The position numbers and the translations under genes are program-made. A stretch of DNA of 64,000 bases, taken from a virus (lineage: Duplodnaviria; Caudoviricetes). This document shows, in pieces, positions 1-64,000 of this stretch (positions within the stretch are counted from its first letter, which is position 1; each line of letters begins with the position of its first letter). The notes beneath the pieces were generated by a model. It saw only the letters and a list, made by a program, of their open reading frames with translations, searched no databases and was not told where the DNA came from. The stretch lies in IMG/VR virus record IMGVR_UViG_3300002092_001784, positions 96,001 through 160,000 of that record. One strand, written 5' to 3'.

Positions 1-81
1 CACGAAAATCAATTCAAGCTCGCCAATATCTAACTACTGCATCAAAACTGTGGATAGAGGTGAGCTTGATTTTTGTATTAA

Positions 82-619
82 ATGAGTTATATTATGAGAG
101 AATTATCTTTATTGGAAAGACGAAATGTTGCAAGATACCGTACTAATAAATCACAATGGATGTTTATATTACGAAATGGACACTGTAAGGAGACATATGA
201 TATGATGGGTATACCGGCTACGCTGGATGAATACGATGAGTATATCAAAACACATCCAATTTTACAGCAACACCTTCCGAAATCAGAAACGGAAGTTTTT
301 TAACTAACAGTTTGTTCATATGCTAGCATACAAACTATGTAGGTTACTTAAATCGGGTGAAATTACACCACTGTTTATCAATAAGGAAAAACGATTACCG
401 TTTAACGAATGGATGGATGCTGAATCACATCCCACCGATGGTTATAAACTCCGACCATTTTGGCATTGCACTTCACAACCAATAGCGCCACATCTTTCAA
501 AAGAAGGTAGGGTGTGGGTGGAATGTGAGATTGAAAATTTTACCGAATTTATAAGACCGGTACATCAGGGAGGTAAGTGGTATTTGGCAAATAGAATCAA
601 ACTAATAAAAATAATATGA
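82..619 (+). other. Two hypothetical phage CDSs (82-303, 320-619)
   Basis: Closely packed + strand ORFs; no recognisable motif. Confidence 0.6.
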
Positions 620-625
620 AAAGTA

Positions 626-657
626 TTTGGAAAATTCAAATATTTTTCGTATCTTTG
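626..657 (+). promoter_or_regulatory. Bacteroidota-type housekeeping promoter (-33 TTTG / -7 TATCTTTG). Similar boxes without the upstream repeat occur near 5697, 6181, 12896, 16578, 28482, 30705, 48476, 51828 and 58039
   Basis: tttggaaaattcaaatatttttcgtatctttg matches the established Bacteroidota primary-sigma consensus. Confidence 0.8.
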
Positions 658-699
658 TATTCAAATTAAATTTTTTAACAATTAAATTAAAAGTGTGTT

Positions 700-1395
700 A
701 TGGTAAAAAGTAGATTGTTTTTTGTTGGGATGCTGTTTAGTGCAGCAGTTTTGGTTACTTCTTGTGCATCGTTTCCTCAAGCAGAGTATGATGCCACAAA
801 AGCAGCCGTTAGTGAAGTAAAAACTGTTGGTGCTGATGTGTATGTACCGGAGGCTTTCAAATCGTTGAATGATTCATTACAGAGTGCAGAACTTAAATTG
901 AATGATGAAAAGGCGAAATGGTTTAAGACTTACAAAGATTCTAAAAAGAGTTTGGCAAGTGTAACCAACTTCGCAGCAGAAGTTAAAGCCAAAACTGAAT
1001 TTCGGAAAGCCGAATTGGTAAAAGAAAATCAGGCATTGGTTACTGAAATTAACGGATTGATTGCAACCAATGTTGAACTGTTAAAGGGAGCACCAAAGGG
1101 TAAAGGAGATGCTGAAATTCTTGTAGCAATTAAGACTGACATTTCAGTAGTTCAAACTTCCGTTACTGAAGCAAGTGGATTGAACACATCTGGTGATTTG
1201 CTTGGGGCAAACGGTAAACTGAAGGCAGCTAAGGAAAAGGCGTTAACAATTAAATCGGAATTGGAAACGGCAATTGAAAAGGCTAAACTTCGTAAGAAAG
1301 CCCACAAAACTGTTCACAAAAATCAACACCAATCCGTACATTCAGCAATCCATCACATCGCTCCAAAGGCATGGCGTAGGATTGTGGCGAAGTAA
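700..1395 (+). CDS. Lipoprotein with alanine/lysine-rich helical domain (DUF4398-like)
   Basis: Hydrophobic signal peptide plus lipobox VTSC; AEYDATKAAVSEVKTVGADVYVPE resembles DUF4398. Confidence 0.55.
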   Translation: MVKSRLFFVGMLFSAAVLVTSCASFPQAEYDATKAAVSEVKTVGADVYVPEAFKSLNDSLQSAELKLNDEKAKWFKTYKDSKKSLASVTNFAAEVKAKTEFRKAELVKENQALVTEINGLIATNVELLKGAPKGKGDAEILVAIKTDISVVQTSVTEASGLNTSGDLLGANGKLKAAKEKALTIKSELETAIEKAKLRKKAHKTVHKNQHQSVHSAIHHIAPKAWRRIVAK

Positions 1396-1428
1396 GGAAC
1401 TTCCACATTTATATATGTGGATTTAAGG

Positions 1429-1529
1429 AATTTGGTAGTAAATACGTCCGGCAGTTCCACTGTCTAAGCCGAAACGGTTATGGCACCTGAGACAGGATTA
1501 CGTTGTGGGTTCGAGTCCCACCCAAATTA
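1429..1529 (+). ncRNA. tRNA-like RNA with acceptor stem and T-arm but non-canonical core
   Basis: aatttgg/ccaaatt acceptor; gtggg-ttcgagt-cccac T-arm; three small internal hairpins. Confidence 0.55.
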
Positions 1530-1591
1530 CATTATAAATAATTAAACAATAAGTGTTATATCAGAAATAAAAATATGTAAAATTAACGAAT

Positions 1592-1849
1592 ATGAATGAA
1601 AAAATGGAAAAGAAAGATTTAATTATTACAGTATCAGGGCAATTTGCATCTGGTAAATCACGTTTAACATTCTTATTGAAGAAATTTTTACGTGACAATG
1701 GGTTTGATGTGGAATTTGATGGGAACATAGATCACCCAACAGAAAGTAATTTCGATAAACATATGAGTAAAAATTTTGATGAAGTGATTAACAGCATCAA
1801 AGAAACTAGAAAGATAACATTAAAAGAAGTGCAACTTGCTCGTGATTGA
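1592..1849 (+). CDS. Hypothetical protein with Walker-A-like segment
   Basis: ITVSGQFASGKS; protein too short for a full NTPase. Confidence 0.45.
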   Translation: MNEKMEKKDLIITVSGQFASGKSRLTFLLKKFLRDNGFDVEFDGNIDHPTESNFDKHMSKNFDEVINSIKETRKITLKEVQLARD

Positions 1850-1944
1850 AAACGTGATTAAATTGCACATAACGGAACGCAATTTTACTTAGGAACAATG
1901 AACTCACTATCAGTTAGTTATACTCATAAATTTTAATTCAATCC

Positions 1945-2000
1945 TTAACAATTTCTTAACATTAAAAATTTGGAAAGTTGATGTAAATATCGTATCTTTA
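1945..2000 (+). promoter_or_regulatory. Promoter with tandem TTAACA boxes (class P, copy 1)
   Basis: ttaaca-atttc-ttaaca...tttgg...tatcttta. Confidence 0.75.
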
Positions 2001-2025
2001 CTATGTAATCAATAAGAGATACGTT

Positions 2026-2448
2026 ATGAATAGACATTTGATTCCCTCCAGTTCGTTGGCCCCTGTTTTGAGTTCTGAAAAGAATAATAGTGGTGCTGAG
2101 TTTACGGTTGTTTCTAATAAAACCGGTAAGGATTACACTTACAAAATCGTTCGTTCGGAATACAACAATAAGTGGTTTACCCACGTGAAGGTTGAAACCG
2201 GCTATATGAAGTTTAAGAGATTGGGAACTTACTTTAATGGTAAGATTTTCAACAAAAGGGAGTTGGTTGAAACTCCATCGGCCGTTGCAATATCCTACAT
2301 TCTTAATAAAGTTGAGAAAGGTGATTTTGGTTCGTTGGATAAAAATGTGAAGGTAATGCATATTGGAAAGTGTTTGTGTTGTGGTAGACCACTCACTGAT
2401 GCTCACAGTATCGAAATCGGGTTGGGACCTGTTTGTGCTAATCATTAA
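2026..2448 (+). CDS. Phage protein with C-terminal Zn-binding DUF6011-like domain
   Basis: GKCLCCGRPLTDAHSIEIGLGPVCA. Confidence 0.6.
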   Translation: MNRHLIPSSSLAPVLSSEKNNSGAEFTVVSNKTGKDYTYKIVRSEYNNKWFTHVKVETGYMKFKRLGTYFNGKIFNKRELVETPSAVAISYILNKVEKGDFGSLDKNVKVMHIGKCLCCGRPLTDAHSIEIGLGPVCANH

Positions 2449-2467
2449 TAATCCGTAAACATAAATT

Positions 2468-2842
2468 ATGACAACGAAATTCATAAAAAATTATAAAAAT
2501 ACTTGGACTATAAAAAATCCAAAGATTAATATTTCCAAATCTGAGATTAGAGAAACGATTTCGGAAGTGGGAAAACGATTTGGTTATGATTACATACATG
2601 GAACTCCGGCCGATTGGGAATTTGAAGGGCCAGTTATTCCGGTTGAAATTGCTAATATGGAAGTTGAAGAATTTCTAAATGATAATTTCAAACCAATGGT
2701 GGAGGCAATTAAAAATCAATTTCAACTCATATCAGGTAAGCAGGTTTCTATAAGGGTAACTACCGATACTAAGAGTTGGAAAGAATACAATACAGTTGAA
2801 GTACATTATACAGTAGTCATTTTAGAACTTAAATTTAATTAA
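2468..2842 (+). CDS. Hypothetical protein
   Basis: ORF packed in the operon. Confidence 0.6.
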   Translation: MTTKFIKNYKNTWTIKNPKINISKSEIRETISEVGKRFGYDYIHGTPADWEFEGPVIPVEIANMEVEEFLNDNFKPMVEAIKNQFQLISGKQVSIRVTTDTKSWKEYNTVEVHYTVVILELKFN

Positions 2843-2843
2843 G

Positions 2844-3431
2844 ATGGAATTACGAACACTGCTAGAAAATGAGTTGAGATCAAAATTACAGAATTTTGCT
2901 CTATCTGAATCGTATGGACATCGTGCTGTTGGGGATAAGTTAGAATCGGACACTGCGTATGTGGCCAGCCAACTATTTAATGTAGAATTTGGTAATCCTA
3001 CAAGTAAAAGATCAATAGAAGATTTTAGTGTATTGATAAAAAATACATTACACATGTATGATGTGAAAACTCACTATATACAATCAACTGCTGGGTTCTC
3101 AATGCCTAATTTAATTTCAGTTAAACGATTAAAAAATGTTTTAGAAAATAATTTACAATCACTATGTTATATATTCATTGATTATAAGAGAGAAAATGGA
3201 TGGGTGTTGATTGAAGATATTCATATTAAATATGTATGGGAGTTGGATTGGTCAATACTAACAATCGGCTCTTTGGGAAAGGGGCAGTTACAAATCAAAG
3301 ATGCTAATAAAAAACTAATTTTTACTACAATCGGTAAGGATGCTTGGTTTGAAATATTGAAATTGAAAGTGAAAGAATTTTACCGAAAAGAACTAAATAA
3401 AATACAAAAAGAGACATTAGTATGGCAATAA
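2844..3431 (+). CDS. Putative PD-(D/E)XK Type II restriction endonuclease-like protein
   Basis: RSIEDF...YDVKT acidic/lysine motif; overlaps the start of the MTase gene by 10 nt. Confidence 0.45.
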   Translation: MELRTLLENELRSKLQNFALSESYGHRAVGDKLESDTAYVASQLFNVEFGNPTSKRSIEDFSVLIKNTLHMYDVKTHYIQSTAGFSMPNLISVKRLKNVLENNLQSLCYIFIDYKRENGWVLIEDIHIKYVWELDWSILTIGSLGKGQLQIKDANKKLIFTTIGKDAWFEILKLKVKEFYRKELNKIQKETLVWQ

Positions 3432-4300
3432 GATATTTTAATGAAACATTTGAAAATTCGGTTAATTATATACAAAACGCTTCCGTAGATTTATTATTCT
3501 TAGACCCACCATACTATATCAGTGGAAACAAAAAAAATATAAATTTAGAAACCGGTGATAGAAGTGATTGGGACTCACAATGGGAAACTAAAGATGAATA
3601 TTATAATTGGATTGAAACTGTACTAAAGTTAGGATATACTCAATTAAAAGATTATGGTTCTTTGTATTTGTGTATAAGTTGGCAACATTCTCCAATGTTT
3701 CATCTGTTGCTTGAAAAATGTGGATTTACAGTTCAAAACAGAATAACATGGAAACGAGATAAAGGTAGGGGTTCAAATAACAATTGGAAGTCTATGCATG
3801 AAGATGTTTTTTTTGCAACAAAGCATCCTAGCAAATACACATTCAATGTCAATGCGGTAATGATTGAAAAAAATGTAGTTGCCCCATATCGTAATACCGA
3901 TGGCTCTCCGAAGGATTGGTGGGTTGACGCCAATGGTAATAAAGTAAGATTGACATATCCGGGTAATATTTGGACAGATTTATGTGTACCGTATTGGAGT
4001 ATGAACGAAGTTAAAAGTTATGCAAAAACTAAAAAAACACCCAATAACTTATTTCAAAAACATAATACACAAAAACCAAAAGCTCTTGTGAAGCGATGTA
4101 TATTGGCAAGTACAAATGAGAATGATTTAGTTGTAGATTATTTTTCTGGTAGTGGAACTACTGCAATATCTTCTGAAGAACTAAATAGAAACTCAATTTC
4201 ATTTGAAATAAATAAAACATACATTGAAATATTAAAAACAAGAATTAATAACGAATTGCCAAATAATACTACAATAGATAATGATTTAACATTTTTTTAA
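3422..4300 (+). CDS. Beta-class N6-adenine/N4-cytosine DNA methyltransferase
   Basis: DPPY (motif IV) precedes HNTQKP and VVDYFSGSGTT (motif I). Confidence 0.9.
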   Translation: MAIRYFNETFENSVNYIQNASVDLLFLDPPYYISGNKKNINLETGDRSDWDSQWETKDEYYNWIETVLKLGYTQLKDYGSLYLCISWQHSPMFHLLLEKCGFTVQNRITWKRDKGRGSNNNWKSMHEDVFFATKHPSKYTFNVNAVMIEKNVVAPYRNTDGSPKDWWVDANGNKVRLTYPGNIWTDLCVPYWSMNEVKSYAKTKKTPNNLFQKHNTQKPKALVKRCILASTNENDLVVDYFSGSGTTAISSEELNRNSISFEINKTYIEILKTRINNELPNNTTIDNDLTFF

Positions 4301-4341
4301 CATTAAAAATTTGGAAATACCAAATAAAAGTTGTATATTTG
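4286..4341 (+). promoter_or_regulatory. Class P promoter driving the ncRNA/tRNA island, followed by boxA-like GTTCTTTGA (4349-4357)
   Basis: ttaaca-N5-ttaaca, tttgg, tatatttg. Confidence 0.75.
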
Positions 4342-4367
4342 TAATGTAGTTCTTTGAGAAGATAATT

Positions 4368-4469
4368 GGTCGGGTGGCGAAATTGGTAGACGAATAATCT
4401 CTTACATATAGAGATAAGAATAAGGCTGCAAGGCAGTACTTCATGCAGGTTCGAGTCCTGCCCTGATCA
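4368..4469 (+). ncRNA. tRNA-Leu-bodied RNA with enlarged anticodon/variable region
   Basis: ggtcggg/cctgatc acceptor, Leu-type D region tggcgaaattggtagacg, T-arm gcagg-ttcgagt-cctgc, A73; about 50-nt atypical core. Confidence 0.7.
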
Positions 4470-4477
4470 CAAAATAA

Positions 4478-4870
4478 ATTCGTAACCGATAGCAGGTGGG
4501 CAGTAGGGCTATCCGAATTAAAACAAATGGTATAACGATGAAATGATCAACTCGAGATAAGATCAGAGTAGTATGAAAGTAAACGAAGCCCGTGGTATCA
4601 ATCAAACACCTCTACGTGGTGATGCTAGAAATCCAGAAATGGAGCTAAGTTTGAACAGTTCAGTTAAAAAAAGTAAGATGGTTAAAGTTAGTCCAAGCTT
4701 TAACATTAGTGTTCAATGGATTAGAAAGGGAAATCTGTAATCAGTCGTAATGGGCTATGAGCTTACGTCTAATCGCTAATATTTAATCATCGTGACCCTA
4801 ATCTTATTATTCCTATAATTTAATTGATGGAGTATGAACGTTAGTTCAGTAATAAGAAAGGGTTCTAATA
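4478..4870 (+). ncRNA. Large structured ncRNA A (unassigned)
   Basis: No ORF; long-range stems aattcg/cgaatt, acgatga/tcatcgt, gaccct..tcttatt/aataaga..agggtt. Confidence 0.5.
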
Positions 4871-4872
4871 TT

Positions 4873-4996
4873 GATCAGGTGGCGGAATTGGTAGACGCTT
4901 ACAATATGATAAGGTGAACGAGAGGAGAACCGATAAGAATCAACCGCTTTTATATTATTCAGCTTCACTTAGCAGGTTCGAATCCTGCCCTGATCA
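4873..4996 (+). ncRNA. Second tRNA-Leu-bodied RNA with about 70-nt extended core
   Basis: gatcagg/cctgatc acceptor, tggcggaattggtagacgc D region, gcagg-ttcgaat-cctgc T-arm. Confidence 0.7.
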
Positions 4997-5001
4997 CATA
5001 A

Positions 5002-5065
5002 TCGACCATAAGAGGATTGGTAATGAGGAACACATTACAAGTGGTTGACAGCTCGGAAAGACGGC
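5002..5065 (+). ncRNA. Small RNA with stem-ACAG-hairpin(GAAAGA loop); possibly Flavo-1-like
   Basis: tcgaccat/gtggttga stem then cagctcggaaagacggc; related copies at 8339 and 52251. Confidence 0.45.
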
Positions 5066-5079
5066 ATTTGTTCTTTGAA

Positions 5080-5669
5080 AAAATAAACTCTTCTGCTTGA
5101 AGCAAAGCAATCTTAAAGACATCCATAACCACCATAAGAACGTTTGTTGGGTTAATAAGATAGATCATAGCAGTGATCGTTGTTTTGTGGAGAGATGATA
5201 TAACGTTTTATCAATTCCAATCTGCAATTGGACAGAAGAGTTTTTAAAATAGAAAGAGGAGACTGGGTTATATTTGATAATGGAGGCAATTCCTGGATAT
5301 ATCACACTCCTCTAAATAAACAGGCTAAACATTGAATCCTGATGTGAATTACTGCCCGTAGGGTTAATTTATAGGTACTGATATTGTGCCCTTAATTCAC
5401 ATAAAGATGTACACAGTAATGTGTAACGTGTTGTTCCCTTGAGAAAGGAATAGTTTATGTTCAGAGACAGAGGGTGTACCTTGAGTACCGACTCTCACCA
5501 ACACGAATGAGTTCTCAGCAAAAATGATTAATAAGGAACGAAGCAATCCCTTAATATACATAGTGAGGTATAGTTAATCATTGTGACCCTACTCTTATCA
5601 GTAGTTTAAGAAACTATCGCTCTGTTTTTTACAGGATGGAAAGGATTGATAGACAAGAGGGTGCTAATA
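5080..5669 (+). ncRNA. Large structured ncRNA B (one or more RNAs; unassigned)
   Basis: boxA at 5070; stems aaactcttctg/cagaagagttt, agaggag/ctcctct, gtgaatt/aattcac, aatgattaa/ttaatcatt; shares 3' module with ncRNA A. Confidence 0.5.
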
Positions 5670-5772
5670 AATAAATTGAAAAAAGTACAAAATTAATTTG
5701 GAAATGTGAAAAATTATTCGTATCTTTGTATAAATTAAAAAACTATATACTTATATATATATTAAAACATAC

Positions 5773-5850
5773 AGCAGGATGGACTGGAGATGGTCCCAGC
5801 TCGGTCTCATAAGCCGAATCACACGAGTTCGAATCTCGTTCCTGCAACCA
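5773..5850 (+). tRNA. tRNA-fMet(CAT)
   Basis: Cloverleaf; tcggt-ctcataa-gccga; mismatched 1:72 pair; encoded CCA. Confidence 0.85.
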
Positions 5851-5922
5851 TTAAAAAATTGATTGAAGCCAGCACCTAATAAAACCGAGTGCGTGAATAA
5901 ATAAAAAGCCGGACATCAATTT

Positions 5923-5978
5923 TTAACATTTTTTAACTAAAAAAGATTTGGAAATTAAAAATATTTTTCGTATCTTTG
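5923..5978 (+). promoter_or_regulatory. Class P promoter plus boxA-like GTTCTTTGA (5986-5994)
   Basis: ttaaca..ttaact, tttgg, tatctttg. Confidence 0.7.
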
Positions 5979-5998
5979 TAGTATAGTTCTTTGAGATG

Positions 5999-6155
5999 AT
6001 TATTGAAACAAGCTGGAGCTTGTAATGTGAAAATTGAATTAATTTAGGGGTTCATAACTCCTTCATCCAGCGGTGCAATACCGTAGTAACATTCAATGTA
6101 ATGTGGTTAATATTCAGAATAAGCAGATGATGGTTCAATTCCATCTTTCAATAAT
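5999..6155 (+). ncRNA. tRNA-like RNA: 10-bp closing stem stacked on a T-arm, about 120-nt core
   Basis: attattgaaa/tttcaataat; gatgg-ttcaatt-ccatc; internal gctgga/tccagc stem. Confidence 0.45.
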
Positions 6156-6257
6156 TATTTTTAATAAAATTACAAAAAGATTTGGAAATGTGAAAAATTT
6201 TTCGTATCTTTGTAAAACAAAATTAAAACATACGTTCTTTAATAGTATTTAAGATTT

Positions 6258-7131
6258 AAGAACTGAACAAAGCTTCGGCAGAGTGAAAGTTCAAGACGGC
6301 CGCCTATGGTCGTTAAATAAACTACGAAAGTAGGATAAAGTGAACCGGTGTGGTTTATACGGTTTGCGGTTTGATAATCGAAAGGTTGTTGAGCTCGAGT
6401 AGGCAATGGAAATATCATCGCTCCTTTAGTATTGAGGGTAACACTGTAAAGATGGTGGAGAGATGACTGGGCTAAGTAGATAGTCCGGTTGAGTTCGGAA
6501 GAACAATAAGAATAATTTCAAGGATTTATGCAAGAAATGGGAACTTAATCCCTTCTCACTATTGCGTGATTCAATATGAGAGTTGACTTAAAACCGAAAG
6601 GTAATGTAAGTATGGTGAATTGCCAGAATGTACAGGTGGTGCTGTTATTCCTTTCACTACAAAGTTTTACCAAAAGCTTTGAATACTTCAGTCCACTTAA
6701 AATGTGGTGTTAGGGATAACACATTGGGTAGTTTAGTATTCCGTTGTTCAAAAGGTAACGGAGCTGGTTGGCGAACCACTACCCGAATCCATCTACAAAC
6801 CAAAACTATTTGAAATATGGTTCAAAACTAAAAATCAAAAAGCAAAAGTGTTCGTCAGTTGCAAGCGAAAGGTGCGTACTTAGTAATGGGTTGTCCATTG
6901 CCATATGTAATAGCCAAAATCATATGATTCTAAGGAAAGACTTCTAACACCGCAAGTGCTAATCAGTTCGGCAGAATTGATGAGGTGTAATAGTTGGAGA
7001 GTAGTTTGTAACTCAAAGAGTGGTTCACTTAAATAACCCGCATTGAATCAATACCAGCCAAAAGCAGGTGGATAATAAGGGAAACAATAATCCTTATAAA
7101 GATGGTTCACATAAGCAAGTAATCTCATTGC
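6258..7131 (+). ncRNA. Probable GOLLD RNA (giant ornate ncRNA)
   Basis: About 870 nt, no real ORF, dense GNRA/UUCG hairpins, own promoter plus boxA, tRNA context. The 3' segments agcaaaagtgt, gcgaaaggtgcgtac, gagagtag..gtaactca, caaaagcaggtggata, gggaaac..taatcc..taaaga and gtaatctca match my recollection of the GOLLD 3' domain. Confidence 0.7.
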
Positions 7132-7143
7132 AAATAACAAAAC

Positions 7144-7212
7144 GCGGAAATCGTATAATGTAGTATCACAGGCCTCCAGCCTGTTGGTTGTGGACGATTC
7201 CACATTTCCGCT
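7144..7212 (+). tRNA. Atypical tRNA-Gly(TCC)-like
   Basis: gcggaaa/tttccgc, U73, acagg-cctccag-cctgt (C33), degenerate T-loop acgatt. Confidence 0.5.
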
Positions 7213-7251
7213 CACTTAGTTATGGTTCTATTAATTAAAAACCAAAAATTT

Positions 7252-7319
7252 GCGGTTTAAGTGTTACGGTAGCACAGGAACATTCCAGTTTCAAGATGGG
7301 TTCGACTCCCAAAACCGCT
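7252..7319 (+). tRNA. Atypical tRNA-Gly(TCC)-like
   Basis: gcggttt/aaaccgc, good D-arm and TTCGA loop; 6-nt anticodon loop attcca and 4-bp T-stem. Confidence 0.5.
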
Positions 7320-7355
7320 CTAAGATAAATTCAGTTCAGTAATGAACTAAAAATC

Positions 7356-7458
7356 TACGGTAGAAGTGGGTGATTGGGCGGGATACCTTAAATAAGATTC
7401 GCAACTTTCAAGTCCATTCGCTTTCACAATAGTAAATGTGAATATTGTGACTACCGTA
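7356..7458 (+). ncRNA. Three-way-junction structured RNA
   Basis: tacggtag/ctaccgta enclosing aagtgggtg/cattcgctt and tcacaata/tattgtga. Confidence 0.4.
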
Positions 7459-7496
7459 AAAATATTAAAAAAATAAAAACATAATACTTATATACA

Positions 7497-7622
7497 ATGA
7501 AAACCTTAGCATTACATACAAATTTGTTTAATTTACCACTCTATAAAAGCTGGTCGAATATTTGTGTGTTTAATTCAAGCATTCGCAAGAGTTCAGTTGA
7601 GGGAAGTAATTTATTTACGTGA
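7497..7622 (+). CDS. Putative leader peptide (41 aa, MKTLALHTNLFNLPLYKSWSNICVFNSSIRKSSVEGSNLFT)
   Basis: Short ORF right after the TACTTATA motif and just upstream of a terminator preceding a tRNA array. Confidence 0.55.
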   Translation: MKTLALHTNLFNLPLYKSWSNICVFNSSIRKSSVEGSNLFT

Positions 7623-7659
7623 CGTATTAGAAGATAAAAGAATACAAACTAACTAAATA

Positions 7660-7696
7660 GACCCTCTACTGATAAACAAAGTAGGGGGTTTTTTCG
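7660..7696 (+). terminator. Intrinsic terminator (attenuator 1)
   Basis: accctctact/agtagggggt stem plus U-tract. Confidence 0.8.
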
Positions 7697-7709
7697 TTTG
7701 TAACAATTT

Positions 7710-7780
7710 GTTTCTATGGTGAAATGGTATCACGACGGACTGTTAATCCGTGATTTATGGTTCGAGTCCATATGGGAACG
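7710..7780 (+). tRNA. tRNA-Asn(GTT)
   Basis: acgga-ctgttaa-tccgt; full cloverleaf. Confidence 0.9.
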
Positions 7781-7819
7781 CTAGAACAAAAGGTTCATTG
7801 AAATATTTGAGTTTGATTT

Positions 7820-7894
7820 GGGCATGTAGTTTAGCTGGTTGAAAATGTCTGGTTTACACCCAGAAGACCGTAGGTTCAAATCCTACCTTGCCTA
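7820..7894 (+). tRNA. tRNA-Val(TAC)
   Basis: tctgg-tttacac-ccaga. Confidence 0.9.
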
Positions 7895-7904
7895 CATATA
7901 ATAT

Positions 7905-7971
7905 GCCGACGAACAGGAATAAGCCGGGTCTGTAAAACCCTAGCTCGAGGTTTCGATCACCTCCGGCGGCA
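7905..7971 (+). tRNA. Minimal tRNA-Tyr(GTA)-like (reduced D-arm, no long variable arm)
   Basis: gccgacg/cggcggc, gggt-ctgtaaa-accc, gaggt-ttcgatc-acctc, A73. Confidence 0.6.
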
Positions 7972-7976
7972 CAATT

Positions 7977-8049
7977 GGAGAAGAAGCTAACTTGGTAGAA
8001 GCACTGGTCTGAAAAATCAGAGGAATTGGATCGAAACCAATCTTTTCCA
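7977..8049 (+). tRNA. tRNA-Phe(GAA)
   Basis: ctggt-ctgaaaa-atcag. Confidence 0.9.
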
Positions 8050-8076
8050 CAATCCAAAAAGGATTATATTAAAAAT

Positions 8077-8150
8077 GACTTCGTGGCCAAACTGGATAAG
8101 GCTTCTCACTTTTAATGAGAAAATTGTGAGTTCAAATCTCACCGGAGTCA
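8077..8150 (+). tRNA. tRNA-Lys(TTT)
   Basis: tctca-cttttaa-tgaga. Confidence 0.9.
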
Positions 8151-8249
8151 CTAGGGAACGTGGGTGGTAATCTGACCGGATATAGGATTGGATGGGAAAC
8201 AGACAGGGAGCCTGCTGAAATTCTGTAAAGGGTTGGGAATTTATGTTAT

Positions 8250-8322
8250 GGTTCGGTAGACCAACGGTAGAGTCAGTAGTTTCAAAAGCTATAAAGTGTG
8301 GGTTCGAATCCCACTCGGACTA
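8250..8322 (+). tRNA. tRNA with Leu(CAA) anticodon, short variable arm
   Basis: ggttcgg/tcggact; gtagt-ttcaaaa-gctat; A73. Confidence 0.8.
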
Positions 8323-8338
8323 CATTGGAATACATATT

Positions 8339-8405
8339 CGAACGAAGTGTATTAGCAAAGACGAGAAGTCAATCATTCGTTTGTGACAGGTGTGGAAAGA
8401 CATAC
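8339..8405 (+). ncRNA. GAAAGA-loop small RNA, copy 2
   Basis: cgaacgaa/ttcgtttg then tgacag-gtgtg-gaaaga-catac. Confidence 0.4.
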
Positions 8406-8410
8406 GATAT

Positions 8411-8485
8411 GGTCCGGTAGCCCAATTTGGTAGAGGCAGCAGACTTAAACCCTGCATAGTGAGAGTTCAAATCTCTTTCGGACTA
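8411..8485 (+). tRNA. tRNA with Leu(TAA) anticodon, short variable arm
   Basis: ggtccgg/tcggact; gcag..cttaaac..ctgc; A73. Confidence 0.8.
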
Positions 8486-8495
8486 CAATTATTAA

Positions 8496-8569
8496 CGGCG
8501 AATCGTCTAATTTGGTTAGGACGCAAATCTGATAAGTTTGTAATCCCAGTTCGAAGCTGGGCTCGCCGA
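8496..8569 (+). tRNA. tRNA-Ile(GAT)
   Basis: caaat-ctgataa-gtttg. Confidence 0.88.
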
Positions 8570-8586
8570 CAAACAATAAAAAAAAT

Positions 8587-8678
8587 GGAAGTATAAATCC
8601 CAGATGGACTAAGGGAGCCGGTCTTGAAAACCGTAGGTCGCTAAACACGGCGTGTAAGTTCGAGTCTTACTACTTCCG
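8587..8678 (+). tRNA. tRNA-Ser(TGA)
   Basis: cggt-cttgaaa-accg, long variable arm, G73. Confidence 0.88.
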
Positions 8679-8781
8679 CAGCATGTGTGATATATCACTC
8701 ATTAATGATTAATTTGATTAAAATAAACAACATTATGAAAAAACTATTTGACAAGTATTAGGTTAATTAAAACCTAGTATT

Positions 8782-9003
8782 ATGAAACCGTACAAAAAAT
8801 CAATGATTGCTAAAACTACAACTTGTAGAAAAGAATACAAAGTAGTTACTAACCGTTTTTATAAAGACCCGTATTGGGATGAAGGGCTATACTTTTATCC
8901 AACAATACGAAAGGGTTATAAAAACCCTAACAGACAGATTATGAGTTATCAGATTAGAATGTATCGAACTTGGAAACATAATCGGAAAACTCAATGGAAA
9001 TAA
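8782..9003 (+). CDS. Small basic hypothetical protein inside the tRNA array
   Basis: 73 aa, ends RTWKHNRKTQWK. Confidence 0.55.
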   Translation: MKPYKKSMIAKTTTCRKEYKVVTNRFYKDPYWDEGLYFYPTIRKGYKNPNRQIMSYQIRMYRTWKHNRKTQWK

Positions 9004-9010
9004 ACAATAC

Positions 9011-9092
9011 ACATTCGCTCATTGGCGTGACCAGCCGGCTCCAACCCGGTAATGCGTAAGCGTGGTTGAGGGTTCGAATCCCTACGAATGTG
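9011..9092 (+). tRNA. tRNA-Sec/allo-tRNA-like RNA with CCA anticodon
   Basis: (c)acattcg/cgaatgt(g); D hairpin tcat-tggc-gtga; gccgg-ctccaac-ccggt; long V-arm atgc-gtaa-gcgt; aggg-ttcgaat-ccct. Confidence 0.6.
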
Positions 9093-9098
9093 CACTAT

Positions 9099-9171
9099 AC
9101 GTAAGTAGCTCAATTGGTAGAGTAGTGGTCTCCAAAACCACCGGTTGGGAGTTCGAGTCTCTCCTTACGTG
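9099..9171 (+). tRNA. tRNA-Trp(CCA)
   Basis: gtggt-ctccaaa-accac; G73. Confidence 0.92.
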
Positions 9172-9174
9172 CAT

Positions 9175-9251
9175 GGCCTTATGGTGTAATTGAATAACAC
9201 GCTTCGCTACGGACGAAGAGAGTGAGGGTTTGAATCCTTCTAGGGTCACCA
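9175..9251 (+). tRNA. tRNA-Arg(ACG)
   Basis: cttcg-ctacgga-cgaag; encoded CCA. Confidence 0.9.
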
Positions 9252-9253
9252 AT

Positions 9254-9309
9254 TTAACAATTTCTTAACATTAAAAATTTGGAAATACTGAATAAATGTA
9301 GTATATTTG
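9254..9309 (+). promoter_or_regulatory. Class P promoter
   Basis: ttaaca-atttc-ttaaca...tttgg...tatatttg. Confidence 0.8.
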
Positions 9310-9471
9310 ATTATAAAATTAAGAGATATGACAAAAGTATGGATAGCCGATGTAAACCGAAAAGATGGTAGGAAGCTAGTTTCATTTTGGAACAGTACTT
9401 TGACCGGAACATATTTTATTGAAAAGAATCGTTTTGGTAAACTTTATTCAGTAATCAAACAGTTTTAAGTT

Positions 9472-10892
9472 ATGAAACAGTTAATCGGATTTACCATTAA
9501 GTATTATACATTGTGGAATTATTCAGAAGAGCCGCAATACGTTACGGATGCATATGGTAATCATCATCAAAGTGGTATCAAACAGCATTATGAATACATT
9601 AAGAATGTAAGTTTTGATATTGAAAAGGTGAAGAAACTACACCCCGAACTTTCAATCGATGAAGGGCTTAGGGGTAAGACCAGTAGTTGGTATGATTACA
9701 AAAAGATTGATTTACCTAACAACATTTTTTGGGGTGGTAAATATACCGGTCTATTGATTGATGAAATTCTGGTTAGAGATTTTAAGTATTGCCGATGGGC
9801 TGCATCGAATTACAGTCAGGTGGAAGAATATCTTTCAACCTGTCCGTTTTATTTGGAGCAGATGGGTCAACAACAAAAACGGTTGGATGAACAACTAAAA
9901 TCAGCAGGATTGTTAACCGAAGGTCAGATTGCTACTATTCATTTTACATCAAATGGATATAACGCCAATGATGAATTTACAGAGTGTTGGGCAACTGGTA
10001 TTTATGATTCTATTGGGGTTAAGGTGATGTTTAACGGTGTTAAACGGGTTGGTGGTATGTATCCTTATCTAATGCCATTGGTTAACGGAAAGTGTCAAAA
10101 AACGAAAGGAAAGGCATTTCAAATTGAAGTGGCTGAAGTATTCAATACGAATGTTTACAAAGATACAATTACTCAACAGATACGAATTAAATAAAGTTAT
10201 GACAAAAGAAGAAATTGAATTAGTTAATAGTAAGTGTCCTTATGAGCAGGGTATATTTGTTGAACCATGGGCGATTCCAATCCATATCAAAGAACCTGTA
10301 ATTTATTGTAGATATGAAACTGGTGGGTATCGTGGTGGCGGTTATTGGAATGATGGTGAACCTACATATTATGAAGAAGATGCACCTGATGACAAGTTCA
10401 AAGTATTGGATTTGGTATTGGAAATTCTGAAACCAAATATATCATATTTACAGTATAAAAAAATAGAAAATATGATACACGACAATTACGAAACCGAATA
10501 TGAATATTACGGTAATTCTACAAATTGGAAAGTTGAATACATTATTTTATCTGAATTGGAGAAATTCTTAGAAAATTGTTAACAATATGAACATAGACGA
10601 ATACAAAGAACTTGAAGATGAATTGTTGTCAAAACATCGGTTTGAATTACATAAGTTGCGTTCGGATTATGTTGCCAATAATAAAAAATACAGTATTGGC
10701 GACTTTGTTTATAATGTAACTGGAATTATTCGGGTCGATAGTGTAGGTTATAGGTTGTTCTTGGGTGGTATTGAGATTGTTTATACCGGATACCGATATA
10801 AGAAACAAAATGGACAAATCAGTAGAACAAAGGATAAGCTAATGGCAACTTTATGGGAAAGTCATAAACTTAAATTGTTAACAATTTCTTAA
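9472..10892 (+). other. Three hypothetical CDSs (9472-10194, about 10198-10582, 10587-10892)
   Basis: Tightly packed ORFs, several with AAGTT-ATG starts. Confidence 0.65.
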
Positions 10893-10933
10893 CATCAAAA
10901 GTTTGGAAATCCAAAATAAATGTAGTATATTTG
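10878..10933 (+). promoter_or_regulatory. Class P promoter
   Basis: Same architecture and 56-bp span. Confidence 0.8.
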
Positions 10934-10959
10934 AATATAATCATTAAGAGATATACATT

Positions 10960-11556
10960 ATGAAACCTTCGAAAATTACAGTTCAGATTAACGGTGTTAA
11001 ACTTCAACTTCCAGAAACGGCTATTAAAAAAACGAATTGGAAGGGTGAACCGATTACTCCTTATATTGAGATTGGACAAGTAGAAACCGCTTCCCTTTCT
11101 AAACAGTATGTTAAACTAAAATATCCGAACGTATCCGTTTCAGCAAGTTCAGATTCATATTCCGGTGGGTGTAGTTGTAATGTGTATCTTTCCGATGAAT
11201 ATGGGTTTCCGGTATCGAAAACGATTCTTAACGATGTTCAGAAGTTTGCATATCAGTTTCAATCGGGTCACTTCGATGGTATGACCGATAGTTACAATTA
11301 CAATGAAGTTGACCCTACTTCGGATAACGGAACTCGTCTTTCAACTGGATGTAGTTATGTGTTTGTTAACAACCGACCAAAGTTTGGTTCGGGTCCTGAT
11401 ATTATCCGTTCCATTAGAGAACATATGGAAGGTAAGTATAACTGTGGTGTTACCACATTTGAAGTGGCTAAAACACAAACCGCTAGGTATCACAAACCGG
11501 CCGCTATTGAAAGGGCTTTGAAAGGTGTTGATTTGAAAAAGGCATTGAAATTTTAA
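10960..11556 (+). CDS. LPD29-like (large polyvalent protein-associated domain) protein
   Basis: VSASSDSYSGGCSCNVY...FQSGHFDGMTDSYNY...YVFVN pattern. Confidence 0.55.
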   Translation: MKPSKITVQINGVKLQLPETAIKKTNWKGEPITPYIEIGQVETASLSKQYVKLKYPNVSVSASSDSYSGGCSCNVYLSDEYGFPVSKTILNDVQKFAYQFQSGHFDGMTDSYNYNEVDPTSDNGTRLSTGCSYVFVNNRPKFGSGPDIIRSIREHMEGKYNCGVTTFEVAKTQTARYHKPAAIERALKGVDLKKALKF

Positions 11557-11571
11557 TATATAAACAAAGTT

Positions 11572-11829
11572 ATGAAAAAATTGTATGAACCAAAAATTGG
11601 TAGTATTGTCAGACATACTGGATTTCAACAAAATCCAAAAGAATACCCTTGTGATGTGTATATTGTTAGTGGGCAGTTTTTCTCGAATGGTAGATTATCT
11701 AATTTCTGGGAGTGGCGTAGGGTTTTAGATGGTAACCAGCTGGGTGATATTGAAAAGGGGTATGGCGATTTTGAGGAAACTGAAAATAAATATGAAATTA
11801 ATCATACAGTTAGTATAGTTAAAACATAA
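11572..11829 (+). CDS. Hypothetical protein
   Basis: ORF with AAGTT-ATG start. Confidence 0.6.
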   Translation: MKKLYEPKIGSIVRHTGFQQNPKEYPCDVYIVSGQFFSNGRLSNFWEWRRVLDGNQLGDIEKGYGDFEETENKYEINHTVSIVKT

Positions 11830-11838
11830 ATAATAATT

Positions 11839-11909
11839 GTCACACAAATCAAATGGATTGGTGCTTGTCTGCAAAATAAGATTAGTGAGTTCGATTCTCA
11901 CGTGTGACT
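11839..11909 (+). tRNA. tRNA-Cys(GCA)
   Basis: cttgt-ctgcaaa-ataag; U73. Confidence 0.85.
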
Positions 11910-11914
11910 CATAT

Positions 11915-11988
11915 GGTGTCTATGGTGTTAATGGTAGCATGACAGATTGTGGTTCTGTGGGTGAGAGGTTCGAATCCTCCTAGACACA
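11915..11988 (+). tRNA. tRNA-His(GTG)
   Basis: G-1, acaga-ttgtggt-tctgt; discriminator reads A rather than C. Confidence 0.85.
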
Positions 11989-11999
11989 CTTAAAAAAAT

Positions 12000-12048
12000 T
12001 ATAAGGCTAGAACCTTATAATCGCATATTATAAGGCTAGAACCTTATA
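12000..12048 (+). repeat. Direct repeat of a 20-bp hairpin-forming unit (tataaggctagaaccttata x2)
   Basis: Copies at 12000-12019 and 12029-12048. Confidence 0.85.
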
Positions 12049-12055
12049 TTTTTAT

Positions 12056-12141
12056 GGAGAGTGAAGTAGCAAGGTCTGTTACCACCGCCTGCTAAGCGGA
12101 TGGCTCTGAAAATGGGTACGTTTCGAATACGTCGTTCTCCG
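12056..12141 (+). tRNA. tRNA-Ser(GCT)
   Basis: ccgc-ctgctaa-gcgg, long V-arm, G73. Confidence 0.85.
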
Positions 12142-12154
12142 CATTTATTAACTC

Positions 12155-12228
12155 GGTTCGGTAGACCAATTGGTAGAGTCAACGGCTTTAGACACCGTCC
12201 AGTGTGGGTTCGAATCCCACTCGAACTA
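12155..12228 (+). tRNA. tRNA with Leu(TAG) anticodon, short variable arm
   Basis: ggttcgg/tcgaact; acgg..tttagac..ccgt; body nearly identical to 8250. Confidence 0.8.
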
Positions 12229-12241
12229 CAAAAAGATATTT

Positions 12242-12895
12242 ATGAAATTAGTTTTAGAAAAAGGACAAAGGTTATACTTCACCTCGGATTCACACTACGG
12301 TCATCACAACATCTGTTCTGCAACTACAAAATGGGTAGATGCAGAAGATATGACTCGGGATTTCGAATCGTTGGACAGTATGAATGATATGTTGGTAGAC
12401 AATATCAATAAGTTGGTTGGTGAAAATGATATTCTATTTCATTTAGGTGACTGGTCTTTTGGTGGATTTGATAACATCAGAAAATTCAGAGAGAGGATTG
12501 CTTGTAAGAACATTCATTTGGTACTTGGTAACCATGACCACCATATCGCTAATAACAAAGATGGTGTTCAATCTCTTTTCAGTTCGGTAAACAATTATGT
12601 GTTTCTGGATGTGAGAGTACCGATTAACAAAAACCATAATGACAGACACGCATTTGTATTGTGTCACTTTCCGATTGCAAGTTGGGATAGTATGAACACA
12701 GGAGTACTGCATTTGCATGGACACACTCACCTACCTCCGCATTTAAGAATTGCCGCAGGTAGGGCAATGGACATTGGTATGGATGGGAACGGATTAGAAC
12801 CGATTGAATACACAGAGGTTGTAAACCTATTGAAAGATAGACCAATCCGAAAGTTGAGTTTACCGACGGACCACCATGAAAAAAGATTGATTTAA
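12242..12895 (+). CDS. Calcineurin-like metallophosphoesterase
   Basis: FTSDSHYGH, HLGD, LGNHD, HGHTH motifs; start moved to ATG 12242 because the longer ORF overlaps a tRNA. Confidence 0.88.
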   Translation: MKLVLEKGQRLYFTSDSHYGHHNICSATTKWVDAEDMTRDFESLDSMNDMLVDNINKLVGENDILFHLGDWSFGGFDNIRKFRERIACKNIHLVLGNHDHHIANNKDGVQSLFSSVNNYVFLDVRVPINKNHNDRHAFVLCHFPIASWDSMNTGVLHLHGHTHLPPHLRIAAGRAMDIGMDGNGLEPIEYTEVVNLLKDRPIRKLSLPTDHHEKRLI

Positions 12896-13127
12896 TTTGG
12901 TAATATGAAATATTTTTTGTATATTTGTAAAAAATAAATAAGTTATGAAAGAATTAAGGATTTATGAATTTCAAGCAAAGCAAATCGAGGATACATTTCG
13001 TTTGATTGCCCGATTATTAAAATCGCAAGATAAATTAACATCTCTTGATAGAGATGTGATGCAGAGTTGGGGAATGATTGAAAATGTATTGAATGGCAAT
13101 ATCAATGAACAGGTAAAACGATAAGTT

Positions 13128-13568
13128 ATGACAGGTAAAGAATTGGGAGCATTACTATTTGGTATTCATCATCACGACGAACGAAGTGAAAAGATAATCT
13201 ACTTTGAAGAAGATTTATTACCAATACTTCTTGCCGCAGGATTGCCCCAACCGGAGTGGGGTGGCAGTATGGATTTGGATCAATATAGTGAATTGGAATC
13301 GGAACGATGGTTACGAGAAGCTGAACAACGAAAAGAAGAAAGAGAACGATTGAATCTATTTGTTACAGGTGATAGAGTTGTGATTGATACTACTGATTTA
13401 CAATATTTTCCATGGAAATACGAAAAGTATATTGGTGTGGTTGGGGTGGTATATTCTACTGCAATGGGTGGTGAGCAAGGAATTGGTCCGTTTCAAGAGA
13501 TTAGAGTTGACTTTAACGGAACTATAACAGAATCATTACTAAGCATATATTTTAAGCATACAATCTAA
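13128..13568 (+). CDS. Hypothetical protein
   Basis: ORF with AAGTT-ATG start. Confidence 0.6.
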   Translation: MTGKELGALLFGIHHHDERSEKIIYFEEDLLPILLAAGLPQPEWGGSMDLDQYSELESERWLREAEQRKEERERLNLFVTGDRVVIDTTDLQYFPWKYEKYIGVVGVVYSTAMGGEQGIGPFQEIRVDFNGTITESLLSIYFKHTI

Positions 13569-13570
13569 AT

Positions 13571-14131
13571 ATGAAAATTTTATTCCTTGACCACGATGGA
13601 GTAATTTGTTTGTCCCCACAGTGGGGAGGTCGTTTCAAAAACAAAGAAGGACTTGATTTGATGTTTGACAGATTTGATGATAAAGCAGTAAAGGTACTGA
13701 ATAAAATCATTGAAGAAACCGATTGCGAAATTGTGGTATCATCCGATTGGAGATTGTTCGCTACATTAGAGCAAATGCAAGAATTGTATCTTATCCGTGG
13801 TATCTTAAAATCACCGATTGATTATACACCACTAACCGCAGATACTGATGTAATACCTGATGGGTTTACATTTGATAGGTGGGAATGGGAAGTACAGCAA
13901 AGTAGGTGTTTTGAGATTAAAACTTGGTTAAAACGCCATACTGAAATTACGAATTGGGTGGCAGTTGATGATATGAATATGAGTTCAGATTATAAGTTTG
14001 AATACGATTCACATAAGCAGTTGTGGGGGTTGGATAATTTTGTAAGGACACCGATTTCAAATCAAGGAATTAAACAAACCGGAATTAAGGATAAAATTGT
14101 TAAAATACTTAATCAAACTCAAAATATGTAA
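13571..14131 (+). CDS. HAD-superfamily phosphatase (Swiss-army-knife RNA-repair-like HAD_SAK_2)
   Basis: ILFLDHDGVI, IVVSSDWR, WVAVDD. Confidence 0.75.
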   Translation: MKILFLDHDGVICLSPQWGGRFKNKEGLDLMFDRFDDKAVKVLNKIIEETDCEIVVSSDWRLFATLEQMQELYLIRGILKSPIDYTPLTADTDVIPDGFTFDRWEWEVQQSRCFEIKTWLKRHTEITNWVAVDDMNMSSDYKFEYDSHKQLWGLDNFVRTPISNQGIKQTGIKDKIVKILNQTQNM

Positions 14132-14193
14132 TAATTTAACGGAACTTTATTATTGGTTGGTATATTTATAGGTGTAATAAAATACCTATAAAG

Positions 14194-15276
14194 ATGAAAA
14201 AACCCAAAGTTCTGTTTATTCTTAAAAAAAGACAAGATTACGGTGAACCACACCCAGCGCATATTGGGTTGAGTACTGGTTTATATAATTCGGCAACATT
14301 TGTTAACGATATGCTAAATGATGCAGGAATCCATTCACATATTGAAGTGGTAGTTGACAATAATGATATAGATAGAGAAGTTACTAAACACAAACCAACT
14401 CATGTTATTATTGAGGCGTTGTGGGTAGTACCATCTAAATTTGATGTGTTGTGTAAATTACACCCAACTGTAAATTGGATTATAAGGCTTCATAGTGAAC
14501 TTCCATTTTTAGCAAATGAAGGAAACGCTATGGATTGGATTGGATGTTATATACAGCATAGAAACGTACATATTGCAGTAAATGCCCCACGTACTATGAA
14601 TGATATTAAACATTATCTTCGTATCAAGATGGGCTGGTTAAATAATATGGTGAATAAGAAAGTAATTTATTTACCAAATTTTTATCCTCAGAAGTACAAA
14701 GTAAAGAAATTCAATGTGAATGATGATACTATTGATATTTCTTGTTTTGGGGCAGTTAGACCGTTTAAGAATCATCTTAATCAGGCTATGGCAGCAATTA
14801 AGTTTGCTGACAAGATTGGTAAGAAGTTGAGATTTCATATCAATACCGGTCGTTTTGAAATGAAAGGTGTATCAGTCTATACTAATTTGGTTGGATTGTT
14901 TGATCACCTATCAGATAGAGGACATAAGTTAATTAACCATGAGTGGACACACCATGATGAATTTTTGAAAATCTGTTCTCAAATGGATATTGCAATGCAA
15001 TGTTCATTTTCTGAAACTTTTAATATAGTTGCCGCAGATGAGATTTCTCAGGGAGTACCATTGGTAGCATCTAAAGAGATAGTTTGGTCGAGTTCTTTGT
15101 TTAATGCAAATCCAACAGATACGAAGTCTATTACCAATGCATTGATGCTGACATATAAGATGCCGTGTTTGAATGTAAAATGGAATAAACTTGGTTTAAC
15201 AACTTATACAAATAAGACTCGGAAAATATGGGTTGATTATTTCAAAAAACAAAACCCATTCATTCTTAACAAATAA
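14194..15276 (+). CDS. GT-B fold glycosyltransferase (GT4-like)
   Basis: ISCFGAVRPFKN, MQCSFSETFNIVAADEISQGVPLV. Confidence 0.75.
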   Translation: MKKPKVLFILKKRQDYGEPHPAHIGLSTGLYNSATFVNDMLNDAGIHSHIEVVVDNNDIDREVTKHKPTHVIIEALWVVPSKFDVLCKLHPTVNWIIRLHSELPFLANEGNAMDWIGCYIQHRNVHIAVNAPRTMNDIKHYLRIKMGWLNNMVNKKVIYLPNFYPQKYKVKKFNVNDDTIDISCFGAVRPFKNHLNQAMAAIKFADKIGKKLRFHINTGRFEMKGVSVYTNLVGLFDHLSDRGHKLINHEWTHHDEFLKICSQMDIAMQCSFSETFNIVAADEISQGVPLVASKEIVWSSSLFNANPTDTKSITNALMLTYKMPCLNVKWNKLGLTTYTNKTRKIWVDYFKKQNPFILNK

Positions 15277-15312
15277 AATAGTGATTTTTTAATTTTTGAA
15301 TACTTATATACG

Positions 15313-15417
15313 ATGAAGAACACAATAAACACATACCCGCAACCTAGTAGACCAACAACCGTTGGGACAGGAAGAGGTACGCAAAATTACATAGTTCGGA
15401 ATCGCAAATTAGATTAA
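15313..15417 (+). CDS. Putative leader peptide (34 aa, MKNTINTYPQPSRPTTVGTGRGTQNYIVRNRKLD)
   Basis: Short ORF after TACTTATA and upstream of a terminator, boxA and a tRNA array. Confidence 0.55.
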   Translation: MKNTINTYPQPSRPTTVGTGRGTQNYIVRNRKLD

Positions 15418-15440
15418 ATAAAAAACATTCATATAATTTG

Positions 15441-15480
15441 AAAAATCCGAGCTAAACATAAAGAGTTCGGATTTTTTATT
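15441..15480 (+). terminator. Intrinsic terminator (attenuator 2), followed by boxA-like GTTCTTTGG at 15500
   Basis: aaaaatccgagct/agttcggattttt plus U-tract. Confidence 0.8.
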
Positions 15481-15580
15481 TTAAGATATTAACACCATCG
15501 TTCTTTGGCATAACGGAGAAAAATAATTATGGAACAAGGCATTATTATCGATATAGATATAATGGTGAATAGTGTTATAT

Positions 15581-15653
15581 GGCCCTATGATGTAATGGAT
15601 TAGCATCAGTCCCTTCTAAGGATTTCGTTAGCGTTCGAATCGCTATGGGGCTA
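15581..15653 (+). tRNA. tRNA-Arg(TCT)
   Basis: agtcc-cttctaa-ggatt. Confidence 0.9.
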
Positions 15654-15688
15654 CTAAGTTATTAAGTGTAAACTAAAAAACAGAAATT

Positions 15689-16120
15689 ATGAAATTATTA
15701 AAAATAGTATTGATATGTATATTACTATCGCTAATACCTGTTCAGTTTAAGGCTGATATTGCAGATTTGGTTGTGTTTGAAAATATATTAAAGAAAGAAC
15801 AGAAACCTCGTATTGTAACAGTAACAACATATACTGTGAATCGTAAAAAGTATACCGCTAGTGGATTTGAGGTAACTCCGGATAATCCGGCAGCAGAACG
15901 AATTATCGCAATTAGTAGGGATTTGAAGAAACGATTTGAATATGGTGAGCGTGTACTGGTTACTGGTATTGGAGAATATAGTGGGGTTTATATTATAAGG
16001 GATTTGATGGGTAAAAAGTGGAAGAACCGAATAGATATTCTAATTGATCCGGAAGATGAACATACAAAATTGTTTAATGCAAGATTGTATCGAATGGATG
16101 CTGAAGATTCAGAAAAGTAA
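15689..16120 (+). CDS. Exported 3D-domain (double-psi beta-barrel, lytic-transglycosylase-like) protein
   Basis: Signal peptide; TVTTY...TASG...IAISRD...RDLMG...RIDIL. Confidence 0.7.
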   Translation: MKLLKIVLICILLSLIPVQFKADIADLVVFENILKKEQKPRIVTVTTYTVNRKKYTASGFEVTPDNPAAERIIAISRDLKKRFEYGERVLVTGIGEYSGVYIIRDLMGKKWKNRIDILIDPEDEHTKLFNARLYRMDAEDSEK

Positions 16121-16128
16121 AAGTATAT

Positions 16129-16201
16129 AGCGAGTGAGGTGTAATGATTTTGCATACCGCATTTGGGATGCGGGGGAGGAGTTTGATTCTCACACTTGCT
16201 A
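16129..16201 (+). tRNA. tRNA-Pro(TGG)
   Basis: ccgca-tttggga-tgcgg; weak T-stem. Confidence 0.8.
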
Positions 16202-16229
16202 CAAAAAAATAAAAACGAAGTAGTTATAT

Positions 16230-16589
16230 ATGGAAAAACTAACATATAAAACCGATGGGGACATGAGTGAATACTTCGAAAGATTATCCGATATAATCAA
16301 AAAAGGGAAAACACAGGAAGAAGTGGTATCAATGATTCTTAATGTGGTAAACGCCAAGAAAAAGTTGGTGAAGTATAAAGGTGGCAAATGTGAATTATGC
16401 GGATACAATCGAAGTATAAATGCATTACATTTTCATACTCGTAACAAAGATGGTAAAGATTATATCATAAGTGGCAAAACTTTATCAATGGATACTCTTA
16501 AAAAGGATGTGGATAAATATGTATTGGTTTGTTCAAATTGCAGAGTAGAAATAAATGAAGGAATTGTTGATATTAGTTTGGAAAGTTGA
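16230..16589 (+). CDS. HNH-like Zn-finger protein, catalytic residues apparently degenerate
   Basis: YKGGKCELCGY...LHFHTRN...LVCSNCRVEIN. Confidence 0.6.
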   Translation: MEKLTYKTDGDMSEYFERLSDIIKKGKTQEEVVSMILNVVNAKKKLVKYKGGKCELCGYNRSINALHFHTRNKDGKDYIISGKTLSMDTLKKDVDKYVLVCSNCRVEINEGIVDISLES

Positions 16590-16623
16590 AATATTTTTCG
16601 TATCTTTGTAAAATTAAATAAAC

Positions 16624-16708
16624 GCCTCTATCGTATAGTGGTCGATTACAGCTGATTTGTAATCAGCATTTCGAAAGAAACTCGTCGGTTCGAATCCGGC
16701 TAGGGGCT
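16624..16708 (+). tRNA. tRNA-Thr(TGT) with long variable arm
   Basis: gctga-tttgtaa-tcagc; V-arm tttc-gaaa-gaaa. Confidence 0.85.
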
Positions 16709-16784
16709 CGGGGTAACTCATATTGAGAACCCGTTCCGATAACATACCCAGAGTGGTTACTTAAACGAAGTGTTATCAAATATT

Positions 16785-16860
16785 GCGAATGTAGCTCAAT
16801 TGGTAGAGTACGGCGTTGCCAACGCTGAGGTTGTGAGATCGTAGCTCATCATTCGCTCCA
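16785..16860 (+). tRNA. tRNA-Gly(GCC)
   Basis: cggcg-ttgccaa-cgctg; encoded CCA. Confidence 0.92.
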
Positions 16861-16973
16861 TAAGGGTTTCCCGCTTTAAGGTGAAGGACACGCGGGCGGA
16901 GACGTTCAGAATTAGTCATTAAACAATTCAAAACCTTAAGTCTATGATGGGAGGGCCCTACCCATTAAATTTT

Positions 16974-17046
16974 GCGGAAGTAGCTCAATTGGTAGAGCGC
17001 CTGCCTTCCAAGCAGGGGGTTGAGGTATCGTACACCTTCTTCCGCT
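16974..17046 (+). tRNA. tRNA-Gly(TCC)
   Basis: cctgc-cttccaa-gcagg; U73. Confidence 0.92.
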
Positions 17047-17102
17047 CCGGTCACTTTTTTGTAAGTTAGAGATGAAAGTTCGATTTTATTATATTTATAT
17101 GT

Positions 17103-17789
17103 ATGAAACGATGCAAAAAATGTAATATAGAATTTGAACCTCAACGAGGATTGTTGAATTATTGCTCATTAGCATGTAGGAACAGTAGAAATTGGACGGT
17201 TGCTGATAAATTAAAAAAATCAATTAGTGCTAAAAATAGTGCTAAAGTTATTGAATCAAACTCTAAATTATCTGATAAATTAAAAGAATATTGGTCGGAT
17301 GAAACTAAAAGATTGGCTCAATCATATCGTATAAAAAATATATGGACTGATGAAATGAGAAAAATTTATTCATCCAATCGAATGGGAGTTAAGCATTCAG
17401 CAGAAACAATAGAAAAAATAAGAACTATTCAAAAACAAAGATTAAAGGATAACCCAATGCTGCATCCTAATAGATTATGTGCTGGTATTAATGAAAGTTA
17501 TCCCGAAAGAATGATTAGGGAATATTTTGAAAATATTGGATATGTAAATGGTATTGATTTTATTCAGCAATTTGAATATAAAGGTTATTATGTAGATTTT
17601 TATATACCAAAAACTAATATTTGTATAGAAGTTGATGGTGAATATTGGCATGATAGTTCAAATCAAAAAGAAATTGATAGAGAAAATGAAATAAAGAAAA
17701 CATATAAATTATATAGATTATCCGCAAAACAAGTATTGAAAAAAGAATACGAAGATTTATTAAAAAATATATTTTCAGAATTGAATTAA
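17103..17789 (+). mobile_element. Free-standing homing-type endonuclease (N-terminal Zn ribbon, NUMOD3, C-terminal DUF559/Vsr-like nuclease)
   Basis: CKKC..CSLAC; KHSAETIEKIR; ESYPE...YYVDFY..NICIEVDGEYWH; inserted between tRNA genes. Confidence 0.75.
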
Positions 17790-17886
17790 TATAAAAACTC
17801 AAGTACCCGTACAGCTAGAGTAGGGTTAAATTAGATACGATTTCTCAGTTTCAATAACACGCTGGAAGTAGAATGCTTGAGAATAT

Positions 17887-17957
17887 TGCCCGATGGTGTA
17901 ACGGTAGCACCCATCACTTTGACTGATGTAGTTTAGGTTCGAATCCTAATCGGGCGA
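17887..17957 (+). tRNA. tRNA-Gln(TTG)
   Basis: catca-ctttgac-tgatg. Confidence 0.9.
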
Positions 17958-17970
17958 CTAAAATAGTTTT

Positions 17971-18528
17971 ATGAAAAATTGGAAGAAAATATTAATAATC
18001 ATTGCGGCAATTGGATTAGCTGCATTTGTAATTTGGAAAATAGTAACATATACAGAACCGGAGTTTCACCCAGAGCCGTTTCCAATCAATAATACAGTTG
18101 CCAATCTAACAGGTGGTAAGACTTATTTGGATACAATAGTTCATCTGGCATTAAACGCATTGGATTTTAAGGGATTGGTTGTTGTTATTCAACCATTAAC
18201 ACCTGCAATGCAGTCCGCATTTTCTCAAACATTGGAACTTAAAGCTCAGATTAAACCGGATAGTGATAGTACACTGTTTCATTTGTATATTGGTGATTTA
18301 AGTAAATCGGAAGCAATTGGGGTAGTATCGCATGAAATGATACATTTGAAACAATATTATCTAAAGGAATTAGTAGTTAAAAACGATACTGCTTATTGGC
18401 AAGAATATCCAATACCTATTACATCTGTGGAATACGAAGCAAGGCCGTGGGAAACTCAAGCTTTTAATTTGAGTAAAGATTTAGAATGGATATTAAAACA
18501 TAAACTGTATAATTTATACACAAAATAA
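17971..18528 (+). CDS. Membrane-anchored zincin metallopeptidase-like protein
   Basis: N-terminal TM helix; VVSHEMIHLKQ; RPWETQA. Confidence 0.6.
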   Translation: MKNWKKILIIIAAIGLAAFVIWKIVTYTEPEFHPEPFPINNTVANLTGGKTYLDTIVHLALNALDFKGLVVVIQPLTPAMQSAFSQTLELKAQIKPDSDSTLFHLYIGDLSKSEAIGVVSHEMIHLKQYYLKELVVKNDTAYWQEYPIPITSVEYEARPWETQAFNLSKDLEWILKHKLYNLYTK

Positions 18529-18533
18529 CCGAT

Positions 18534-18989
18534 ATGAAATTTAGAAAAATGTTTCAATCTACCGAATTTGAAGTAGTTGATTATGTGAAGGAATATTTGG
18601 ACGAACATGAAGATATTGAAATTCTAATCGGTTGTGATTCACAAAATCGTTCATCCGAAACCGTATATGCAGTTGTAGTTGCAATGTACAGACCTGGGAA
18701 GGGAGCACATATAATTTTCCGCAAATGGAAAACACCAAAGGAATTTAACAGACCAACTCGGTTATTAAATGAGGTATGGTTTTCAGTTGAAGTTGCGGAA
18801 TTATTAAAAAATGCAGGTGTTAAGAAGCCGAAATGGATAGATATAGATATTAACCCGGACCCTCGTTATAAATCAAATGAAGTATTTCGTCAGGCTGTTG
18901 GGCTGGTGGAAGGAATGGGTTATAGCTGCAGATTCAAATCATTAGGCCCAATTACAACGTATACCGCAGATTCATTAGTAAAATCTTAA
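18534..18989 (+). CDS. YkuK/DUF458 RNase H-like protein
   Basis: IGCDSQ, RLLNEV, IDIDIN..PRYKSN. Confidence 0.75.
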   Translation: MKFRKMFQSTEFEVVDYVKEYLDEHEDIEILIGCDSQNRSSETVYAVVVAMYRPGKGAHIIFRKWKTPKEFNRPTRLLNEVWFSVEVAELLKNAGVKKPKWIDIDINPDPRYKSNEVFRQAVGLVEGMGYSCRFKSLGPITTYTADSLVKS

Positions 18990-19001
18990 AAAAACAATTA
19001 T

Positions 19002-19634
19002 ATGATTAAAGAAACACATTACAATCCAGATTGGCAAATAAATCGAATCAACTTTATACTTGAACGGTATCCAGAAGAATTTTTCAAAGGAAAACGTATT
19101 TTAGAATTAGGTTCATATAATGGTTATATTGGTGCACGGTTTGCTGAAATGGGAGCAATAGTACATTGTATAGAGGGTAGGCCCGAAAATGTTCAATACA
19201 TTAAAGATAACTATCCTAATGTTACTGTGGAATTGGCAGATTTAGATACGACTGATTGGAAATTTGGTAAATGGGATGTAATTATTAACTTTGGGTTGGT
19301 TTACCATCTACAAAATTGTCACAAAGAGCATTTGACAAACTGTATTCAAAATACCAATCTTATGTTCTTAGAATCGGTAATATATGATAGTGATGAACCG
19401 GAAATATTTACCAGACATGAAATTGGAGCTGATCAATCATTAAGTGAATTTGGGGGAACGCCATCAACTTCATATGTTGAGAATATTTTATCAGAGTATT
19501 CAATATTTTACACAAAATACGCAAATTCTGAATTGAACGGTGGTCCTCATCATTATGATTGGGTTGATGTAAATTCTAAAGTACTGGATCAATACGCTCG
19601 CAGATTTTGGATAATTAATTCCATTACTATATAA
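19002..19634 (+). CDS. Class I SAM-dependent methyltransferase
   Basis: ILELGSYNG, CIEGR, WDVIINFGLVYHL. Confidence 0.75.
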   Translation: MIKETHYNPDWQINRINFILERYPEEFFKGKRILELGSYNGYIGARFAEMGAIVHCIEGRPENVQYIKDNYPNVTVELADLDTTDWKFGKWDVIINFGLVYHLQNCHKEHLTNCIQNTNLMFLESVIYDSDEPEIFTRHEIGADQSLSEFGGTPSTSYVENILSEYSIFYTKYANSELNGGPHHYDWVDVNSKVLDQYARRFWIINSITI

Positions 19635-19637
19635 CAT

Positions 19638-19693
19638 TTAACAATTATTTAACATTAAAAGCTTGGTTATTCCAAGCTTTTTTTGTATATTTG
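19638..19693 (+). promoter_or_regulatory. Class P promoter whose -33 region is also a terminator-like hairpin
   Basis: aaaagcttgg-ttatt-ccaagctttt plus T-run; near-identical copy at 26149-26193. Confidence 0.75.
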
Positions 19694-19734
19694 TGTATTG
19701 AGTTTTGAGAGTGTTTAATTAAAAAAAATACATT

Positions 19735-20974
19735 ATGAGTAAATATCAAGCTAAAATAGTTAAAGCGATTAAAGCTGGAGCTAAGTTACAATGTACCGAA
19801 GGCGTAAACTACAAGACTTGGTTGGTTTATTCTGATGGTAAAAAAGAAAACGTTAGACGTGATTCAGCTAATAAAGTATGTATAGACTATGAAAGAAAAT
19901 TAGTATTCGGTGAGTGGTCTGGCATTAGATGGAGAAACATTTAACAATTTCTTAACATTAAAAATTTGGAAATACTGAATAAATGTAGTACCTTTAGGTA
20001 TTGAGTTTTGAGAGTGTTTAATCCTAAAAAATAAAGATATGAAAACTTATTATGGTGTTGTTTCCTTAGAAAATGAGTTGGTTTCTGAGAGTGAGTATGA
20101 ATGGGAAGCAATATTGGTTCGTGAATATCACGAAGGTTCAATTGTTAAACAGTATTCAAAATAAAAAGTTATGAATTATATCAATTCGTTGTTGTCAAAT
20201 GTTGAGTTCGAAAGTGAAGAACAGATTTTAAGTATTAAGAAAACTCTTCAAAATCGTTATAATTGTGAAGTTCGGCCGCGTGGTAGGCATTCTAACCGAA
20301 AATTGGTTTTAGGAAATAAGTGGGTAGCTAATACTCAAAATGATATTCCTTGGAGATTGGCCGAAACTGTTTCTTTTTATAATGTTGTTAGACGTAAACG
20401 TTAATTATTTAAGTTATGGAAATTCAAAAAGTTATTGAGTGTACAAATTGTGGTAGTGGAAATACTGATGTAATTCTTGGGAACAATGCAAATGGTTCGG
20501 TTGTGGTACAATGTTGCCAATGTAAACATATTTGGAAAATAGTAGAACAAGAACCTATAACCTATACGGAGCAGGAAGTGCTGGAATTACTTGAGGCATT
20601 CAAAGTTACTTTGGAATTTGCTAAACAGTATAGAATACCTTGTGATATTAAGGTGTTGTTTGAAGGGCATAAAAAGAAATAAAATACATAAACATTTAAC
20701 AATTTCTTAACATTAAAAATTTGGAATATTGCAAAAAATGTGTTATCTTTGAGTATTGAGTTTTGAGAGTGTTTAATCCTAAAAATTTTGAGTTATGAAA
20801 GTTTCAGTTTCTAAAAGAACCAAGTCGATTGTAGGTAAAGAATCTTATGAATCAGTTGCCGCTAAATTCGGTTTCAAAAAGCCGGTGTATCAGAAATACA
20901 TCATCATCAATGGTGTTCCCCACAAAGCTACGGCTGAAGGTTTAGTTCCGTTAACCAAAGTTAGTTCACTTTAA
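19735..20974 (+). other. Small early-type hypothetical CDSs (19735, 20171, 20416, 20795) under class P promoters at 19941-19996 and 20696-20751
   Basis: Each preceded by a repeated promoter and 5' leader tattgagttttgagagtgtttaat. Confidence 0.6.
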
Positions 20975-20985
20975 TCTTATCTGTT

Positions 20986-21219
20986 ATGAATGTTGTTACA
21001 AATCCTATTGTTACTATGAAATCCGATTTATCGAAAGTTATTGGAAAGGTTGTTTCGGAAGATTTTTCATCTACCGGTCGTGCTAAGTTACTTTCGGTTG
21101 GAAATAAATATGTTAGATTTGAAATGATGAAATCACCATATGGATTTGACGGTATAGAAGATGAAGGTAGGATTTACACAAGACCGATACTTTCAGCTTG
21201 GAAAACTTTCTTTCGTTAA
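20986..21219 (+). CDS. Hypothetical protein, paralog 1 of a tandem pair
   Basis: VIGKVV..AKL..FE..SPY..G..Y..PI..AW..F. Confidence 0.7.
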   Translation: MNVVTNPIVTMKSDLSKVIGKVVSEDFSSTGRAKLLSVGNKYVRFEMMKSPYGFDGIEDEGRIYTRPILSAWKTFFR

Positions 21220-21235
21220 TTTAATTCTATTTTTT

Positions 21236-21490
21236 ATGAGAAAAATTCACCCAAAACCTTATGTTTTTATTGAACGTATGAATGATTTGAAAAATGAGTT
21301 GGCTACCGTAATTGGGAAACCAGTGGCTCAAAATCAATCACCTACACTGAACGCAAAGTTGGTGAAGATTAATAAAACCACTTGTACTTTTGAAGTTACA
21401 CAATCACCATATCGAAGTGGTGATGAATCGAAAATCGGTAAACGTTATTTAGTACCGATTCAATATGCTTGGAACGCTTATTTCTTTTAA
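21236..21490 (+). CDS. Hypothetical protein, paralog 2 of a tandem pair
   Basis: Same motif pattern as 20986. Confidence 0.7.
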   Translation: MRKIHPKPYVFIERMNDLKNELATVIGKPVAQNQSPTLNAKLVKINKTTCTFEVTQSPYRSGDESKIGKRYLVPIQYAWNAYFF

Positions 21491-21491
21491 T

Positions 21492-23301
21492 ATGAAACTA
21501 TTAAATATAATACTTTGTTTGATATTGGTTATTGGTATGAATAGCATTCTCAATTATCCAATTACATTTATGAGGCAACCGGTTGGCATTGAACCATTAA
21601 TAGCGGCTTTTGATTTGTTATTTAATCAAATCGTAATTGCATACACGGTTAGTAAGTTTTGGACATGGTTTAATTCAAACATAAAAGAAAAGGTATGAGA
21701 TACGTTATTTTACCCATATTAGGGTTACTTTATGGTTATTGGACTGTATGCTCTATACATGATTTATTCAACCTAAAGGATGGAACGAAATGGTGGATAG
21801 GTGAAATAGCTAGAATATATTGGGTATGCCTGCACGCAGCAGTTATTGTGGTTTATTTAATCGAATTGATTGCACTTTTTTGGTAAACAATTAAAAATTA
21901 TATATTATGATTTCAATAAAAGAAAGGGTGATTATTTTGATATTATCCATTGTGACTATTATGTTATTATGTATCGCATTTGGATTTAAGTTGGAGACCA
22001 GTAATGTGATTGGTATGTGTGGTGGTGCATTTGGGTATCAAATTGCAGATTACTTTATTCAAAAACGTAAAAACAAATAAAATTATACAGTATGGCAACT
22101 TTTAGAGTAGATGATATAGATATATCTCCTGATGATTATATCTATGAATGTTCGGAAAACGAAATTAAGGAATTGATATCCTGTCTTAAAGAAGAAGGAC
22201 ACTTAACAAGTGATGAATATGAACCGGCGGAGTTTGAACGGATGGGTGATGGTGAACGTATGTTTGAAAAGGCTTTACACAATCTACATACTAAGTGGAA
22301 TTTATTAAGTAAAGAAGATGAAGAAACAATTTTAAGAATTAGTAAACAATTTTAATTATGAAAACATTTGAAACAGTTTTAGGTGGTATTGTTATTTTGG
22401 TGGGTTCGTTGTGTTTAATTGCAGCTGTGCTTGGATACCCGCTGATGTTATTGTGGAATTGGTTGATGCCAATCTTATTTAAGTTGCCGGAAATTACGTT
22501 TTGGCAGGCAGTTGGGTTGAATGTGTTATCGGGTATTTTATTTAAGTCATCATCAACATCATCAAAAAAAGAATAATATGAAAAAGTTATTAGTATTAGC
22601 AGTAATTGTAGCCGGTCTATTTACGGTAAGTTGTACAGAAAATATTCGGGCACGCCATTGGGGTGGAACTGAAAACATTCAGTTAGAATCAGGAAATCGT
22701 GTGGTAAATGTAACATGGAAGGAAGGAAATGTCTGGATACTTACAAAGCAAGATGCTACCACAAAACCTACCGTATATACCTTTGCGGAAAAATCGAATT
22801 GGGGAGTTATGCAAGGTAGTATCGTTATTGTTGAAAACTAAAAGTTATGTTAGATTTAACATTAGATGAGCAGATTTCCATTAACGAAATACTGATGGAA
22901 GCGGCAGCATACGGATTGAGAAACGATGTGGACATGTTGGCTATTGAATACATTGAAATGGGTGTATTTCCAACCGAAGCATATGAACTTGCGTATTGTG
23001 ATTTAACAGAGGATTATTGAAATTGTAAAAAAAAATGATAACGAGAGAATTTCTTATAGAAGGACATGATGCATATACATTATCACCTGACGAGTTGGGG
23101 GTAAATGAAAGCGGATGGACTATAACAGGTGACGTACATGAAGATTATTATGAATGGGTGAATGAGTTTGAAGCGAGTCATCCGGTTTATGGTAGAGTTT
23201 GGGGTGATTTTGAACAAATAGTATATGCAGACAGTGATGCTGGGTATGTCCATTTTTTTGAAAATCATACTCCGCAAAGTTGGGATTATTGGGATATTTA
23301 A
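21492..23301 (+). other. Run of small membrane, lipo- and hypothetical proteins (including lipoprotein 22539-22841, FTVSC lipobox)
   Basis: Several hydrophobic ORFs of 55-106 aa. Confidence 0.55.
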
Positions 23302-23373
23302 CATTAATTTAACATTGAAAGTTTGGAAACCCCAAACTTTTTTTGTATCTTTAAGTATTGATTTGAGAGAGTT
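23298..23373 (+). repeat. Class P promoter/terminator cassette; about 67 bp identical to the 54.6-kb copy
   Basis: atttaacattgaaagtttggaaaccccaaactttttttgtatctttaagtattgatttgagagagtta at both loci. Confidence 0.85.
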
Positions 23374-23739
23374 ATGAAAAGATCAGAAGTAAAAAGGCTT
23401 TCGGAAATGGTACTTGAAAAGGTTGTAGAACGTTATGGTAACAGTAAGTTCCAACCAACTACTCCGTATTTATCATTAGAAACATCACCTTATTCGGATG
23501 CTAAAGACCCAAACGCAAAGGGTGTGTTTATGTTCGATGATAATGAGATTGTGGTTTACTGGAAGAATATGGGTAGTTTGGAAGAGTTGGCAAGAACGAT
23601 TGTTCACGAATATCAACACTATTTACAATCACCACGTTGGTTTTCACGTTACTATTCGATGGGGCACACTTATGAAACACATCCGTATGAAGTTAAAGCT
23701 TACGCTGAAGAAGAAAATTGGAAATCTGTACTAAATTAA
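23374..23739 (+). CDS. Small zincin/SprT-like metallopeptidase
   Basis: LARTIVHEYQHYLQ...HPYEVKA. Confidence 0.65.
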   Translation: MKRSEVKRLSEMVLEKVVERYGNSKFQPTTPYLSLETSPYSDAKDPNAKGVFMFDDNEIVVYWKNMGSLEELARTIVHEYQHYLQSPRWFSRYYSMGHTYETHPYEVKAYAEEENWKSVLN

Positions 23740-24176
23740 AAAGTTATGTGGAAAAGATTAAAATCGAAACTGTTAACGAAGTGGTTTATTGAGTGGGTTA
23801 ATGATGAATATGATTTGGAACTGTTAGCAGCAACCCGCCAATTGATTCAGAAGCAAGAACAACAAATTAAGTGGTACATTCACTTTGGTAATCGGATAGA
23901 AATTAAAGGATTTGGAAAATAAAAGATAATAAATGCAAAGTCAATTTTTGAATGTAAATGGTGAACAGTTTCAACTAATACGAAAGTTCAATACCGGTGG
24001 TTGGTTTGATAAGGCAGTTGAAACGTTTGGTGGTGAAGAAATATGTAGGCAATATCATTGTGATAAGTTGCTAAAAGATAGTAACGGTGTTTTTTATTTA
24101 GTAAATGAAGTAACCGATGCTATGATTGTATTGCCGGTGGAAGAAAGTGAAACACAAAACGTATAATAGTAATAAA

Positions 24177-25031
24177 ATGAGATATACAGTAGGAATTGTA
24201 GGGTATGGGTTCGTTGGTGAATCACAGGCATATGCATTTGCTCCGATAGCAGACATAAAAGTATATGATATTGATGAAAAGAAATGCACCCATTCGTTGG
24301 AAGATGTATTAAATCAGCAGTTTGTATTTATATGTTTGCCAACTCCAATGTTGGAAAACGGAAAGCAAGATATATCATTGATTGATAATTTCTTTAAGCA
24401 AATTGAATATTACGATACGCCCGATACTATTTTTATAATAAAATCAACAGTACTACCCGGAACAACAGATGAATTACTTACTACCTATTGGAGAAAGATT
24501 GTATTTTGTCCCGAATTTTTAACTGAAAAGAACGCCAAATTGGATATGCTTACCCAACCTCGTATCATATTGGGTGGTAATCGTATATGGTTGTCGTATG
24601 TACAAGAATTGTTTGAGGCCAGATTTGGTAATAAGCATTATATCTTAACAGATAGTACATCTGCTGAAATAATAAAGTATATGTGTAACAATTTTTTATC
24701 AGTTAAGGTATCGTTTGTAAATGAATTTTATGATTTGGTAGAAACAGTTGGTGCTGATTGGGATTCTGTAATTGAAGGATTTGTATCAGACCCTCGTATT
24801 GGTAATTCGCATACACAAACTCCCGGACCCGATGGTAAGCGTGGATTTGGTGGAACTTGTTTTCCGAAAGATATAAATGGTATGATTGAATTTAGCAAAG
24901 ATATGGAAGTTGATATGGATGTATTAAAATCCACATGGAAAACAAATTTAAGAGTAAGACCTGAGCAAGATTGGAAGGAATTGGAAGGTAGAGCAGTAAC
25001 TAAAAAAATTAAAGAAGATGGGAAAAGTTAA
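24177..25031 (+). CDS. ugd: UDP-glucose/GDP-mannose dehydrogenase family protein (lacks C-terminal domain)
   Basis: GIVGYGFVG, CLPTP, IKSTVLPG, PEFL, DPRIG, GFGGTCFPKD. Confidence 0.85.
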   Translation: MRYTVGIVGYGFVGESQAYAFAPIADIKVYDIDEKKCTHSLEDVLNQQFVFICLPTPMLENGKQDISLIDNFFKQIEYYDTPDTIFIIKSTVLPGTTDELLTTYWRKIVFCPEFLTEKNAKLDMLTQPRIILGGNRIWLSYVQELFEARFGNKHYILTDSTSAEIIKYMCNNFLSVKVSFVNEFYDLVETVGADWDSVIEGFVSDPRIGNSHTQTPGPDGKRGFGGTCFPKDINGMIEFSKDMEVDMDVLKSTWKTNLRVRPEQDWKELEGRAVTKKIKEDGKS

Positions 25032-25382
25032 AGAACAATTATTGAACGAAGCACTTCCGCATGAAGATATTCGTGATAGTATTTATGAATTGGGTATTGA
25101 AGAATATGTGGATTATATTGATAAATCCAAAAACGGATGGTATGAAAATTTGGAAAGGGAATCTAAACTATTCAAAGATATATCAGATGAACAATATTAT
25201 TCATCAGATTTTCTATTAGCATTGGATTACGCATTTGACCAAATTAAATTATCACCTGATGAAATTGGTACTGATGTATATATCGACTTATTAAAAGAGC
25301 AGGTCCTAATTTATTTGAAAAGTATTATCGTATAATCATTATTTGGTTGAGTAGTTGATATTTATTGTAAACCAATAAACTA

Positions 25383-26135
25383 TTGACTATGGCAAACAAC
25401 AGGGTGTATGGCTGGAAACGACAAGCTCCAGACCACAGGGATTTAATTTATAAGGTAAGTGAACATACAAAACTACCAAAATCGGTTGATTTAAGACCAA
25501 ACTGTCCGCCGGTGTATGACCAAGGTTCTTTGGGTTCATGTACCGCTAATGCGATTGCTGGCGCAATTGAGTTTGATTTTCTGAAACAAAAGCATGAAGA
25601 TTACACACCGTCTCGATTGTTTATTTATTACAATGAACGATTGATTGAGGGTACACTTTCAGAAGATGCCGGAGCAGCATTGCGTGATGGTATAAAAACG
25701 GTTAATAAGTATGGAGTTTGTAATGAAACATTATGGCCTTACAATGTAAATAATTTTACAACAAAGCCAAGTGATGATGCATATACAACCGCATTGACCG
25801 ACATTGTTACAAAATACGAAGCATTAACAAATATACATTCTTACAAAGCAGCATTGGCAGCTGGGTATCCATTTGTATTCGGATTTTCCGTATATGGGGC
25901 ATTTGAATCAGAGGAAGTAGCAGCTACTGGAATTGTACCACAACCCGATTTGAACGATGAATTTATGGGTGGCCATGCAGTTTGTGCGGTAGGATATGAT
26001 GACGACAAAGAATGGTTTATCGTAAGAAACAGCTGGGGACCGAATTGGGGAGATAAAGGATACTTCTATTTACCATATTCTTATTTCAAACCGGGGCTTT
26101 CTGATGATTTTTGGGTAATTTATTTTATAGCATAA
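25383..26135 (+). CDS. Papain-like C1A cysteine protease
   Basis: VDLR..PVYDQGSLGSCTANA, GGHAV, RNSWG..WGDKGY. Confidence 0.92.
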   Translation: MTMANNRVYGWKRQAPDHRDLIYKVSEHTKLPKSVDLRPNCPPVYDQGSLGSCTANAIAGAIEFDFLKQKHEDYTPSRLFIYYNERLIEGTLSEDAGAALRDGIKTVNKYGVCNETLWPYNVNNFTTKPSDDAYTTALTDIVTKYEALTNIHSYKAALAAGYPFVFGFSVYGAFESEEVAATGIVPQPDLNDEFMGGHAVCAVGYDDDKEWFIVRNSWGPNWGDKGYFYLPYSYFKPGLSDDFWVIYFIA

Positions 26136-26215
26136 ATTTCTCAATTATTTAACATTAAAAGCTTGGTTATTCCAAGCTTTTTTTGTATCTTTATAGTGTG
26201 TTAAAATAATAAGTT

Positions 26216-27403
26216 ATGAATATAGGAAACATTATCGATTATCAAAAACTTGCATTTGATAGAGCAATAGAACTGTATAAAGCAAGATACACATTTCAAC
26301 GTCCATTTGAGTTTGAATTGATGGGAATTTTAGTTGATTCGAGTTTTGTTATTGTTACGTTTATGGAAACAAAAACAACTCAGATTGATAGGCAGATGAT
26401 ATTATTTTCAGAATTGGATTTATCGGCTGAAGATTGGGATCATTATGTGGCAACACAAACACAAATATCCGAATGGAAGGAAGGGGTATTATGAAACAAA
26501 AACCATCACTACTAATATGTTCATGTCATAATACAGAGCATCAAATGATTTTCTTATTTGATGAATGGGATGATACGGATGGTGCAGTTTATATTCACAC
26601 CCATTTGAACAAAGGAGGATTTTGGTATAGGTTGAAGTATGCCGTAAAATATATCTTCGGACACCAAAGTAGATATGGTGCATTTGATGAGTTCATCATT
26701 AAGCCGGAAGATGCCAATGAATTTGAGAAAGTGATTAAATACTTAAAACGAAACGAAATCAAATAATTAAATTATGAAAAAGTTACTTAAAAAATTGGAT
26801 TGGTGGTTTGACATCAATATTGCTTATTACTTTTACAATGGTAATAAGATGCACCGTTACTATGAATACCTTGAACGGAAATGGGGAATTAAACCGGCAA
26901 CTATTCGAGAAAACGTATTGGAATTAAACGCAGATGCGGTTTTATGGGATGATTTGGATGAAGCTATAATTGGAATATCAGATGATAATAGAGTAGTTTA
27001 CAGTATTCAAAAAATGATTACCGAACTTCAAAAAAATAATAAGTGGACATATGAAGAAGCAGATGAGTGGGTAAATTATAATATAACAAGTGCTTATGTT
27101 GGCGAGTTCACACCGATACATATTTATGAATTTTAACAAAGGTTATTTATGAAAAAAACATGCAATACTTGCACTTATAAAAGTGAAATAGCAAATTCAC
27201 ATCGTATTACTTGCCATTACTATTGGGAGAATAAACATCTATTGTACACATCACCCGCATCATTGAGTGATATATCGGATTATGCAAAGACAAGTGGATG
27301 GTTTGATTTTCCGTATGATTTTGATCCACTTTGGATTACAACGGACTGTAATGGTTATAAACGTGAAATTGATGAACCGATACTTTACACTAATGAATTT
27401 TAA
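26216..27403 (+). other. Four hypothetical CDSs (26216, about 26491, 26774, 27149)
   Basis: Packed ORFs after a class P promoter. Confidence 0.6.
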
Positions 27404-27446
27404 GTTATGGAAGAAACTGCTATAATAATCGAAAATACTTATATCG

Positions 27447-28481
27447 TTGATTGGCAAATGGCAACCACAATTACAGTTACTAATGGATAGAGAATTATTT
27501 ATAATATCCGCATATTGTCCGGCATTGGAACAGCAAATTCAGTTAAGAAATTTGGTCTATAAAATTAAAGAAGAGGGACGAAATGTATTATTGGTATCAC
27601 ATACGCATACACCAGATGATATAGTAAAGCAATGTGATTATTATTTTTATGACAAGGATAATTTACTTATTGATGCTTGGAAAACTGTGGGTAATTGGTA
27701 TTGGTATTCCGGTGATTTAAGTATGAACACTTACTTTAGTCTATTCAATTATTCTAATTATAGTGTACCGGCATTAAAACTGATGTTTCATGGGTTATTA
27801 TTGGGTAAGGAATTGGGATACAATAAAGCACATTTTTTGGTGTATGATACTGAAATCTTAAACTTTACTGTTTTTGATAAAAATAATCTATTGTTGGATG
27901 AGTACGATGCCATTGCATACAACATAAGAGAAGATTTCAATCCAATGCCGGCGGGATACTACATTGCTTTTAATTTGGACGGATATAGTTATGATGATTT
28001 AAGATTCGATCAAAACCGATTGGTAGAAGAACTGTCAGCATCAGATGAAGGCAATATTGGTGAGATAAGTATGATGAAAAACTTCTTATCATCTAAACGA
28101 TTCTCATTTGATCCAATATCCAAACTGGATTCTGATTCGATACGTGTTAATCTAAGCCATACATCGGATTCAACATATCTTGCCAAAAATGTTATAGCAT
28201 GTGCCTGTGTTAGAGAAGTATCCGGCATTGAAGATGGTGTAATATTTTTTATAAACAATAACGGTGGTATGGATATTAAGATTGAAATATTATTGAATGA
28301 TTCAAAATGGGTGGCTGTTACGGCAAATCCGTTTGAATGGCGATACATTTATCTATGTACCTTAGCCGAACTGCAAAATATCAAATTTTATATGGATGGC
28401 AAACCATTGCGTGAGATGGATTTTGTAAATGATATTCCAATCGATATTTTTAAGAAAAGAAGTGTATTTAGAACACCATAA
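27447..28481 (+). CDS. Hypothetical protein, possibly glycan-related (nucleotide-sugar transferase-like N-terminus)
   Basis: Y/D-rich IISAY...LLVSH...YYFYDKDN; weak. Confidence 0.35.
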   Translation: MIGKWQPQLQLLMDRELFIISAYCPALEQQIQLRNLVYKIKEEGRNVLLVSHTHTPDDIVKQCDYYFYDKDNLLIDAWKTVGNWYWYSGDLSMNTYFSLFNYSNYSVPALKLMFHGLLLGKELGYNKAHFLVYDTEILNFTVFDKNNLLLDEYDAIAYNIREDFNPMPAGYYIAFNLDGYSYDDLRFDQNRLVEELSASDEGNIGEISMMKNFLSSKRFSFDPISKLDSDSIRVNLSHTSDSTYLAKNVIACACVREVSGIEDGVIFFINNNGGMDIKIEILLNDSKWVAVTANPFEWRYIYLCTLAELQNIKFYMDGKPLREMDFVNDIPIDIFKKRSVFRTP

Positions 28482-28551
28482 ATTTGGAAAATCCATTATT
28501 TTTTCGTATCTTTGTATCATTCAAACTATAAAACAATTAAAACATAAAAAG

Positions 28552-28983
28552 ATGACATTAAATCAGGCTCTAAAGCGAAAGAACAAACTTGCATTAGAAA
28601 TTAAGAATTTATATGAAATTCTTAAAACTCAAAATTCTTTAGAAGAATCAGCTCCACGTAGATATTCAATTAAAACTACATTGGATACTATTAATCAAAA
28701 GATTTTAGAATTATCAAAACTGAAAGCAAAAATACATGGGGCAAATAAACCGATGTACGAACAGATTTTTTTAATTGCTGAACTAAAAGGTTTGGCAAAA
28801 CAACTCAAACAGATGCCAACCGATGAAGGTAAAGTATCGCAGAGGTTTGGCGGTAGTAGTGAATCAAAGACAGTTGAAATTGACATTGCATCGAAAAACG
28901 ATATTGTATCTTTTTTAGAAAACAGTATCGATGAATTGCAAGATACATTGGATAAATACAATGCAGTTACTACTATAAATTAA
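28552..28983 (+). CDS. DIP1984/septicolysin-like coiled-coil protein
   Basis: MTLNQAL..K...LK.KI..AN...ELQD.LD..NA pattern. Confidence 0.6.
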   Translation: MTLNQALKRKNKLALEIKNLYEILKTQNSLEESAPRRYSIKTTLDTINQKILELSKLKAKIHGANKPMYEQIFLIAELKGLAKQLKQMPTDEGKVSQRFGGSSESKTVEIDIASKNDIVSFLENSIDELQDTLDKYNAVTTIN

Positions 28984-28984
28984 T

Positions 28985-29201
28985 TTAGTGATTGGGAACG
29001 ATGATGATTGAGTTAAATAGATAATTCTACCCATGGCAGTTTGCCGGACTGTGATAATTGATAATGATAAAAATCTAGTAAAAATTCTATATTCAATTGG
29101 TCAATCTTTAGGCACATCAATTCTTAAAATTCATTGAAACTGTTATCTACTTTAGTTCTTTTGGATTCGTTCCCTACACTATTATTAATTTATATCACTA
29201 A
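28985..29201 (+). ncRNA. Long nested-stem RNA element immediately 3' of the DIP1984-like gene
   Basis: ttagtgat/atcactaa, gggaacga/tcgttccc, tagataa/ttatcta. Confidence 0.45.
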
Positions 29202-29245
29202 TACGGAGTTCATAATATTTATATAGGTATTAAACTTAACTTATT

Positions 29246-29740
29246 ATGAAAAACCGTATTAGTAATTTTATTCTAAATGTGGATGCTTTACATGTAGTTA
29301 TTGCAATAATAATAATAACTATATTAGATGTGTGGGTGTTTCCATTTACATGCATCGGTGATTACATTACCAATATTGCATCTGGATTAGCAGGTGGGAT
29401 TGCTGGAGCATATACATATCGACGTATTAAACAAAAATCATTAAAATAATAAAAAATAAAGGTTATGAAGTGTATTAAATCAGAAGTTGGGGTTATAGAT
29501 AGAGTTAATGACGCATTGGCAGAAACGAGAGTTAATACCGGTGAGTGGAGTTATGTAGCGAAATCCGAATGGAAATCATTACGAATTAATGTTGGTAAGA
29601 AAGTAAAAGAAAAGAATACAGTTGATTCGCCCGAATCTAATACTGTAAATACTCAAATAACAGATGCAGTAACTACACCTAAGAAAAAGAAAAAGGAAAG
29701 AGTAGCTGACGAGAAATCAAAATCAAAGAAAAAGAAGTAA
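29246..29740 (+). other. Small membrane protein (29246-29449) and lysine-rich protein (29465-29740)
   Basis: ORFs following the TATTTATA motif. Confidence 0.55.
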
Positions 29741-29743
29741 TTT

Positions 29744-30691
29744 ATGTTGGATGATGTAACGATAATACTTCAAGGTAGAATTGACGAAGAGTGCTTTAAC
29801 CTTTGGTTGGCTAATTATTCGGAGTACAATGTAGTAATATCGACATGGACAGACTGCTCTATTGATTTTTCAAAAATAGAATTGCCAAGCCATTGGAAAT
29901 TGGTAAAGACAACATATCCATATACTAGACTTACTACGGATTCCAATTTGGATTATCAAGTAATAACTACACTTAGTGCTTTATATGCAACTAATACCAA
30001 ATGGGTAATTAAGATGCGATTGGATGAATATTGGTCTAATATGGAAGTGGTATATCGAAAAATGATATTGGATGAAAAAAAGATAGTCTGTGGTTCTATG
30101 TTTTTTAGACCTATGATAAATCAATATCCATGGCACATATCCGATCATGTAATGGGCGGTACTGTTGATAATATGAAATTAATGTTTGAAAAAACATTAC
30201 ATAATCTGGAAATAAAACTATGGGATTATCCTATACCAGAATCCCATTTGGGATTGGCATATGTTATGGCAAAAGAACCGGATTTAGATAGTTTGCCAAA
30301 CATTTCATATTATCTAAAAAAAGTTGATATAACAAAATCCGATTCTGAAATCAAAACAACAGTAAATGCATCGGTAGCTATGGTGGTTGATACTGCTATT
30401 AAACTACTTACTGATGCAATTATGGATGGCGATATCCCAAATTGGAAAGAAATGCATCGTAAATTACTATATAGCAAAGAAGTATTGAATGAAAGTATCA
30501 AATGTGTTGAGACTAAATTTGTTGATCATATAGATTACGCTAAATATCTTCCAATTTGGTTTGATATTGTGGATGTTAATCAATTAAAACCATATATTGC
30601 CACTCAATCATATGATATATGGGGTGATGGGCCGGGTCGTATTTGGTATCGTGATAATTTCGATAATAAAGATTGCATAACTCACTTTTAA
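29744..30691 (+). CDS. WavE-like lipopolysaccharide/glycan synthesis protein
   Basis: TIILQG, VVISTW, N..YQ..TTL.AL, VIKMRLD. Confidence 0.6.
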   Translation: MLDDVTIILQGRIDEECFNLWLANYSEYNVVISTWTDCSIDFSKIELPSHWKLVKTTYPYTRLTTDSNLDYQVITTLSALYATNTKWVIKMRLDEYWSNMEVVYRKMILDEKKIVCGSMFFRPMINQYPWHISDHVMGGTVDNMKLMFEKTLHNLEIKLWDYPIPESHLGLAYVMAKEPDLDSLPNISYYLKKVDITKSDSEIKTTVNASVAMVVDTAIKLLTDAIMDGDIPNWKEMHRKLLYSKEVLNESIKCVETKFVDHIDYAKYLPIWFDIVDVNQLKPYIATQSYDIWGDGPGRIWYRDNFDNKDCITHF

Positions 30692-30750
30692 CTAAAAAAA
30701 TTTGGAAATACGAAATATTATTCGTATATTTACATTATTAAATTAATAAA

Positions 30751-31971
30751 ATGAATGAAGTAACATCTTGTCCGATAACGGGCGATACTGAACGGTTTAC
30801 ATATATCAATTTGGGTGATATGCCATTGGTTAACAATTTATGCGATACTATGGATGAATCGTTTAAGTGTGATACATATCCATTAGCGGTTCAATATTTT
30901 ACTAAAAGTAAACTATCCTGTCTTACTCACAATATCGATCCGGATTTGGTATTTTCGCAATATTCATATAAATCAGGAGTAATCAAGCCATATGCCGAAC
31001 ATTGTAGAGAAATGTTTGATTTTCTAAATGATTATGCTAAGTTACACATACCCGGAATTACGGTGTTAGATATTGGTGGAAATGATGGAACTTTATTGAA
31101 AGAATTTTTGGGATTAAATCCAAAGCTGGACGTTCTAAATGTTGATGCATCGGAAAATCTAACTGAAGTGAGTTTTGTAGAAAATCACATACCTACCTTA
31201 AACGCATATTGGGGGGTTGAAACCGCTAAGCAATTAAATCGCAAATTCAAATTAATAACATCAACCAATGTTTTTCAACATACGCCACCAATAAAAGATT
31301 ATGTTGAGGCAGTTGCTATGAGTTTAGATACCAATGGATTGTGGTGTTTAGAATTTCCGTATTGGAAGGAAAGTATGGAAACTAAACAATATGATCAGAT
31401 TTATCACGAACACGTTTATTATTATTTAGTAGAGCCACTCAAATTATTATTTGACCAATATGGTTTGGATATTATAAAGATTGTAAAACAGCCAATACAT
31501 GGTGGTAGTTTACGATTACTTATAGCTAAAAAAGAAGATAAATGGCCAATATGCGGTAGTGTTGATGATCATATTTATTTTGAACAATATCTTACATCTG
31601 ACTACTATAAGGGTTGGGGTACTGATGTTCAGCTTTATATGGATACTTGCTGGGAGTTTTTAGCAGAATTGAAAAGTGAGGGAAACAATATAGTTGGATT
31701 TGGTGCAGCAGCAAAAGGGTGTGTATTTCTTAACAGTGTTGGTATAGATAATCTTACATTGGATGTTGTTATTGATGATACCGATTTGAAGCAAGATAAA
31801 TACATTCCCGGTACTGGTATTCAAATTAAGAGTAGGGAATACTTAAAGAACCATAAAGTGGATTACATTTTAATCCTAGCTCACAATTTTAAGGATGCCA
31901 TTATGGAAAGTTTGAAAGATGAATACAATGGTAAATTCATTATAATGTTTCCCACAATACAAATACTTTAA
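30751..31971 (+). CDS. NDP-sugar C-methyltransferase (class I SAM)
   Basis: LGDMPLVN, YPL, VLDIGGNDG, IYHEH, HGGSLR, GFGAAAKG, KQ..YIPG. Confidence 0.85.
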   Translation: MNEVTSCPITGDTERFTYINLGDMPLVNNLCDTMDESFKCDTYPLAVQYFTKSKLSCLTHNIDPDLVFSQYSYKSGVIKPYAEHCREMFDFLNDYAKLHIPGITVLDIGGNDGTLLKEFLGLNPKLDVLNVDASENLTEVSFVENHIPTLNAYWGVETAKQLNRKFKLITSTNVFQHTPPIKDYVEAVAMSLDTNGLWCLEFPYWKESMETKQYDQIYHEHVYYYLVEPLKLLFDQYGLDIIKIVKQPIHGGSLRLLIAKKEDKWPICGSVDDHIYFEQYLTSDYYKGWGTDVQLYMDTCWEFLAELKSEGNNIVGFGAAAKGCVFLNSVGIDNLTLDVVIDDTDLKQDKYIPGTGIQIKSREYLKNHKVDYILILAHNFKDAIMESLKDEYNGKFIIMFPTIQIL

Positions 31972-32187
31972 TATAAATTAATATGTTACTACTAATCAAA
32001 CTGTATTTAACTGCTATTTTCACATGCGTATTGGCGTTTACATACCATACATACAAACTACAAAATACCGTTGGTGACCGTTTGGATTACGACAAACACC
32101 AATATTATAATAAACGTTCGATTGCATACGGTTCAATGGCTGTTGCACTGACTATTATTGGGTTGTTAATTATAATTTGGATTTAGT

Positions 32188-33099
32188 ATGAATGGTACAA
32201 TTGTAATTTTCATAATGCCGTCCGAAGTAGAAGATTTGGCATTGACTCTGTATAACTTAAAACGATCTTCGATATTTCGTAACACTGATAATATTAAATT
32301 GAAAGTTGATATTGGGGTATGTTTATCGGATGAAGTAACCGATTGGTCGGCATCAAAACTTTCACAAGACTATGTGAAAGGACGTGTGACTGAATTATGC
32401 TTAAAGTATCTAAATTGGTGTGAATATGATTTGTTTTTTGAGTATGGTGCTGAGGTGTTAGGGTGTGATACGTTTCGTAAACGAAGTTGGAAATCGAATA
32501 TAAATACTGATTTTTTCATATGGTTAGATTGTGATATGATATTCCCCGATTCAAGTTTACAGTGTATAGAAAATACATTTGAAACTATCAAATCAAACGG
32601 ATATGATGATATGATTATCACACCACAAATAATAAAACATTGGGATTCATCTTGGAATATTATATCAAATAGTCTATATGCTAATCATACATTTGATGAT
32701 AGGATGAAGTTAGATGTATATACAGAATGTATTTCACAAAATAGTAATTCTGGCTTCTATGTTACACAGTTGGATACTTTCAAATTCGCAGGTGGGTGGT
32801 TTACATTGATTTCCAAATCTCTTTTAGATAAAATAGGAATACCTGATTCATTTGGGCATTATGGTGCATTGGATACATTTATTCAAATATGTGCTAGTAT
32901 TATGAAACAAAATGGACATGCGGTATCGCAATATGTAATTATGGATTTGGTTGTGAGTGAGTTATACAATCGTAGATGTAATGAATTTATTTCAACGCAA
33001 TTTGTGAGTATTGGTGACAAGAATGAGTTCTCTAAGCCAACTAAAGATAATTTTACTATTGAGATACAAAACTTTAGGAAACGATGGTGTGATGAATAA
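32188..33099 (+). CDS. GT-A fold glycosyltransferase-like protein
   Basis: FFIWLDCD (DxD), GGWFTLIS..LLD.IG, GHYG.LD. Confidence 0.6.
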   Translation: MNGTIVIFIMPSEVEDLALTLYNLKRSSIFRNTDNIKLKVDIGVCLSDEVTDWSASKLSQDYVKGRVTELCLKYLNWCEYDLFFEYGAEVLGCDTFRKRSWKSNINTDFFIWLDCDMIFPDSSLQCIENTFETIKSNGYDDMIITPQIIKHWDSSWNIISNSLYANHTFDDRMKLDVYTECISQNSNSGFYVTQLDTFKFAGGWFTLISKSLLDKIGIPDSFGHYGALDTFIQICASIMKQNGHAVSQYVIMDLVVSELYNRRCNEFISTQFVSIGDKNEFSKPTKDNFTIEIQNFRKRWCDE

Positions 33100-33490
33100 A
33101 AAGAAAAAGCCAGATTTGGTTGTATGGAGTGAAGAGCGTGGATATTATCAGCAGAGCCTTCCATACGGTACAAATACAGGTGCACCTGCAATTAGTATAG
33201 AAAATGTCCAAGGTTGGAAACAAACACAGGCATTGGAGGTTAATAAACTATTCAGTACAAAATATGATGAACTGAAGTCACAGATGATTAATCTGCTTGA
33301 TGAAGTGAGATGGAATGAGTTAGTATACTCGTCTGTTTTTAATTTTACTCCATTGATAGGTGAAACTTATTATTTATATGAGAAAGATGATGGTACTACC
33401 TTTTTATCATTGATTTCGCCAAATGAATGGGCACAAAAGTTTATAGGAGCAACAAAGGTAGACTCAACTAAAAAATGGATAAAGTTATGA
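33092..33490 (+). CDS. DUF2452-like protein
   Basis: LPYG...AP.I; FTPLIGETYYLY; FLSLISPNEW. Confidence 0.65.
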   Translation: MNKKKKPDLVVWSEERGYYQQSLPYGTNTGAPAISIENVQGWKQTQALEVNKLFSTKYDELKSQMINLLDEVRWNELVYSSVFNFTPLIGETYYLYEKDDGTTFLSLISPNEWAQKFIGATKVDSTKKWIKL

Positions 33491-34718
33491 GAGAACAAAG
33501 TGTAAGACATTGGACGGCTGGATTTGATGATGGTTCGTTTTTACATGAGTGGCGTGGGTTTGCGCCATTTTGGCTAGGTTGCTTTTATGGTGAGAGTAAG
33601 TGTAATGGTGGTGAGGAAAAATATTCACATTGTTATGATTTCTGTTCTGGGATTGGTGATGTTGAGTGGTGGATAGCGGACGAGATTGCTAAATTATCAG
33701 TAGCAGAGCAAGAAGAGATGTATCAACTGATGGTACGAAACAAAGCAATTGATGATAAAATCACATACGATGCCATAAATATGATAGCAAGTGTGCTTGG
33801 GGTTGAGAAACATCATATATACCGATTAGGAAATCGCCACATCATTAAATTGGTAGAATGCAAAACAGAATCCATTGAAGATGAATACAAGAGGGCAATC
33901 AAAGGTGTAGGATTAAATACCGTAGCTACCGAGTATGACCCATTTTATAAGTTTATTTGCGAAAAATATACAGATTTGGAAGAACATGAATATACTAATA
34001 AATTTGTAATATCGTACATATCCGGCCACCGGGTAGTAGAAATAAAGGTAAGAGAACGAATCCACAAATTGGTAACAGAACATTTTTCGGAAGATGTTGT
34101 TGAAGTTAGTGAATTGTTGGAATTTATATGTAAAATAGCAGAATAAGATATGAACATTATTTACGATATTAACGATTTTTCTTGGAGCAGAGATGATAAT
34201 TCATTTTATGCAGATGCTGCTTTTTTAAGCCCAATCTATGGTGATTATCATTGTGCATTTCCAAATGGAAAGAAACAGTTCTACATTGAGAACTCTGGAA
34301 CGGGTCATTTCAGACGATTTACGTTCGTGTCCGAATTTGAACGAATCAATATGGGTGATGGAGATTTTGAACCACATTCACTTTGGGAATTTATAAGTGA
34401 AGATGGAATATTTTGCCGAATTGGTATAACAATATAATATTAAACTAAATGAAACGATTTCACGGAATGATGCCTCAAAATGAGGTTAAGATACATAAAA
34501 CTGTTAAAGTAGGTACACCACCTGTTACAGTTGTAATACAAGCTGGTGATAAGGGATGGACAATACTATATGCTGATCATTCTTCTGAATTTGAGGATGT
34601 TGAAGATAGTGCCGAAAACAATTACAATAAAGCATTCGATATTCTAAATCAACACGTTACTGATAACATAGAGTTGGATAAATTAAAAGAAAATACAAAA
34701 ATTGATGATCAAGAATAA
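33475..34718 (+). other. Three hypothetical CDSs (33475, 34150, 34449)
   Basis: Packed ORFs. Confidence 0.6.
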
Positions 34719-35157
34719 AACAATTGCTTTAATAGCACATGATGCTCGGAAAGCAGATATGGTAGAATGGGTAGACCATAACGCATCTACATTGATGAGA
34801 AATAAAATGGTATGTACTGGAACTACTGGAGCGTTGATAGAAACTGCACTAACAATACATGTGGGAGACGGTGATTATATTCCACCAATAATTAAAATGA
34901 AATCCGGTCCTATGGGTGGTGATGCACAAATTGCGGCTATGGTTGTTGAAGGTAAGGTTGATCTTTGTGTATTTCTAATTGATGATTTGACAGCAAACCC
35001 GCATGAAGCCGATATTCAGATGTTATTGAGGCAATGTAGGATACATAACATTCCTGTTGCATGTAACAGACATTCGGCAGACTTGATGATTACATCGGAT
35101 TTGTGGGGTACGAAATACAAACCAACAGAGCCAAGATATACTAAATTTAACAGATAA
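34702..35157 (+). CDS. mgsA: Methylglyoxal synthase
   Basis: IALIAHD..K, TGTTG, SGPMGGDAQI, PHEADI..LLR.C..HNIP.ACN. Confidence 0.92.
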   Translation: MMIKNKTIALIAHDARKADMVEWVDHNASTLMRNKMVCTGTTGALIETALTIHVGDGDYIPPIIKMKSGPMGGDAQIAAMVVEGKVDLCVFLIDDLTANPHEADIQMLLRQCRIHNIPVACNRHSADLMITSDLWGTKYKPTEPRYTKFNR

Positions 35158-35160
35158 AAT

Positions 35161-37543
35161 ATGAGCAGTAACACATTAACACACGCAGAGAAAGAAATCG
35201 AAATTCTTTTAAGAACATCAACCGATCCAGATGATAGACCGATTATCGAAGAGTTTATACCGGAAATATTGGCATTGGTTGATAAGTTTGGTAACTCCGG
35301 CCAATCTGGAGGTTCAGCACCGTACACTGCCAACGCAATAGCAAATGCGGTCAAAAAGTTATGTTTGCAGGAGACAATAGCTCCATTGACTGGAGAAGAT
35401 AGTGAATGGTATGAAGTGGGACGTTTTGGACCTGATGATAATATTATTCAAAACAATAGAGAATCTGCGGTATTCAAAGATGGTAAGAATGCTAGACCAC
35501 ATTATTTGGATGCCGTTATTTTCAAAGGTGAAGATGAATGGGATCAATTTACAGGTACAGTTGACGATATTTGTAGTAGGCAATATATTAAATCATTCCC
35601 ATTTACACCTAAACGATTTTATATCGATGTGGTAATAGAGCAACTGCCGGAAGATTGGACAGAAGAGCCATATTTTGAAGGCAAGGATTGGTATGATACT
35701 GCCGAGTTTGAGCAAACCGGAGTAAAGAATTGGCATAAAGGTAAGTATCGGTATCACATTAAAGACCGTAGTCAATTGGACGAAGTATTTGAATATTACG
35801 ATAAATTTGAACGGCAATGAAAGGAGTTACAGCATTATTTATAGTACTTTGGTGTGCTATTACATTTATACCAATGATATTCTTATTGTTGGATTTGGCT
35901 GTTAGTGGCAGAAACAGTTTACTGAACAATCTTATTGATGAAATTAATCGTTTTAATTAAATCCGTATGGAAAAAACTACTATTATGCTCAACGCTAAAT
36001 TGCTATTATGTAAAATGGTAGGTTATGCCATTACCATTTAACACACGGTATGAAGCTGGGTATTACTATTCGAAGTTGGATAGTAATACTGATTATATTC
36101 GTATAACAGATATTCACGATTACTTTGAAGCAAGACGATTGAATAAATTATATGAATATGATGGGTACTCTATGAATAAAATTGATGAAACCTCTATTGG
36201 AATTAAATCTTATATAAAATGCTGACAATCGAAAATATTGAAAAGTTTGTATATAGTATCAATGATATTACTATACGATACGAAGGATCGGAGTATGAAC
36301 TACCTAACAATGGTTTAGTTGCTAACGCATATTATGAGTTCAAAGTAATAGAGCCTATTAATAGTAAACTTGTAAACGGAAATCATTCAGCAGTAAAAGG
36401 ACACATAAAATTACACCGCATTGCTGATCACAAATACAAAGTAGAATGGCTACCAACTTTTGGTAATAATGTGGTACGTTGGATAACACCACAACAGCTA
36501 AAAACACCGGAATCATTTAGAAACTGGATAAGTGAAATAAATTTAACATCAAATAAACAAAGATTATGAGTAGAAGTAACGAATTTAATGAACAAAACGT
36601 TGTGGGAAACTTGCCACAAGATGACCGAATTGTTGGCCAAGATTTCCGACCAGAGACTGTTGTAAATGAACGCCCTAAAATTAGAAGAATTGAAATCAAC
36701 GAACTGGATCATGGGTATACCGTCCAAGTAGGATGCCAACATTTTGCGATTGAAAACGGAAATCGATTGCTGGCACTATTATCTGAATACATTGGAAATC
36801 CAAAGAACACTGAAAAATTATATTTCGATGGTACTTTATTTTCAGACAGACCAAATTATAAATAAACAAAGATCATGAAAACAGTAGAAATTAGTGAAGA
36901 TACTCTAAGAGGTGTATTTTTAATCTTATGTGACATGCCAACCGATCACAGTACGGATGAAGTTTATCAGGCAGCAATACCAATTATGAATAAAGCACAT
37001 CAAGATATTATAGATATGGGTAATGCCCGTAGATATGATAGTAGGGGTGCAGATTTATAATCAAACAAATCAAATCCGAACTCGGACATACTAGATAAAA
37101 AAAATAAAGCTAATACCATGACTACTAGTAATAAGGCAATAGAGACGACTATAAACATAAATGCAATAGCAAAGATAACACTATATCCAACTAGACCCTA
37201 TATAGAGAATCTTACATATAGGCCAGAAGGAAGGTATGAAGTACCTGATACGTTATTTAATGCATTCAGAAGGTTACTACATCTAGAACCTAAGACCGAA
37301 TACCTAACGGAAGGGTGGATTACGCCAGATGGGATGGAATGGAATCCGGATGAATACCATCCAGTATATCGTCTGGATACCGAAACACGTACAGTGTGGA
37401 AGCAGGCAGTGGTTACGGTAGAATTTAAGAATCATAAGCGGTGGGTGGAAAAGGTGTTCCATACCGATGCCGAAGCCAGAGAGTTTGTCCAACACCTTAC
37501 TATGTTTAGTGATAGTAAGTTCATTACCTTTATAAACGAATGA
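35161..37543 (+). other. Hypothetical CDSs (35161-35820, 36025, 36219, 36566, 36875, 37118)
   Basis: Packed + strand ORFs. Confidence 0.6.
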
Positions 37544-37855
37544 GATTTAAGAAAGCAATAAGAACCTAAGAACGGAAGTGGGGTGCGAATACGTTATACC
37601 GATAATAGCCGGTAATTCAACGGCTTATGGGGCAGCAATCGTATCCTACGGACGTGGGTAGTGTGTATGGAGACAGGGACAGGAAGTTTTCGGTAGGACT
37701 AGGTATCATATGACACAACGTGACACTTTGTTACACCAAATGATTGAGAGGGGTTATGATGATAGGCAAATATAACGGCCCATATCCCTTATACCAAGCT
37801 GGAGTAAATATATATACCAATTATATTTTTTCCATATACGCGAAGTTTTTCTAGC

Positions 37856-37912
37856 TTATTAGAACTTTATTAGAACTTTATTAGAACTTTTTTTAGAATA
37901 TTTATTAGAAAT
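37856..37912 (+). repeat. Tandem 11-bp repeat ttattagaact (3 exact plus 2 degenerate copies)
   Basis: Read directly. Confidence 0.85.
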
Positions 37913-37935
37913 TATAACAATTAAATGATAGGATT

Positions 37936-38175
37936 ATGGATAGGAAATTAATTAGATTAGCCGTAGAAGATATAAATCTAACGGAAGTTGAGAATAGTGT
38001 GCTAGTACAAACGGCTGGCGATACTGATTTTATTTTTGATGCTGAAGTATTCGATGTACTGATTGAACGGTATTTAGAACTGATGGGCTTGGGGATTGAT
38101 ACGAATCATTTTTGCGATTGCGAAGATGGTGAATGTGAAGGATGTGGCGATGATGTAGAGAAGGAAGTGTGGTAA
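37936..38175 (+). CDS. Acidic hypothetical protein with C-terminal Cys cluster
   Basis: FCDCEDGECEGC. Confidence 0.55.
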   Translation: MDRKLIRLAVEDINLTEVENSVLVQTAGDTDFIFDAEVFDVLIERYLELMGLGIDTNHFCDCEDGECEGCGDDVEKEVW

Positions 38176-38298
38176 AATAACAATTCGTAAGCGTAAGCAT
38201 ATCAATTACTTACAAAATGTTACACATGTCAACGTGTCGACAGAACACTTTGTTACAAAGCCATTGAATTGGCTATCATTATGTAAATAATTAGTATA

Positions 38299-39274
38299 GT
38301 TTAACATAATTTAATATAATATCAATTAAAAATAAAAGTTTATGATATTTATTATATATTATGTTAAACTATTTAATTATGGATTGGAAACGCGTATATT
38401 TAGAAATTATAGATAGAGCTCGGACTAGAGTTATACAAAAAGGAATATATAGGGAAACGCATCATATTGTTCCTATATGCATGGGTGGAGAAAACACAAA
38501 AGAAAATAAAGTAGAGTTAACATACAGAGAACACTTTATTTGCCACCGAATATTACATATTATTTTTCCAAAGAATAAAGAATTAGCATCGGCATTTCAT
38601 ATCAGTGCCTATGGGACAAACGCAAGAAAAACTCGTAAGAGTGGAGTGTTGTGGTGTCCTTCTTCACGTGCGCTTGAAGCTGCTCGTATAGCTAAAATCC
38701 ACGCTCGTACTGGTACGCATCATAGTGAAGAAACTAAAGCCAAAATGGCTGAAACTCACCGATTGAGAAAGGAAATGGGTACACCTCGAAAACCCAGCCC
38801 ACCACTTACTGAAGAAACTAAAGAGAAAATGCGGCAGGCCAAATTAGGAAAGAGCCGTGCACCGTTTACCGAAGAGCATAAAGCCAAATTGAGAGAAGCA
38901 CGGGCTAATAGAAAATCCAAGTAAATATTCCATTAGTGTGTTATGTTAAACCGTTTTTGTAACTGATTGATTATCAGCACGTTGATAAATCAATACTATT
39001 TAACCTAATATAAGTTATAAGACACGGATTTAACATAATAATATCCGCACTGATACTCAATGAGTTAGAAGCCTTCTGCATGTGAATATACCGTAATCGT
39101 TTGTAAATGAATGGGTTAGCCCGCTTACGAATTGTTACGGTATTGTGCGTCAATCGGTTACGAAAGCCGGTATGAATAATACCTAACAGTATATAAATTA
39201 TGTTAAGTGAAGCAGATACCGACAATCGTATTATGTTAAACTGAAAGCCAATCAATAAAAATATTATGTTAATG
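38299..39274. repeat. Cluster of seven TTATGTTAA(A) motifs (XerD-half-site-like), both orientations
   Basis: 38299(-), 38359(+), 38941(+), about 39028(-), 39198(+), 39231(+), 39264(+). Confidence 0.7.
38379..38924 (+). mobile_element. HNH homing endonuclease with NUMOD3 repeats
   Basis: ETHHIVP.C.GG.N...N.V.LT.REHF.CH; HSEETKAKM, TEETKEKM, TEEHKAKL. Confidence 0.85.
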
Positions 39275-39303
39275 GGGATATACATGCCGGTCGGACAAAA
39301 GAT

Positions 39304-39369
39304 TTAACATTGGCTTAACATTATTTAACAGTTATTATTTGGAATGTCCGCATAAATGTAGTATATTTG
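39304..39369 (+). promoter_or_regulatory. Class P promoter with three TTAACA boxes, heading paralog block 1
   Basis: ttaaca at 39304, 39315, 39325; tatatttg. Confidence 0.75.
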
Positions 39370-39412
39370 AAATATCAGTTTGAGAGTTATTATTCATTAA
39401 AAAACAAAGACG

Positions 39413-39700
39413 ATGACAGCAAATGAGATGATGGAGTTACAGAGTGAGTTAAAGGCATGGTCCGAAAGAGAACGTTCGGTAGAAGAAATCGCAAGGATGG
39501 AAGCGGAGAGTGAAGAGTTCAGAATCATGCTGACCGAAGCGTTATCCCAGCCACCACTAACTCCGGATGCAGAGTTGGACTTGGCGATAGAGAGTTGGGG
39601 CTTATATTCACCCGAAGATTACGAATACTTTTATGTATTGGCAAAGAAGTTGGGCAGATATAATGAGGTAAGAAACCTCAGTTCGGCCTTATTTGAATAA
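39413..39700 (+). CDS. Acidic hypothetical protein
   Basis: ORF after promoter. Confidence 0.6.
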   Translation: MTANEMMELQSELKAWSERERSVEEIARMEAESEEFRIMLTEALSQPPLTPDAELDLAIESWGLYSPEDYEYFYVLAKKLGRYNEVRNLSSALFE

Positions 39701-39722
39701 GAAACGTTAAGAGAGATGAGTT

Positions 39723-39941
39723 ATGACATATACTGACAGATATGCGTTTTTAGTTAAATTCCTTAAAGATAACGATGCTCATACTAAATGGCAACACAAT
39801 CGTAACGTTAAGGATATTTTGGAAATAATAACAGATGAACCACAACATGCTTTCACAGCCGCCTTTAAGTGGTGGGATACTCCAGAAGGACATGATTATT
39901 GGGAAGCACTGTATTGGAAATGGATGGGTAATTTTAAGTAA
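39723..39941 (+). CDS. WxxTxEG-family paralog 1 (subfamily A)
   Basis: AFKWWDTPEGHDYW. Confidence 0.85.
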   Translation: MTYTDRYAFLVKFLKDNDAHTKWQHNRNVKDILEIITDEPQHAFTAAFKWWDTPEGHDYWEALYWKWMGNFK

Positions 39942-39944
39942 GAT

Positions 39945-40205
39945 ATGACGATAGACGAACGACAATTTATGTTTGAACAATTTCTTCAGAGTAAGGATTG
40001 TTATAATGTATTCATACAGAACTGTAAGAAGTATAAGCAGTCGTATGATAACGATATGAAATCATTGGTAATGTCAAGCTTACCATTCAGTTGTATTGAC
40101 CATGCTTTCACATGGAAAGCTACCGATGAAGGACATGATTATTGGAATGATTTGGCAAGAGAATGGTCAGAAAAATTTAAGGTATATGACAATAGAACAA
40201 CGTAA
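39945..40205 (+). CDS. WxxTxEG-family paralog 2 (subfamily B)
   Basis: AFTWKATDEGHDYW. Confidence 0.85.
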   Translation: MTIDERQFMFEQFLQSKDCYNVFIQNCKKYKQSYDNDMKSLVMSSLPFSCIDHAFTWKATDEGHDYWNDLAREWSEKFKVYDNRTT

Positions 40206-40437
40206 CGAGTTTGTCATCAATTGGTTACGACAAGAGGGGTTATATGATAGCTACCGTACCGCCTTTAGAGCCAGATGTGCTAAGGACAATGTAGGAGTGG
40301 ATAAAAAGTGGAATGATCTGATGTCGATGGATGAACCATCCGATATATTCTCAGCCGCATTTGCATTTGGTGATACGCCAGACGGGCATCTGATTTGGCC
40401 GGATGCTGCAATTCGATTCTGTAAACAATTTAAGTAG
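40186..40437 (+). CDS. WxxTxEG-family paralog 3 (subfamily C)
   Basis: MTIEQR start; AFAFGDTPDGHLIW. Confidence 0.85.
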   Translation: MTIEQRNEFVINWLRQEGLYDSYRTAFRARCAKDNVGVDKKWNDLMSMDEPSDIFSAAFAFGDTPDGHLIWPDAAIRFCKQFK

Positions 40438-40443
40438 AACACA

Positions 40444-40701
40444 ATGACGATAGAACAACGTAAAAAGTTTTTAATAGAGTTCCTAACCAACAGAGGGGCT
40501 TACACCGGATTTGTGGCAAACATAATAGCACATCATCCTAATGTGATTGTTGGTAGTTTTATTATAGATTTAGTAACTAGCAATAATCCACAGATCGCCA
40601 TAGGTGGTGCATTTCCGTGGGATGACTCACCCGAAGGTCCGACGTATTGGTCGGTATTAAGAGAAGAATTTGTAAATCAATTTAATCCGATAGAAGAATG
40701 A
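40444..40701 (+). CDS. WxxTxEG-family paralog 4
   Basis: AFPWDDSPEGPTYW. Confidence 0.85.
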   Translation: MTIEQRKKFLIEFLTNRGAYTGFVANIIAHHPNVIVGSFIIDLVTSNNPQIAIGGAFPWDDSPEGPTYWSVLREEFVNQFNPIEE

Positions 40702-40937
40702 CACCAGAACAACGTAAATTAGTATTGTATCGATTCCTGTCCGACCGTGATGCATTGGGGCATTGGAAACAGAATGTGGAGAATAACACAGACAGTATGT
40801 GGCAAAGTGCAGAATCAGCATTTGAGGATAACAATCATCAGAATTGTATAGGTAATGTATTTGGGTGGACTCAAACACCACAAGGTTCGAAGTATTGGGA
40901 AGGACTATATAATGAATGGCATCGTATGTTTGTGTAA
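40698..40937 (+). CDS. WxxTxEG-family paralog 5 (subfamily D)
   Basis: VFGWTQTPQGSKYW. Confidence 0.85.
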   Translation: MTPEQRKLVLYRFLSDRDALGHWKQNVENNTDSMWQSAESAFEDNNHQNCIGNVFGWTQTPQGSKYWEGLYNEWHRMFV

Positions 40938-40940
40938 GAT

Positions 40941-40996
40941 TTAACAATTACTTAACATTGAATAGTTGGAATGTCCGAGCTTTTGTTGTATCTTTA
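40941..40996 (+). promoter_or_regulatory. Class P promoter heading paralog block 2
   Basis: ttaaca-attac-ttaaca; tatcttta. Confidence 0.75.
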
Positions 40997-41123
40997 GGTA
41001 TTGAGTTTTGAGAGTTACTAATTAAAAATTCGGTATTATGGGTTTAGTTGTGTTGATGTTCGCTGAGTTGTGCCTGTTAGGGCTGGTTACGTTTTTAGTG
41101 TGTTACCTAAGTGGATATGAGAT

Positions 41124-41390
41124 ATGGAAGAATTAGAAATATTTGATAAGGATGGGAAGGCATTGCAACTGGCCGATCTTATATACAGTTTTATTAAAGA
41201 TAAAGCAGAAGAAAATAAAATTGATATAGAAAATGTCTATGTTGGTGTAGATGTTGGATTCCCAAAAGGTAAGACACCTATTTGGATACATACAGTCGAA
41301 AGCGTTGATAACGGCTATGATGCAATAGAATTACACAATTTTGGTAAACCGTATATAGTTTCAAATTCATTAATACACAATAAGTTATGA
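41124..41390 (+). CDS. Hypothetical protein (not a family member)
   Basis: ORF. Confidence 0.6.
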   Translation: MEELEIFDKDGKALQLADLIYSFIKDKAEENKIDIENVYVGVDVGFPKGKTPIWIHTVESVDNGYDAIELHNFGKPYIVSNSLIHNKL

Positions 41391-41632
41391 GAAAGATAAG
41401 TAATGAGAAGTTCTTAGTATGGCTAAACACACAGGGTGTATATGAACAGTTTTGCAGCAACTGCAAGCTATTGATAGCTGGTGGTACTGATTCTGTTGAA
41501 TGGTATATGAATACGCTACTTGAAGATTTCCGTAATCCAATCATGCCCGCTTTCGATTGGGATTCCTCAGTTGAGGGGTATGATCATTGGTGTGTTATTT
41601 CAGATAACTATGATGCCGAATTTAATCATTAA
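41387..41632 (+). CDS. WxxTxEG-family paralog 6
   Basis: AFDWDSSVEGYDHW. Confidence 0.85.
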   Translation: MRKISNEKFLVWLNTQGVYEQFCSNCKLLIAGGTDSVEWYMNTLLEDFRNPIMPAFDWDSSVEGYDHWCVISDNYDAEFNH

Positions 41633-41638
41633 TATAGT

Positions 41639-41878
41639 ATGACATATACTGAAAGACATACGTTTTTACTTAAATTCCTTCTCGATAACGATGCTCTTAC
41701 TCAATGGATATACAACCGTACACACATACCACTAAATGGTAAGTTTACAGAACTGTTGGATATTTTAGGCGATAATCCTAGTGATGCAATTTCAATGGCA
41801 TTTGACTGGTCACATACGGTAGAAGGGCATCAATATTGGGGAGAACTACATAGAAAATGGATGAGTAAATTTAAGTAA
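41639..41878 (+). CDS. WxxTxEG-family paralog 7 (subfamily A)
   Basis: MTYTER..FL.KFL.DNDA; AFDWSHTVEGHQYW. Confidence 0.85.
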   Translation: MTYTERHTFLLKFLLDNDALTQWIYNRTHIPLNGKFTELLDILGDNPSDAISMAFDWSHTVEGHQYWGELHRKWMSKFK

Positions 41879-41881
41879 GCG

Positions 41882-42139
41882 ATGACAGCACAACAACAAC
41901 GACGATTGGAGATATTAAACAGTTTTTTGGACGAGCATAATTGTAAAGCCAAATTTTTTAAGTATCGTGATGACTACTATACTGGACTTAATTCGTATCA
42001 ATCATATTCGAGTATGGTAACTACCCATAATCCCGCTAATGTGTTTAGTACGGCATTTAGTTGGGCGGATACACCGGAAGGTACACAATTTTGGTCAGAT
42101 TTGGCAGACGAGTTCAAATCTAAATTTATAATACAATGA
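41882..42139 (+). CDS. WxxTxEG-family paralog 8
   Basis: AFSWADTPEGTQFW. Confidence 0.85.
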   Translation: MTAQQQRRLEILNSFLDEHNCKAKFFKYRDDYYTGLNSYQSYSSMVTTHNPANVFSTAFSWADTPEGTQFWSDLADEFKSKFIIQ

Positions 42140-42384
42140 CACTAGAAGAAAGAAAGCAGTACCTAATCAAGTTCCTATGTGATATGGGGTGCTATGGCCA
42201 ATTCCTATATAACTGTAAATACCATAAGCAAAAATCGTTAGATAACGATTTTGAATCGCTCGTTATGGTAAAGTATCCGTCAGATGCCATTAGCCATGCC
42301 TTTATATGGGGGGATACGGCAGAGGGACATTCATATTGGCAGGACTTGGCAGAGGAGTTTGAATCTAAATTTATACTACAATGA
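42136..42384 (+). CDS. WxxTxEG-family paralog 9 (subfamily B)
   Basis: AFIWGDTAEGHSYW. Confidence 0.85.
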   Translation: MTLEERKQYLIKFLCDMGCYGQFLYNCKYHKQKSLDNDFESLVMVKYPSDAISHAFIWGDTAEGHSYWQDLAEEFESKFILQ

Positions 42385-42626
42385 CGGTAGAGCAACGAAA
42401 AGAATATCTAATCAAGTTCCTATGTGATATGGGATGTTATGACCAATTCCTATATAACTGTAAACATCATAAGCAAGGATTCGATAACGATTTGGAATCG
42501 CTGGCGATGGTAGAGTATCCGTACAATGTCATTAGCCGTGCTTTCACATGGATGGATACGGTGGAGGGGCGTCGATATTGGGAAGCATTGGCAAATGAGT
42601 TCAAATCTAAATTTATAACAGAATGA
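42381..42626 (+). CDS. WxxTxEG-family paralog 10 (subfamily B, recent duplicate of 9)
   Basis: AFTWMDTVEGRRYW; long DNA identities to paralog 9. Confidence 0.85.
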   Translation: MTVEQRKEYLIKFLCDMGCYDQFLYNCKHHKQGFDNDLESLAMVEYPYNVISRAFTWMDTVEGRRYWEALANEFKSKFITE

Positions 42627-42874
42627 CACCGGAACAACGTAAGGCCTTCACCATTAGATGGTTGAAGCAAGAGTTAGCCTATGATAAGTTTGAAGACAAT
42701 ATTAAAAGTTATTGTATACGCACTAATAGGCCAATCGATGAAGCGTGGGATGCGCTGATGGCAATGAATGAACCACGGGAAGTGTTTATGTCCGCATTTG
42801 TATTTATCAGCACCCCAGAGGGACAGGTCTATTGGGAAGATATAGCAATTCGATTTAGTAACCTATTCAAATAG
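42623..42874 (+). CDS. WxxTxEG-family paralog 11 (subfamily C)
   Basis: AFVFISTPEGQVYW..AIRF. Confidence 0.85.
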   Translation: MTPEQRKAFTIRWLKQELAYDKFEDNIKSYCIRTNRPIDEAWDALMAMNEPREVFMSAFVFISTPEGQVYWEDIAIRFSNLFK

Positions 42875-42879
42875 AACAT

Positions 42880-43116
42880 ATGACACCTGAACAACGAAGA
42901 CAACTTTTTTATAACTTTTTAATTGAAAACGATGCGTGGACCGCATGGTGGAACAATGTAAGTAAAGCCTCCACTATATGGTCAAAACCGGAAACTGTAT
43001 TTGACCAAAATGATTATAATAAATGTATATTTGATATGTTCGGACTAAAGACAACACCGGAAGGTGAAGATTATTGGTCTGATTTGGGACGAGCATGGAC
43101 GGATAAATTTAAGTAA
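42880..43116 (+). CDS. WxxTxEG-family paralog 12 (subfamily D)
   Basis: MFGLKTTPEGEDYW. Confidence 0.85.
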   Translation: MTPEQRRQLFYNFLIENDAWTAWWNNVSKASTIWSKPETVFDQNDYNKCIFDMFGLKTTPEGEDYWSDLGRAWTDKFK

Positions 43117-43119
43117 GAT

Positions 43120-43386
43120 ATGACAGTAGAAGAAAGAGTTAAATACCTAAAGGAGTACCTGTATGACAACAGATTGTTGGACAGCTATTACGCTAATCTC
43201 ATAAAGGATAAAGAGTATTTGCACAACACACAAACAATAGATGAAAGACTCCATACCCTATGTAATACAGATACCCCAAGATCATGCTTCGTTAGGGCAT
43301 TCAGTTGGGAACGTTCGCCCGAAGGCTTTAGTTTCTGGTTTAAGGTATCACAGGCCTTCGCAGAACGTCTAATCTATACACGATAG
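43120..43386 (+). CDS. WxxTxEG-family paralog 13
   Basis: AFSWERSPEGFSFW. Confidence 0.85.
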   Translation: MTVEERVKYLKEYLYDNRLLDSYYANLIKDKEYLHNTQTIDERLHTLCNTDTPRSCFVRAFSWERSPEGFSFWFKVSQAFAERLIYTR

Positions 43387-43720
43387 CTAGAACTTCTAAC
43401 TTTTTAGAATCCTATAATCCTATAACTTCTACACTAGCTAAATTGGAAAAAGCTAAAAACGGTGCCTGACATTTTGTCAGGTGCCGGGCACTGGTTTCTT
43501 GGAACTGGAAAAAGTTCGAGCGGGCGGGGGGAGCGCTGACTCGTTTCCGCCCCGAGCCCGGTTTTTCTCCCTAGGAGAAAGACATACTAACTTCCAATGA
43601 TTGGGACGAGCCTATCATTTGATAGTTGTCATATTGATAGTTGTCATATTGATATGTTTGTTTGGATAGCGTTTTTATAGATAGCTCGGCCCCAATCGTT
43701 ACAATCGTTACAATCGTACT
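43387..43720. repeat. Non-coding block of GC-rich hairpins and short tandem repeats
   Basis: cggtgcctgac/gtcaggtgccg hairpin; gggcgg/ccgccc; 15-bp tgatagttgtcatat x2+; 9-bp caatcgtta about x3. Confidence 0.75.
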
Positions 43721-43748
43721 GAAATTAAATAAAATTATTCAACTTCGA

Positions 43749-43756
43749 TATTTATA
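43749..43756 (+). promoter_or_regulatory. Candidate phage late-type promoter TA(T/C)TTATA
   Basis: Sits a short distance upstream of starts at 5773, 7497, 14194, 15313, 17103, 29246, 43784 and 52919, most of which lack a nearby host-type promoter. Confidence 0.45.
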
Positions 43757-43783
43757 TAAACATTAACCATTTAACATACTATT

Positions 43784-44080
43784 ATGAAACTGAAAGAATT
43801 GATGAACGAATCCCCTAAACCAAAGAAGGCGATTCTGAACGAAGGCCAAACCGTTAAGCAAATTGAAGCAACGATGTTGGATTACCTAACCGATGAGAAG
43901 GCCATTGAAGCGTGTTTGAGAAAAACCTATAAGAATATTGAATCCATAAAGTTCACATCACGTGGTACTGAATTTGAGGTTTATATCACATTTAAGGATG
44001 GGTTTACACAAAGTAATGATGGTAGTGGTGCCTGTGTGTTGACAATCAATTTACAATCCCGTAGAAGATATACAAACTAA
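43784..44080 (+). CDS. MIKLKxLLxE-signal protein 1 (putative internal virion protein)
   Basis: MKLKELMNE..ILNE. Confidence 0.65.
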   Translation: MKLKELMNESPKPKKAILNEGQTVKQIEATMLDYLTDEKAIEACLRKTYKNIESIKFTSRGTEFEVYITFKDGFTQSNDGSGACVLTINLQSRRRYTN

Positions 44081-44084
44081 ACGG

Positions 44085-44885
44085 ATGATAAAATTAAAAT
44101 CTCTATTGAACGAAGGATACCTTTGGGACTCGAAGTCACCTCTAATTGGTGGGCTTATTAAAGATATGCAACCTATGATAGATGATATAGTTGCGGCAGC
44201 AGAACGTAAGGCAGAAGAAAAGGGTATACGATTTACTAAGTTCGATAGAGAGTTTATTGAGTTAACCCTACGGTTTGATCTTCTAAAGTCATTGGGGGCA
44301 TATACGAAACCGGGTGATAAAATCGTATCGAAATCGGTATCTAAATCACATAAGGGTTCTCTAACCATAGATGCGGTAATCCAACGTGATGGCGAACGTT
44401 ATCCGTTTCATACGGAAGTGATTTACGCCGGAGGACATAGTATACAAGTTCTACACTTTAGATACCTAACACATACGAAGTTACCAAAGAGTACGAGTAA
44501 TCCGGAAGCCGATAAGGTGAAGGCGGAGTTACAACGGTTATCGAAGGGACAGAAGATTCAAAAGGATATTGATACGAATGGTAGACGAATACAAAATTTG
44601 GAAGCTAAAACAGCAGAGTTAACTGCTCAAACGGATGATGAGGCATTGGCGGCCGATAAGTATTGGAACGATGATTATTCAAAGTTGGATTGGGATGAAA
44701 TAGTACGGCGTGGTGCAGATAAAAACTACAAAGGGCGTAGTGAATTTGAAACGAGTAAGGAAGAATACCGGCAATCAATTTTGGGGCAACGGAAACGGAC
44801 GATTGCCAGTTACACCGATACCATTAAATCAATTAAAAAGGATACTGCCAAACTACAATCCAAATTGGATGCGTTGGCTAATTAA
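44085..44885 (+). CDS. MIKLKxLLxE-signal protein 2 (C-terminal coiled coil)
   Basis: MIKLKSLLNE. Confidence 0.65.
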   Translation: MIKLKSLLNEGYLWDSKSPLIGGLIKDMQPMIDDIVAAAERKAEEKGIRFTKFDREFIELTLRFDLLKSLGAYTKPGDKIVSKSVSKSHKGSLTIDAVIQRDGERYPFHTEVIYAGGHSIQVLHFRYLTHTKLPKSTSNPEADKVKAELQRLSKGQKIQKDIDTNGRRIQNLEAKTAELTAQTDDEALAADKYWNDDYSKLDWDEIVRRGADKNYKGRSEFETSKEEYRQSILGQRKRTIASYTDTIKSIKKDTAKLQSKLDALAN

Positions 44886-44902
44886 ATAACAAAACTAAAG
44901 AT

Positions 44903-45745
44903 ATGATAAAGTTAAAGAGCTTATTAGAAGAAAATAGTTTAGTAACCGAAGCAAGTTTTTGGACTAAATTAGCTCGTAAGTGGAATTGGGCGCAAGATAT
45001 GATGATGTGGGATAAAGAGATGACATCTGGTAAAAATACCGTTGGTCGTGCAGTACCCGCCCAAATGAAAAAATGGGTTACGGGGTTGAGTAACGATAAA
45101 TTACATTCGACGTATGAGGAAGTCAATGACCCTCGCAGTATTTCTTTTCATTATTTAGCAAAGAAAAATTCACCCGAAGAGTTTTTTAAGAAACTCGTTA
45201 ACCTTGAGGTAGAGAAGCGTGGTGGTAATGAAAAAATAAGTGGTGGAAAGTTAACCAAATATTATGTGGTTTCGCATGGAAAACGATATGAGATATCCGC
45301 ATATGGTTTGCAAGATGCGATTAAACAGGCGCAGGATAAATACGGATTATCTAAAAACTTAAATCCACAAGAACTTGGACATGAAGTAGAAAAAGCTAGT
45401 GAAGTTGACAAGTGGGATGAACTTAGATTTTTCACACTAAGGTATAAGGGTAAGGATGTGGAGGTTAAGGCAAAGAATGCATATGATGCTAGGGAGTTGG
45501 CCAATAAAACATTCCACGCACCGGATAATAAATTTGATGAAATTAAAATTATTTGGGCTCAAACACCTATGGCATCGCATTCCAACGGAAAAAAACACGG
45601 AAAAAAACATAATGATGATTCCTATGTGAATCTGAAGTCCAAATCAGGCTATGGTGGTAGTGGTTATAGTGGAGATGATGACGACGATTTTGACGGATTT
45701 GGCGGCGGTTCGTTCGGTGGCGGTGGAGCCGGTGGTGACTGGTAA
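44903..45745 (+). CDS. MIKLKxLLxE-signal protein 3 with Gly/Asp-rich tail
   Basis: MIKLKSLLEE..LVTE; ends FGGGSFGGGGAGGDW. Confidence 0.65.
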   Translation: MIKLKSLLEENSLVTEASFWTKLARKWNWAQDMMMWDKEMTSGKNTVGRAVPAQMKKWVTGLSNDKLHSTYEEVNDPRSISFHYLAKKNSPEEFFKKLVNLEVEKRGGNEKISGGKLTKYYVVSHGKRYEISAYGLQDAIKQAQDKYGLSKNLNPQELGHEVEKASEVDKWDELRFFTLRYKGKDVEVKAKNAYDARELANKTFHAPDNKFDEIKIIWAQTPMASHSNGKKHGKKHNDDSYVNLKSKSGYGGSGYSGDDDDDFDGFGGGSFGGGGAGGDW

Positions 45746-45768
45746 ATTTATAAAACAAAACTAAAGAT

Positions 45769-46095
45769 ATGATAAAGTTAAAAGGATTATTAACCGAAGA
45801 ACTAACTAAATTTCCCGGTGAAATGGAAGTTAAAAAGGTGTTAAGTGGATACGAACAATATTCACATGGACCTAATGAAATTGGGTTTTTTGGCAAGGGT
45901 GCTTCCGTAAAAGTGTTGGATGCTATTCTAAAAAAATATTATGACCGTAGTGGTTCAAACCCGCAGAAAGTTATGGGATTCCTTAAATGGGGATACCAAG
46001 CGCCAGCATCACCGTATCATTCGTATTGGGTATCGTTTGATTCATCGGATGGCAAAACAGTTCGTAATTTTTCTGCAAGTATAATAAAAGAATAA
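45769..46095 (+). CDS. MIKLKxLLxE-signal protein 4
   Basis: MIKLKGLLTE. Confidence 0.65.
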   Translation: MIKLKGLLTEELTKFPGEMEVKKVLSGYEQYSHGPNEIGFFGKGASVKVLDAILKKYYDRSGSNPQKVMGFLKWGYQAPASPYHSYWVSFDSSDGKTVRNFSASIIKE

Positions 46096-46099
46096 GACT

Positions 46100-46507
46100 A
46101 TGATAAAGTTAAGTGGATTATTAAACGAAGAACGTTGGGAGGCCAAAGATGGTCGTATCTCATTGAACGGTAAGCCGATAATGGATTATGAGTTTGATCA
46201 TGGTTCGGATTCGTTTTGGGTTGCTGACCCGAAGAAAAAGCACGGACAGTTATCATTCGATACAAAGGATGAAATGATTGCCTTTGCAAAGAAATCCGGT
46301 ATCCGTACTTGGAAAAGTAGTGTACACGAAGGAAGTGATGACCAAAAAGAAAAGGTCACACAACTACTTATTAAGTGGGGTAACAATCGTAACGATGTAA
46401 AGGATATGGTAGATAAACACTACGATTATGTGTGTAAGCATTATTCAAATGCAAGCCCAAAGATTAAAGCAGAAGTTATCCGAACGATATATTCAAAAGG
46501 AAAGTAA
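46100..46507 (+). CDS. MIKLKxLLxE-signal protein 5
   Basis: MIKLSGLLNE. Confidence 0.65.
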   Translation: MIKLSGLLNEERWEAKDGRISLNGKPIMDYEFDHGSDSFWVADPKKKHGQLSFDTKDEMIAFAKKSGIRTWKSSVHEGSDDQKEKVTQLLIKWGNNRNDVKDMVDKHYDYVCKHYSNASPKIKAEVIRTIYSKGK

Positions 46508-46508
46508 G

Positions 46509-46775
46509 ATGATAAAGCTAAAAGAATTACTTGATGAAGATACAAATTATCCGTATATAAATCAACATACTAAAGCTATAAGCAACGCTGATAAACGCCG
46601 TATACCATCAACAGTGCATGCCAACTATAATATAGTGGTAGATAAAAATGGTATATATTATGCGTATACTAAAAACGGGTTAATAACAGGGGGTTCTATC
46701 AATTCCGATTTGGAGTTATTAATTAAAAACCTGCTTAAAAAGATACAACGTAATCGTTCATTAAAATATTATTAG
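46509..46775 (+). CDS. MIKLKxLLxE-signal protein 6
   Basis: MIKLKELLDE (true start 46509). Confidence 0.65.
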   Translation: MIKLKELLDEDTNYPYINQHTKAISNADKRRIPSTVHANYNIVVDKNGIYYAYTKNGLITGGSINSDLELLIKNLLKKIQRNRSLKYY

Positions 46776-46776
46776 A

Positions 46777-47151
46777 ATGATAAAGCTAAAAGAATTACTA
46801 ACTGAAAAATGTTGGAAGGGATATACTCAATACGGTATGAAGAAAAAGGGCGGTAAGGAAGTACCAAACTGCATACCCGTAAAAGAGATTACCGAAGAAA
46901 TCAAAGATGGCGACGTATTTGGAAATTGGACGGTAGTTCATTTCCGACCATCCTATGATTCTCAACGAATATTGAGAGGTGGTGAGTTTACCATTCAGAA
47001 CCGAGTTGGAAGGCTTGGTGATAAAGATGGTGACCTACTCAAAGTAGAATACGATGGTACAGTATGGCGCACCTCATACCGTAACATTACATATGAAGGT
47101 ACAACACCCGAAGAGTTAATGAGAAAATTATCAGAACACGATACGTTATAA
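46777..47151 (+). CDS. MIKLKxLLxE-signal protein 7 with CWKGY..GMK.K.GK.VPNC microdomain
   Basis: MIKLKELLTE-KCWKGYTQYGMKKKGGKEVPNCIP. Confidence 0.65.
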   Translation: MIKLKELLTEKCWKGYTQYGMKKKGGKEVPNCIPVKEITEEIKDGDVFGNWTVVHFRPSYDSQRILRGGEFTIQNRVGRLGDKDGDLLKVEYDGTVWRTSYRNITYEGTTPEELMRKLSEHDTL

Positions 47152-47372
47152 ACCAAACAAATAAGTTACATATGAATGAATTAACAATACGACAAATTAA
47201 GGATATTACCTTAAACTATATGTCTATCAACCGACCGGATTTATCGGTTGACACTAAGGATGGACTTTCATGTTTCGTTGATTACTCAATGGGATTGCAG
47301 ATTGGATTCATTATCGGACAACTCCCCGAAGCCGAATGGGATGAATTTATAAACAGTAATATATAATAAGTT

Positions 47373-47921
47373 ATGGGAGAGAGAATAGAAGGGTTTTGGG
47401 TTATGCGAACACCATTATATGCGGGTGGATTGCAAGACCTAATCGATTGGATGGGTACATACGGACAGACATCCGATATGAGAATGATTGAAATTGGAAG
47501 TTATGTTGGGGAAAGTACGGTTATATTTGCGGACAGTTTTAGTCAAGTAATTTCGATAGACCCGTATATGGATAATTACGATCCAAACGATATAGCATGT
47601 AAATGTTGGCCATTTAGTATGGTATACAATCAATTCCTATGCAATACATTACTATACCAAAATATTAAATCCATACGATTAACATCTGATGATGCGGTTG
47701 GGATTCTTGCTTTGCAACAGTGGGATATGGTGTATATCGATGGAGTACATACCTACGAAGCCGTTTCTAAAGATATTCAAAATTATAGGAAATTGATTAG
47801 ACCCGGTGGTTTTATAGCAGGACATGATTATACTTGGGAAGGGGTTAAAAGGGCAGTAGATGAGAATCTAACGGTATTGGAAACATTCAAAGATACCAGT
47901 TGGATAGCAAGAGTAGACTAA
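47373..47921 (+). CDS. Class I SAM methyltransferase (Methyltransf_24-like)
   Basis: IEIGSYVGES, VYIDGVHTYE.V..D, GGFIAGHDY. Confidence 0.85.
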   Translation: MGERIEGFWVMRTPLYAGGLQDLIDWMGTYGQTSDMRMIEIGSYVGESTVIFADSFSQVISIDPYMDNYDPNDIACKCWPFSMVYNQFLCNTLLYQNIKSIRLTSDDAVGILALQQWDMVYIDGVHTYEAVSKDIQNYRKLIRPGGFIAGHDYTWEGVKRAVDENLTVLETFKDTSWIARVD

Positions 47922-47939
47922 AAACACAAAAACAAAATA

Positions 47940-48335
47940 ATGTCTGAAGAATTAATCGAAGGACCTGATGGTCGGTTCGGTAAGTACCGTAACAAAGAGC
48001 GGCAGGATGTTGCCACCATTGGAGAACGGAATGGTGAGTATTACGTTTGGTTTGAACCGATAAATCAATTATCGGATAAGTTGGGACCGGTTCGTAAGGA
48101 GTACCCCGTAATGGGAAACCGATTGGTACATCCAAAAAAATGGGGCAGACGAAAGGCCGGAAAGTTATTGGTACAAACCCACATCGAAGACCAAAAGAAA
48201 ATCATCCAACGTGCGCAGGAATACCTTGCCGGCCTTGAGATACTTCTATCCGAAATAGAAGGGTGGCCTGATGATGAATTGGAGACGTTGGAACGAAGAT
48301 GGGATGGTCAACCTGCCGTACCCAAACAAAGGTGA
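47940..48335 (+). CDS. Hypothetical protein
   Basis: ORF. Confidence 0.6.
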   Translation: MSEELIEGPDGRFGKYRNKERQDVATIGERNGEYYVWFEPINQLSDKLGPVRKEYPVMGNRLVHPKKWGRRKAGKLLVQTHIEDQKKIIQRAQEYLAGLEILLSEIEGWPDDELETLERRWDGQPAVPKQR

Positions 48336-48532
48336 TAACGAACTTGCTGGCTGGCATAATAAAAGCTGGTATAAAAGTATCATATCAAAAAAATCTGAAC
48401 AGAACCCTAATACATATATATTATAAAAATTTTCTAAAGTCTACGACATGGGGGGAACGATTTTTCGTTTGAATTATTTGGATATATGGATTATTTTTTG
48501 TACATTTGTATGTAAAACAAAAACAAATAAAT

Positions 48533-51500
48533 ATGACAACACAAATAAAAAAGATTGCGGAGTTGGAAGATGAATACTTTTCATTATATGAAAAGAAATG
48601 CTGTAAAGCAGAACCTGAAAAAATAAAGTATGAAATATTAGTATTGAAAGAAGGTGATTGGATATATTCTGATTACTTTGAAGAAGCAAATAAAGTGAAA
48701 AGAATCTCTGGTAATTATATCGAATTTTACTTTGCTGAAACGAATGGAATCAGAAGTGGTATGTTGAGTTTTGTTGAAAATCGATATAATATATCATCAC
48801 AGCATAGATATGCAACATTGCAAGAAATTGAAAGGAAGTTGATAAAAGAAATTCAAAATATTAAAAACAAATAAATATGATAACGACAAAAACAATTAAA
48901 CACGATTACTTACAGTTAGTATTATCAGCTCCCGGTAAGGAACTGATTGGTAGTTATACCACAAAATCCGGTCAGGTTAAGAATCGGTATCGAAAGAATC
49001 CAAGCGCCGGTGTAGTTAAAGGAATTAGACATCGGTATACAACTACTATTGAAGTTGAACCAAAAGAGAAAGGAGTTTAAGAACTCCTTTTTTTATGCCC
49101 AAACATTTAACAATTTCTTAACATTAAAAATTTGGAAAGTCATTCTAAAAGTTGTATATTTGTGTATAATCATTAGGGATGTTAGTTATGACAAACGACG
49201 AAATTTTAGAAGGAAACAAACTGATTGCTGAGTTTATGGGGGCAACAATATCAACACAGACATTATTTGAAAACGATGATGACCTTGAAACATTAATAAT
49301 TGAAAAATATTCTCGTCCATTGTTTTTTAATGATACATTATATTCACTGTTTGGCTGGATGTCTTATGAAAATTTAGATAGGATGTGTTATCATTCCTCT
49401 TGGGATTGGCTAATGCCGGTTGTTGAGAAGATTGAAAGTTTAGGATTTTCAGTTTCCATAAATAACGGAAGTTGTTCTGTTTTGTTTTTAGATAATGACC
49501 ATTATGTTATAAGAGTAGCATATAACGAAGATGGGCACTTTATTAACAGATACTTACCAGAAGATTATGATTGGTATCATACGGTATCCGAAAAACAAAC
49601 CATAACAAAAATTGAGGCGTTGTGGGTGGCTGTTATTGAATTTATTAAATGGTATAACGAAAATAAGAAATAAATTATAAAAATTATGAATAAAACTTGG
49701 AACAAATCAAACCCATCAGAAAATGGTGGTTATATATGCAGAATAAATAATGCATATATAAAAATGTGTTATTGGAATGGAAGTGAATGGTTTGATATGT
49801 GGAAAACCACTTTGGAAGGAATCGTTGTTGAGTGGATGCATATACCTTATGACGAACTGTTTATTGATGAAAATAAATGGAATATTGATAGGGGCGTAAC
49901 GATTCCTTGAAATGTTTGCTAATAATTGAGTATAAACAAATGGATGGTTAAATTTGATACGGATTTAACAATTTCTTAACACACTTTATTTGGATTGTCC
50001 AATCTTTTTTTGTATATTTGTGTATTGAGTTTTGAGAGTGTTTAATTAAAACAAAAGTTATGATTCAGATTGAATTAAAAAAAATCCCTTGGTCTTTTCA
50101 AAATGGTATAATTACAATATCCGAAACGGATGTGCGGTTTGCGACACGATATAATGTTATTTCACCAAATACAGGTGTAGGTAAGGAATTTGAGTTTACT
50201 CACGCAACCGGTCCGGAGTTTGATAAGAATACCCAATGGATATACAAAAGTGAAGATGGTATTCAGTTGGCAGTTTGCAACGATGAACAAATGGCTATGG
50301 GGGCAGCAGAAGCATATTTGAAAGCAAAACTAAGAAAAGTATAATATGAAAACGTTATTCGCAGTACCGTGGATTGAAATTGAATACGGGTGGGGAGATA
50401 GACCCGAAGGATATAAAGTATTCGATAATATTGATGAATGTATAGCATCAACCAAAGAATCTTCCGCAAATGGAAATTATAAAAGTGGTGGTGGATACTT
50501 TGGACCGGAACGTCCATTACATTATTTTGAAACGCCTGATGAAATTGAAGGGCCTTTTCCAAAATTCGTAGATAAAATAAAATTCAAATCGAAATCAACT
50601 TATATTAATTAAAACCAAAAAACTTATGAAAGTTACACAGTTTGATGTAAAAAACCAATTTATTATCTCCAATGAAGGAGCTACTTATTTTCAATCCTAC
50701 AACTCCGTTATCGCCAAACGTGAAGGTGAACAGGTTATATTGGATGAACGGTATTGGGATTATTCCCGAACAACCGGTAAGTATCGAAACCGTTTTTTGA
50801 ATGAAACAAAAAAAGATACCCAACGAAAAATCGATTCCGGTGAATACAAACTTGCTAATTTGAATTAGTATGTATAACAAAGATTTTATAGTATGGTTAC
50901 GACGTAACTGCCTAATCAATTATACCGAACTAGATGGTAAGTATGATTACTATTGGTGTCTGGCGTTTGAGGCCGCTAAAATGTGGGATGGTATACATGA
51001 TGCTGAATTGCAGTTTTATACCGATGAACAAATGTTTGAAATTTACAAAGAAACATTTAACAATTAATTAACATTAAAAATTAGGAAATACCAAATAAAA
51101 GTTGTATATTTGTAGTATAATAATTAGAGATGTTAGTAACAATTTGAAACAAAATGTTAAAAATAAAAAATGTAAAGATGATTAATGTATCTGATTGGGA
51201 TAAATTAGTATCAGATACCTATGGGAAAATTTATGACTTTCAGCAACAACGAGGTTGCCAGCCAAGAGGTATCGTAAAAATAACTATTCCAGATGAAAAT
51301 TGGGAAGAAGAAGAAATGAATGACAAAATACCAGAGATTATAAATGATGAACGAAATAGGGGTGTTAAATTTGATGTTTGGCTGAATAGAGACCCTAAAG
51401 CTATGTTAAATCCATCTGATGCTGAACTAGAATCTTGCAATTATTATTATTATGACAGTAATAAAAAGGAATGGTGTGAAGATATTGGACACATCCGTTT

Positions 51501-52145
51501 ATTTTGGAGAAGAAACTTTTATCCATGTTTACAAAGTGTGGCTAATGACTTATATAAAAAAGGATTGATTGAAGCGGGTGATTACGCAATTGAAATTGAT
51601 TGGTAGTATAATACACAAAACAAATAAGATTTATGAATAACTTTAATTACTGTTTGTACCAACTTGGATTCATTAAGAAGGACGATGAAAACGTTGCACT
51701 CGTCAAAGTAAAAGGTTGTATCGAAGGTGAAACGAATTGGATGTCTTTGAATAAAGAATCAGCAAAAACACTGATTGAATGGTTAACCGAAAATTATTTG
51801 GGTGATACCGAATAAAACATCATCAAAAATTTGGAAATCTGATATATATTTATTATATTTGTACTTAATATTAAATACGTTATGGAAACGGTAGAATTAC
51901 AAAAAGAAATTGAACAGTTGAAATGGGATATTCAACAACATGATTTTTATTATGAGTATTCCGATGATAGTAGAGCATACCGAAACGGTGGAAATGAAGA
52001 ACGAAACATCATACAATCGATTCGTAGTATCTTAACCAAATCACCGGAAGTTGAAGAATCTTTATTACAAGAATGTGTAACCATTAAAACTGATTCAAAA
52101 CTTCAAAACCAAATCAAAGCGTTCTTTTCAAACGCTAAGAGGTAA
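48533..52145 (+). other. About 12 small early-type hypothetical CDSs under repeated promoters (class P at 49107-49162, 49965-50020, 51057-51112)
   Basis: Packed ORFs; 49179-49673 carries YHSSWDWLMPVVEKI. Confidence 0.6.
49069..49094 (+). terminator. Intrinsic terminator
   Basis: aaaggagtt-taag-aactccttt plus T-run. Confidence 0.8.
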
Positions 52146-52156
52146 GTTATTTTAAT

Positions 52157-52228
52157 GGCGAGTTCGTCTAACGGTTAGGACAAATGGTTTTCATCCATTA
52201 AATAGGGTTTCGATTACCCTACTCGCTA
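52157..52228 (+). tRNA. tRNA-Glu(TTC)
   Basis: aatgg-ttttcat-ccatt. Confidence 0.88.
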
Positions 52229-52250
52229 CGATAAACCAAACACGCTAGGT

Positions 52251-52291
52251 GACGACCACAGGTGATATTGTTGGCAGCTCGGAAAGACGGC
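52251..52291 (+). ncRNA. GAAAGA-loop small RNA, copy 3
   Basis: cagctcggaaagacggc identical to 5049-5065. Confidence 0.45.
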
Positions 52292-52297
52292 AAATAT

Positions 52298-52371
52298 GGT
52301 GCGTTAGGCAAATTGGCTAAGCCGTCAGCCCTTCAAGCTGAAGATTTCGGGATCGTACCCCGAACGCACTA
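52298..52371 (+). tRNA. Second tRNA with TTC (Glu) anticodon, C33 variant
   Basis: ggtgcgt/acgcact; tcagc-ccttcaa-gctga. Confidence 0.7.
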
Positions 52372-52377
52372 CACTTA

Positions 52378-52661
52378 GATAGTTTCATAATTTAAGGTCA
52401 AGCCACATTATGTTGAGTGGAGTTTACTTCATTTGACGCCAGATGAAATTATCGAGGTAACGAAGGATTAGAGGTGGCTGTGACTACTTCGTTACCAGCG
52501 GGATAAATAATGGAAGTTAGTTGACAAACGGCTTAAAGAAAATGTTGACAGATACCGCCTGTATGGTAACCGGCCGCTACCTTAAAGGCTTGAATTGACA
52601 ACCATTGTTTTGAAAAATCTATGAGTAATCATAGTATCTTTGGGGGTAATTAACCAAAGAT
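52378..52661 (+). ncRNA. Structured ncRNA region (unassigned)
   Basis: gatagtttcat/atgaaattatc, ggtaacgaag/cttcgttacc, aaataatgg/ccattgttt, atctttgg/ccaaagat. Confidence 0.45.
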
Positions 52662-52680
52662 TAGAAGGTTCGAAACTTCA

Positions 52681-52801
52681 AAATGGTTTAGTGTATTGGG
52701 CACGGGTCAAACAGACTATTATAAAATAATATAGAACTGAAATAGCTGTGAGATAAATAATGTTGATTCCAGCATTGGGTTCGAATCCCAATAACCGTTT
52801 T
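52681..52801 (+). ncRNA. tRNA-like RNA, 8-bp acceptor, about 70-nt core
   Basis: aaatggtt/aaccgttt; D gtg-tattggg-cac; T ttggg-ttcgaat-cccaa. Confidence 0.55.
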
Positions 52802-52807
52802 TAATGT

Positions 52808-52878
52808 AAAGTTATTAGTGTGAGGTCACACATCGGTATATAACCACTGATGCAAGGTTCGATTCCTTCATAACTTTC
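52808..52878 (+). ncRNA. tRNA-sized tRNA-like RNA with ambiguous anticodon arm
   Basis: aaagttat/ataacttt; D gtgt-gaggtc-acac; T aagg-ttcgatt-cctt. Confidence 0.55.
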
Positions 52879-52918
52879 TATACGAAAATTGTTCTTTGTA
52901 TATATTTATATTTAATAT

Positions 52919-52994
52919 GGTCTTAGGGGCTGCATGGAGTGGCCGTCTGCCTGTCACGCAGAATATCAGGAGGGATCGTTACCCTTTGGGACCG
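52919..52994 (+). tRNA. tRNA-Asp(GTC)
   Basis: tctgc-ctgtcac-gcaga; G73. Confidence 0.88.
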
Positions 52995-53094
52995 CAAAAG
53001 AAATGGGATTGAAATAGGAAAACGGCAATTTTCCAATAGTAAATTTGGTTTCACTACTAAAAGGTAAGTTTGCCGACAAACCAAAAAGTAGTTT

Positions 53095-53164
53095 TTCTCA
53101 TTAGTTCAATTGGAAGAACCCCGGTAGGAACTGGGTGATGTAGGTTCGAGTCCTACATGGGAAT
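53095..53164 (+). ncRNA. tRNA-like RNA with 4-nt loop in place of the anticodon loop
   Basis: ttctcat/atgggaa; D gttc-aattggaa-gaac; cccggt-agga-actggg; gtagg-ttcgagt-cctac. Confidence 0.65.
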
Positions 53165-53277
53165 CATAACATAGGTGGGTAGGTAGGATGCACAGAATGT
53201 ACTGTTAAACTAATGTGTAGGGTATCGCTTGTATGATAATAACAGTAGAGGTGTACAGTAACCTATGTTTTTTATTT

Positions 53278-53352
53278 GGGGTCGTAGATTAATTGGCTAA
53301 ATCACCTGATTTGCATTCAGGAGACTTGAGGGTTCGAAGCCCTTCGATTCCA
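53278..53352 (+). tRNA. tRNA-Ala(TGC)
   Basis: cctga-tttgcat-tcagg; G3:U70. Confidence 0.92.
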
Positions 53353-53426
53353 CGAATACTAACACATTGGCTTTGTGTTGAATTTATCGGATAACATGCC
53401 GTTTACATTATTATGTAATAAAAGAA

Positions 53427-53610
53427 GCACCGATTGAAAGGAAAGTTCACAACTAAACCTGCTTAACCTTTGGAATGTAAAGGTAACTTATATCTTAAAG
53501 CCGTATTCGGGTTGGTGAGTAATGAGAGAACCTGCCTTTGCCGTTTCCACTAAACGAGTAAAGAAAAATCACATTAAATAACTCTACACAGTGGGGGATA
53601 TATCGGTGAC
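53427..53610 (+). ncRNA. Structured ncRNA, loosely RNase P RNA-like
   Basis: caccgat/atcggtg closing stem; ordered motifs aggaaagttc, ggtaac, agt..gagagaacctgcc, taaac-gagtaaag, tacacag. Confidence 0.3.
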
Positions 53611-53621
53611 CCACTAATTTC

Positions 53622-53698
53622 GGGCCTGTATCGGCTCTGGCTCATAACCAGTTGAAACCGTAATTGGTAGCATGTAGGTTCAATCCCTACCCGGCCCA
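53622..53698 (+). tRNA. D-armless tRNA-Met(CAT)-like RNA with extra hairpin in the variable position
   Basis: gggcctg/ccggccc, ctgg-ctcataa-ccag, accg-taat-tggt, gtagg-ttcaatc-cctac, A73. Confidence 0.55.
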
Positions 53699-53750
53699 CT
53701 TTTATTATTTTCTTTTGGATATTTATGATTGAATTTAATTTATATCTGAA

Positions 53751-54386
53751 ATGAAAAAAGTATTAACATTATTATTTGCGGTATCCCTAACAGTATCCGT
53801 TTTTGGACAAGATACGGTTCGTATAGTCCATACAAACTACATAACAACTTTCAGCAAATCTCTAAAATATCCGGTTAAAGTAGAATGGACACTTACTGCT
53901 AATAGAGTTAATTGTGCTAAAAAACTCCCAAGACCAGCAGAGTTTAAGCCAGACCCACAGTTTCCTAACACAAATTATGCGTTGGATTATAAAAAAAGTG
54001 GATATGATAAAGGACACAATTGCCCAGATGATGATAACGCTTGTCAAACAACAGATATATTAGAGCAATCATTTTATTATACCAATGTGATGCCACAACC
54101 ACATAGTTCAAACGCAGGAGATTGGAAATCAGTTGAAACTCTATGCAGAAGTTTGGCAATAAAAGGAAACACAGTTCACATTTGGAGTGGTGGTATCGGT
54201 ATTCAAAAGAAAATTGGAAAAGATGGTATTTGTGTTCCAAAACAAACTTGGAAAGTGGTCTATACCGTAAACACAAAAACATACAAAGCATATCTGTTTA
54301 ACAATACAGATGAACCACAGAAGGGTGCAAACTCTCATTTGGTAGATAAATCAGTAATCGAAAAATTAACAGGTTTTAAGTTCTAA
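53751..54386 (+). CDS. Exported DNA/RNA non-specific endonuclease (NucA/Serratia type)
   Basis: Signal peptide; F.PDP, DY.KSGYDKGH, SFYYTN..PQ...N.G.W. Confidence 0.88.
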   Translation: MKKVLTLLFAVSLTVSVFGQDTVRIVHTNYITTFSKSLKYPVKVEWTLTANRVNCAKKLPRPAEFKPDPQFPNTNYALDYKKSGYDKGHNCPDDDNACQTTDILEQSFYYTNVMPQPHSSNAGDWKSVETLCRSLAIKGNTVHIWSGGIGIQKKIGKDGICVPKQTWKVVYTVNTKTYKAYLFNNTDEPQKGANSHLVDKSVIEKLTGFKF

Positions 54387-54392
54387 ATACAA

Positions 54393-57300
54393 ATGCTACA
54401 ACTCAATCCCATGATTCCAATTGTCCGAGTAAGTGATAAGATGAAAGGATACGCTTTTCTTATAATTGATTATTCGCAAGAGCATGATTTACTATTCAGT
54501 TGTGCAATGGAAGATGGGCAAATTTGGACATTAAGTAATACCGAAATCAGATTTGATAAAAATATTACAATGGGTAGAACCAAAATAAATTATTAAGATT
54601 TAACAATTATTTAACATTGAAAGTTTGGAAACCCCAAACTTTTTTTGTATCTTTAAGTATTGATTTGAGAGAGTTATTAACGAAAACAATATTTGATTAT
54701 GAAACAGTTTTTCAGTTCGGTTTATGGGATTTTGATGCTGGTGTTTTCACCAATCACATTTGGGTTGGTAATACCGGTTGGAGTTGATTTGTATTTGAAT
54801 AAATTGATTTACGGTGAATATCCAACTTCTTTAAACTACAATGAATATTCAAATTGGGTATCTAATCAATTTGTGTTGGTTGTATCGATTGTTTTATATG
54901 GAGTTATCTGGTTTTCTATTAAGAATTTTTTTGAAAAGCGTAATATTGATATTATCTAATTATAAAAGTTATGAGTACCAAAAAGAAAGGGTTATTAACG
55001 GTATCTGATGAATGGGCTAAACATCTTAGGAAGTTTGGTAAACGATTATTTTGGAAAAAAGAAAGACAGGCTGAACGTGAACTAATTAAAAAACAATAAG
55101 ATATGAGTAAGATTAATAATTTTTTGATGGAAGCGGTTGATGATATTTGTGAAACCATTCCTACCGAAGTATCAATTCACGATGAATATACGGGTACTCG
55201 TGAAATTGAAATTATCCAATTAAGTCCCGCTGATTTGGAAGATGTTGTAGATTTCGCCATCAAACGTTACATCAGTAAGTTGGGTGATGTTCAACATCAG
55301 GAATTGCTTGAACAAAGTAAATGGTATTTGAGAGAATTAATTATTGAACAACTTACATTTTAATAATATGAACCCAGTAGTTTATTTTGACATTTTTTTC
55401 ATTGTGTTGGCGTTTGGTGTGATTTGTTCTGGCGATTATGTTGACCGGAACAAAAAGTTACGAAATTCCATTTACAGATTTTTCACAGAACCAAAATCAT
55501 AAGTTATGACAGAATTAGAACAAATCATTTCCCAAATTGTGGGTGAAGCCGAATTAAAATCGAAAACGGAAATCGGTGAAGGACGACACGGCAGTTCTAA
55601 AGGTGAACCGATTGAATATACTGTGTGGCACAATCCATATTATTGCGAATGGACAACCAAAGAAATGGCATTGCGTGGATATGTTTTTTTGAAACTACTT
55701 CCAATTATCGATAAAGTAATTGCAGAAAATGAATAACTACATATTAACGTTATGGTTTGGGTTTTATAAAGTGTACATTGCAGAACGCAGAGGTAATACA
55801 TTTTATTTTGGATATGATGAAGAATGCGGAGCATCTTCTATTGATTGTAGAAACAAAAGTGTTATTGATTATAAAAAACTAAAATAATGGACTTAAAACA
55901 TTACAGATGGATTATGTATGCAAAGCAAAATGGAGTATGTGATGAAACTGGTAAGATGATTAATACCGGTGATAAGATACTTTATATACCTGCTATTCCA
56001 AAATTACACATAAACGCAAAAATATTTTGTGAACAGAGTAAGTTTTACAAAGAAAGTGAAAATCATATTGATACAGGTTGGAAAATATAAAAAATTATGG
56101 AAAATAAATCATTGTTGTGGATTAATTTATTATTTGGTGTGCTTGGAATATTTTTTTGGGAATTATTTGCTTTTGGTAAAATAGATGCACCGTTTTTGGC
56201 GGTTGCATGTAATTCCATTCAAATTATGACATTATGGTTGATGGATGATAATAAATATCGTATTGAATAATTAAAATCATATAAATGAAAACAAAATTAA
56301 TTAAATTAGTGTTAATTGTAACCGTATTATTTTTAACAGCGTGTAATGGCGCATCCGATACTGATAAGTGTTTACAATCAGTAAAAGCTGTTTTTCCTCA
56401 CAGTCAAATTTATAAAAGTCCTAAATCTTCCTTTATTTTTTATGTAGTTGACTCAACTGGTGTAAAGATTGTTACAACTATGAAATTATCCGATACCAGT
56501 ATTGATGGTATTCAATCATTAATTAAAATAAATTAAAATGATTATGGAAAGAGATTATGTACAATATGTAGTAGTTAGTAGTGTAGATAAAAGTGATGGT
56601 TGGTTGAGTATTTCAACTGAAAGTGGTACCGGATTTGGATTGGACACCAAATATGGTGTAGTGCCGGAAGTGGGTGATACCATTACATTATATACCGTAG
56701 GTAGTTCATTTGGAACTGTGCGTGGAATGGATTTGAATGGTGTTCCTATTTTTTACAAAACGGATACCGATTTGGAGAATGCACGAACCGAATGGTTACA
56801 AAAGGAGGAAGAGCGAAAACAAAAAGCATTTGCTGATTCCAAATCAACTTTGGATGCTCAATACGAAGCCCTTCCGACTGTTTTTAAGAAAAGAATAGAC
56901 CGGTTTAGGAATAACAATAAACGGTTTAGGGTTGATTATCAATCGTATGAATTGTTTTGTTGTGAACAGGGTATTCTTATTGCCAACAAATGTAAAACAC
57001 CAGAAGAAGTTGATGCCTTTTCCAAAAAAGAATATAAAGAACAAAAAGAACAAATTGCAGAATTATCCGAAGACCATAGCGGAAACACATTTGGGTGTTC
57101 AGTACAATTGGCATATTGGTATTTGAAAGAACCAAATATGGTTTATAAACTACACGGTGCATTGACTCCGTTGGTTGGTTCGGATGCATACGGTGATTTT
57201 CCACTACCGGAAGATTGAAACTAATTAATCATAAAAAATAATGAAAGAATTTATAATATGTGCAGCAGTACGAAATGAAGAAACCGATAAGATACATTAC

Positions 57301-57522
57301 GGCCATCGGCATAGTCATTGTTTAGCTGCGGCAAACGATGAATTATCTTGGACATTAAGTAGGCAACAAATCTGTAAAATTAAATTAGAGCAGGGGTTTA
57401 TTACATCCCAAAATCGATTTGTTAACAGAGAGGAAGCCTTAATGATTGCTTTGGATAACAATCAAGTAATTGATAAATCGGAAATTAGAGGTAATCGATT
57501 ATACAGTGAAGATTTGTATTGA
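54393..57522 (+). other. Run of small hypothetical CDSs including a lipoprotein (56285, LTAC) and 56538-57218; class P promoter at 54600-54655
   Basis: Packed ORFs. Confidence 0.6.
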
Positions 57523-57525
57523 GGT

Positions 57526-58032
57526 ATGAAACAATTATTACTTTTATTTATGTTTGTATGGATAACCCATACATCATTTTCACAAACATATGTAGCAGTT
57601 GCACCTAGTTTAACAAACATACCCGGTACGATTGCCAATAAATCCAATTTATCATTTGAAGTTGGAAGGCAGTGGGATGTATTTAGTCTTGGGTTGGATT
57701 GGGGAAAAACTTCTTTGGGTAAAATCGTAGGTAGAGATACGACAAACTACATTGAAATACGACCGAACTTAAACATATTTCAGCAAGGTAAGTTTACCAA
57801 TACACTTACTACTGGAATCGGTTATGTATTTGGTGCTCAACAAAATTTAGTTACAGAATTTACATCAGGTATTGAGTATGCATATACACCAACACTACAC
57901 TTTAACATTGTGTTTGGGCAATTTTATTACAGTGGATTACGAATATCAAGTACTGAAACATTTTTTGGAGTTTCTGTAATGTATTTTTTCAAGCCATATC
58001 ACCCACAATCAATTATTAAGCAAAATAATTAA
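57526..58032 (+). CDS. Exported beta-strand-rich protein, possible small outer-membrane barrel
   Basis: Signal peptide; alternating G/Y/F strands. Confidence 0.45.
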   Translation: MKQLLLLFMFVWITHTSFSQTYVAVAPSLTNIPGTIANKSNLSFEVGRQWDVFSLGLDWGKTSLGKIVGRDTTNYIEIRPNLNIFQQGKFTNTLTTGIGYVFGAQQNLVTEFTSGIEYAYTPTLHFNIVFGQFYYSGLRISSTETFFGVSVMYFFKPYHPQSIIKQNN

Positions 58033-58075
58033 CTGAAAATTTGGAAATACGAAATATTATTCGTATATTTGTTTT

Positions 58076-58849
58076 ATGAAAAAAAGTATTACACACATAT
58101 CCGACACTCATGGTAAACACCGACAGATAACTGATGATTTGACATCGGGAGATTTCCTAATCCATAGCGGAGATTTAACTACAATAGGAACTCAAAGTGA
58201 AATTGAGGATTTCATTGATTGGTTCAGTTGGGTTGGTGGATATAAGTATAAACTGTTTATTGCCGGTAACCACGATTTATCATTCCAAAGTGCTGAAATG
58301 TGTAGAGTAAAGCAGTTACGGTTGGGAATGAATACGTCTCGAACCAAAACAGTAGATACAAAACCCGATTGGTTACTAAAATTATTGGATGAACTGCCTG
58401 ATAATGTTTTCTATTTGGAAAACAATGGAGCAATAGTTGATGGTATTAAGTTTTGGGGTATGCCAAACACACCGTCGTTTATGGATGGTTGGTCGTTTAA
58501 TACCAATAGAGGTTATGAAATGAATGAAATTTGTAATCTTATACCAAATGATACCGATATTTTAATTACACATGGACCTATGAGATACCATTGTGATTAT
58601 GCAGATTATAGTAGGGATAATGTGGGGTGTGACGATTTATACAACCGAGTTATGGAAGTACAACCACATCTACATTTTTGTGGACATATTCACCCTGCAT
58701 ACGGATATCGCCATATAAATGGTAGCGATGTATGGGGTGGTGCATGGACATTCAATGGAGCAGTATTAAATGGAATACATTCATTTGTCAATAACCCAAT
58801 TAATATTGAATACGATTTTGAAACAAGAGATATAGAATTTAAGATGTAA
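58076..58849 (+). CDS. Metallophosphoesterase (MPP_239FB-like)
   Basis: HISDTHG.H, IHSGD, IAGNHD, LITHGP, HFCGHIH. Confidence 0.88.
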   Translation: MKKSITHISDTHGKHRQITDDLTSGDFLIHSGDLTTIGTQSEIEDFIDWFSWVGGYKYKLFIAGNHDLSFQSAEMCRVKQLRLGMNTSRTKTVDTKPDWLLKLLDELPDNVFYLENNGAIVDGIKFWGMPNTPSFMDGWSFNTNRGYEMNEICNLIPNDTDILITHGPMRYHCDYADYSRDNVGCDDLYNRVMEVQPHLHFCGHIHPAYGYRHINGSDVWGGAWTFNGAVLNGIHSFVNNPINIEYDFETRDIEFKM

Positions 58850-58875
58850 AATTTTTTTAATTAAAAAAAGAAGTT

Positions 58876-59196
58876 ATGAATTACAAAAACATTAAATCAG
58901 GTGTAGTTAAATCCGGTATGGTAATCAGTAGTGACGACTATCACCGACTACCACACCGATTACAAAAATTATTTGTAGGTACATATGATAGTGTAACATA
59001 TGGTGCACGTCCATCACAATACAGTAATGATGATGATTTTGGTTGGATTGAAACAGCAATTGGAGTTTCTGCCATCGAATCTACATTTGATACATCAAAT
59101 TTGGATACTGATATTTCATTCGATACAAGCTCAAATGATGATATTGAATTTGGCGGTGGGGATTTCGGTGGCGCAGGCGCAGGCGATAGTTGGTAA
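58876..59196 (+). CDS. Acidic hypothetical protein with FGGGDFGGAGAGDSW tail
   Basis: Same C-terminal motif as 44903-45745. Confidence 0.65.
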   Translation: MNYKNIKSGVVKSGMVISSDDYHRLPHRLQKLFVGTYDSVTYGARPSQYSNDDDFGWIETAIGVSAIESTFDTSNLDTDISFDTSSNDDIEFGGGDFGGAGAGDSW

Positions 59197-61870
59197 TATT
59201 TAATAAAAAAGTTATGGAAAATACAGAATTTACAGAACAGATATCGGCAGTTAATTATTATCTGTTGCGTTCGGCAGAGTACGGACTTCAATCAGAAGTT
59301 GTGGCATACGCATTGAAGTTTATGAAAGAAAATCCTGATTTAAGTATTCGAATGGCTATGGAATACGCATATAACGAATGGATAAAATAGAAAGTTATGT
59401 GTGCAGAATGTTCAACATCGTACCCAATATGTGGTACACTTTCGGCCGATTATGAAGTCGGTGGGTGGGATGATTATATTCCACAATAATAAATTAAATT
59501 CATATGATACATTTAGTAAGTTACATTTTTAGATTATTGGTAGCAGCTACATTTGGATTTGCCATCTACCTATTAGGTGCAATCGCATCCGTTTTGATAT
59601 GGAATGGTGAGATATGGGATCATGTTAATGAGATATTTGCGGAAATTATGAATTTTAATGATGATTGATATGACACCTAAAGATACAGCAAATAATATTG
59701 CAATGAAAATGTTTGATTGTGATACCATCACCGAAGATGCGATTGTGGCAGTTGATGTAGTTCTTAATGAATTGCAAACATATAGTGACTTGGAAAGTGT
59801 AATTGTACAGAATGGAATACCTACAACTGTAATTGAACGAATACAGTTTTGGAATGAAGTTAAAAACGAATTGGAGATAATAAAATGACACCAAAAGAAG
59901 AATATACAGATTTATTACACAGTGGAATGTTTTGGGAATTTTTTCCTAAATATTCTGGCGAATGGAAAACCGATGCATTGTATTTTATTCGGTTTTTAAT
60001 TAAAAGACGTGAACTAAAAATAACAAAATGAAAGTAGAATTTGCAGATACATTTGGTAAAAGCCTTAAACGGTTGATATGGCATGAGGGCCGTATCTATA
60101 AATTTTATTCCATATTCCGATATGGAATATGGCACTTCTTCGCTAACATATGGCGATTTAGAAAAGTTCTATGGAATCATCAATGGTGGGATTATCGATA
60201 CCATTTGGAAGCCATGTATACTTCGCTATCCATTATGGAAAAGGGTATGCATGCTGGAATGGAAGTTCGAGAATCCCGTGATAAGAAGATTCAAAAGATG
60301 CAGCGGGCTCTTAAACTTATGAAAAATAAAATAGATGATAATTACATTGATAGGGCAGAATTGGTGGTAGGTGAGTTGATACATTATGATTGGGAGTTTG
60401 AACCAGTACCAGACCAACCGGGATACAGTAGATTGGTCGATAAGGAAACACCGGAAGAAAAAGAGCATAATCGTAAAGTATATACCTATTCAACAAAATT
60501 GGAAGAAGATGAATGGGCTGAACTATGGGGAATATATAAGGGTAAGGATTACAATGAATTGAAACGATTATCTGATGAAATAGTGGCTAAAGGTGAATCG
60601 GAAGGACTTGATTATGAACAATTATCAAAACTTACCGATGAATTGCATGATGGGTGGTTCGATGGTTCGGGGTTAAATTCATGGTGGGATTAGAGTTTAA
60701 TAAAATAATAAAGTTATGGCATGGTTGGCAATGGATAGTGATGGGTTTGTTCATATATTTATCGATAAGCCCGAACGGATAGCTGGATTACATGATTGGT
60801 ATGCAGAAACCGATAGATTTGCGGCATTGAAAGATGCAGATGATGTGGAATATCTCATTGGTAGGAAACTCACACCAAATGATGATCCTGTTGAAATTTA
60901 ATATTTTTTTGAAAATGGATATTTAATAGTATACACCCTATATGATGTATGTAATTTAATACGATATGTTATGGAAACGATTATGGAAAGCTTTACGGGT
61001 ATGGATTTTGGATACGGTGTTGCCGTGCTATGTGTCATTTATTTGGCGTTAATAACTTCGTTTTCATTCGTAGCAATTAAATCATTTTGGGTGTTAATTA
61101 TATCGTTATATACACACTATGTTAATAAAAAGTAAGTTTTTCCGATTTTTAATTGGAATTGTATTTCTATTTGATGTTATATCATGTACTGATGCAGGTG
61201 TAACAACCGAACGATTGAGTGGAAATGAATCATCGTTACCGCCGGAATTAAAAGGATTAAAGGTTTACAGTGTTCAACTGATTGGTGGCAATTATTGTAG
61301 AGTAGCCATATTAAATGGAAATGTAAATTCATCTACTTATATGGTAGGTAAGATACAAGAAACTACAATTATTGTGAATGGGAATCAGCCACGTACTATT
61401 TTAGCTAAACAAATTCTTTCCGAAACAGATAGTATAATCGTTATTAAAAAATAAGTTATGGCAGCAAAAAGTAAACACCCAATAGATATATTAGATTGGT
61501 TATATCAAGTCTTACAATCATGTAATACAGAAGAACAACAGGAAACCGCAAAGAGTTTAGTTACACAGGGAATTAAATATCTTAAAACTGCCGATGGACA
61601 TTGGCTCTATGATTATACGCAGTTGACGGATGAATATGGATTACCTAATTGGGATTTTTTCGGAGGACTGAAACAATTATAATCCACAATATGAAAACCA
61701 AATTATTAAAAAAATTACGAAAGATGTATTCGGTAGTGTATGAAGATGGACATTATATACTACATTCCAAAACAATGTCACCATATAAATGTAAAACAGA
61801 AAAACGCATAAAAGATGAACGGCGTGAACTCATTTTACAGCATGTACACTCATTACGTCATCACCACTAA
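59190..61870 (+). other. Run of hypothetical CDSs including 60028-60693 and lipoprotein-like 61119-61454
   Basis: Packed ORFs. Confidence 0.6.
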
Positions 61871-61974
61871 TGTTAATTTATGGAACTATTAAGAATATTA
61901 TACGGAGTTATTGTATTTGGTGCGGCTTTAGTTCTGCTAGCACTATTGTATAAAACAGAACCTAAAAATAAAAA

Positions 61975-62283
61975 ATGAAAAAATTATTGTTACTATTGAC
62001 TTTTGGTCTGATTTCATTATGTACGTCCGCACAAAAGGTGTATGAAGTTAGTTATAAGAGTCAGGCCGATATGAAGGTGTTTGTGGTTAAGTATGAATCA
62101 CAAGCAGACCTTAAAGTGTATGTAGTTGAACACGAAAATGAAGCCGGAAATGGTAAATGGTTTTTTACCAAATATAAAAGCCAATCTCAGCAAACTATTT
62201 ATTATGTGAAAACTGCAAGTGAGGCAGATGTTAAAGTGTATTTTGTACGATACCGGTCTAAAGCAGGGTGGCTAACAGATTAA
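61975..62283 (+). CDS. Exported protein with internal Y.SQAD.KV(F/Y)VV repeats (DUF6150-like)
   Basis: Signal peptide; about four repeats. Confidence 0.6.
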   Translation: MKKLLLLLTFGLISLCTSAQKVYEVSYKSQADMKVFVVKYESQADLKVYVVEHENEAGNGKWFFTKYKSQSQQTIYYVKTASEADVKVYFVRYRSKAGWLTD

Positions 62284-62299
62284 GTAAATAATTAAATTT

Positions 62300-63016
62300 A
62301 TGAAAAAATTACTAATAGTAGTTCTATTATCAATGATGTATATATTTGCATCGGCACAGAAATATGAAGATGCAGTAAAATTCTTACCCATAAATGTTCA
62401 TTACAATTCAGCTAGTGTGGAGTGGGAACACCAAGAAGGTAAAAATTCTTTAGTAGTTGGTATTGGGATACCATATTGGCAATCTATTGTAGGACGTTCA
62501 TATGGACAACTTACATTGAATAGTACGGATTTCAAATCTGCCAGTTTGTATACTTACACTATACGTGTAGCGTATAGACACTATTTTAGTGATACTCCAA
62601 TGGAAGGTATATATTTGGAAGGTTATGCAAAATCTCAAACTTTAGATTGGTGTGCTGAAATAAATAACAATCAAAATAAAATGGCAGCAGGTTCAATTAC
62701 TGGGTATTTTTATAGTGTTAGTCCCGGAGTTCAACTTGGATACCAATACATAATTGATAAACATTTTTTAATAGATTTATATATGTTAGGTGTAGAGGTA
62801 TGTAATACAAATGGAAACGCAGAATCATTTTCAATGACAACAGCCGATAGAGATTATACGATTGATTTTGTTAATAATTTAGCAACACAGTATTTACCCA
62901 AAAATGCACAATCAAAATATTCAGTATTACGGTATGGAAATTCAGCCAAATACCGTTTGCAAGGATTTGCATATCCTTGGTTTAGATGTGGTATAAGTAT
63001 TGGATATAAATTTTAA
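62300..63016 (+). CDS. Probable outer-membrane beta-barrel protein (DUF3575-like)
   Basis: Signal peptide; amphipathic strands; C-terminal GISIGYKF. Confidence 0.65.
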   Translation: MKKLLIVVLLSMMYIFASAQKYEDAVKFLPINVHYNSASVEWEHQEGKNSLVVGIGIPYWQSIVGRSYGQLTLNSTDFKSASLYTYTIRVAYRHYFSDTPMEGIYLEGYAKSQTLDWCAEINNNQNKMAAGSITGYFYSVSPGVQLGYQYIIDKHFLIDLYMLGVEVCNTNGNAESFSMTTADRDYTIDFVNNLATQYLPKNAQSKYSVLRYGNSAKYRLQGFAYPWFRCGISIGYKF

Positions 63017-63035
63017 TCACTACATATCTTCAAAG

Positions 63036-63064
63036 AAGCGGCTACTACGGTGACCGCTTTTTTT
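63036..63064 (+). terminator. Intrinsic terminator
   Basis: aagcgg/ccgctt plus T-run. Confidence 0.75.
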
Positions 63065-63075
63065 ATGCCAAAGAT

Positions 63076-63131
63076 TTAACATTAATTTAACATTGAAAAT
63101 TTGGAAATCGCTCAAAAATGTCGTATATTTG
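63076..63131 (+). promoter_or_regulatory. Class P promoter
   Basis: ttaaca-ttaat-ttaaca...tatatttg. Confidence 0.8.
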
Positions 63132-63148
63132 AGTATAAGATTGAGAGA

Positions 63149-63792
63149 TATGAATGATATGATGAGAATGATTGAGAACGGTTCGGATGTTGAAAGTTTG
63201 ATAAATGCTTTTAATCGTTATTCAAATCGTGAAAAACGGTACAGAAGTGAGAAGAAAAAAGTTCAAAAGTTTGAAAGAGCCAAACGTATTTTTTCAGCTG
63301 AACGGTATTTGGTTGAAGTTCATTTTTACCCACATATCGCCAAAATATTAGGTGTTCCCGCCGATACGGCTGAGGTGTTTGGTTTCGAACGTATGCAAGA
63401 ATTGGTTAAACTTCGTTGGGAAAACAACTGTGGTATCAGTAGGTTAAGAATTTATTACGATGGCAAACCATTTAGAAACTTCAACTTCAGTGGTAACGAA
63501 ACCAAAGATATTCGGTATGAACCGTTAAGAATTGTTTAATTAAAAATAAAAAAATATGAAAACAATGCTTGTATTACATAAATGTAAAAATTATGAGGTA
63601 ACCCAAGAAAATCCTCGTAACTTCAAAATTGGAGATACTTTTTATTTTAATTGGGGTGGTATATCCGATATACAAACGGTTGATTCTGAAAGAGTATTAG
63701 CTGAAGTTAATGGAACATTAGAACATAATACTGAAGTTATTGATCTATCTTATAATTTTTGGCTATGTGTGCGAAAGGTTATTAACCACTAA
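63149..63792 (+). other. Two hypothetical CDSs (about 63149-63539, 63556-63792)
   Basis: ORFs downstream of the promoter. Confidence 0.55.
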
Positions 63793-64000
63793 ATATGAGA
63801 TTAAAAATTGTAAATTTTGATAAAGTATTTGGTAAACAAATTAAATGTGTAACAGTTGATGCTACAATGATGTACCCCGAAATGGCGTATACCATAATTA
63901 ACTTGAATTACTCAAAATTAAATTTCAAAGACCATGTATGTTATGATTTTGGAGTAGAGCATGTTGGTTCTGGTACTACATTAGAGTGTTGCTTAACAAT

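Follow-up and report, generated by a model that had tools for sequence, protein, structure and literature searches.

In the enterobacterial amino-acid operon attenuators trpL, hisL, leuL, thrL, and pheL, the decoding speed of regulatory codons positions the ribosome on the leader. The leaders of ilvGMEDA and ilvBN (Ile, Leu, Val) and of thr (Thr, Ile) sense two or three amino acids belonging to one pathway, and the pheST attenuator controls a synthetase through Phe codons only. A T-box functions without an ORF, by direct binding of uncharged tRNA, and lambda Q modifies the polymerase in a system with no leader ORF, alternative RNA pairing, or codon content. Why phages carry tRNA genes and how these genes are expressed is a fifty-year-old question, for which codon compensation and escape from tRNA-cleaving defences are the current ideas. 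A search of the full-text literature found no description of attenuation controlling phage tRNA genes.

The DNA analysed here (the window, 64,000 nt) comprises bases 96001-160000 of a 266,153-bp phage record in IMG/VR (G000), and DNA of this phage is found in freshwater metagenomes. The phage has a G+C content of 33% and carries nearly all of its genes on the + strand. Shine-Dalgarno sites are present at only 4-11 of its 266 ORFs, the upstream regions being A-rich, and TAnnTTTG boxes precede genes in its relatives. Both features of this jumbo phage suggest a Bacteroidota-type host. Judged by computation only, positions 7484-7700 of the window probably form a multivalent leader-peptide attenuator, which would control transcription of the tRNA block from 7710 onward (Table 1). 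The cassette would belong to a family present in a large group of freshwater jumbo phages with Bacteroidota-like expression signals.

Table 1. Features of the two candidate attenuator cassettes and the tRNA genes that follow them (window coordinates).
Feature	Position	Strand	Details or basis
Promoter-like or 5'-UTR-like 11-mer ATACTTATATA	7484..7494	+	C variant of the ATATTTATATA element that recurs in the genome
Leader ORF, 41 codons	7497..7622	+	Codons 2-28 are the proposed sensing zone
Putative region 1 (anti-antiterminator partner of region 2)	7504..7510	+	Duplex energy
Region 2, antiterminator strand	7594..7604	+	Near copy of the terminator 3' arm; ends 15 nt before the stop codon
Region 3, terminator 5' arm	7660..7670	+	Fold and pairing
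Region 4, terminator 3' arm (7680-7690) and T tract	7680..7700	+	Fold
Putatively regulated tRNA block	7710..9251	+	Asn, Val, Tyr, Phe, Lys, Leu(CAA), Leu(UAA), Ile, Ser(UGA), Trp-like, Trp, Arg(ACG)
Further tRNAs Cys, His, Leu(UAG)	11839..12229	+	Precede the next leader
Second cassette	15300..15473	+	11-mer 15300-15310; 34-codon ORF 15313-15417; region 2 15392-15401; terminator 15444-15473
tRNA array 2	15581..17958	+	Arg(UCU), Pro(UGG), Thr, Gly, Gly, Gln

The proposed attenuator shares with the trpL and hisL type a leader ORF, 2:3 and 3:4 pairings with a putative 1:2 pairing among four regions, a terminator located just before the genes, and regulatory codons whose decoding speed would position the ribosome. 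It differs in that the targets are tRNAs rather than enzymes, in that the leader has no run of a single codon and samples about a dozen codon families, and in that region 2 is part of the ORF itself, 10-20 nt upstream of the stop codon, rather than beyond it. An untranslated phage leader is further predicted to give read-through instead of super-attenuation, and the phage, without Shine-Dalgarno sites and with Bacteroidota-type signals, has no sequence or Rfam relation to the enterobacterial leaders. The closest working likeness is to the multivalent ilv leaders, where a single leader senses several aminoacyl-tRNAs; unlike the ilv and thr leaders, the phage leader samples 10-13 tRNA species, and the set corresponds to the gene content of the following operon. 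The pheST attenuator is similar in applying leader-peptide attenuation and decoding-speed feedback to a gene of the translation apparatus, though its target is not tRNA genes. With the T-box the phage cassette would have in common the sensing of tRNA status and a terminator/antiterminator switch, but its signal is frame-specific and there is no T-box match. The arrangement of a promoter, a terminated RNA of about 200 nt, and a long operon reached only by read-through resembles that of lambda PR', 6S RNA, and tR'.

The sequence-only reading had described a motif, TACTTATA (7485-7492), a short ORF, an intrinsic terminator, and tRNA genes in this order, and each element was confirmed where it had been placed. 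The terminator has a 9-nt loop between its arms (7660-7670 and 7680-7690) and is followed by T6. It has a folding energy of -17.1 kcal/mol (z = -4.4), with 0 of 200 shuffles folding equally well, and the stem ends 20 nt upstream of tRNA-Asn; a simple terminator scan skipped this hairpin (7660-7690) owing to its loop limit of 8 nt. The claimed 8-pair antiterminator was also found, 7595-7603 pairing with 7662-7670 through 8 pairs with one internal mismatch, and the region 2:3 duplex (-11.0 kcal/mol) was stronger than in dinucleotide shuffles of the leader (p = 0.018). The putative region 1:2 duplex, between 7504-7510 and 7596-7602, has an energy of -9.9 kcal/mol and p = 0.096 when taken alone, and 2:3 beats 1:2 in a simple fold model; a substitution within region 1 in the close relative L032 changes a G.U pair to A-U. 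The frame of ORF 7497-7622 stays open in just 2.4% of shuffles, though this test is partly circular, as the leader set was picked by ORF presence, and the combined value is biased. Each of the leader-1 statistics is modest by itself (p = 0.02-0.04), and the case rests on the recurrence of the design in relatives. The lack of a Shine-Dalgarno site at the ORF is normal here, because genes of this phage are without such sites; a chance-ORF reading founded on this lack was dropped, as the sites are missing throughout the phage and relatives carry the same cassette. Rfam leader and riboswitch families (Trp_leader, His_leader, T-box, and others) generated no match at E up to 10 in 7130-7720, where the best score was for the trpB motif (27 bits versus a gathering score of 59).

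As an 8-mer, TACTTATA is not enriched (8 matches versus 5.2 expected), and it forms part of the 11-mer ATA[T/C]TTATATA. About 25 copies of the 11-mer are present on the + strand of the 266-kb genome, where they are intergenic and typically have a gene start 14-35 nt downstream. Within the window there are three copies of the C variant (5747, 7484, and 15300), each of them ahead of tRNAs or a leader; the copy at 5747 is 15 nt upstream of tRNA-Met, and the 12-mer at leader 1 is identical to that before the second leader at 15300. The (T)ATATTTATATA form, which often directly follows a terminator (e.g. at 17468, 61743, 65807, and 240973 in G000) and resembles the Bacteroidota -7 box with A replacing G, is probably the main promoter type of the phage. 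The leader-1 ATG is only 2 nt past the 11-mer, versus 14-35 nt at normal genes. A canonical TAnnTTTG box was not found upstream of leader 1, and neither the terminator scan nor the Rfam scan placed a terminator between GOLLD RNA (6724-7131) and leader 1. As the 11-mer ends just 2 nt before the ATG, the leader-1 mRNA may be leaderless or may be produced by transcription from upstream.

GenBank phages contained no near match to this region, and a distant search generated GOLLD-like matches in Acinetobacter phages only. Relatives were gathered via a 360-residue protein (14194-15276) located within the tRNA region of many jumbo phages, which has no Pfam domain but more than 4000 homologues. Among cultured phages, the nearest homologues come from Ralstonia phages RSL1 and RsoM2USA (42-45%), no close cultured relative being found. 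The resulting set comprised L032 (70% protein identity), 80 IMG/VR loci at 58-64%, and the later check loci L113-L118. The leader region of L032 is 91% identical in nucleotide sequence, which exceeds the values for the adjoining tRNA-Asn and the neighbouring proteins (70% in amino acids). L032 is the only close homologue of leader 1, and its leader ORF has the same length. The 9 substitutions in the ORF fall 4/2/3 by codon position and cause 6 amino-acid changes, with no third-position bias. Regions 2-4 are invariant, and no covariation is therefore available for the leader-1 copy. This pairwise comparison is therefore of little help in either direction.

Conservation in related phages, proposed as a check when the ORF was first noticed, was seen at two levels: ORF length and region 2 are kept in L032, and the design and pairing recur in diverged relatives. 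A short ORF with a copy of the terminator 3' arm near its 3' end, then a terminator, then tRNAs were found in this order in about 14 diverged relatives. The cassette is present in L032, L033, L034/35, L036, L044, L048-type loci, L055, L056, L066, and L083, and again in L113, L116, and L117 among the later check loci. Leader ORFs at the distant loci have 24-36 codons, start near a TAnnTTTG-type promoter, and end 20-28 nt before the terminator; 13 copies have a gap of 20-28 nt between stop codon and terminator, compared with 37 nt in leader 1. When terminators were taken without pre-selection, an ORF of 20-50 codons ending 15-45 nt upstream accompanied 16 of the 21 unique terminators with a tRNA within 200 nt, versus 16 of 230 others (Fisher p = 1e-12). 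In gene order, leader 1 occupies the position of the leaders termed family B, upstream of the marker gene for the 360-residue protein, and both leader 1 and family B precede an array with Ile, Phe, Lys, Trp, Arg(ACG), Cys, and His tRNAs. Leader 2, that of the second cassette, matches the family A position just 3' of the marker gene; its L032 counterpart carries an in-frame insertion of 3 nt, along with several synonymous third-position changes in a conserved core. Gene callers had annotated products of 30-35 residues at the leader position in relatives.

In tblastn, the two leader peptides generated no hits in the distant loci beyond L032. Neither the 240-residue neighbour gene nor two exact-word queries, drawn from the conserved block and region 2, matched in IMG/VR, and the 21 IMG/VR matches to the exact terminator pattern were all unrelated terminators. 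A pattern combining region 2 with the 5' arm generated 44 matches in metagenome contigs, none homologous and about as many as expected by chance. A fourth family of ORFs (36-49 codons, with a ..YWSA..GNDR.. core) precedes AACCCTAAG-type terminators near tRNA arrays at L060 1051, L087 11426, and, on the - strand, L081 and L095. This family shows a terminator and partial antiterminator pairing, but its codons have no match to the arrays, and it was excluded from the claim.

The alternative pairing was assessed across the family by the best duplex between the terminator 5' arm and the leader, which beats dinucleotide shuffles over 21 copies (Fisher p = 4e-10), whereas the mirror control, which scores complementarity to the 3' arm, does not (p = 0.27). 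The antiterminator pairing was also significant in the later check loci (p = 6e-4). In 11 of 14 independent copies, the best pairing segment ends 4-20 nt upstream of the stop codon (p = 1e-6), 7-20 nt being the usual distance. The antiterminator co-varies with the terminator arm, as TCCCGA/TCGGGA in L036 and TTCCGAG/CTCGGAA in L055. In family A, the GTTCGGA copy is in different reading frames in different phages, which places the constraint on the RNA rather than the peptide. Pairing of codons 2-7 with region 2 (region 1:2) reached p = 1.3e-4 over 12 leaders with visible covariation. The trp/his-type geometry recognised at leader 1 is thus not a one-off, as it recurs with significant and co-varying complementarity.

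The tRNA genes downstream of leader 1 had been counted as 13 or more; the first block holds 12 genes up to 9251, and three more are located at 11839-12229. Nine genes of the block were called by ARAGORN, Tyr and the second Trp-like gene were called at a relaxed threshold, and Ser(UGA) is at 8587-8677. The Trp-like gene (9011-9093), with a Trp anticodon (CCA) and an unusual long-arm shape, adjoins the normal tRNA-Trp; it generated a weak Rfam match of the tRNA-Sec type, and the relaxed threshold was the only one at which ARAGORN called it. Cys, His, and Leu(UAG) were counted with array 1, co-transcription being assumed.

Leader codons were scored as matched when readable, under standard wobble rules, by tRNAs of the following array. 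In genomes with two leaders, each leader fits its own array rather than the other, with two-by-two counts (own versus other array) of 23, 3 and 8, 12 in this genome (p = 0.001), 25, 4 and 4, 26 in L055 (p = 1e-8), 20, 3 and 1, 21 in L036 (p = 1e-8), and 25, 4 and 6, 21 in L113 (p = 2e-6); pooled counts for G000, L055, and L036 were 68, 10 and 13, 59 (p = 2e-18). The match is frame-specific, with for example 28 of 32 codons matched in frame versus 12 and 8 in the remaining frames, and it withstands dinucleotide shuffling of each ORF (combined p = 2e-17). Matched codons are denser upstream of region 2 (65% versus 43%). Glu and Asp codons occur in those family B leaders that have tRNA-Glu/Asp arrays and are absent from the L036 leader, whose array has neither tRNA. 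For leader 1 alone, 27 of 40 codons are matched versus 22.0 +/- 2.6 in shuffles (p = 0.038; 22 and 21 in the other frames), and much of this match reflects A+T richness, which yields many Asn, Lys, Phe, Leu, and Ile codons whichever frame is read. From the absence of a run of one amino acid, the leader had been supposed to sense general tRNA or translation failure. The codons instead mirror, in frame, the tRNAs encoded downstream, and that supposition was abandoned.

These elements suggest the following working. Transcription would begin at or just before the ATG, or come in from the upstream non-coding RNA unit, and a ribosome would translate the 41-codon ORF as the polymerase proceeds. Most of the first 28 or so codons would be decoded by tRNAs of the array that follows (Asn, Leu, Phe, Lys, Ile, Val, Tyr, Trp, Cys, His, Arg, and Ser). 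If decoding is fast, the ribosome would be over region 2 as region 3 emerges; the 3:4 terminator would then form, and transcription would stop at the T tract to leave an RNA of about 200 nt. If decoding of any one of these codons is slow, the cognate tRNAs being scarce, uncharged, or cleaved, the ribosome would lag and leave region 2 free to pair with region 3, and the polymerase would continue into the tRNA genes. Absence of the ribosome would, according to the fold model, also lead to read-through. Newly made tRNAs would speed decoding and close the loop. The cassette at 15300-15473 would act likewise on the Arg/Pro/Thr/Gly/Gln array.

In the fold model, nascent RNA extending to 7672 formed the 2:3 pairing by default and with a ribosome on early codons, and lost this pairing only on masking of 7593-7623; the full-length leader-1 RNA favoured the terminator by 5.7 kcal/mol. 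The sequence-only reading had held that full translation occludes the antiterminator. The model is in line with this logic, 2:3 forming unless 7593-7623 is covered, but a ribosome parked at the stop codon failed to mask region 2 in both leader 1 and family B. Termination would therefore need a particular lag between ribosome and polymerase, which is an assumption.

Other explanations were weighed against the multivalent attenuator. An ordinary, partly leaky terminator could end a short RNA that starts at the 7484 promoter or in the upstream unit of GOLLD, tRNA-like, and non-coding RNA, with the tRNAs made by constitutive read-through and with the 41-codon frame and the 8-pair complementarity due to chance. 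Leader 1 taken alone is compatible with this, given that its statistics reach only p = 0.02-0.04 each, that its comparison with L032 shows no coding signature, that the ATG abuts the promoter-like motif, and that no terminator separates GOLLD RNA from the leader. We nevertheless consider it unlikely, as chance leaves unexplained the recurrence of ORF, 3'-arm copy, and terminator before tRNA arrays in many diverged phages, the frame-specific codon match, and the conservation of the leader in L032 above that of the adjoining tRNA-Asn or neighbouring proteins. The frame-specific match, the conserved open frame, and the co-varying 3'-arm copy are equally unaccounted for if read-through is set by a protein or a modification of the polymerase (a Q- or N-type antiterminator that loads close to the promoter, or a boxA/Nus complex) and the ORF has no role. 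Such control has the lambda PR'-tR' geometry in its favour (a promoter, an RNA of about 150-200 nt, a terminator, and a long untranslated operon), as well as boxA-like words after the terminator in many copies and a conserved AACATA-like word about 15 nt past the ATG in differing reading frames. However, the boxA-like word is after the terminator, not before it, and the AACATA word is partly accounted for as region 1, and we regard this explanation as quite improbable.

The supported alternative pairings and the high nucleotide conservation of the leader would also suit a translation-independent RNA switch, in which the leader RNA binds a ligand or a tRNA in the manner of a T-box and flips between 2:3 and 3:4. 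Against this, Rfam families including the T-box have no match, the codon match is found solely in the ORF's own frame, and conservation extends to the length of the ORF and the distance between stop codon and terminator, which makes such a switch very unlikely. It is just as hard to credit that the small ORFs encode functional micro-proteins that the terminator only insulates from the tRNA genes. The synonymous third-position changes and in-frame insertion seen on comparing leader 2 with L032, and the annotated products of 30-35 residues in relatives argue for micro-proteins, but the peptides diverge past tblastn detection between lineages while RNA pairing and codon repertoire are kept, and their composition follows the downstream tRNA set, for which a structural peptide has no reason.

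Beyond the present locus, it is moderately likely that multivalent attenuators form a widespread family through which phage tRNA arrays tune themselves, each array being transcribed only when ribosomes are slow on the codons that its own tRNAs serve, and the leader repertoire co-evolving with array content. If the multivalent attenuator is real, the phage gauges the decoding of specific codons and supplies tRNAs on demand, sensing host tRNA shortage or cleavage (e.g. by anticodon nucleases) and answering with the matching tRNA set, and the codon list of the leader is a direct readout of the tRNAs that limit infection. Classical attenuation would gain tRNA genes as a new target class and would reach hosts that lack Shine-Dalgarno sites, in which few studies have addressed how transcription and translation are coupled. 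Short and modular, the cassettes lend themselves to reporter assays.

Several other elements surround the two cassettes. GOLLD RNA generated a full-model match to Rfam RF02032 at 6724-7131 (275 bits, E = 4e-78). In lake metatranscriptomes, contigs from this phage and its relatives span only 6315-7102, with none over the leader; GOLLD RNA is therefore present in RNA libraries. Between GOLLD RNA and the leader is a tRNA-like element (7251-7320) for which ARAGORN reports a 2-base 'anticodon' and which is conserved in L032 (2584-2653). The block at 7352-7460 is 100% identical to L032 despite the 70% protein identity and has no Rfam match; it adopts a closed fold of three helices (closing helix ACGGTAG/CTACCGT, -31 kcal/mol). 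The block probably represents an independent small structured RNA immediately upstream of the leader.

The boxA-like word, (GAT/GTT)CTTTGA(A/C)A, occurs as GTTCTTTGGCA at 15500-15510, between the attenuator terminator and the first tRNA, and also after the terminators of L033, L036, L044, L048, L055, and L066; after leader 1 (7695-7706) there is only a weak likeness. A possible role of the word is the loading of a Nus-type complex onto the untranslated array. The third tRNA cluster of the window (52157-53353) has no such cassette; an 87-codon gene abuts the cluster with no terminator. This Glu/Asp-rich ORF (51882-52145) ends 12 nt before tRNA-Glu, tRNA-Glu, and tRNA-Asp, which may be a coincidence or another kind of coupling. 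RNA-repair-type genes are located within the tRNA region (12170-12895 and 13571-14131) and in a relative (L117 163-795). They include a phosphoesterase, a HAD domain of 'Swiss Army Knife' RNA repair proteins, and, in a relative, an RNA ligase, and fit a conflict over tRNA cleavage.

Follow-up and report, generated by a model that had tools for sequence, protein, structure and literature searches.

A predicted leader-peptide transcription attenuator ahead of a tRNA gene block in a large lake phage

The closest described counterparts of the element analyzed here are the multivalent attenuators of enterobacteria, among which the ilvGMEDA leader carries Ile, Leu and Val codons and the thr leader carries Thr and Ile codons. 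Nearer to the decoding apparatus, the pheST attenuator, with its pheM leader, controls phenylalanyl-tRNA synthetase. What governs the tRNA genes carried by phages? These genes are usually regarded as constitutive passengers, and to our knowledge their control is largely unknown; a search of the full-text literature returned no paper in which tRNA genes, phage or cellular, are controlled by leader-peptide attenuation.

The element sits ahead of a tRNA block in a 266-kb lake phage. The stretch of DNA under study, hereafter the window, comprises 64,000 nucleotides (bases 96001-160000 of the IMG/VR virus record; 34% G+C) and holds all 24 of the tRNA genes called by ARAGORN in the whole phage genome. 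A blastn comparison of positions 14000-18000 with cultured phages returned generic tRNA similarity only, with no close relative. On the strength of sequence comparison and modeled folds, we consider it likely that the element is a ribosome-mediated leader-peptide transcription attenuator gating the tRNA block. Our verdict is that it senses the decoding of Arg, Pro, Thr, Gly and Gln codons, with no function shown and no expression data (among public sequencing runs, no RNA run is listed as containing the stretch), and we infer that the phage probably makes these tRNAs only when the leader codons are read slowly. The attenuator reading, already proposed in an earlier note on this DNA, survives every computational test applied and has no experimental evidence behind it. 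Anatomy, conservation, alternative folds and codon-anticodon match have each been computed, and are described in turn below.

The proposed mechanism is classical attenuation, closest to the multivalent ilv and thr leaders, and its target and codon-sampler design are new. As in ilv and thr, a short multi-amino-acid leader, predicted to be translated, is joined to an intrinsic terminator and to an antiterminator that excludes it by capturing its 5' arm, such that a stalled ribosome would favor read-through. Unlike ilv and thr, the element would regulate tRNA genes rather than biosynthetic enzymes, its leader, in place of runs of one to three amino acids, samples at least five codon families, the same set as the anticodons behind it, its region 2 lies inside the ORF with the stop codon in the antiterminator loop, and it resides in a phage of a probable Bacteroidota host rather than in an enterobacterium. 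With the E. coli trp attenuator (trpL) it shares the four-region logic of 1:2, 2:3 and 3:4 pairing; in both, the terminator is the more stable structure, and thus the choice between the two folds would be kinetic. In trp, however, the stop codon precedes region 2, which the ribosome masks from upstream, whereas in the window the 1:2 pairing is weak and no single amino acid is sensed. The likeness to pheST is that leader-peptide attenuation acts on a decoding-apparatus gene and feeds back on the supply of charged tRNA, yet in pheST Phe codons alone adjust a synthetase, and the present target would be the tRNA genes themselves. T-box riboswitches likewise couple tRNA status to terminator read-through before translation-apparatus genes, but they bind uncharged tRNA directly via a specifier codon and without a ribosome, and the window element has no T-box match. 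Of the criteria of an attenuator, those in evidence are a translatable ORF directly upstream, matching codons, an intrinsic terminator and a mutually exclusive antiterminator. The classical scope of amino-acid biosynthesis or synthetase genes is not met, the genes behind the element being tRNAs and three small ORFs.

All features listed in the earlier note are present in the window, and Table 1 gives their positions along with those of the elements defined since.

Table 1. Features of the predicted attenuator and of the tRNA block behind it (window positions)
Feature	Position	Strand	Basis or remark
ATACTTAT motif (TACTTATA)	about 15300-15308	+	5 nt 5' of ATG; promoter element or transcript 5' end
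Region 1, weak (CGAU, GAAC)	15311-15321	+	pairs with box region before region 3 is transcribed (nascent folds ending 15405-15440)
Leader ORF, 34 codons + stop, ATG start	15313-15417	+	ORF list; stop 15415-15417
Putative sensing block PQPSRPTTVGTGRGTQ, codons 9-24	15337-15384	+	codon match to downstream anticodons
Region 2, "box"	15392-15400	+	copy of terminator 3' arm; pairs with 15446-15454
Helper stem of predicted antiterminator	15405-15411 with 15434-15440	+	loop holds stop codon 15415-15417
Region 3, terminator 5' arm	15441-15453	+	folding
Region 4, terminator 3' arm + T-run	15464-15477	+	folding
boxA-like element GTTCTTTGGCAT	15500-15511	+	relatives' motif at same place; Bacteroidota rRNA spacers
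tRNA-Arg(TCT)	15581-15654	+	ARAGORN; first gene 3' of attenuator
tRNA-Pro(TGG)-like, possibly degenerate	~16130-16201	+	aligns with tRNA-Pro(TGG) of the relative L002
tRNA-Thr(TGT)	16624-16709	+	ARAGORN, Rfam
tRNA-Gly(GCC)	16785-16860	+	ARAGORN, Rfam
tRNA-Gly(TCC)	16974-17048	+	ARAGORN, Rfam
tRNA-Gln(TTG)	17887-17958	+	ARAGORN, Rfam

The leader ORF matches no family in a Pfam search, and its reported content of six Thr, four Arg, three Pro and three Gly residues is correct. Behind it, the terminator has core arms at 15445-15453 and 15464-15472 and extends to 13 bp (15441-15453 with 15464-15476), followed by six T; folded alone, the hairpin reaches -17 kcal/mol with a z score of -6.2, and no shuffled sequence does equally well. 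It was found by folding and by a custom scan, and missed by a consensus terminator scanner because its 10-nt loop exceeds that program's limit of 8. Within the box, the octamer AGTTCGGA at 15393-15400 is an exact copy of the terminator 3' arm, lying 63 nt 5' of that arm. As chance alone would place this octamer about 1.1 times in the window as a whole, both strands included, a nearby same-strand copy is unlikely to arise by chance; for a copy within 100 nt the probability is roughly 1e-3.

At the 5' end, an 18-nt block, ATACTTATATAC(A/G)ATGAA, is identical in both attenuators of the window (the other copy is at 7484) and occurs at just those two places, against 0.04 occurrences expected. The present element had been called sequence-unrelated to attenuator 1, the other of the two; overall this is so, but the pair begins with these 18 identical nucleotides. 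The ATACTTAT motif inside the block is invariant in the alignment of homologous leaders (family A, below). As an octamer it is not enriched genome-wide (12 forward occurrences versus 14 expected), and we rejected it as a genome-wide promoter word, only the longer block common to both attenuators being significant. In relatives, a Bacteroidota -7 box (TAnnTTTG) lies about 25 nt before the ATG, so that ATACTTAT may mark the transcript start; the window has only a near match to this box. The motif would be one of two things, a promoter element or the 5' terminus of the leader RNA. Between boxA and tRNA-Arg, at 15523-15530, stands ATAATTAT, a variant of the ATAnTTAT motif that precedes the leader of L002; this may be chance, or it may mark a second start point.

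The working model runs as follows. Transcription would start at or just 5' of ATACTTAT, and the 34-codon leader would be translated at once. Slow decoding within codons 9-23 (Pro, Gln, Arg AGA, Thr ACA/ACG and Gly, served by the tRNAs of the block) would leave the box free to pair with the terminator 5' arm upon its exit from the polymerase, through 9 bp and the 7-bp helper stem. With this antiterminator formed there would be no terminator, and the polymerase would pass the host-type boxA into the Arg, Pro-like, Thr, Gly, Gly and Gln tRNAs. Under smooth decoding, the ribosome would instead move past the box and rest on the stop codon in the antiterminator loop, past the box and short of the 5' arm, blocking the antiterminator, such that the terminator forms and transcription ends at about 15477. 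Together, the two branches amount to negative feedback, by which the tRNA block would be made on demand. We infer, rather than show, that the leader is translated and that ribosome and polymerase are coupled in the host; the promoter and the direction in which the switch works are inferred as well, and tight transcription-translation coupling in Bacteroidota is not established.

Predicted folds accommodate each of these states. Before region 3 is made, the start-codon region pairs weakly with the box region (4+4 bp). A transcript ending at 15455 then folds as the antiterminator, comprising 9 bp (15392-15400 with 15446-15454) and the 7-bp helper stem, which bears out the earlier proposal that the ORF-internal copy of the 3' arm can sequester the 5' arm. 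In the full transcript, the terminator state is the more stable (-34.8 versus -30.2 kcal/mol). Masking 15358-15388, as by a ribosome stalled at the AGA codon 21, yields the antiterminator fold, and masking 15400-15430, as by a ribosome at the stop codon, yields the terminator fold. In nascent transcripts ending before the 3' arm, the pairing probability between box and 5' arm is 1.0 in the window; the mean is 0.5-1.0 in most members, within a range of 0.04-1.0. Stems equivalent to the 1:2 pairing are much longer in four related loci (L123, L162, L204 and L130). Given how weak this pairing is in the window, a leader left untranslated would be expected to read through rather than terminate.

The placement of the stop codon can be followed across 26 members, in which it follows the box by 3-29 nt (median 14) and precedes the terminator arm by 16-37 nt (median 21); a ribosome terminating there would occupy the antiterminator loop and stay clear of the terminator. 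In the window the stop codon is 15 nt past the box, and a terminating ribosome would reach the box merely at its edge. That the ribosome blocks the antiterminator by occupying its loop and helper stem is thus an inference.

The design recurs well beyond this phage. The 360-aa gene upstream of the attenuator led to a relative, L002. On this 310-kb phage contig the small ORF has a homologue, the box reads GTTCGG, the terminator is CCCGAACT/AGTTCGGG and a TGTTCTTTGACA motif is present; the tRNA array behind them begins with Leu(TAA), Arg(TCT) and Pro(TGG). A pattern comprising only the box and the hairpin, with neither ORF nor tRNAs as part of it, matched 96 viral stretches. Among the 80 stretches listed, at least 33 matches also have the T-run, corresponding to about 22 distinct sequences, the window and L002 included; in about 20 of these an ATG ORF of 26-36 codons spans the box, and same-strand tRNA genes follow in every listed locus with enough downstream sequence. 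A version of the pattern in which box and hairpin were set too close together (they lie about 63 nt apart) returned 108 chance matches (L006-L113), none of which passes the hairpin and T-run filter; these loci served as background only.

About ten other uncultured large phages have homologous leaders ahead of their tRNA arrays, and the order of ORF, box, terminator and tRNAs recurs in four or more unrelated families of leaders. Family A, whose leaders are homologous to that of the window, numbers 11 distinct members; the ORF frame is open in the 10 other distinct loci, including members in which the frame over the box is shifted. The peptides of families B, C and D are unrelated. Attenuator 1 of the window (ORF 7497-7622, hairpin 7659-7691, tRNA-Asn at 7710) has another peptide and another stem. 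A de-novo scan for hairpin and T-run terminators up to 300 nt upstream of tRNAs, in which no box sequence was presupposed, recovered family F as well as a 19-codon Ser/Arg-rich leader ahead of Ser, Arg, Ser and Ser tRNAs. Terminator stems vary within family F (CCTCGGGA, CCCCGGGAT, CCTCGGA and ACCTCGG), and the ORF-internal boxes vary with them (TCTCGA, GTCCCG, TCCGAG and CCGAGGT), retaining 6-7 bp with the 5' arm. Within family A, the terminator stem of the window differs from that of relatives by a compensatory C-G to U-A change. The box is read as GTT-CGG in the window and L002 and as AGT-TCG-GAx in other members, keeping its nucleotides while the peptide differs, and the peptide past the box is not conserved. 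These alignments point to the box being an RNA element, its nucleotides preserved across two reading frames, and the element as a whole is no chance arrangement. The earlier argument from independent recurrence of the architecture is upheld by a conserved order in many related and unrelated phage loci.

Some loci carry more than one unit. On the minus strand of L119 (oriented ~4584-4900), two family B leader-attenuator units stand in tandem before a single tRNA array. In L145 and L207, a family A leader directly follows the last tRNA of a preceding family F array, so that the cassettes are chained head to tail, the attenuator terminator of one also ending the array before it.

How closely do the leader codons correspond to the tRNAs behind them? 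Fourteen of the 16 residues of codons 9-24 are Pro, Gln, Arg, Thr or Gly, the amino acids served by the array, and 14 of the 33 post-start codons, concentrated in the same block, are readable by the downstream anticodons (TCT, TGG, TGT, GCC, TCC and TTG). The two AGA codons fit the TCT anticodon; the Arg codons CGG and CGC do not, and are located in or after the box. Leader codons without an array tRNA are those for Lys, Asn, Ile and Tyr, plus these two Arg codons. Across loci, 217 of the 252 leader codons whose amino acid is represented downstream are readable by an exact anticodon, and enrichment over genome amino-acid frequencies gives per-locus P values from 1e-6 to 0.15. When arrays were shuffled among nine representative leaders, the observed value of 5.65 compared with a mean of 3.08 (sd 0.59) and was reached in none of 20,000 shuffles (P <= 5e-5). 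In 14 leader-array pairs taken together, the pre-box leader contains 116 of the 123 amino acids that have a tRNA downstream, versus 41 of the 143 that have none (odds ratio 41, the cells not being independent). Related loci share ancestry and are not independent samples, and the P values thus overstate independence.

The clearest evidence that a leader matches its own array, still a correspondence read from the DNA alone, is the cross-array control within this one genome, in which the leader of the present element (leader 2) scores 0.54 to its own array 3 versus 0.15 to array 1, and leader 1 scores 0.55 to its own array 1 versus 0.06 to array 3. Homologous leaders, as aligned, also follow the content of their arrays. 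At five positions of the alignment, the window leader has Thr and that of the related locus L136 has Leu, Ile or Asn; correspondingly, the window array has tRNA-Thr and lacks Leu(TAA/TAG), Asn, Tyr and Ile(TAT), and the array of L136 is the reverse. The suggestion of a leader sensing the tRNAs behind it has the support of this array-specific codon-anticodon match and stays an inference without functional data.

The tRNA block itself is less compact than first described. The order Arg, Pro, Thr, Gly, Gly, Gln is as reported, but the block is broken up by three ORFs (15689-16120, 16230-16589 and 17103-17789) and the Pro gene is merely tRNA-like, with no ARAGORN call and no Rfam call at E <= 1. 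The ORF at 17103-17789, between tRNA-Gly(TCC) and tRNA-Gln, is DUF559/MTES_1575 endonuclease-like and probably a mobile gene inserted in the block. The gene two places 5' of the attenuator, at 13571-14131, encodes a protein with a HAD_SAK_2 domain (E 6e-23), which is the HAD domain found in RNA-repair proteins of the "Swiss Army Knife" type.

Between the terminator and the first tRNA, nearly all family A and C cassettes and some of other families carry TGTTCTTTGA(C/A)AT(A/T)TTGG, seen in relatives at the place of the window boxA as TGTTCTTTGACAT(A/T)TTGG or GTTCTTTGACAT(A/T)TTGG. The 17-nt pattern GTTCTTTGACATNNTGG is present in many bacterial genomes, mostly of Bacteroidota, and 43 of its 122 genomic matches fall 270-880 nt past the 16S 3' end, in the 16S-23S spacer. 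From this spacer position and its similarity to the boxA of E. coli and B. subtilis, we take the pattern to be rrn boxA. The window copy has diverged (GTTCTTTGGCATAACGG), with the GTTCTTTG core kept at 15500. Like rrn boxA, a NusB/S10 site, the predicted boxA of the window heads a stable-RNA unit, and its relatives' 17-nt pattern is that of Bacteroidota spacers; unlike rrn boxA, it is phage-borne and lies ahead of tRNA arrays. The earlier boxA call thereby gains support from identity to the Bacteroidota rRNA-spacer motif. A boxA-like element at 15500-15511 is supported, and binding of Nus factors and antitermination are inferred only. Since the motif matches the Bacteroidota rRNA-spacer boxA, the host of the phage is probably a member of this phylum, again by inference.

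A literature search with the boxA sequence string returned unrelated primer matches only. We rejected the TTGACA within the boxA-like motif as a sigma-70 -35 box because the first tRNA lies about 20 nt on, too close for a -10 box and a start site to fit between. Rfam's DUF2693 RNA (RF02956) matches 15500-15654 below threshold (24 bits versus a gathering score of 81.3), the resemblance being confined to the boxA-like 5' end and the tRNA-like 3' part. As the consensus of that family starts with a boxA-like GAUCUUUGACAUA and ends tRNA-like, the family may itself be a unit of boxA and a tRNA-like element.

The same boxA core is found elsewhere in the window, after Bacteroidota-type promoters at 4349 and 5986 and before tRNA-Asp at 52891. 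At 4349-4420, a tRNA-like 5' end (ggtcgggtggcgaaattggtagacg) without an ARAGORN or Rfam call comes after a promoter and a boxA-like motif. Three near-identical promoter-like repeats at 5690-5730, 5946-5985 and 6179-6215, of the form GATTTGGAAAT..CGTATCTTTGT (TTTG, 19-20 nt, TATCTTTG), each precede a non-coding unit, namely a tRNA-Met, a structured stretch at 6000-6150 with a T-arm-like end, and a GOLLD RNA; GTTCTTT(G/A) follows two of the three. The GOLLD RNA (Rfam RF02032, 275 bits, full length) lies at 6724-7131, just upstream of the main tRNA array, and has a Bacteroidota-type promoter and a boxA-like GTTCTTTAAT ahead of it, at about 6179-6245. ARAGORN further calls tRNAs with a two-base "anticodon" (odd loops) at 7251-7320 and 53095-53165, the second of which Rfam also calls as a tRNA (42 bits). 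An ORF of about 88 codons at 51883-52146, judged Glu/Asp-rich by eye, stops 10 nt short of the tRNAs Glu, Glu and Asp, and no terminator intervenes; it could be a leader of another kind or simply an ordinary gene.

Could the small ORF and terminator be nothing more than an independent mini-gene, or a plain boundary between transcription units, the tRNAs being expressed from their own downstream promoter with nothing sensed? In 10 of 26 related cassettes a Bacteroidota promoter-like sequence (TTTG, 19-20 nt, TATATTT[G/T]) does lie between terminator and boxA, so that an attenuator cannot be the sole control in those phages; boxA-like motifs directly follow such promoters at 4349 and 5986 of the window, and the terminator would also stop transcripts of the upstream 360-aa gene. 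No promoter of that type is seen past the terminator in the window, however, and a mini-gene sits poorly with a peptide that is not conserved past the box. Nor would either version explain the box conserved in two frames and covarying with the stem, the array-specific codon match or the fixed position of the stop codon between box and terminator, and we regard this account as unlikely. Equally doubtful, in our judgment, is a different logic built from the same parts, by which translation would open a 1:2 hairpin to allow read-through, such that output follows translation capacity, or by which general ribosome availability would be reported. The long pairings between ORF start and box region in L123, L162, L204 and L130 would favor termination without ribosomes, and the leaders hold many codon types with no run of one, as such a logic would allow. 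In the window, though, the 1:2 pairing is just 4+4 bp and the antiterminator wins once region 3 is made, and a general sensor needs neither leader codons that track the array nor different leaders for different arrays in one genome.

That the element is a translation-independent RNA switch, binding tRNA or another ligand directly in the manner of a T-box or other riboswitch, strikes us as very improbable, even though alternative terminator and antiterminator structures ahead of translation-apparatus genes are the T-box layout too. An Rfam search of the element gave no riboswitch, attenuator or T-box match at gathering threshold or at E <= 1, only sub-threshold noise; no family reaches threshold, and the sole weak match is the DUF2693 RNA. 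An open ATG frame is present in every member, and the tRNA match is spread over 15-25 codon positions, more than a single specifier can provide.

Returning to leader-peptide attenuation, the wider proposition is that large Bacteroidota phages carry cassettes of promoter, codon-sampler leader, attenuator, host-type boxA and tRNAs, each gauging the decoding speed of its own tRNAs' codons, with the leader co-evolving with the array. We lean towards this generalization, with less assurance than we attach to the element itself. If the proposed circuit is real, phage tRNAs would be switched on when host tRNAs are scarce, degraded in infection, or cut by anticodon-nuclease defenses, and the circuit would be a demand sensor and possibly a defense sensor. 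It would be the first feedback control by leader-peptide attenuation described for tRNA genes, would explain why phage tRNAs are grouped in blocks, and would offer a testable link from decoding stress, whether through codon-usage mismatch, host tRNA decay or anticodon nucleases, to phage tRNA supply. Leaders could further predict from the sequence alone which tRNAs share one transcription unit, and the shared boxA points to the host phylum.

Follow-up and report, generated by a model that had tools for sequence, protein, structure and literature searches.

The 64,000-nt window analyzed here, from the 266,153-bp genome of a freshwater jumbo phage, carries a two-block, operon-like array of 13 intact paralogous ORFs of 72–88 aa, which fill positions 39723–43386 on the + strand. 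The ~80-aa domain they encode belongs to a very large, undescribed, and mainly phage-borne family, which other large phages have amplified independently (to 12, 10, and 7 copies). Tandem paralog arrays are a familiar phenomenon in large phages; what is new is a domain that has neither a Pfam entry nor a solved structure, yet is very common and is confidently predicted to fold. Judged from sequence, a function of the products as anti-defense proteins or host binders is plausible.

Layout and history of the array

A profile of the 13 copies, searched against the whole genome, matched every one of them (E 6e-34 to 4e-23) and, throughout the 266,153 bp, found no further family copies outside the array. 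With all 13 matched and nothing else in the genome, chance is excluded. The ORFs named in the sequence-only reading are thus all present and lie, with their control elements, as follows.

39338..39369, + strand: promoter 1, Bacteroidota type (-33/-7), exact match to TTTG-N17-21-TAnnTTTG, TTTGGAATGTCC...GTATATTTG
39413..39700, + strand: leader ORF of block 1, 95 aa, outside the family, no Pfam match
39723-39941, + strand: m1, 72 aa, subfamily A; 53% identical to m7
39945-40205, + strand: m2, 86 aa, subfamily B; 49% identical to m9
40186-40437, + strand: m3, 83 aa, subfamily C; 45% identical to m11
40444-40701, + strand: m4, 85 aa, without a block 2 counterpart
40698-40937, + strand: m5, 79 aa, subfamily D; ATGA overlap with m4; 39% identical to m12
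40965..40997, + strand: promoter 2, degenerate duplicate of promoter 1 with two consensus mismatches and the same spacing
41124..41390, + strand: leader ORF of block 2 (orf88), 88 aa, outside the family, no Pfam match; ATGA overlap with m6
41387-41632, + strand: m6, 81 aa, most divergent of the 13, lacking the MTxEQR start
41639-41878, + strand: m7, 79 aa, subfamily A
41882-42139, + strand: m8, 85 aa; orthologs P0071 and P0061 in related phage fragments
42136-42384, + strand: m9, 82 aa, subfamily B; the copy used for the structure model
42381-42626, + strand: m10, 81 aa, recent duplicate of m9
42623-42874, + strand: m11, 83 aa, subfamily C; ortholog in related fragment L263 78% identical
42880-43116, + strand: m12, 78 aa, subfamily D; missing from L263
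43120-43386, + strand: m13, 88 aa, final copy; L263 ortholog 70% identical
43460..43486, + strand: 12-bp hairpin 3' of m13, -20.3 kcal/mol, z -4.15
43518..43566, + strand: candidate terminator at the array end, GC-rich stem followed by a U-run

The translational coupling by ATGA overlap that had been proposed for these ORFs is found at four member/member junctions (m4/m5, m8/m9, m9/m10, and m10/m11) and where orf88 runs into m6. It does not extend to the rest of the array, where m2 and m3 overlap by 20 nt and the remaining junctions are gaps of 3–6 nt. For m3, the start is the family-consistent ATG within a longer TTG frame. Four contigs, from four samples, were compared, and all 13 frames are identical among them. 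Both blocks start with a small ORF unrelated to the family, a feature missed in the sequence-only reading.

The description of the blocks as promoter-led also holds, with promoter 1 before block 1 and its two-mismatch copy before block 2. The 49-nt promoter regions at 39320-39368 and 40947-40995 are 73% identical; the old block duplication took the promoter along. The window contains 23 matches to TTTG-N17-21-TAnnTTTG versus 3.6 expected, 22 of the 23 on the + strand, and the 52 + strand matches genome-wide are concentrated at 0–190 kb. Host-type promoters before both blocks point to early expression, as had been supposed. The array lies in a promoter-dense, tRNA-rich part of the genome, surrounded by tRNAs and small ORFs, and no recognizable replication genes stand beside it in this window. 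At its far end, the candidate terminator has a folding energy not above that of shuffles; the same element also follows the arrays of two related fragments, L263 and L264.

The two blocks had been described as sharing the subfamily order A-B-C-D through an old segmental duplication and a later local one, and both points are upheld. Amino acid identities between the cross-block pairs (those listed above, and 43% for m2 and m10) and the tree, in which the m3/m11 clade has a support of 99, support colinear block pairs, and m9 and m10 (69% amino acid identity, dS 0.63, omega 0.27) are the product of recent duplication. Four copies, m4, m6, m8, and m13, are without a counterpart in the opposite block. 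The first 83 nt of m7 are 84% identical to m1, with a dS of only 0.11 across the first 26 codons of this pair, and comparison of repeats within the array revealed recurring junction sequences and homogenized 5' ends. Together, these features indicate active recombination. Subfamilies are kept in related phages, as seen in the tree and the related fragments; copy content varies among close relatives, and L263 holds a decayed copy. The array evolves by birth and death, with copies lost or decayed in relatives.

Family, predicted fold, and constraint

Far from being peculiar to this phage, the family has 5,487 cluster representatives (clusters at 50% identity) in a profile search at E<=1e-3, of which 230 reach E<=1e-10; among the best 150 of the 5,487, 104 have two to nine matched stretches per polypeptide. 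Loci from a motif scan were confirmed by HMM in 108 of 118 viral cases and 60 of 120 bacterial or MAG cases, Bacteroidota genome contigs included. The copy-number survey that the sequence-only reading had called for thus finds a widespread family, with 12, 10, 7, 3, and 1 copies elsewhere, the single copy being in a 5.8-kb Microviridae genome. In the tree, the arrays of other phages group phage by phage.

No characterized family had been recognized with this motif, and database searches bear that out. No Pfam-A or NCBIfam family passed its cut-off, whether the query was one of the 13 copies, of 57 family members, or of 30 long homologs (best stray hit E 0.0039, below cut-off), and PADLOC gave no family match for the 57 members (one stray DrmMI hit, E 0.0058). 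A PDB-sequence search found no match for the family, and a literature search for the motif gave no hit. The only families matched are PHROGs annotated "unknown function," which, like the array members, are small phage proteins: phrog_16354 (36 matches among the 57 members at E<=1e-3), phrog_10949 (16), phrog_25460 (13), and phrog_20568 (7). All are weak matches, with a best E of 5e-8, and most are partial; in the window copies, they fall mostly at profile positions ~45–72, the C-terminal AFxWxxTxEGxxYW region, and of ten window copies tested, m3, m4, and m6 match none of these PHROGs. Because the PHROGs carry neither function nor description, they name nothing.

Structure prediction, a further check that had been suggested, gave a confident all-helical model. 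AlphaFold builds m9 as a five-helix domain (pLDDT 94.5, pTM 0.83) in which two long helices, the first and the last, flank short ones, and its model of a natural two-domain fusion is also confident (pLDDT 92.7, pTM 0.70). Neither the one-domain nor the two-domain model matches solved structures or Swiss-Prot folds (best PDB Z 4.4 and 5.0, respectively). The proteins are acidic, with a predicted pI of 4.3–6.7. In the 13-copy alignment (m1 numbering), the invariant columns are M1, L14, F48, G56, and W60. Aromatic or aliphatic residues account for most of the conserved positions in the family, with N26, T64, E66, and G67 in addition; in this second numbering, positions 28–54 carry almost zero information. 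Thus, the earlier picture of conserved ends around a divergent middle is accurate. Aromatic and hydrophobic residues make up most of the motif, suggesting that it forms a fold core; the spacing of its conserved aromatics appears to fit a hydrophobic core at least as well as the Trp-lined pocket first envisaged.

Omega across paralog and ortholog pairs is 0.25–0.9 (0.25–0.56 among paralogs, up to 0.9 among orthologs), indicating that the genes are constrained and are not pseudogenes. The same values do not support the diversifying selection that had been proposed. Between m11 and its ortholog, 16 of 18 differing residues fall at positions 29–63. Synonymous and non-synonymous change are both raised in the middle, however, and middle and flanks do not differ significantly (Fisher p=0.43).

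Possible functions of the array proteins

We tentatively favor, at somewhat less than even confidence, a reading in which the products are early, acidic, stoichiometric binders, each paralog with its own host-protein target. The conserved ends, helix 1 (FxxFL) and the AFxWxxTxEGxxYWxxIxxxWxxxF segment, would form the hydrophobic core of a non-enzymatic scaffold, and the hypervariable helix-2/loop/helix-3 middle would serve as the specificity surface. Transcribed from host RNA polymerase promoters, these soluble, acidic, stoichiometric binders would be made early, and each paralog, or each repeat of the fused forms, would recognize a separate host protein. The likeliest targets would be defense or toxin effectors and other takeover targets. 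A large genome could afford such a panel, whereas small phages would carry a single copy. A wider version of this idea, rather unlikely, is that the domain is a new fold serving phages as a general-purpose, evolvable binder scaffold in single genes, tandem gene arrays, and beads-on-a-string polyproteins, each unit inhibiting a different host immune or toxin protein by way of its hypervariable middle. In that case, the array of 13 genes would be a multi-target counter-defense battery, and the 5,487 clusters of the family would offer many inhibitors as yet unexploited.

Gene neighborhoods bear on these proposals in two ways. A homolog of Tad3 (PF25185, E 9.6e-23), a ThsB-binding Thoeris inhibitor (PMC13728456), lies at 35161-35820, 3.9 kb upstream of the array; an HNH gene and some ten unrelated ORFs lie in the interval, so the link is guilt by association only. 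Elsewhere, homologs lie in early/replication modules, and the recurrent annotated neighbors at 164 loci are helicases, primases, DNA polymerase A, a VRR-NUC nuclease, a DNA methylase, and HTH proteins, with no recurrent partner gene beyond lineage synteny. The ten neighbor clusters annotated include no virion-structural family. The nearby Tad3 homolog and these modules hint weakly at anti-defense, and the neighborhoods in other phages fit replication/recombination as well as counter-defense. It is unlikely that the proteins are accessory factors for phage DNA replication, recombination, or transcription, in which the domain would dock on phage or host replisome, recombination, or RNA polymerase components and the paralogs would tune steps or partners. 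The recurrence of replication-type neighbors speaks for such a role, and the proteins are small, acidic, and helical, as are many adaptor subunits. But accessory factors are seldom amplified to 7–13 divergent copies or 9 repeats, copy content that differs among close relatives is odd for core machinery, and the array here sits amid tRNAs and small ORFs, away from recognizable replication genes.

Three other explanations seem less able to account for the array. As a sub-case of counter-defense, the proteins could be immunity-type antitoxins against abortive-infection, toxin-antitoxin, or polymorphic toxins. Immunity families such as SUKH form tandem arrays and fused repeats, and the tandem divergent paralogs, in-frame multi-repeats, and small non-enzymatic domain seen here resemble them. 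The family occurs in both phages and Bacteroidota genome contigs, and PMC3113570 reports that DNA viruses have recruited SUKH-type immunity domains. Nevertheless, there is no match to any Pfam immunity family and no toxin gene among the recurrent neighbors, and we consider this improbable. Sponges for immune signaling nucleotides, akin to Tad1, Tad2, and Acb2, are highly improbable. The conserved W/F/Y residues plus N26, T64, and E66 could line a ligand pocket, and the proteins are small and early, with a Thoeris inhibitor homolog nearby. However, 13 ligand specificities would call for the opposite of a conserved motif beside a variable middle, sponges do not typically occur as multi-repeat polypeptides, and no Pfam hit or PDB/BFVD fold match links the family to a named sponge; known sponges are homo-oligomeric, and the homodimer co-fold score here (0.11 against the tool's mark of 0.42) is uninformative either way. 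Finally, the copies could be largely dispensable, duplication-prone filler spread by unequal recombination, or minor virion or internal proteins. The junction repeats and homogenized 5' ends, the ortholog omega of up to 0.9, the decayed copy in L263, and the tolerance of jumbo phages for extra DNA are all compatible with filler. It is hard to reconcile with 13 of 13 frames intact and identical across samples, with the lower paralog omega, with subfamilies that persist in related phages, and with a family that even a Microviridae genome of 5.8 kb retains. Late structural expression sits poorly with the host-type promoters. To this last explanation, too, we give little credence.

Relation to known systems and folds

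The Tad3–Tad6 Thoeris inhibitors, which bind ThsB (PMC13728456), are small, early, and non-enzymatic and act by direct protein contact, all as proposed for the array proteins. Neither they nor other described inhibitors are homologous to these proteins, however, and 13-copy arrays are unusual among known inhibitors. The SUKH/Imm immunity proteins of polymorphic toxin systems (PMC3113570, PMC3482391) share with the array family divergent small tandem paralogs, in-frame repeat fusions, and spread to viruses; the array family, in contrast, matches none of their Pfam families or folds and shows no linked toxin genes. Its commonness, confident fold prediction, independent amplification, and retention in a microvirus mark the array family out as a strong candidate for a new class of phage proteins directed at the host. 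Should its members prove to be inhibitors, the family would supply numerous new tools and targets; should they be replication adaptors, this would account for a dark-matter gene that is common in the early regions of phages. Function is directly testable, since the array already provides a panel of 13 natural variants, each a small, soluble unit.

Among known folds, the SAM, HRDC, bromodomain, and HAD cap domains are likewise small five-helix domains of ~70–80 aa with a similar helix layout. Structural comparison returned weak rows for SAM-domain proteins (TM 0.41–0.43), an HRDC domain (Z 4.4), bromodomains (Z 3–4.4), and HAD-type phosphatases (Z about 4–5). Unrelated helical proteins commonly reach such scores, by the tool's own account, and none of the rows is conspicuous; membership in a SAM-like or other five-helix group is not supported. 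The nearest predicted structures are uncharacterized gut-phage proteins, including crAss-like ones, at a TM of about 0.7.

The array and its transcription signals

Thirteen head-to-tail ORFs of 72-88 aa, m1 to m13, occupy 39723-43386 on the + strand of the window (ORF listing), which itself covers 96001-160000 of the virus record. Their alignment has five invariant residues (M1, L14, F48, G56 and W60) and yields the consensus MTxEQRxxxLxxFL ... AFxWxxTPEGxxYWxxLxxxFxxxF. A profile of the 13 copies matches the whole 266,153-bp record exactly 13 times (E 6e-34 to 4e-23) and finds no further family copy in it. The thirteen-member paralogue array of the sequence-only reading is thus confirmed by listing, alignment and whole-record search. 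Members are joined by four ATGA overlaps, one 20-nt overlap and, for the rest, gaps of 3-6 nt; the sole break, a 449-nt gap at 40938-41386 that contains an unrelated 88-aa ORF, separates block 1 (m1-m5) from block 2 (m6-m13). Four contigs of the phage, each from a separate sample, are 100% identical across the array except for two indels in one. Every sample with array DNA is a freshwater DNA metagenome, and most of these samples may be where this DNA came from.

A generic sigma-70 consensus is not enriched in the window (23 sites found versus 23.1 expected) and was rejected as a promoter model in favor of the Bacteroidota consensus TTTG-N17-21-TAnnTTTG, which occurs 23 times versus 3.6 expected, with 22 of the 23 sites on the + strand. 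The extended consensus in the window is TTTGGAAA...GTATNTTTG, also given as TTTGGAAA-N-GTAT(A/C)TTTG.

Examples of Bacteroidota-type promoter sites (consensus matches)
626-657
5697-5728
39338-39369
58040-58071

The site at 39338-39369 lies upstream of a 95-aa non-family ORF, followed by m1-m5, and a copy with two mismatches and identical spacing (40965-40997) lies upstream of the 88-aa ORF, followed by m6-m13. The promoter regions, 49 nt each, share 73% identity (DNA repeat D8), so the promoter was copied together with the block. The + strand of the whole genome has 52 sites of this type, clustered in 0-190 kb, with almost none in the final 70 kb. This over-represented consensus and its distribution suggest the host phylum and a division of the genome into early and late parts, and from these sequence signals we infer probable early transcription by host RNA polymerase and a probable Bacteroidota host. 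Two candidate terminators lie 3' of m13: a 12-bp hairpin (-20.3 kcal/mol, z -4.15) and a GC-rich stem with a U-run on its 3' side.

Duplication, conversion and loss of copies

The A-B-C-D subfamily order proposed for both blocks is borne out by pairwise identities: 53% for m1 and m7 (A), 49% and 43% for m2 with m9 and m10 (B), 45% for m3 and m11 (C), and 39% for m5 and m12 (D), with m9 and m10 69% identical to each other. Four members (m4, m6, m8 and m13) have no counterpart in the opposite block. The subfamilies are recovered by a tree, and proteins of related phages fall inside them (P0030 with m11, P0071 and P0061 with m8, P0008 with m13). The arrays of other phages cluster by phage in the tree, indicating independent expansions.

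Repeats at the DNA level run through the same region. Junction sequences recur across the array, and a 163-202-nt repeat with a spacing of ~245 nt covers the m8-m11 interval, most strongly between m9 and m10. Over their first 83 nt, m1 and m7 share 84% identity, and synonymous divergence between these genes is 0.11 over the first 26 codons versus 1.08 over the last 30, which indicates that gene conversion has acted on their 5' ends.

Two short contigs of related phages carry arrays of different content. One, L263, lacks m9, m10 and m12; what it has is an m11-like gene, an m13-like gene and a decayed remnant resembling m8. The other, L264, has five or more members, ordered x, A-like, m8-like, B-like and a further one. 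Both arrays terminate at a GC-rich element equal to the one 3' of m13. The m8-like remnant is a case of copy death within the array, and the locus is a conserved one under birth-and-death evolution. The remnant occupies L263 1-156, directly 5' of the m11-like gene, with stops upstream and its motif now TTGG.

A large undescribed domain family

A profile survey of the kind suggested by the sequence-only reading, run exhaustively over 1.84 billion cluster representatives, yields 5,487 proteins at E<=1e-3, of which 230 reach E<=1e-10, and multi-copy arrays occur in other phages. Two to nine matched stretches are present in 104 of the 150 best proteins, the maximum of nine being in a 964-aa protein, and source names of family proteins are absent or read "hypothetical protein." The view that no characterised family has this motif holds: neither the 13 copies nor 57 family members are matched by any Pfam, NCBIfam or PADLOC family, and only four PHROGs match, weakly, all of unknown function, with the matched stretches in the window copies lying mostly over the C-terminal motif. 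A Pfam scan of 30 long or fused homologues gave no informative domain fusion, and a literature search by motif strings did not find the motif. No match to the array turned up by megablast among 50,697 deposited phages, and a search of IMG/VR with m9 alone gave no close relative; tblastn, queried with m8 plus three family members, returned only the 735-kb megaphage records LR756501/LR756503 and one Microviridae.

For locus scans, a degenerate DNA pattern encoding F.W..[TS].EG..[YF]W was used, followed by HMM confirmation. IMG/VR viral contigs hold at least 118 pattern loci (108 of those listed HMM-confirmed), and the genome collection at least 120 (60 of those listed HMM-confirmed). Among the confirmed viral loci listed, 84 of 108 show a single copy in the available stretch, and eight is the maximum. 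Gut Bacteroidota MAG contigs account for many of the 60 genome loci confirmed among the matches listed; others among them come from Saccharibacteria, Clostridiales, Sulfurospirillum and a Bacilli MAG.

Copy numbers elsewhere (whole-record counts)
98-kb contig: 12 copies, tight array
317-kb jumbo phage: 10 copies
230-kb phage fragment: 7 copies
735-kb megaphage LR756501: 3 copies
MG945453.1 (locus L254), Microviridae sp., 5.8-kb genome from civet faeces, 5048-5254, +: 1 copy, E 8.6e-12

The microvirus copy sits among the few non-structural ORFs of its genome.

Structure prediction and structural search, also suggested for the array, gave a confident five-helix model and no solved-structure match. 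With 57 sequences, AlphaFold2 models m9 (pLDDT 94.5, pTM 0.83) as helices 3-16, 20-29, 39-43, 50-53 and 65-77. Foldseek against the PDB found no match better than E 3.3, alignment to 48,161 PDB representatives gave best Z values of 4.4 (one domain) and 5.0 (two domains) with no outstanding row, Swiss-Prot models gave no structural match, and a PDB sequence profile search gave chance matches only. The only good structural matches (TM ~0.7) are uncharacterised gut-phage proteins, crAss-like ones included, and one uncharacterised bacterial protein. Co-folding as a homodimer gave a score of 0.11, short of the mark, which is evidence in neither direction. A natural in-frame fusion from a 1.6-kb contig, P0009, joins a C-type unit to a following B-type unit; its two-domain model (pLDDT 92.7, pTM 0.70) has the one-domain architecture twice.

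An alignment of 343 distinct domains, some of them found via the motif itself so that its motif columns are biased, has informative columns of two sorts: hydrophobic or aromatic ones with the spacing of a helix (10, 13, 14, 23, 55, 59, 61, 70, 71, 74, 78 and 82), and N26, T64, E66 and G67. Columns 28-54 are nearly without information. This pattern fits a core that is conserved and a surface that varies, and it includes no obvious catalytic constellation. With a pI of 4.3-6.7 the 13 proteins are acidic, which argues against DNA binding; no sign of a membrane segment was noticed in the 13 sequences or the helix model.

Selection, neighbors and likely function

The best-supported interpretation is that the array is a predicted early-expressed panel of non-enzymatic binder modules, drawn from a phage domain family that is large and undescribed, and most likely directed at host proteins. 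Within the sequence-only reading, the array and block duplication stand, and an anti-defence or binder role is plausible, with support from context. A Tad3 homologue is located 3.9 kb upstream of the array, separated from it by some ten small ORFs and a gene for an HNH/NUMOD3 endonuclease.

Features of the window around the array
5773-17958 and 52157-53353, +: 24 tRNA genes in two clusters (ARAGORN), two with odd anticodon loops
30751-31971, +: 406-aa protein, 47% identical to a protein of the 735-kb uncultured megaphage LR756501
34702-35157, +: 151-aa ORF with MGS-like domain (Pfam E 9.5e-8), immediately 5' of the Tad3 homologue
35161-35820, +: 219-aa Tad3 homologue (Pfam PF25185, "Type I Thoeris inhibitor Tad3," E 9.6e-23, 80.7 bits, cut-off 27)
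38361-38924, +: HNH-type homing endonuclease of 187 aa carrying a NUMOD3 motif (Pfam E 5e-5), 3' of the Tad3 region and 5' of the array
44085-44885 and 44903-45745, +: two ORFs just 3' of the array, both beginning MIKLKSLL and then diverging, no Pfam match

According to PMC13728456, in which Tad3-6 were found by co-folding screens, Tad3 is a homodimeric inhibitor binding the Thoeris protein ThsB. By its profile match, the ORF at 35161-35820 is a candidate anti-Thoeris gene of a freshwater jumbo phage with Bacteroidota-type promoters.

Several rival readings have to be set beside the binder panel. The modules could be replication or transcription adaptors: in a ~49-kb phage, a homologue with five repeats sits between primase and DNA polymerase A genes, and the recurrent annotated neighbors across 164 loci are helicases, primase-helicases, VRR-NUC, DNA methylase and HTH proteins, with no virion-structural family among the ten annotated neighbor clusters. 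At 4 of the 164 loci an N6/N4 DNA methyltransferase gene is directly adjacent (overlapping or abutting, in either order), and no constant partner gene was found across the 164 beyond lineage synteny. The modules could instead be immunity-type antitoxins. Nucleotide sponges are a further rival.

The remaining rival is a near-neutral expansion of the family. Omega (dN/dS) is 0.25-0.56 for paralogues and 0.56-0.93 for orthologues, which argues that the genes are constrained. The variable middle between conserved ends is real, as orthologue amino-acid differences cluster there (16 of 18 for m11) in addition to the low information of the alignment columns. Diversifying selection on this segment is not supported: synonymous change is also higher in the middle, and the contrast of middle versus flanks is not significant (p=0.43, two orthologue pairs pooled). 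The claim of positive selection in the middle was likewise dropped, omega of the m11 middle being 2.7 with one boundary choice and 1.1 with another.

The four loci with an adjacent methyltransferase gene (L129, L174, L175 and L201) are mutually unrelated. In the window, the LR756501 similarity of the 30751-31971 protein was noted as the only link found to deposited phages, and its weaker matches are cyanophage proteins annotated as methyltransferase-domain.

Follow-up and report, generated by a model that had tools for sequence, protein, structure and literature searches.

Three tRNA-like RNAs lacking a decoding anticodon loop in the tRNA array of a T4-type freshwater phage, one of them with a relative in a distant phage

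The tRNA arrays of phages are usually viewed as a codon supply, or as a way to replace tRNAs that host defences have cleaved. Three tRNA-like genes around a tRNA-Asp in the array of a lake phage appear unable to decode, and the question is what such genes are and why an array would keep them. The original prediction was that they are anticodon-defective tRNA mimics that form part of an arsenal of decoys against host nucleases.

The genes lie on a single 266,153 bp contig of a T4-type freshwater (lake) phage, with 34% G+C and a completeness of 100% (CheckV). The window analysed here is a stretch of 64,000 nucleotides, bases 96001-160000 of this contig. It encodes a tmRNA, a GOLLD RNA (6724-7131) and 24 tRNAs detected by ARAGORN; lowered thresholds and the Rfam model added candidate Pro, Ser, Met and class II tRNAs. 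With a total of about 27 tRNAs plus the tmRNA, tRNA-related functions are a sizeable investment of this phage. Apart from the other tRNA regions of the window is a mini-array at 52157-53700, with all members on the + strand and no ORF between 52145 and 53751. Its features, in order, are the following (the three elements in question are defined as E1, E2 and E3).

52157..52372, + strand: two tRNA-Glu(UUC), beginning at 52157 and 52298, at the start of the mini-array (ARAGORN, Rfam)
52682..52800, + strand: E1, a long tRNA-like RNA of 119 nt (ARAGORN intron mode, fold, T-arm motif)
52809..52878, + strand: E2, a compact cloverleaf of 70 nt (ARAGORN at -ps90/-ps80, fold, C74 trailer)
52919..52995, + strand: tRNA-Asp(GUC), T loop ATCGTTA with A54/U58 swapped, member of an unusual family (ARAGORN; neighbour of the E3 family)
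53085..53094, + strand: 5′ leader of E3, AAAGTAGTTT, which includes AGTAGTT (kept in the L110/L102 copy by alignment)
53095..53165, + strand: E3, a tRNA-shaped RNA of 71 nt (Rfam tRNA, ARAGORN tRNA-???, homologue in L110/L102)
53278..53353, + strand: tRNA-Ala(UGC), 3′ of E3 (ARAGORN, Rfam)
53622..53698, + strand: tRNA-like RNA with loop CTCATAA (anticodon CAT), at the end of the array (T-arm motif, sequence, fold)

Among the tRNA genes of this 34% G+C genome, 27 of 29 encode an N73-C74 trailer, which is often followed by A and never extends to a full CCA. The 3′ ends of these tRNAs thus need a CCA-adding enzyme. In the last member of the array, at 53622-53698, the CTCATAA loop is perfect, the variable region is long and the T arm reads GTAGG-TTCAATC-CCTAC; a D arm is missing.

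Two of the spacers between array members are structured (52373-52520, z = -3.6; 52996-53094, z = -2.4). The spacer between the second tRNA-Glu and E1 contains two long hairpins (52378-52496, z = -3.6), and only 1 of 200 shuffles folds equally well. A piece of the 3′ tail of this spacer, GATAAATAATG, is found again within E1 at 52751-52762. We considered a leader-peptide attenuator in this region 5′ of E1 and found no convincing small ORF. Pfam searches of the ORFs flanking the array returned no matches. These ORFs have no known function, and no gene for a partner protein is linked to the array. PTH2 (PF01981) and TROVE/Ro60 (PF05731) are both absent from the whole 266 kb genome, which rules out a link of E1-E3 to either protein, including an arrangement like that of Y RNA with Ro60.

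The existence of the three elements, at these coordinates and on the + strand around tRNA-Asp, was confirmed by ARAGORN, Rfam, folding and shuffled controls. As a control, ARAGORN was run on 30 dinucleotide shuffles of the window; neither the default settings nor intron mode gave a match, and -ps90 gave 0.13 per 64 kb. Across the whole genome, a strict T-arm motif has 23 + strand instances and not one on the - strand; all but one of the 23 fall in tRNA regions, with those of E1 and E3 included. Given that the shuffles are nearly empty and the T-arm motif is strand-specific, we infer that E1-E3 are derived from tRNAs and are not chance folds. All three have a 7 bp acceptor stem and a TTCGA T loop (the T stem of E2 is only 4 bp). 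None has the 7 nt anticodon loop with U33 and purine 37 on a 5 bp stem that decoding tRNAs carry. The predicted lack of a usable anticodon loop therefore holds for each of them, in the form of an expanded arm of about 50 nt in E1, an 8 nt loop in E2 and a 4 or 6 nt loop in E3.

E1 is predicted by its fold to be a long tRNA-like RNA, with the top half of a tRNA, a variable-arm hairpin and an enlarged AU-rich centre. The acceptor stem is 7 bp (8-9 bp if the flanks pair too), the T arm is canonical (TTGGG-TTCGAAT-CCCAA), the variable-arm hairpin is 6 bp and the D stem is 4 bp with a 5 nt loop. An AU-rich insert of about 55 nt (24% GC) fills the place of the anticodon arm, and the tail is U73 followed by TTT. 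ARAGORN detects E1 in intron mode only, and the Rfam tRNA model gave no match to it at E<=10. Its G+C content (35%) is near the window mean of 34%. We also considered a tRNA split by a single insertion or intron. All deletions of 8-65 nt yielded weak and mutually inconsistent “tRNAs”, and as no single deletion restores a consistent tRNA, E1 is not a tRNA interrupted in this way.

E2 is best described as a compact, borderline cloverleaf, as judged from its predicted structure. The cloverleaf is its minimum-energy fold, with an acceptor stem of 7-8 bp, a D stem of 3-5 bp, a 6 bp anticodon stem with the 8 nt loop AUAUAACC, the T loop TTCGATT on its 4 bp stem, and a U73-C74 tail. The variable region is very short (2-3 nt), and E2 departs from tRNA geometry in the D arm, the variable region and the T stem. 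ARAGORN detects it only at the relaxed settings of -ps90 or -ps80 and reads a 4 nt anticodon, AUAA. The Rfam tRNA model had no match to E2 at E<=10, and the G+C content of 39% is near the background of the window (34%). E2 may be decaying.

E3 is the most tRNA-like of the three by the Rfam tRNA model, with a score of 42.1 bits against a cut-off of 29, although ARAGORN calls it tRNA-???. Its four stems are fully paired, and the canonical bases U8, A14, G18, G19, A21, G53, T54, T55, C56, A58 and C61 are all in place. The D stem is followed directly by the anticodon arm, which has 16 nt (18 nt is normal) and can form either 6 bp with the loop AGGA or 5 bp with the loop UAGGAA. The local alignment to the Rfam model skips this arm, in which 11 nt are fitted to 13 model positions. 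The tail is U73-C74-A.

The tRNA-Asp between E2 and E3 belongs to a recognisable family in huge phages, and a family-wide scan of metagenomes with a tRNA-Asp pattern gave 15 loci. An E3 homologue was identified in only 2 of these, the lake metagenome contigs L102 and L110, at L110:833-904 (- strand) and, in identical form, at L102:6631-6702 (- strand); the two contigs are identical over that part. This copy is 72 nt long and is located 6 nt upstream of the same unusual tRNA-Asp. The phage is a distant one, in which shared proteins have 64% and 37% amino acid identity to those of the phage studied here. A small ORF of about 75 aa within both tRNA arrays (window 8776-9000; L102:4917-5144, - strand) is 64% identical. 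The two E3 copies share 77.5% identity, compared with 77.6% for the adjacent pair of tRNA-Asp genes, whereas the surrounding spacers can no longer be aligned.

The differences between the two copies leave the fold intact. All 16 of the 16 acceptor, D and T pairs that we compared are preserved in both, with two-sided changes at 11-24 (U-A to C-G), 49-65 (G-C to A-U) and 6-67 (A-U to G-C), and the acceptor stem has been further remodelled by compensatory changes while remaining 7 bp. The T arm is the same except for one compensated pair (16 of 17 nt). The loops that form the elbow are almost invariant, and the D arm, G18, G19 and A14 are kept in both lineages. In simulations, the probability that 8-16 random substitutions break no pair was 6e-3 to 1e-4. 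These counts derive from two distinct sequences only, with pairs counted by hand and the probability simulated; the gaps that MAFFT placed in the acceptor stem are inconsistent with the structure.

The anticodon arm behaves differently. Rfam scores the L110 copy as a tRNA at 50.8 bits and places a 2 nt deletion in its anticodon loop (CCGGC--GUGAAGCCGG). The stem is CCGGC/GCCGG and the loop GUGAA, with G in place of U33. The loops of both copies are therefore 2 nt short, and their sequences are unrelated. As the 2 nt deficit occurs in both, the short anticodon arm is an old trait that they share. The discriminator also differs (U73 in E3, C73 in the L110 copy), as does the acceptor sequence, and because neither is conserved, no fixed aminoacylation (synthetase) identity is apparent for the E3 family.

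Because the conservation of E3 equals that of tRNA-Asp, its pairs are compensated and the loop is again short in the relative, E3 appears to be selected as a tRNA shape. Sequence comparison with this one relative lineage indicates that its body (acceptor stem, D arm, T arm and elbow) is under selection as strict as that on a real tRNA, and that E3 is a selected, non-decoding tRNA-shaped RNA, with selection acting on shape without decoding. The original prediction, that the T and D arms would be conserved and the anticodon arm variable among relatives, thus held for E3 in one lineage, while E1 and E2 yielded no relative by which it could be judged.

Other searches were as follows. IMG/VR was scanned with DNA patterns of E2 and E3, both exact and degenerate, which returned nothing or just ordinary and class II tRNAs. 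Metagenomes gave no match to an Asp T-arm pattern specific to this lineage. Scans of GTDB genomes gave nothing at first and then a chance bacterial tRNA-Ser. No homologue of E1-E3 was found in 16 related phage contigs recruited via the endonuclease, the 150 aa ORF and the terminase. A search of 50,697 phage records returned nothing for E1 or E2 and only generic tRNA similarity for E3 (best, T5 tRNA-Pro at 74%). Overall, neither E1 nor E2 has a homologue in the IMG/VR pattern scans, the 15 metagenome loci, the 16 related contigs, the GTDB genomes or the phage records. Relatives of the flanking endonuclease (53751-54386) and of the 150 aa ORF are without nearby tRNAs and without synteny, and an 87 aa ORF neighbouring the array is present on about 20 contigs. 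The locus is a hypervariable region without conserved synteny in relatives.

On balance, we favour the view that this phage tRNA operon includes three genes of tRNA origin whose products do not decode, and that these RNAs are unrelated to each other and do not form a family. What was established directly is that the elements exist, that they fold like tRNAs beyond chance, that they lack a decoding loop and that the body of E3 is under selection. In the mechanism that we propose, E1-E3 would be co-transcribed with the adjacent tRNAs and excised by RNase P and 3′ trimming enzymes, and E2 and E3 would probably be completed to CCA from the encoded C74. They would then work via the surface formed by the acceptor and elbow, and not on the ribosome. 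Such RNAs would most likely compete for, or bait, proteins with affinity for the body of tRNAs, such as host toxins, nucleases, and processing or modification enzymes. A trans-acting mimic of this kind, which applies to those elements that are functional, is a tentative reading that we consider plausible but far from assured.

Which proteins such bait might engage is constrained by the missing loops. The decoy role against PrrC, RloC, VapC and PARIS that had been envisaged is weak, because these enzymes recognise anticodon loops (PMC10264068, PMC11464382, PMC11555353), which E1-E3 lack. As the classic anticodon nucleases read loops that are absent here, the target of any bait should instead read the elbow or the acceptor end. 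To speak of an arsenal also overstates the unity of the elements, since the three are not paralogues of each other.

The non-decoding reading has to be weighed against decay, in which an array with fast turnover would contain duplicated tRNAs that recently lost their function through an indel or insertion in the anticodon arm, namely E1, E2 and possibly E3. For the three loci taken together we regard this as unlikely, though it deserves to be kept in mind, and the elements differ greatly. For E1 and E2 decay is close to an even prospect. The locus is hypervariable and lacks synteny in relatives, both elements are orphans with near-background G+C that fail the Rfam tRNA model, and the D arm, variable region and T stem of E2 are deviant. 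Odd loops also occur at a low rate elsewhere, with five calls of 6 nt loops among 310 distinct tRNAs of phage arrays. On the other hand, the acceptor and T stems of E1 and E2 are fully paired, E2 retains its C74 trailer, both keep the position and strand of the operon, and removing any one segment of E1 gives no consistent tRNA. No close paralogue of E1, E2 or E3 was found among the tRNAs of the genome, so we rejected the possibility that they are recent copies of these. For E3, decay is highly unlikely and we reject it: the short arm is common to a distant phage, the body evolves as slowly as tRNA-Asp, and changes in the stems are compensatory. The earlier statement that the pattern is unlike random pseudogene decay thus applies to E3, with its compensatory changes and shared short arm, and does not extend to E1 and E2, which have no relatives, score below the Rfam threshold and are near background in G+C.

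The main functional alternative to a role in trans is that the folds are processing punctuation, i.e., cis signals for cutting by RNase P and RNase Z that release, or define the ends of, spacer RNAs and tRNAs from a long transcript. RNase P and RNase Z can do without an anticodon arm, and analogues exist in mascRNA, which serves MALAT1, and in the t-elements of plant mitochondria. The elements sit between long spacers, some of them structured as described above, the 5′ leader of E3 is conserved and the arm that they lack is dispensable for both enzymes. However, a minihelix of acceptor and T arm suffices for such cutting, and the D arm, G18, G19 and A14 kept by E3 go beyond that; moreover, the two phages do not share the order and spacing of E3 and tRNA-Asp, nor are the spacers conserved. 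We consider this account improbable. A role in unusual decoding is less probable still, and we give it very little weight: E2, with its 8 nt loop, would read a four-base codon or cause +1 frameshifts, and E3 would serve -1 events or special decoding. Frameshift-suppressor tRNAs, sufD and sufJ among them, are characterised by an 8 nt anticodon loop, and ARAGORN reads AUAA in E2. Quadruplet-decoding tRNAs combine an 8 nt loop, U33, a 4 nt anticodon followed by a purine, and a normal body; in E2 the quadruplet is followed by two pyrimidines (CC after AUAA) where purine 37 is required, and the body is aberrant. An anticodon loop as small as those of E3 and its relative (4-6 nt) is not known to decode, and the relative has G at the position of U33. 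No gene requiring a frameshift was identified.

Returning to non-decoding tRNA-derived genes as the preferred reading, a more far-reaching version of it can be formulated, which we regard as speculative and rather unlikely. E3 and its relatives would form an undescribed class of anticodon-sealed phage tRNA mimics, which might further include E1 and E2 together with the long tRNA-like RNAs (1429, 4368, 4873) and the one resembling tRNA-Gly (7251). These would be matured and CCA-tailed in the manner of tRNAs and would soak up defence proteins that read the elbow or acceptor (CCA-end toxins, T-loop or acceptor nucleases), while the decoding tRNAs would escape by means of a swapped 54-58 pair and C33.

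The decoding tRNAs of this phage have unusual features of their own. In four of them the T loop is ATCGT instead of TTCGA: the second tRNA-Glu (52349-52361), tRNA-Asp (52972-52984), tRNA-Gly(GCC) (about 16830-16846) and tRNA-Gly(UCC) (about 17018-17034). The T54-A58 pair is thus swapped to A54-U58 in all four. The tRNA-Asp orthologue in the 735 kb phage LR756501 has a normal TTCGAAT, so the swap is lineage-specific. Through it, the four tRNAs might evade an enzyme or nuclease that acts on the T loop. The second tRNA-Glu(UUC), at 52298-52372, has C33 where U33 is universal, in the loop CCUUCAA.

The window also encodes further tRNA-like RNAs. At 7251-7320 is a 70 nt RNA resembling tRNA-Gly(UCC), with the 6 nt loop AUUCCA and the full set of Gly acceptor identity elements (G1-C72, C2-G71, G3-C70, U73). 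The UUCC of this RNA is complementary to GGAA in the loop of E3, possibly by chance. Its homologue was not found in the collected metagenome loci. The Rfam tRNA model does recognise the RNAs at 1429-1529, 4368-4469 and 4873-4997 (101-125 nt), which had also been predicted to be tRNA-like, and aligns them with inserts as large as 30-56 nt. In two of them (4368 and 4873) the D arm is of the class II type (GGTGGCGGAATTGGTAGACGC).

Arrays of other huge phages hold comparable oddities. The motif AGTTACTTCG, or a close variant, lies 5′ of many T arms left unassigned by ARAGORN (L017, L105, L108, L109, L102/L110), and the window RNA at 4368 has CAGTACTTCA at the corresponding place (about 4425-4440). 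T arms with this motif may represent a widespread, undescribed family of tRNA-like RNAs. A 95 nt tRNA-??? with a 4 nt anticodon call, AGGG, recurs between contigs (L018:6488-6770, L111:1612-1706, L114:6676-6770), and the tRNA next to it resembles Pro(AGG). Another huge-phage array encodes a tRNA with the anticodon CUA (L101:5439-5510), of the amber suppressor type and called Pyl by ARAGORN; TAG may be recoded in this phage.

In combination, the results suggest that at least one member of the array, E3, is under tRNA-grade selection despite its inability to decode. Because E3 appears to be selected yet non-decoding, some of the “tRNAs” that giant phages carry may act otherwise, through the shape of a tRNA. 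Unassigned (orphan) T-arm elements are common in the arrays of other huge phages, and E3 is a small, defined and conserved entry point to non-decoding array RNAs. The findings also call for caution in annotation, as not all “tRNA-???” calls in phages are junk.

Comparison with known systems places the elements near, but not within, several groups. With canonical tRNAs (RF00005) they share the cloverleaf, acceptor stem, TTCGA T loop, D-loop GG, location in a tRNA operon and N73-C74 trailer; they differ in that the 7 nt loop with U33 and purine 37 is missing from all three, and E1 and E2 are below the Rfam threshold. Closest in setting are two genes of T4, rnaC (species 1, 139 nt) and rnaD (species 2, 119 nt), which encode non-tRNA RNAs and share both cluster and strand with the tRNAs of that phage. 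Their function has been without explanation for 50 years. E1 is likewise a non-tRNA gene on the same strand as the tRNA cluster in which it lies, with a tRNA-like 3′ domain. The fold of rnaC, like that of E1, ends in a canonical T arm (CCGGGUUCGAAUCCCGG) after a variable-arm-like hairpin and a large central domain, whereas E1 has a clean 7 bp acceptor stem that the rnaC fold lacks. The likeness is one of plan only, as blastn of E1 and E2 against the 50,697 phage records gave no match in the T4 group. E2 and E3 differ from both T4 RNAs in being cloverleaves of tRNA size.

Phage tRNAs that evade nucleases are known from several systems (van den Berg et al., 2023, PMC10264068), including the tRNA-Lys of T5 against PARIS (PMC11464382) and tRNA-Tyr against retron effectors (PMC11555353). 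E1-E3 resemble these as members of phage tRNA arrays with anticodon loops unlike those of the host, and their phage is likewise rich in tRNA functions. The evading tRNAs, however, keep a 7 nt decoding loop and replace host tRNAs that have been cleaved, whereas the loops of E1-E3 are not competent for decoding, and as they cannot decode, E1-E3 are not replacements. Modules of tRNA shape with a reduced anticodon arm that are substrates of RNase P and RNase Z are also found in mascRNA/menRNA (RF01684) and the t-elements of plant mitochondria (PMC1920247), but these belong to eukaryotes or organelles, where they act in cis upon a host transcript; an Rfam search of E1-E3 had no match to RF01684. 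The “tRNA-Other” of Bacillus cereus (PMC3399842) is, like E1-E3, a tRNA-like gene outside translation and has a phenotype, but it is a single, chromosomal bacterial gene. A survey of viral tRNA-like structures lists candidates without function (PMC10690425), and none of the literature searched describes a phage RNA of tRNA shape that is conserved while its anticodon arm is truncated. We place E3 among the tRNA-like RNAs of phage tRNA clusters, with E1 and E2 as possible further members.
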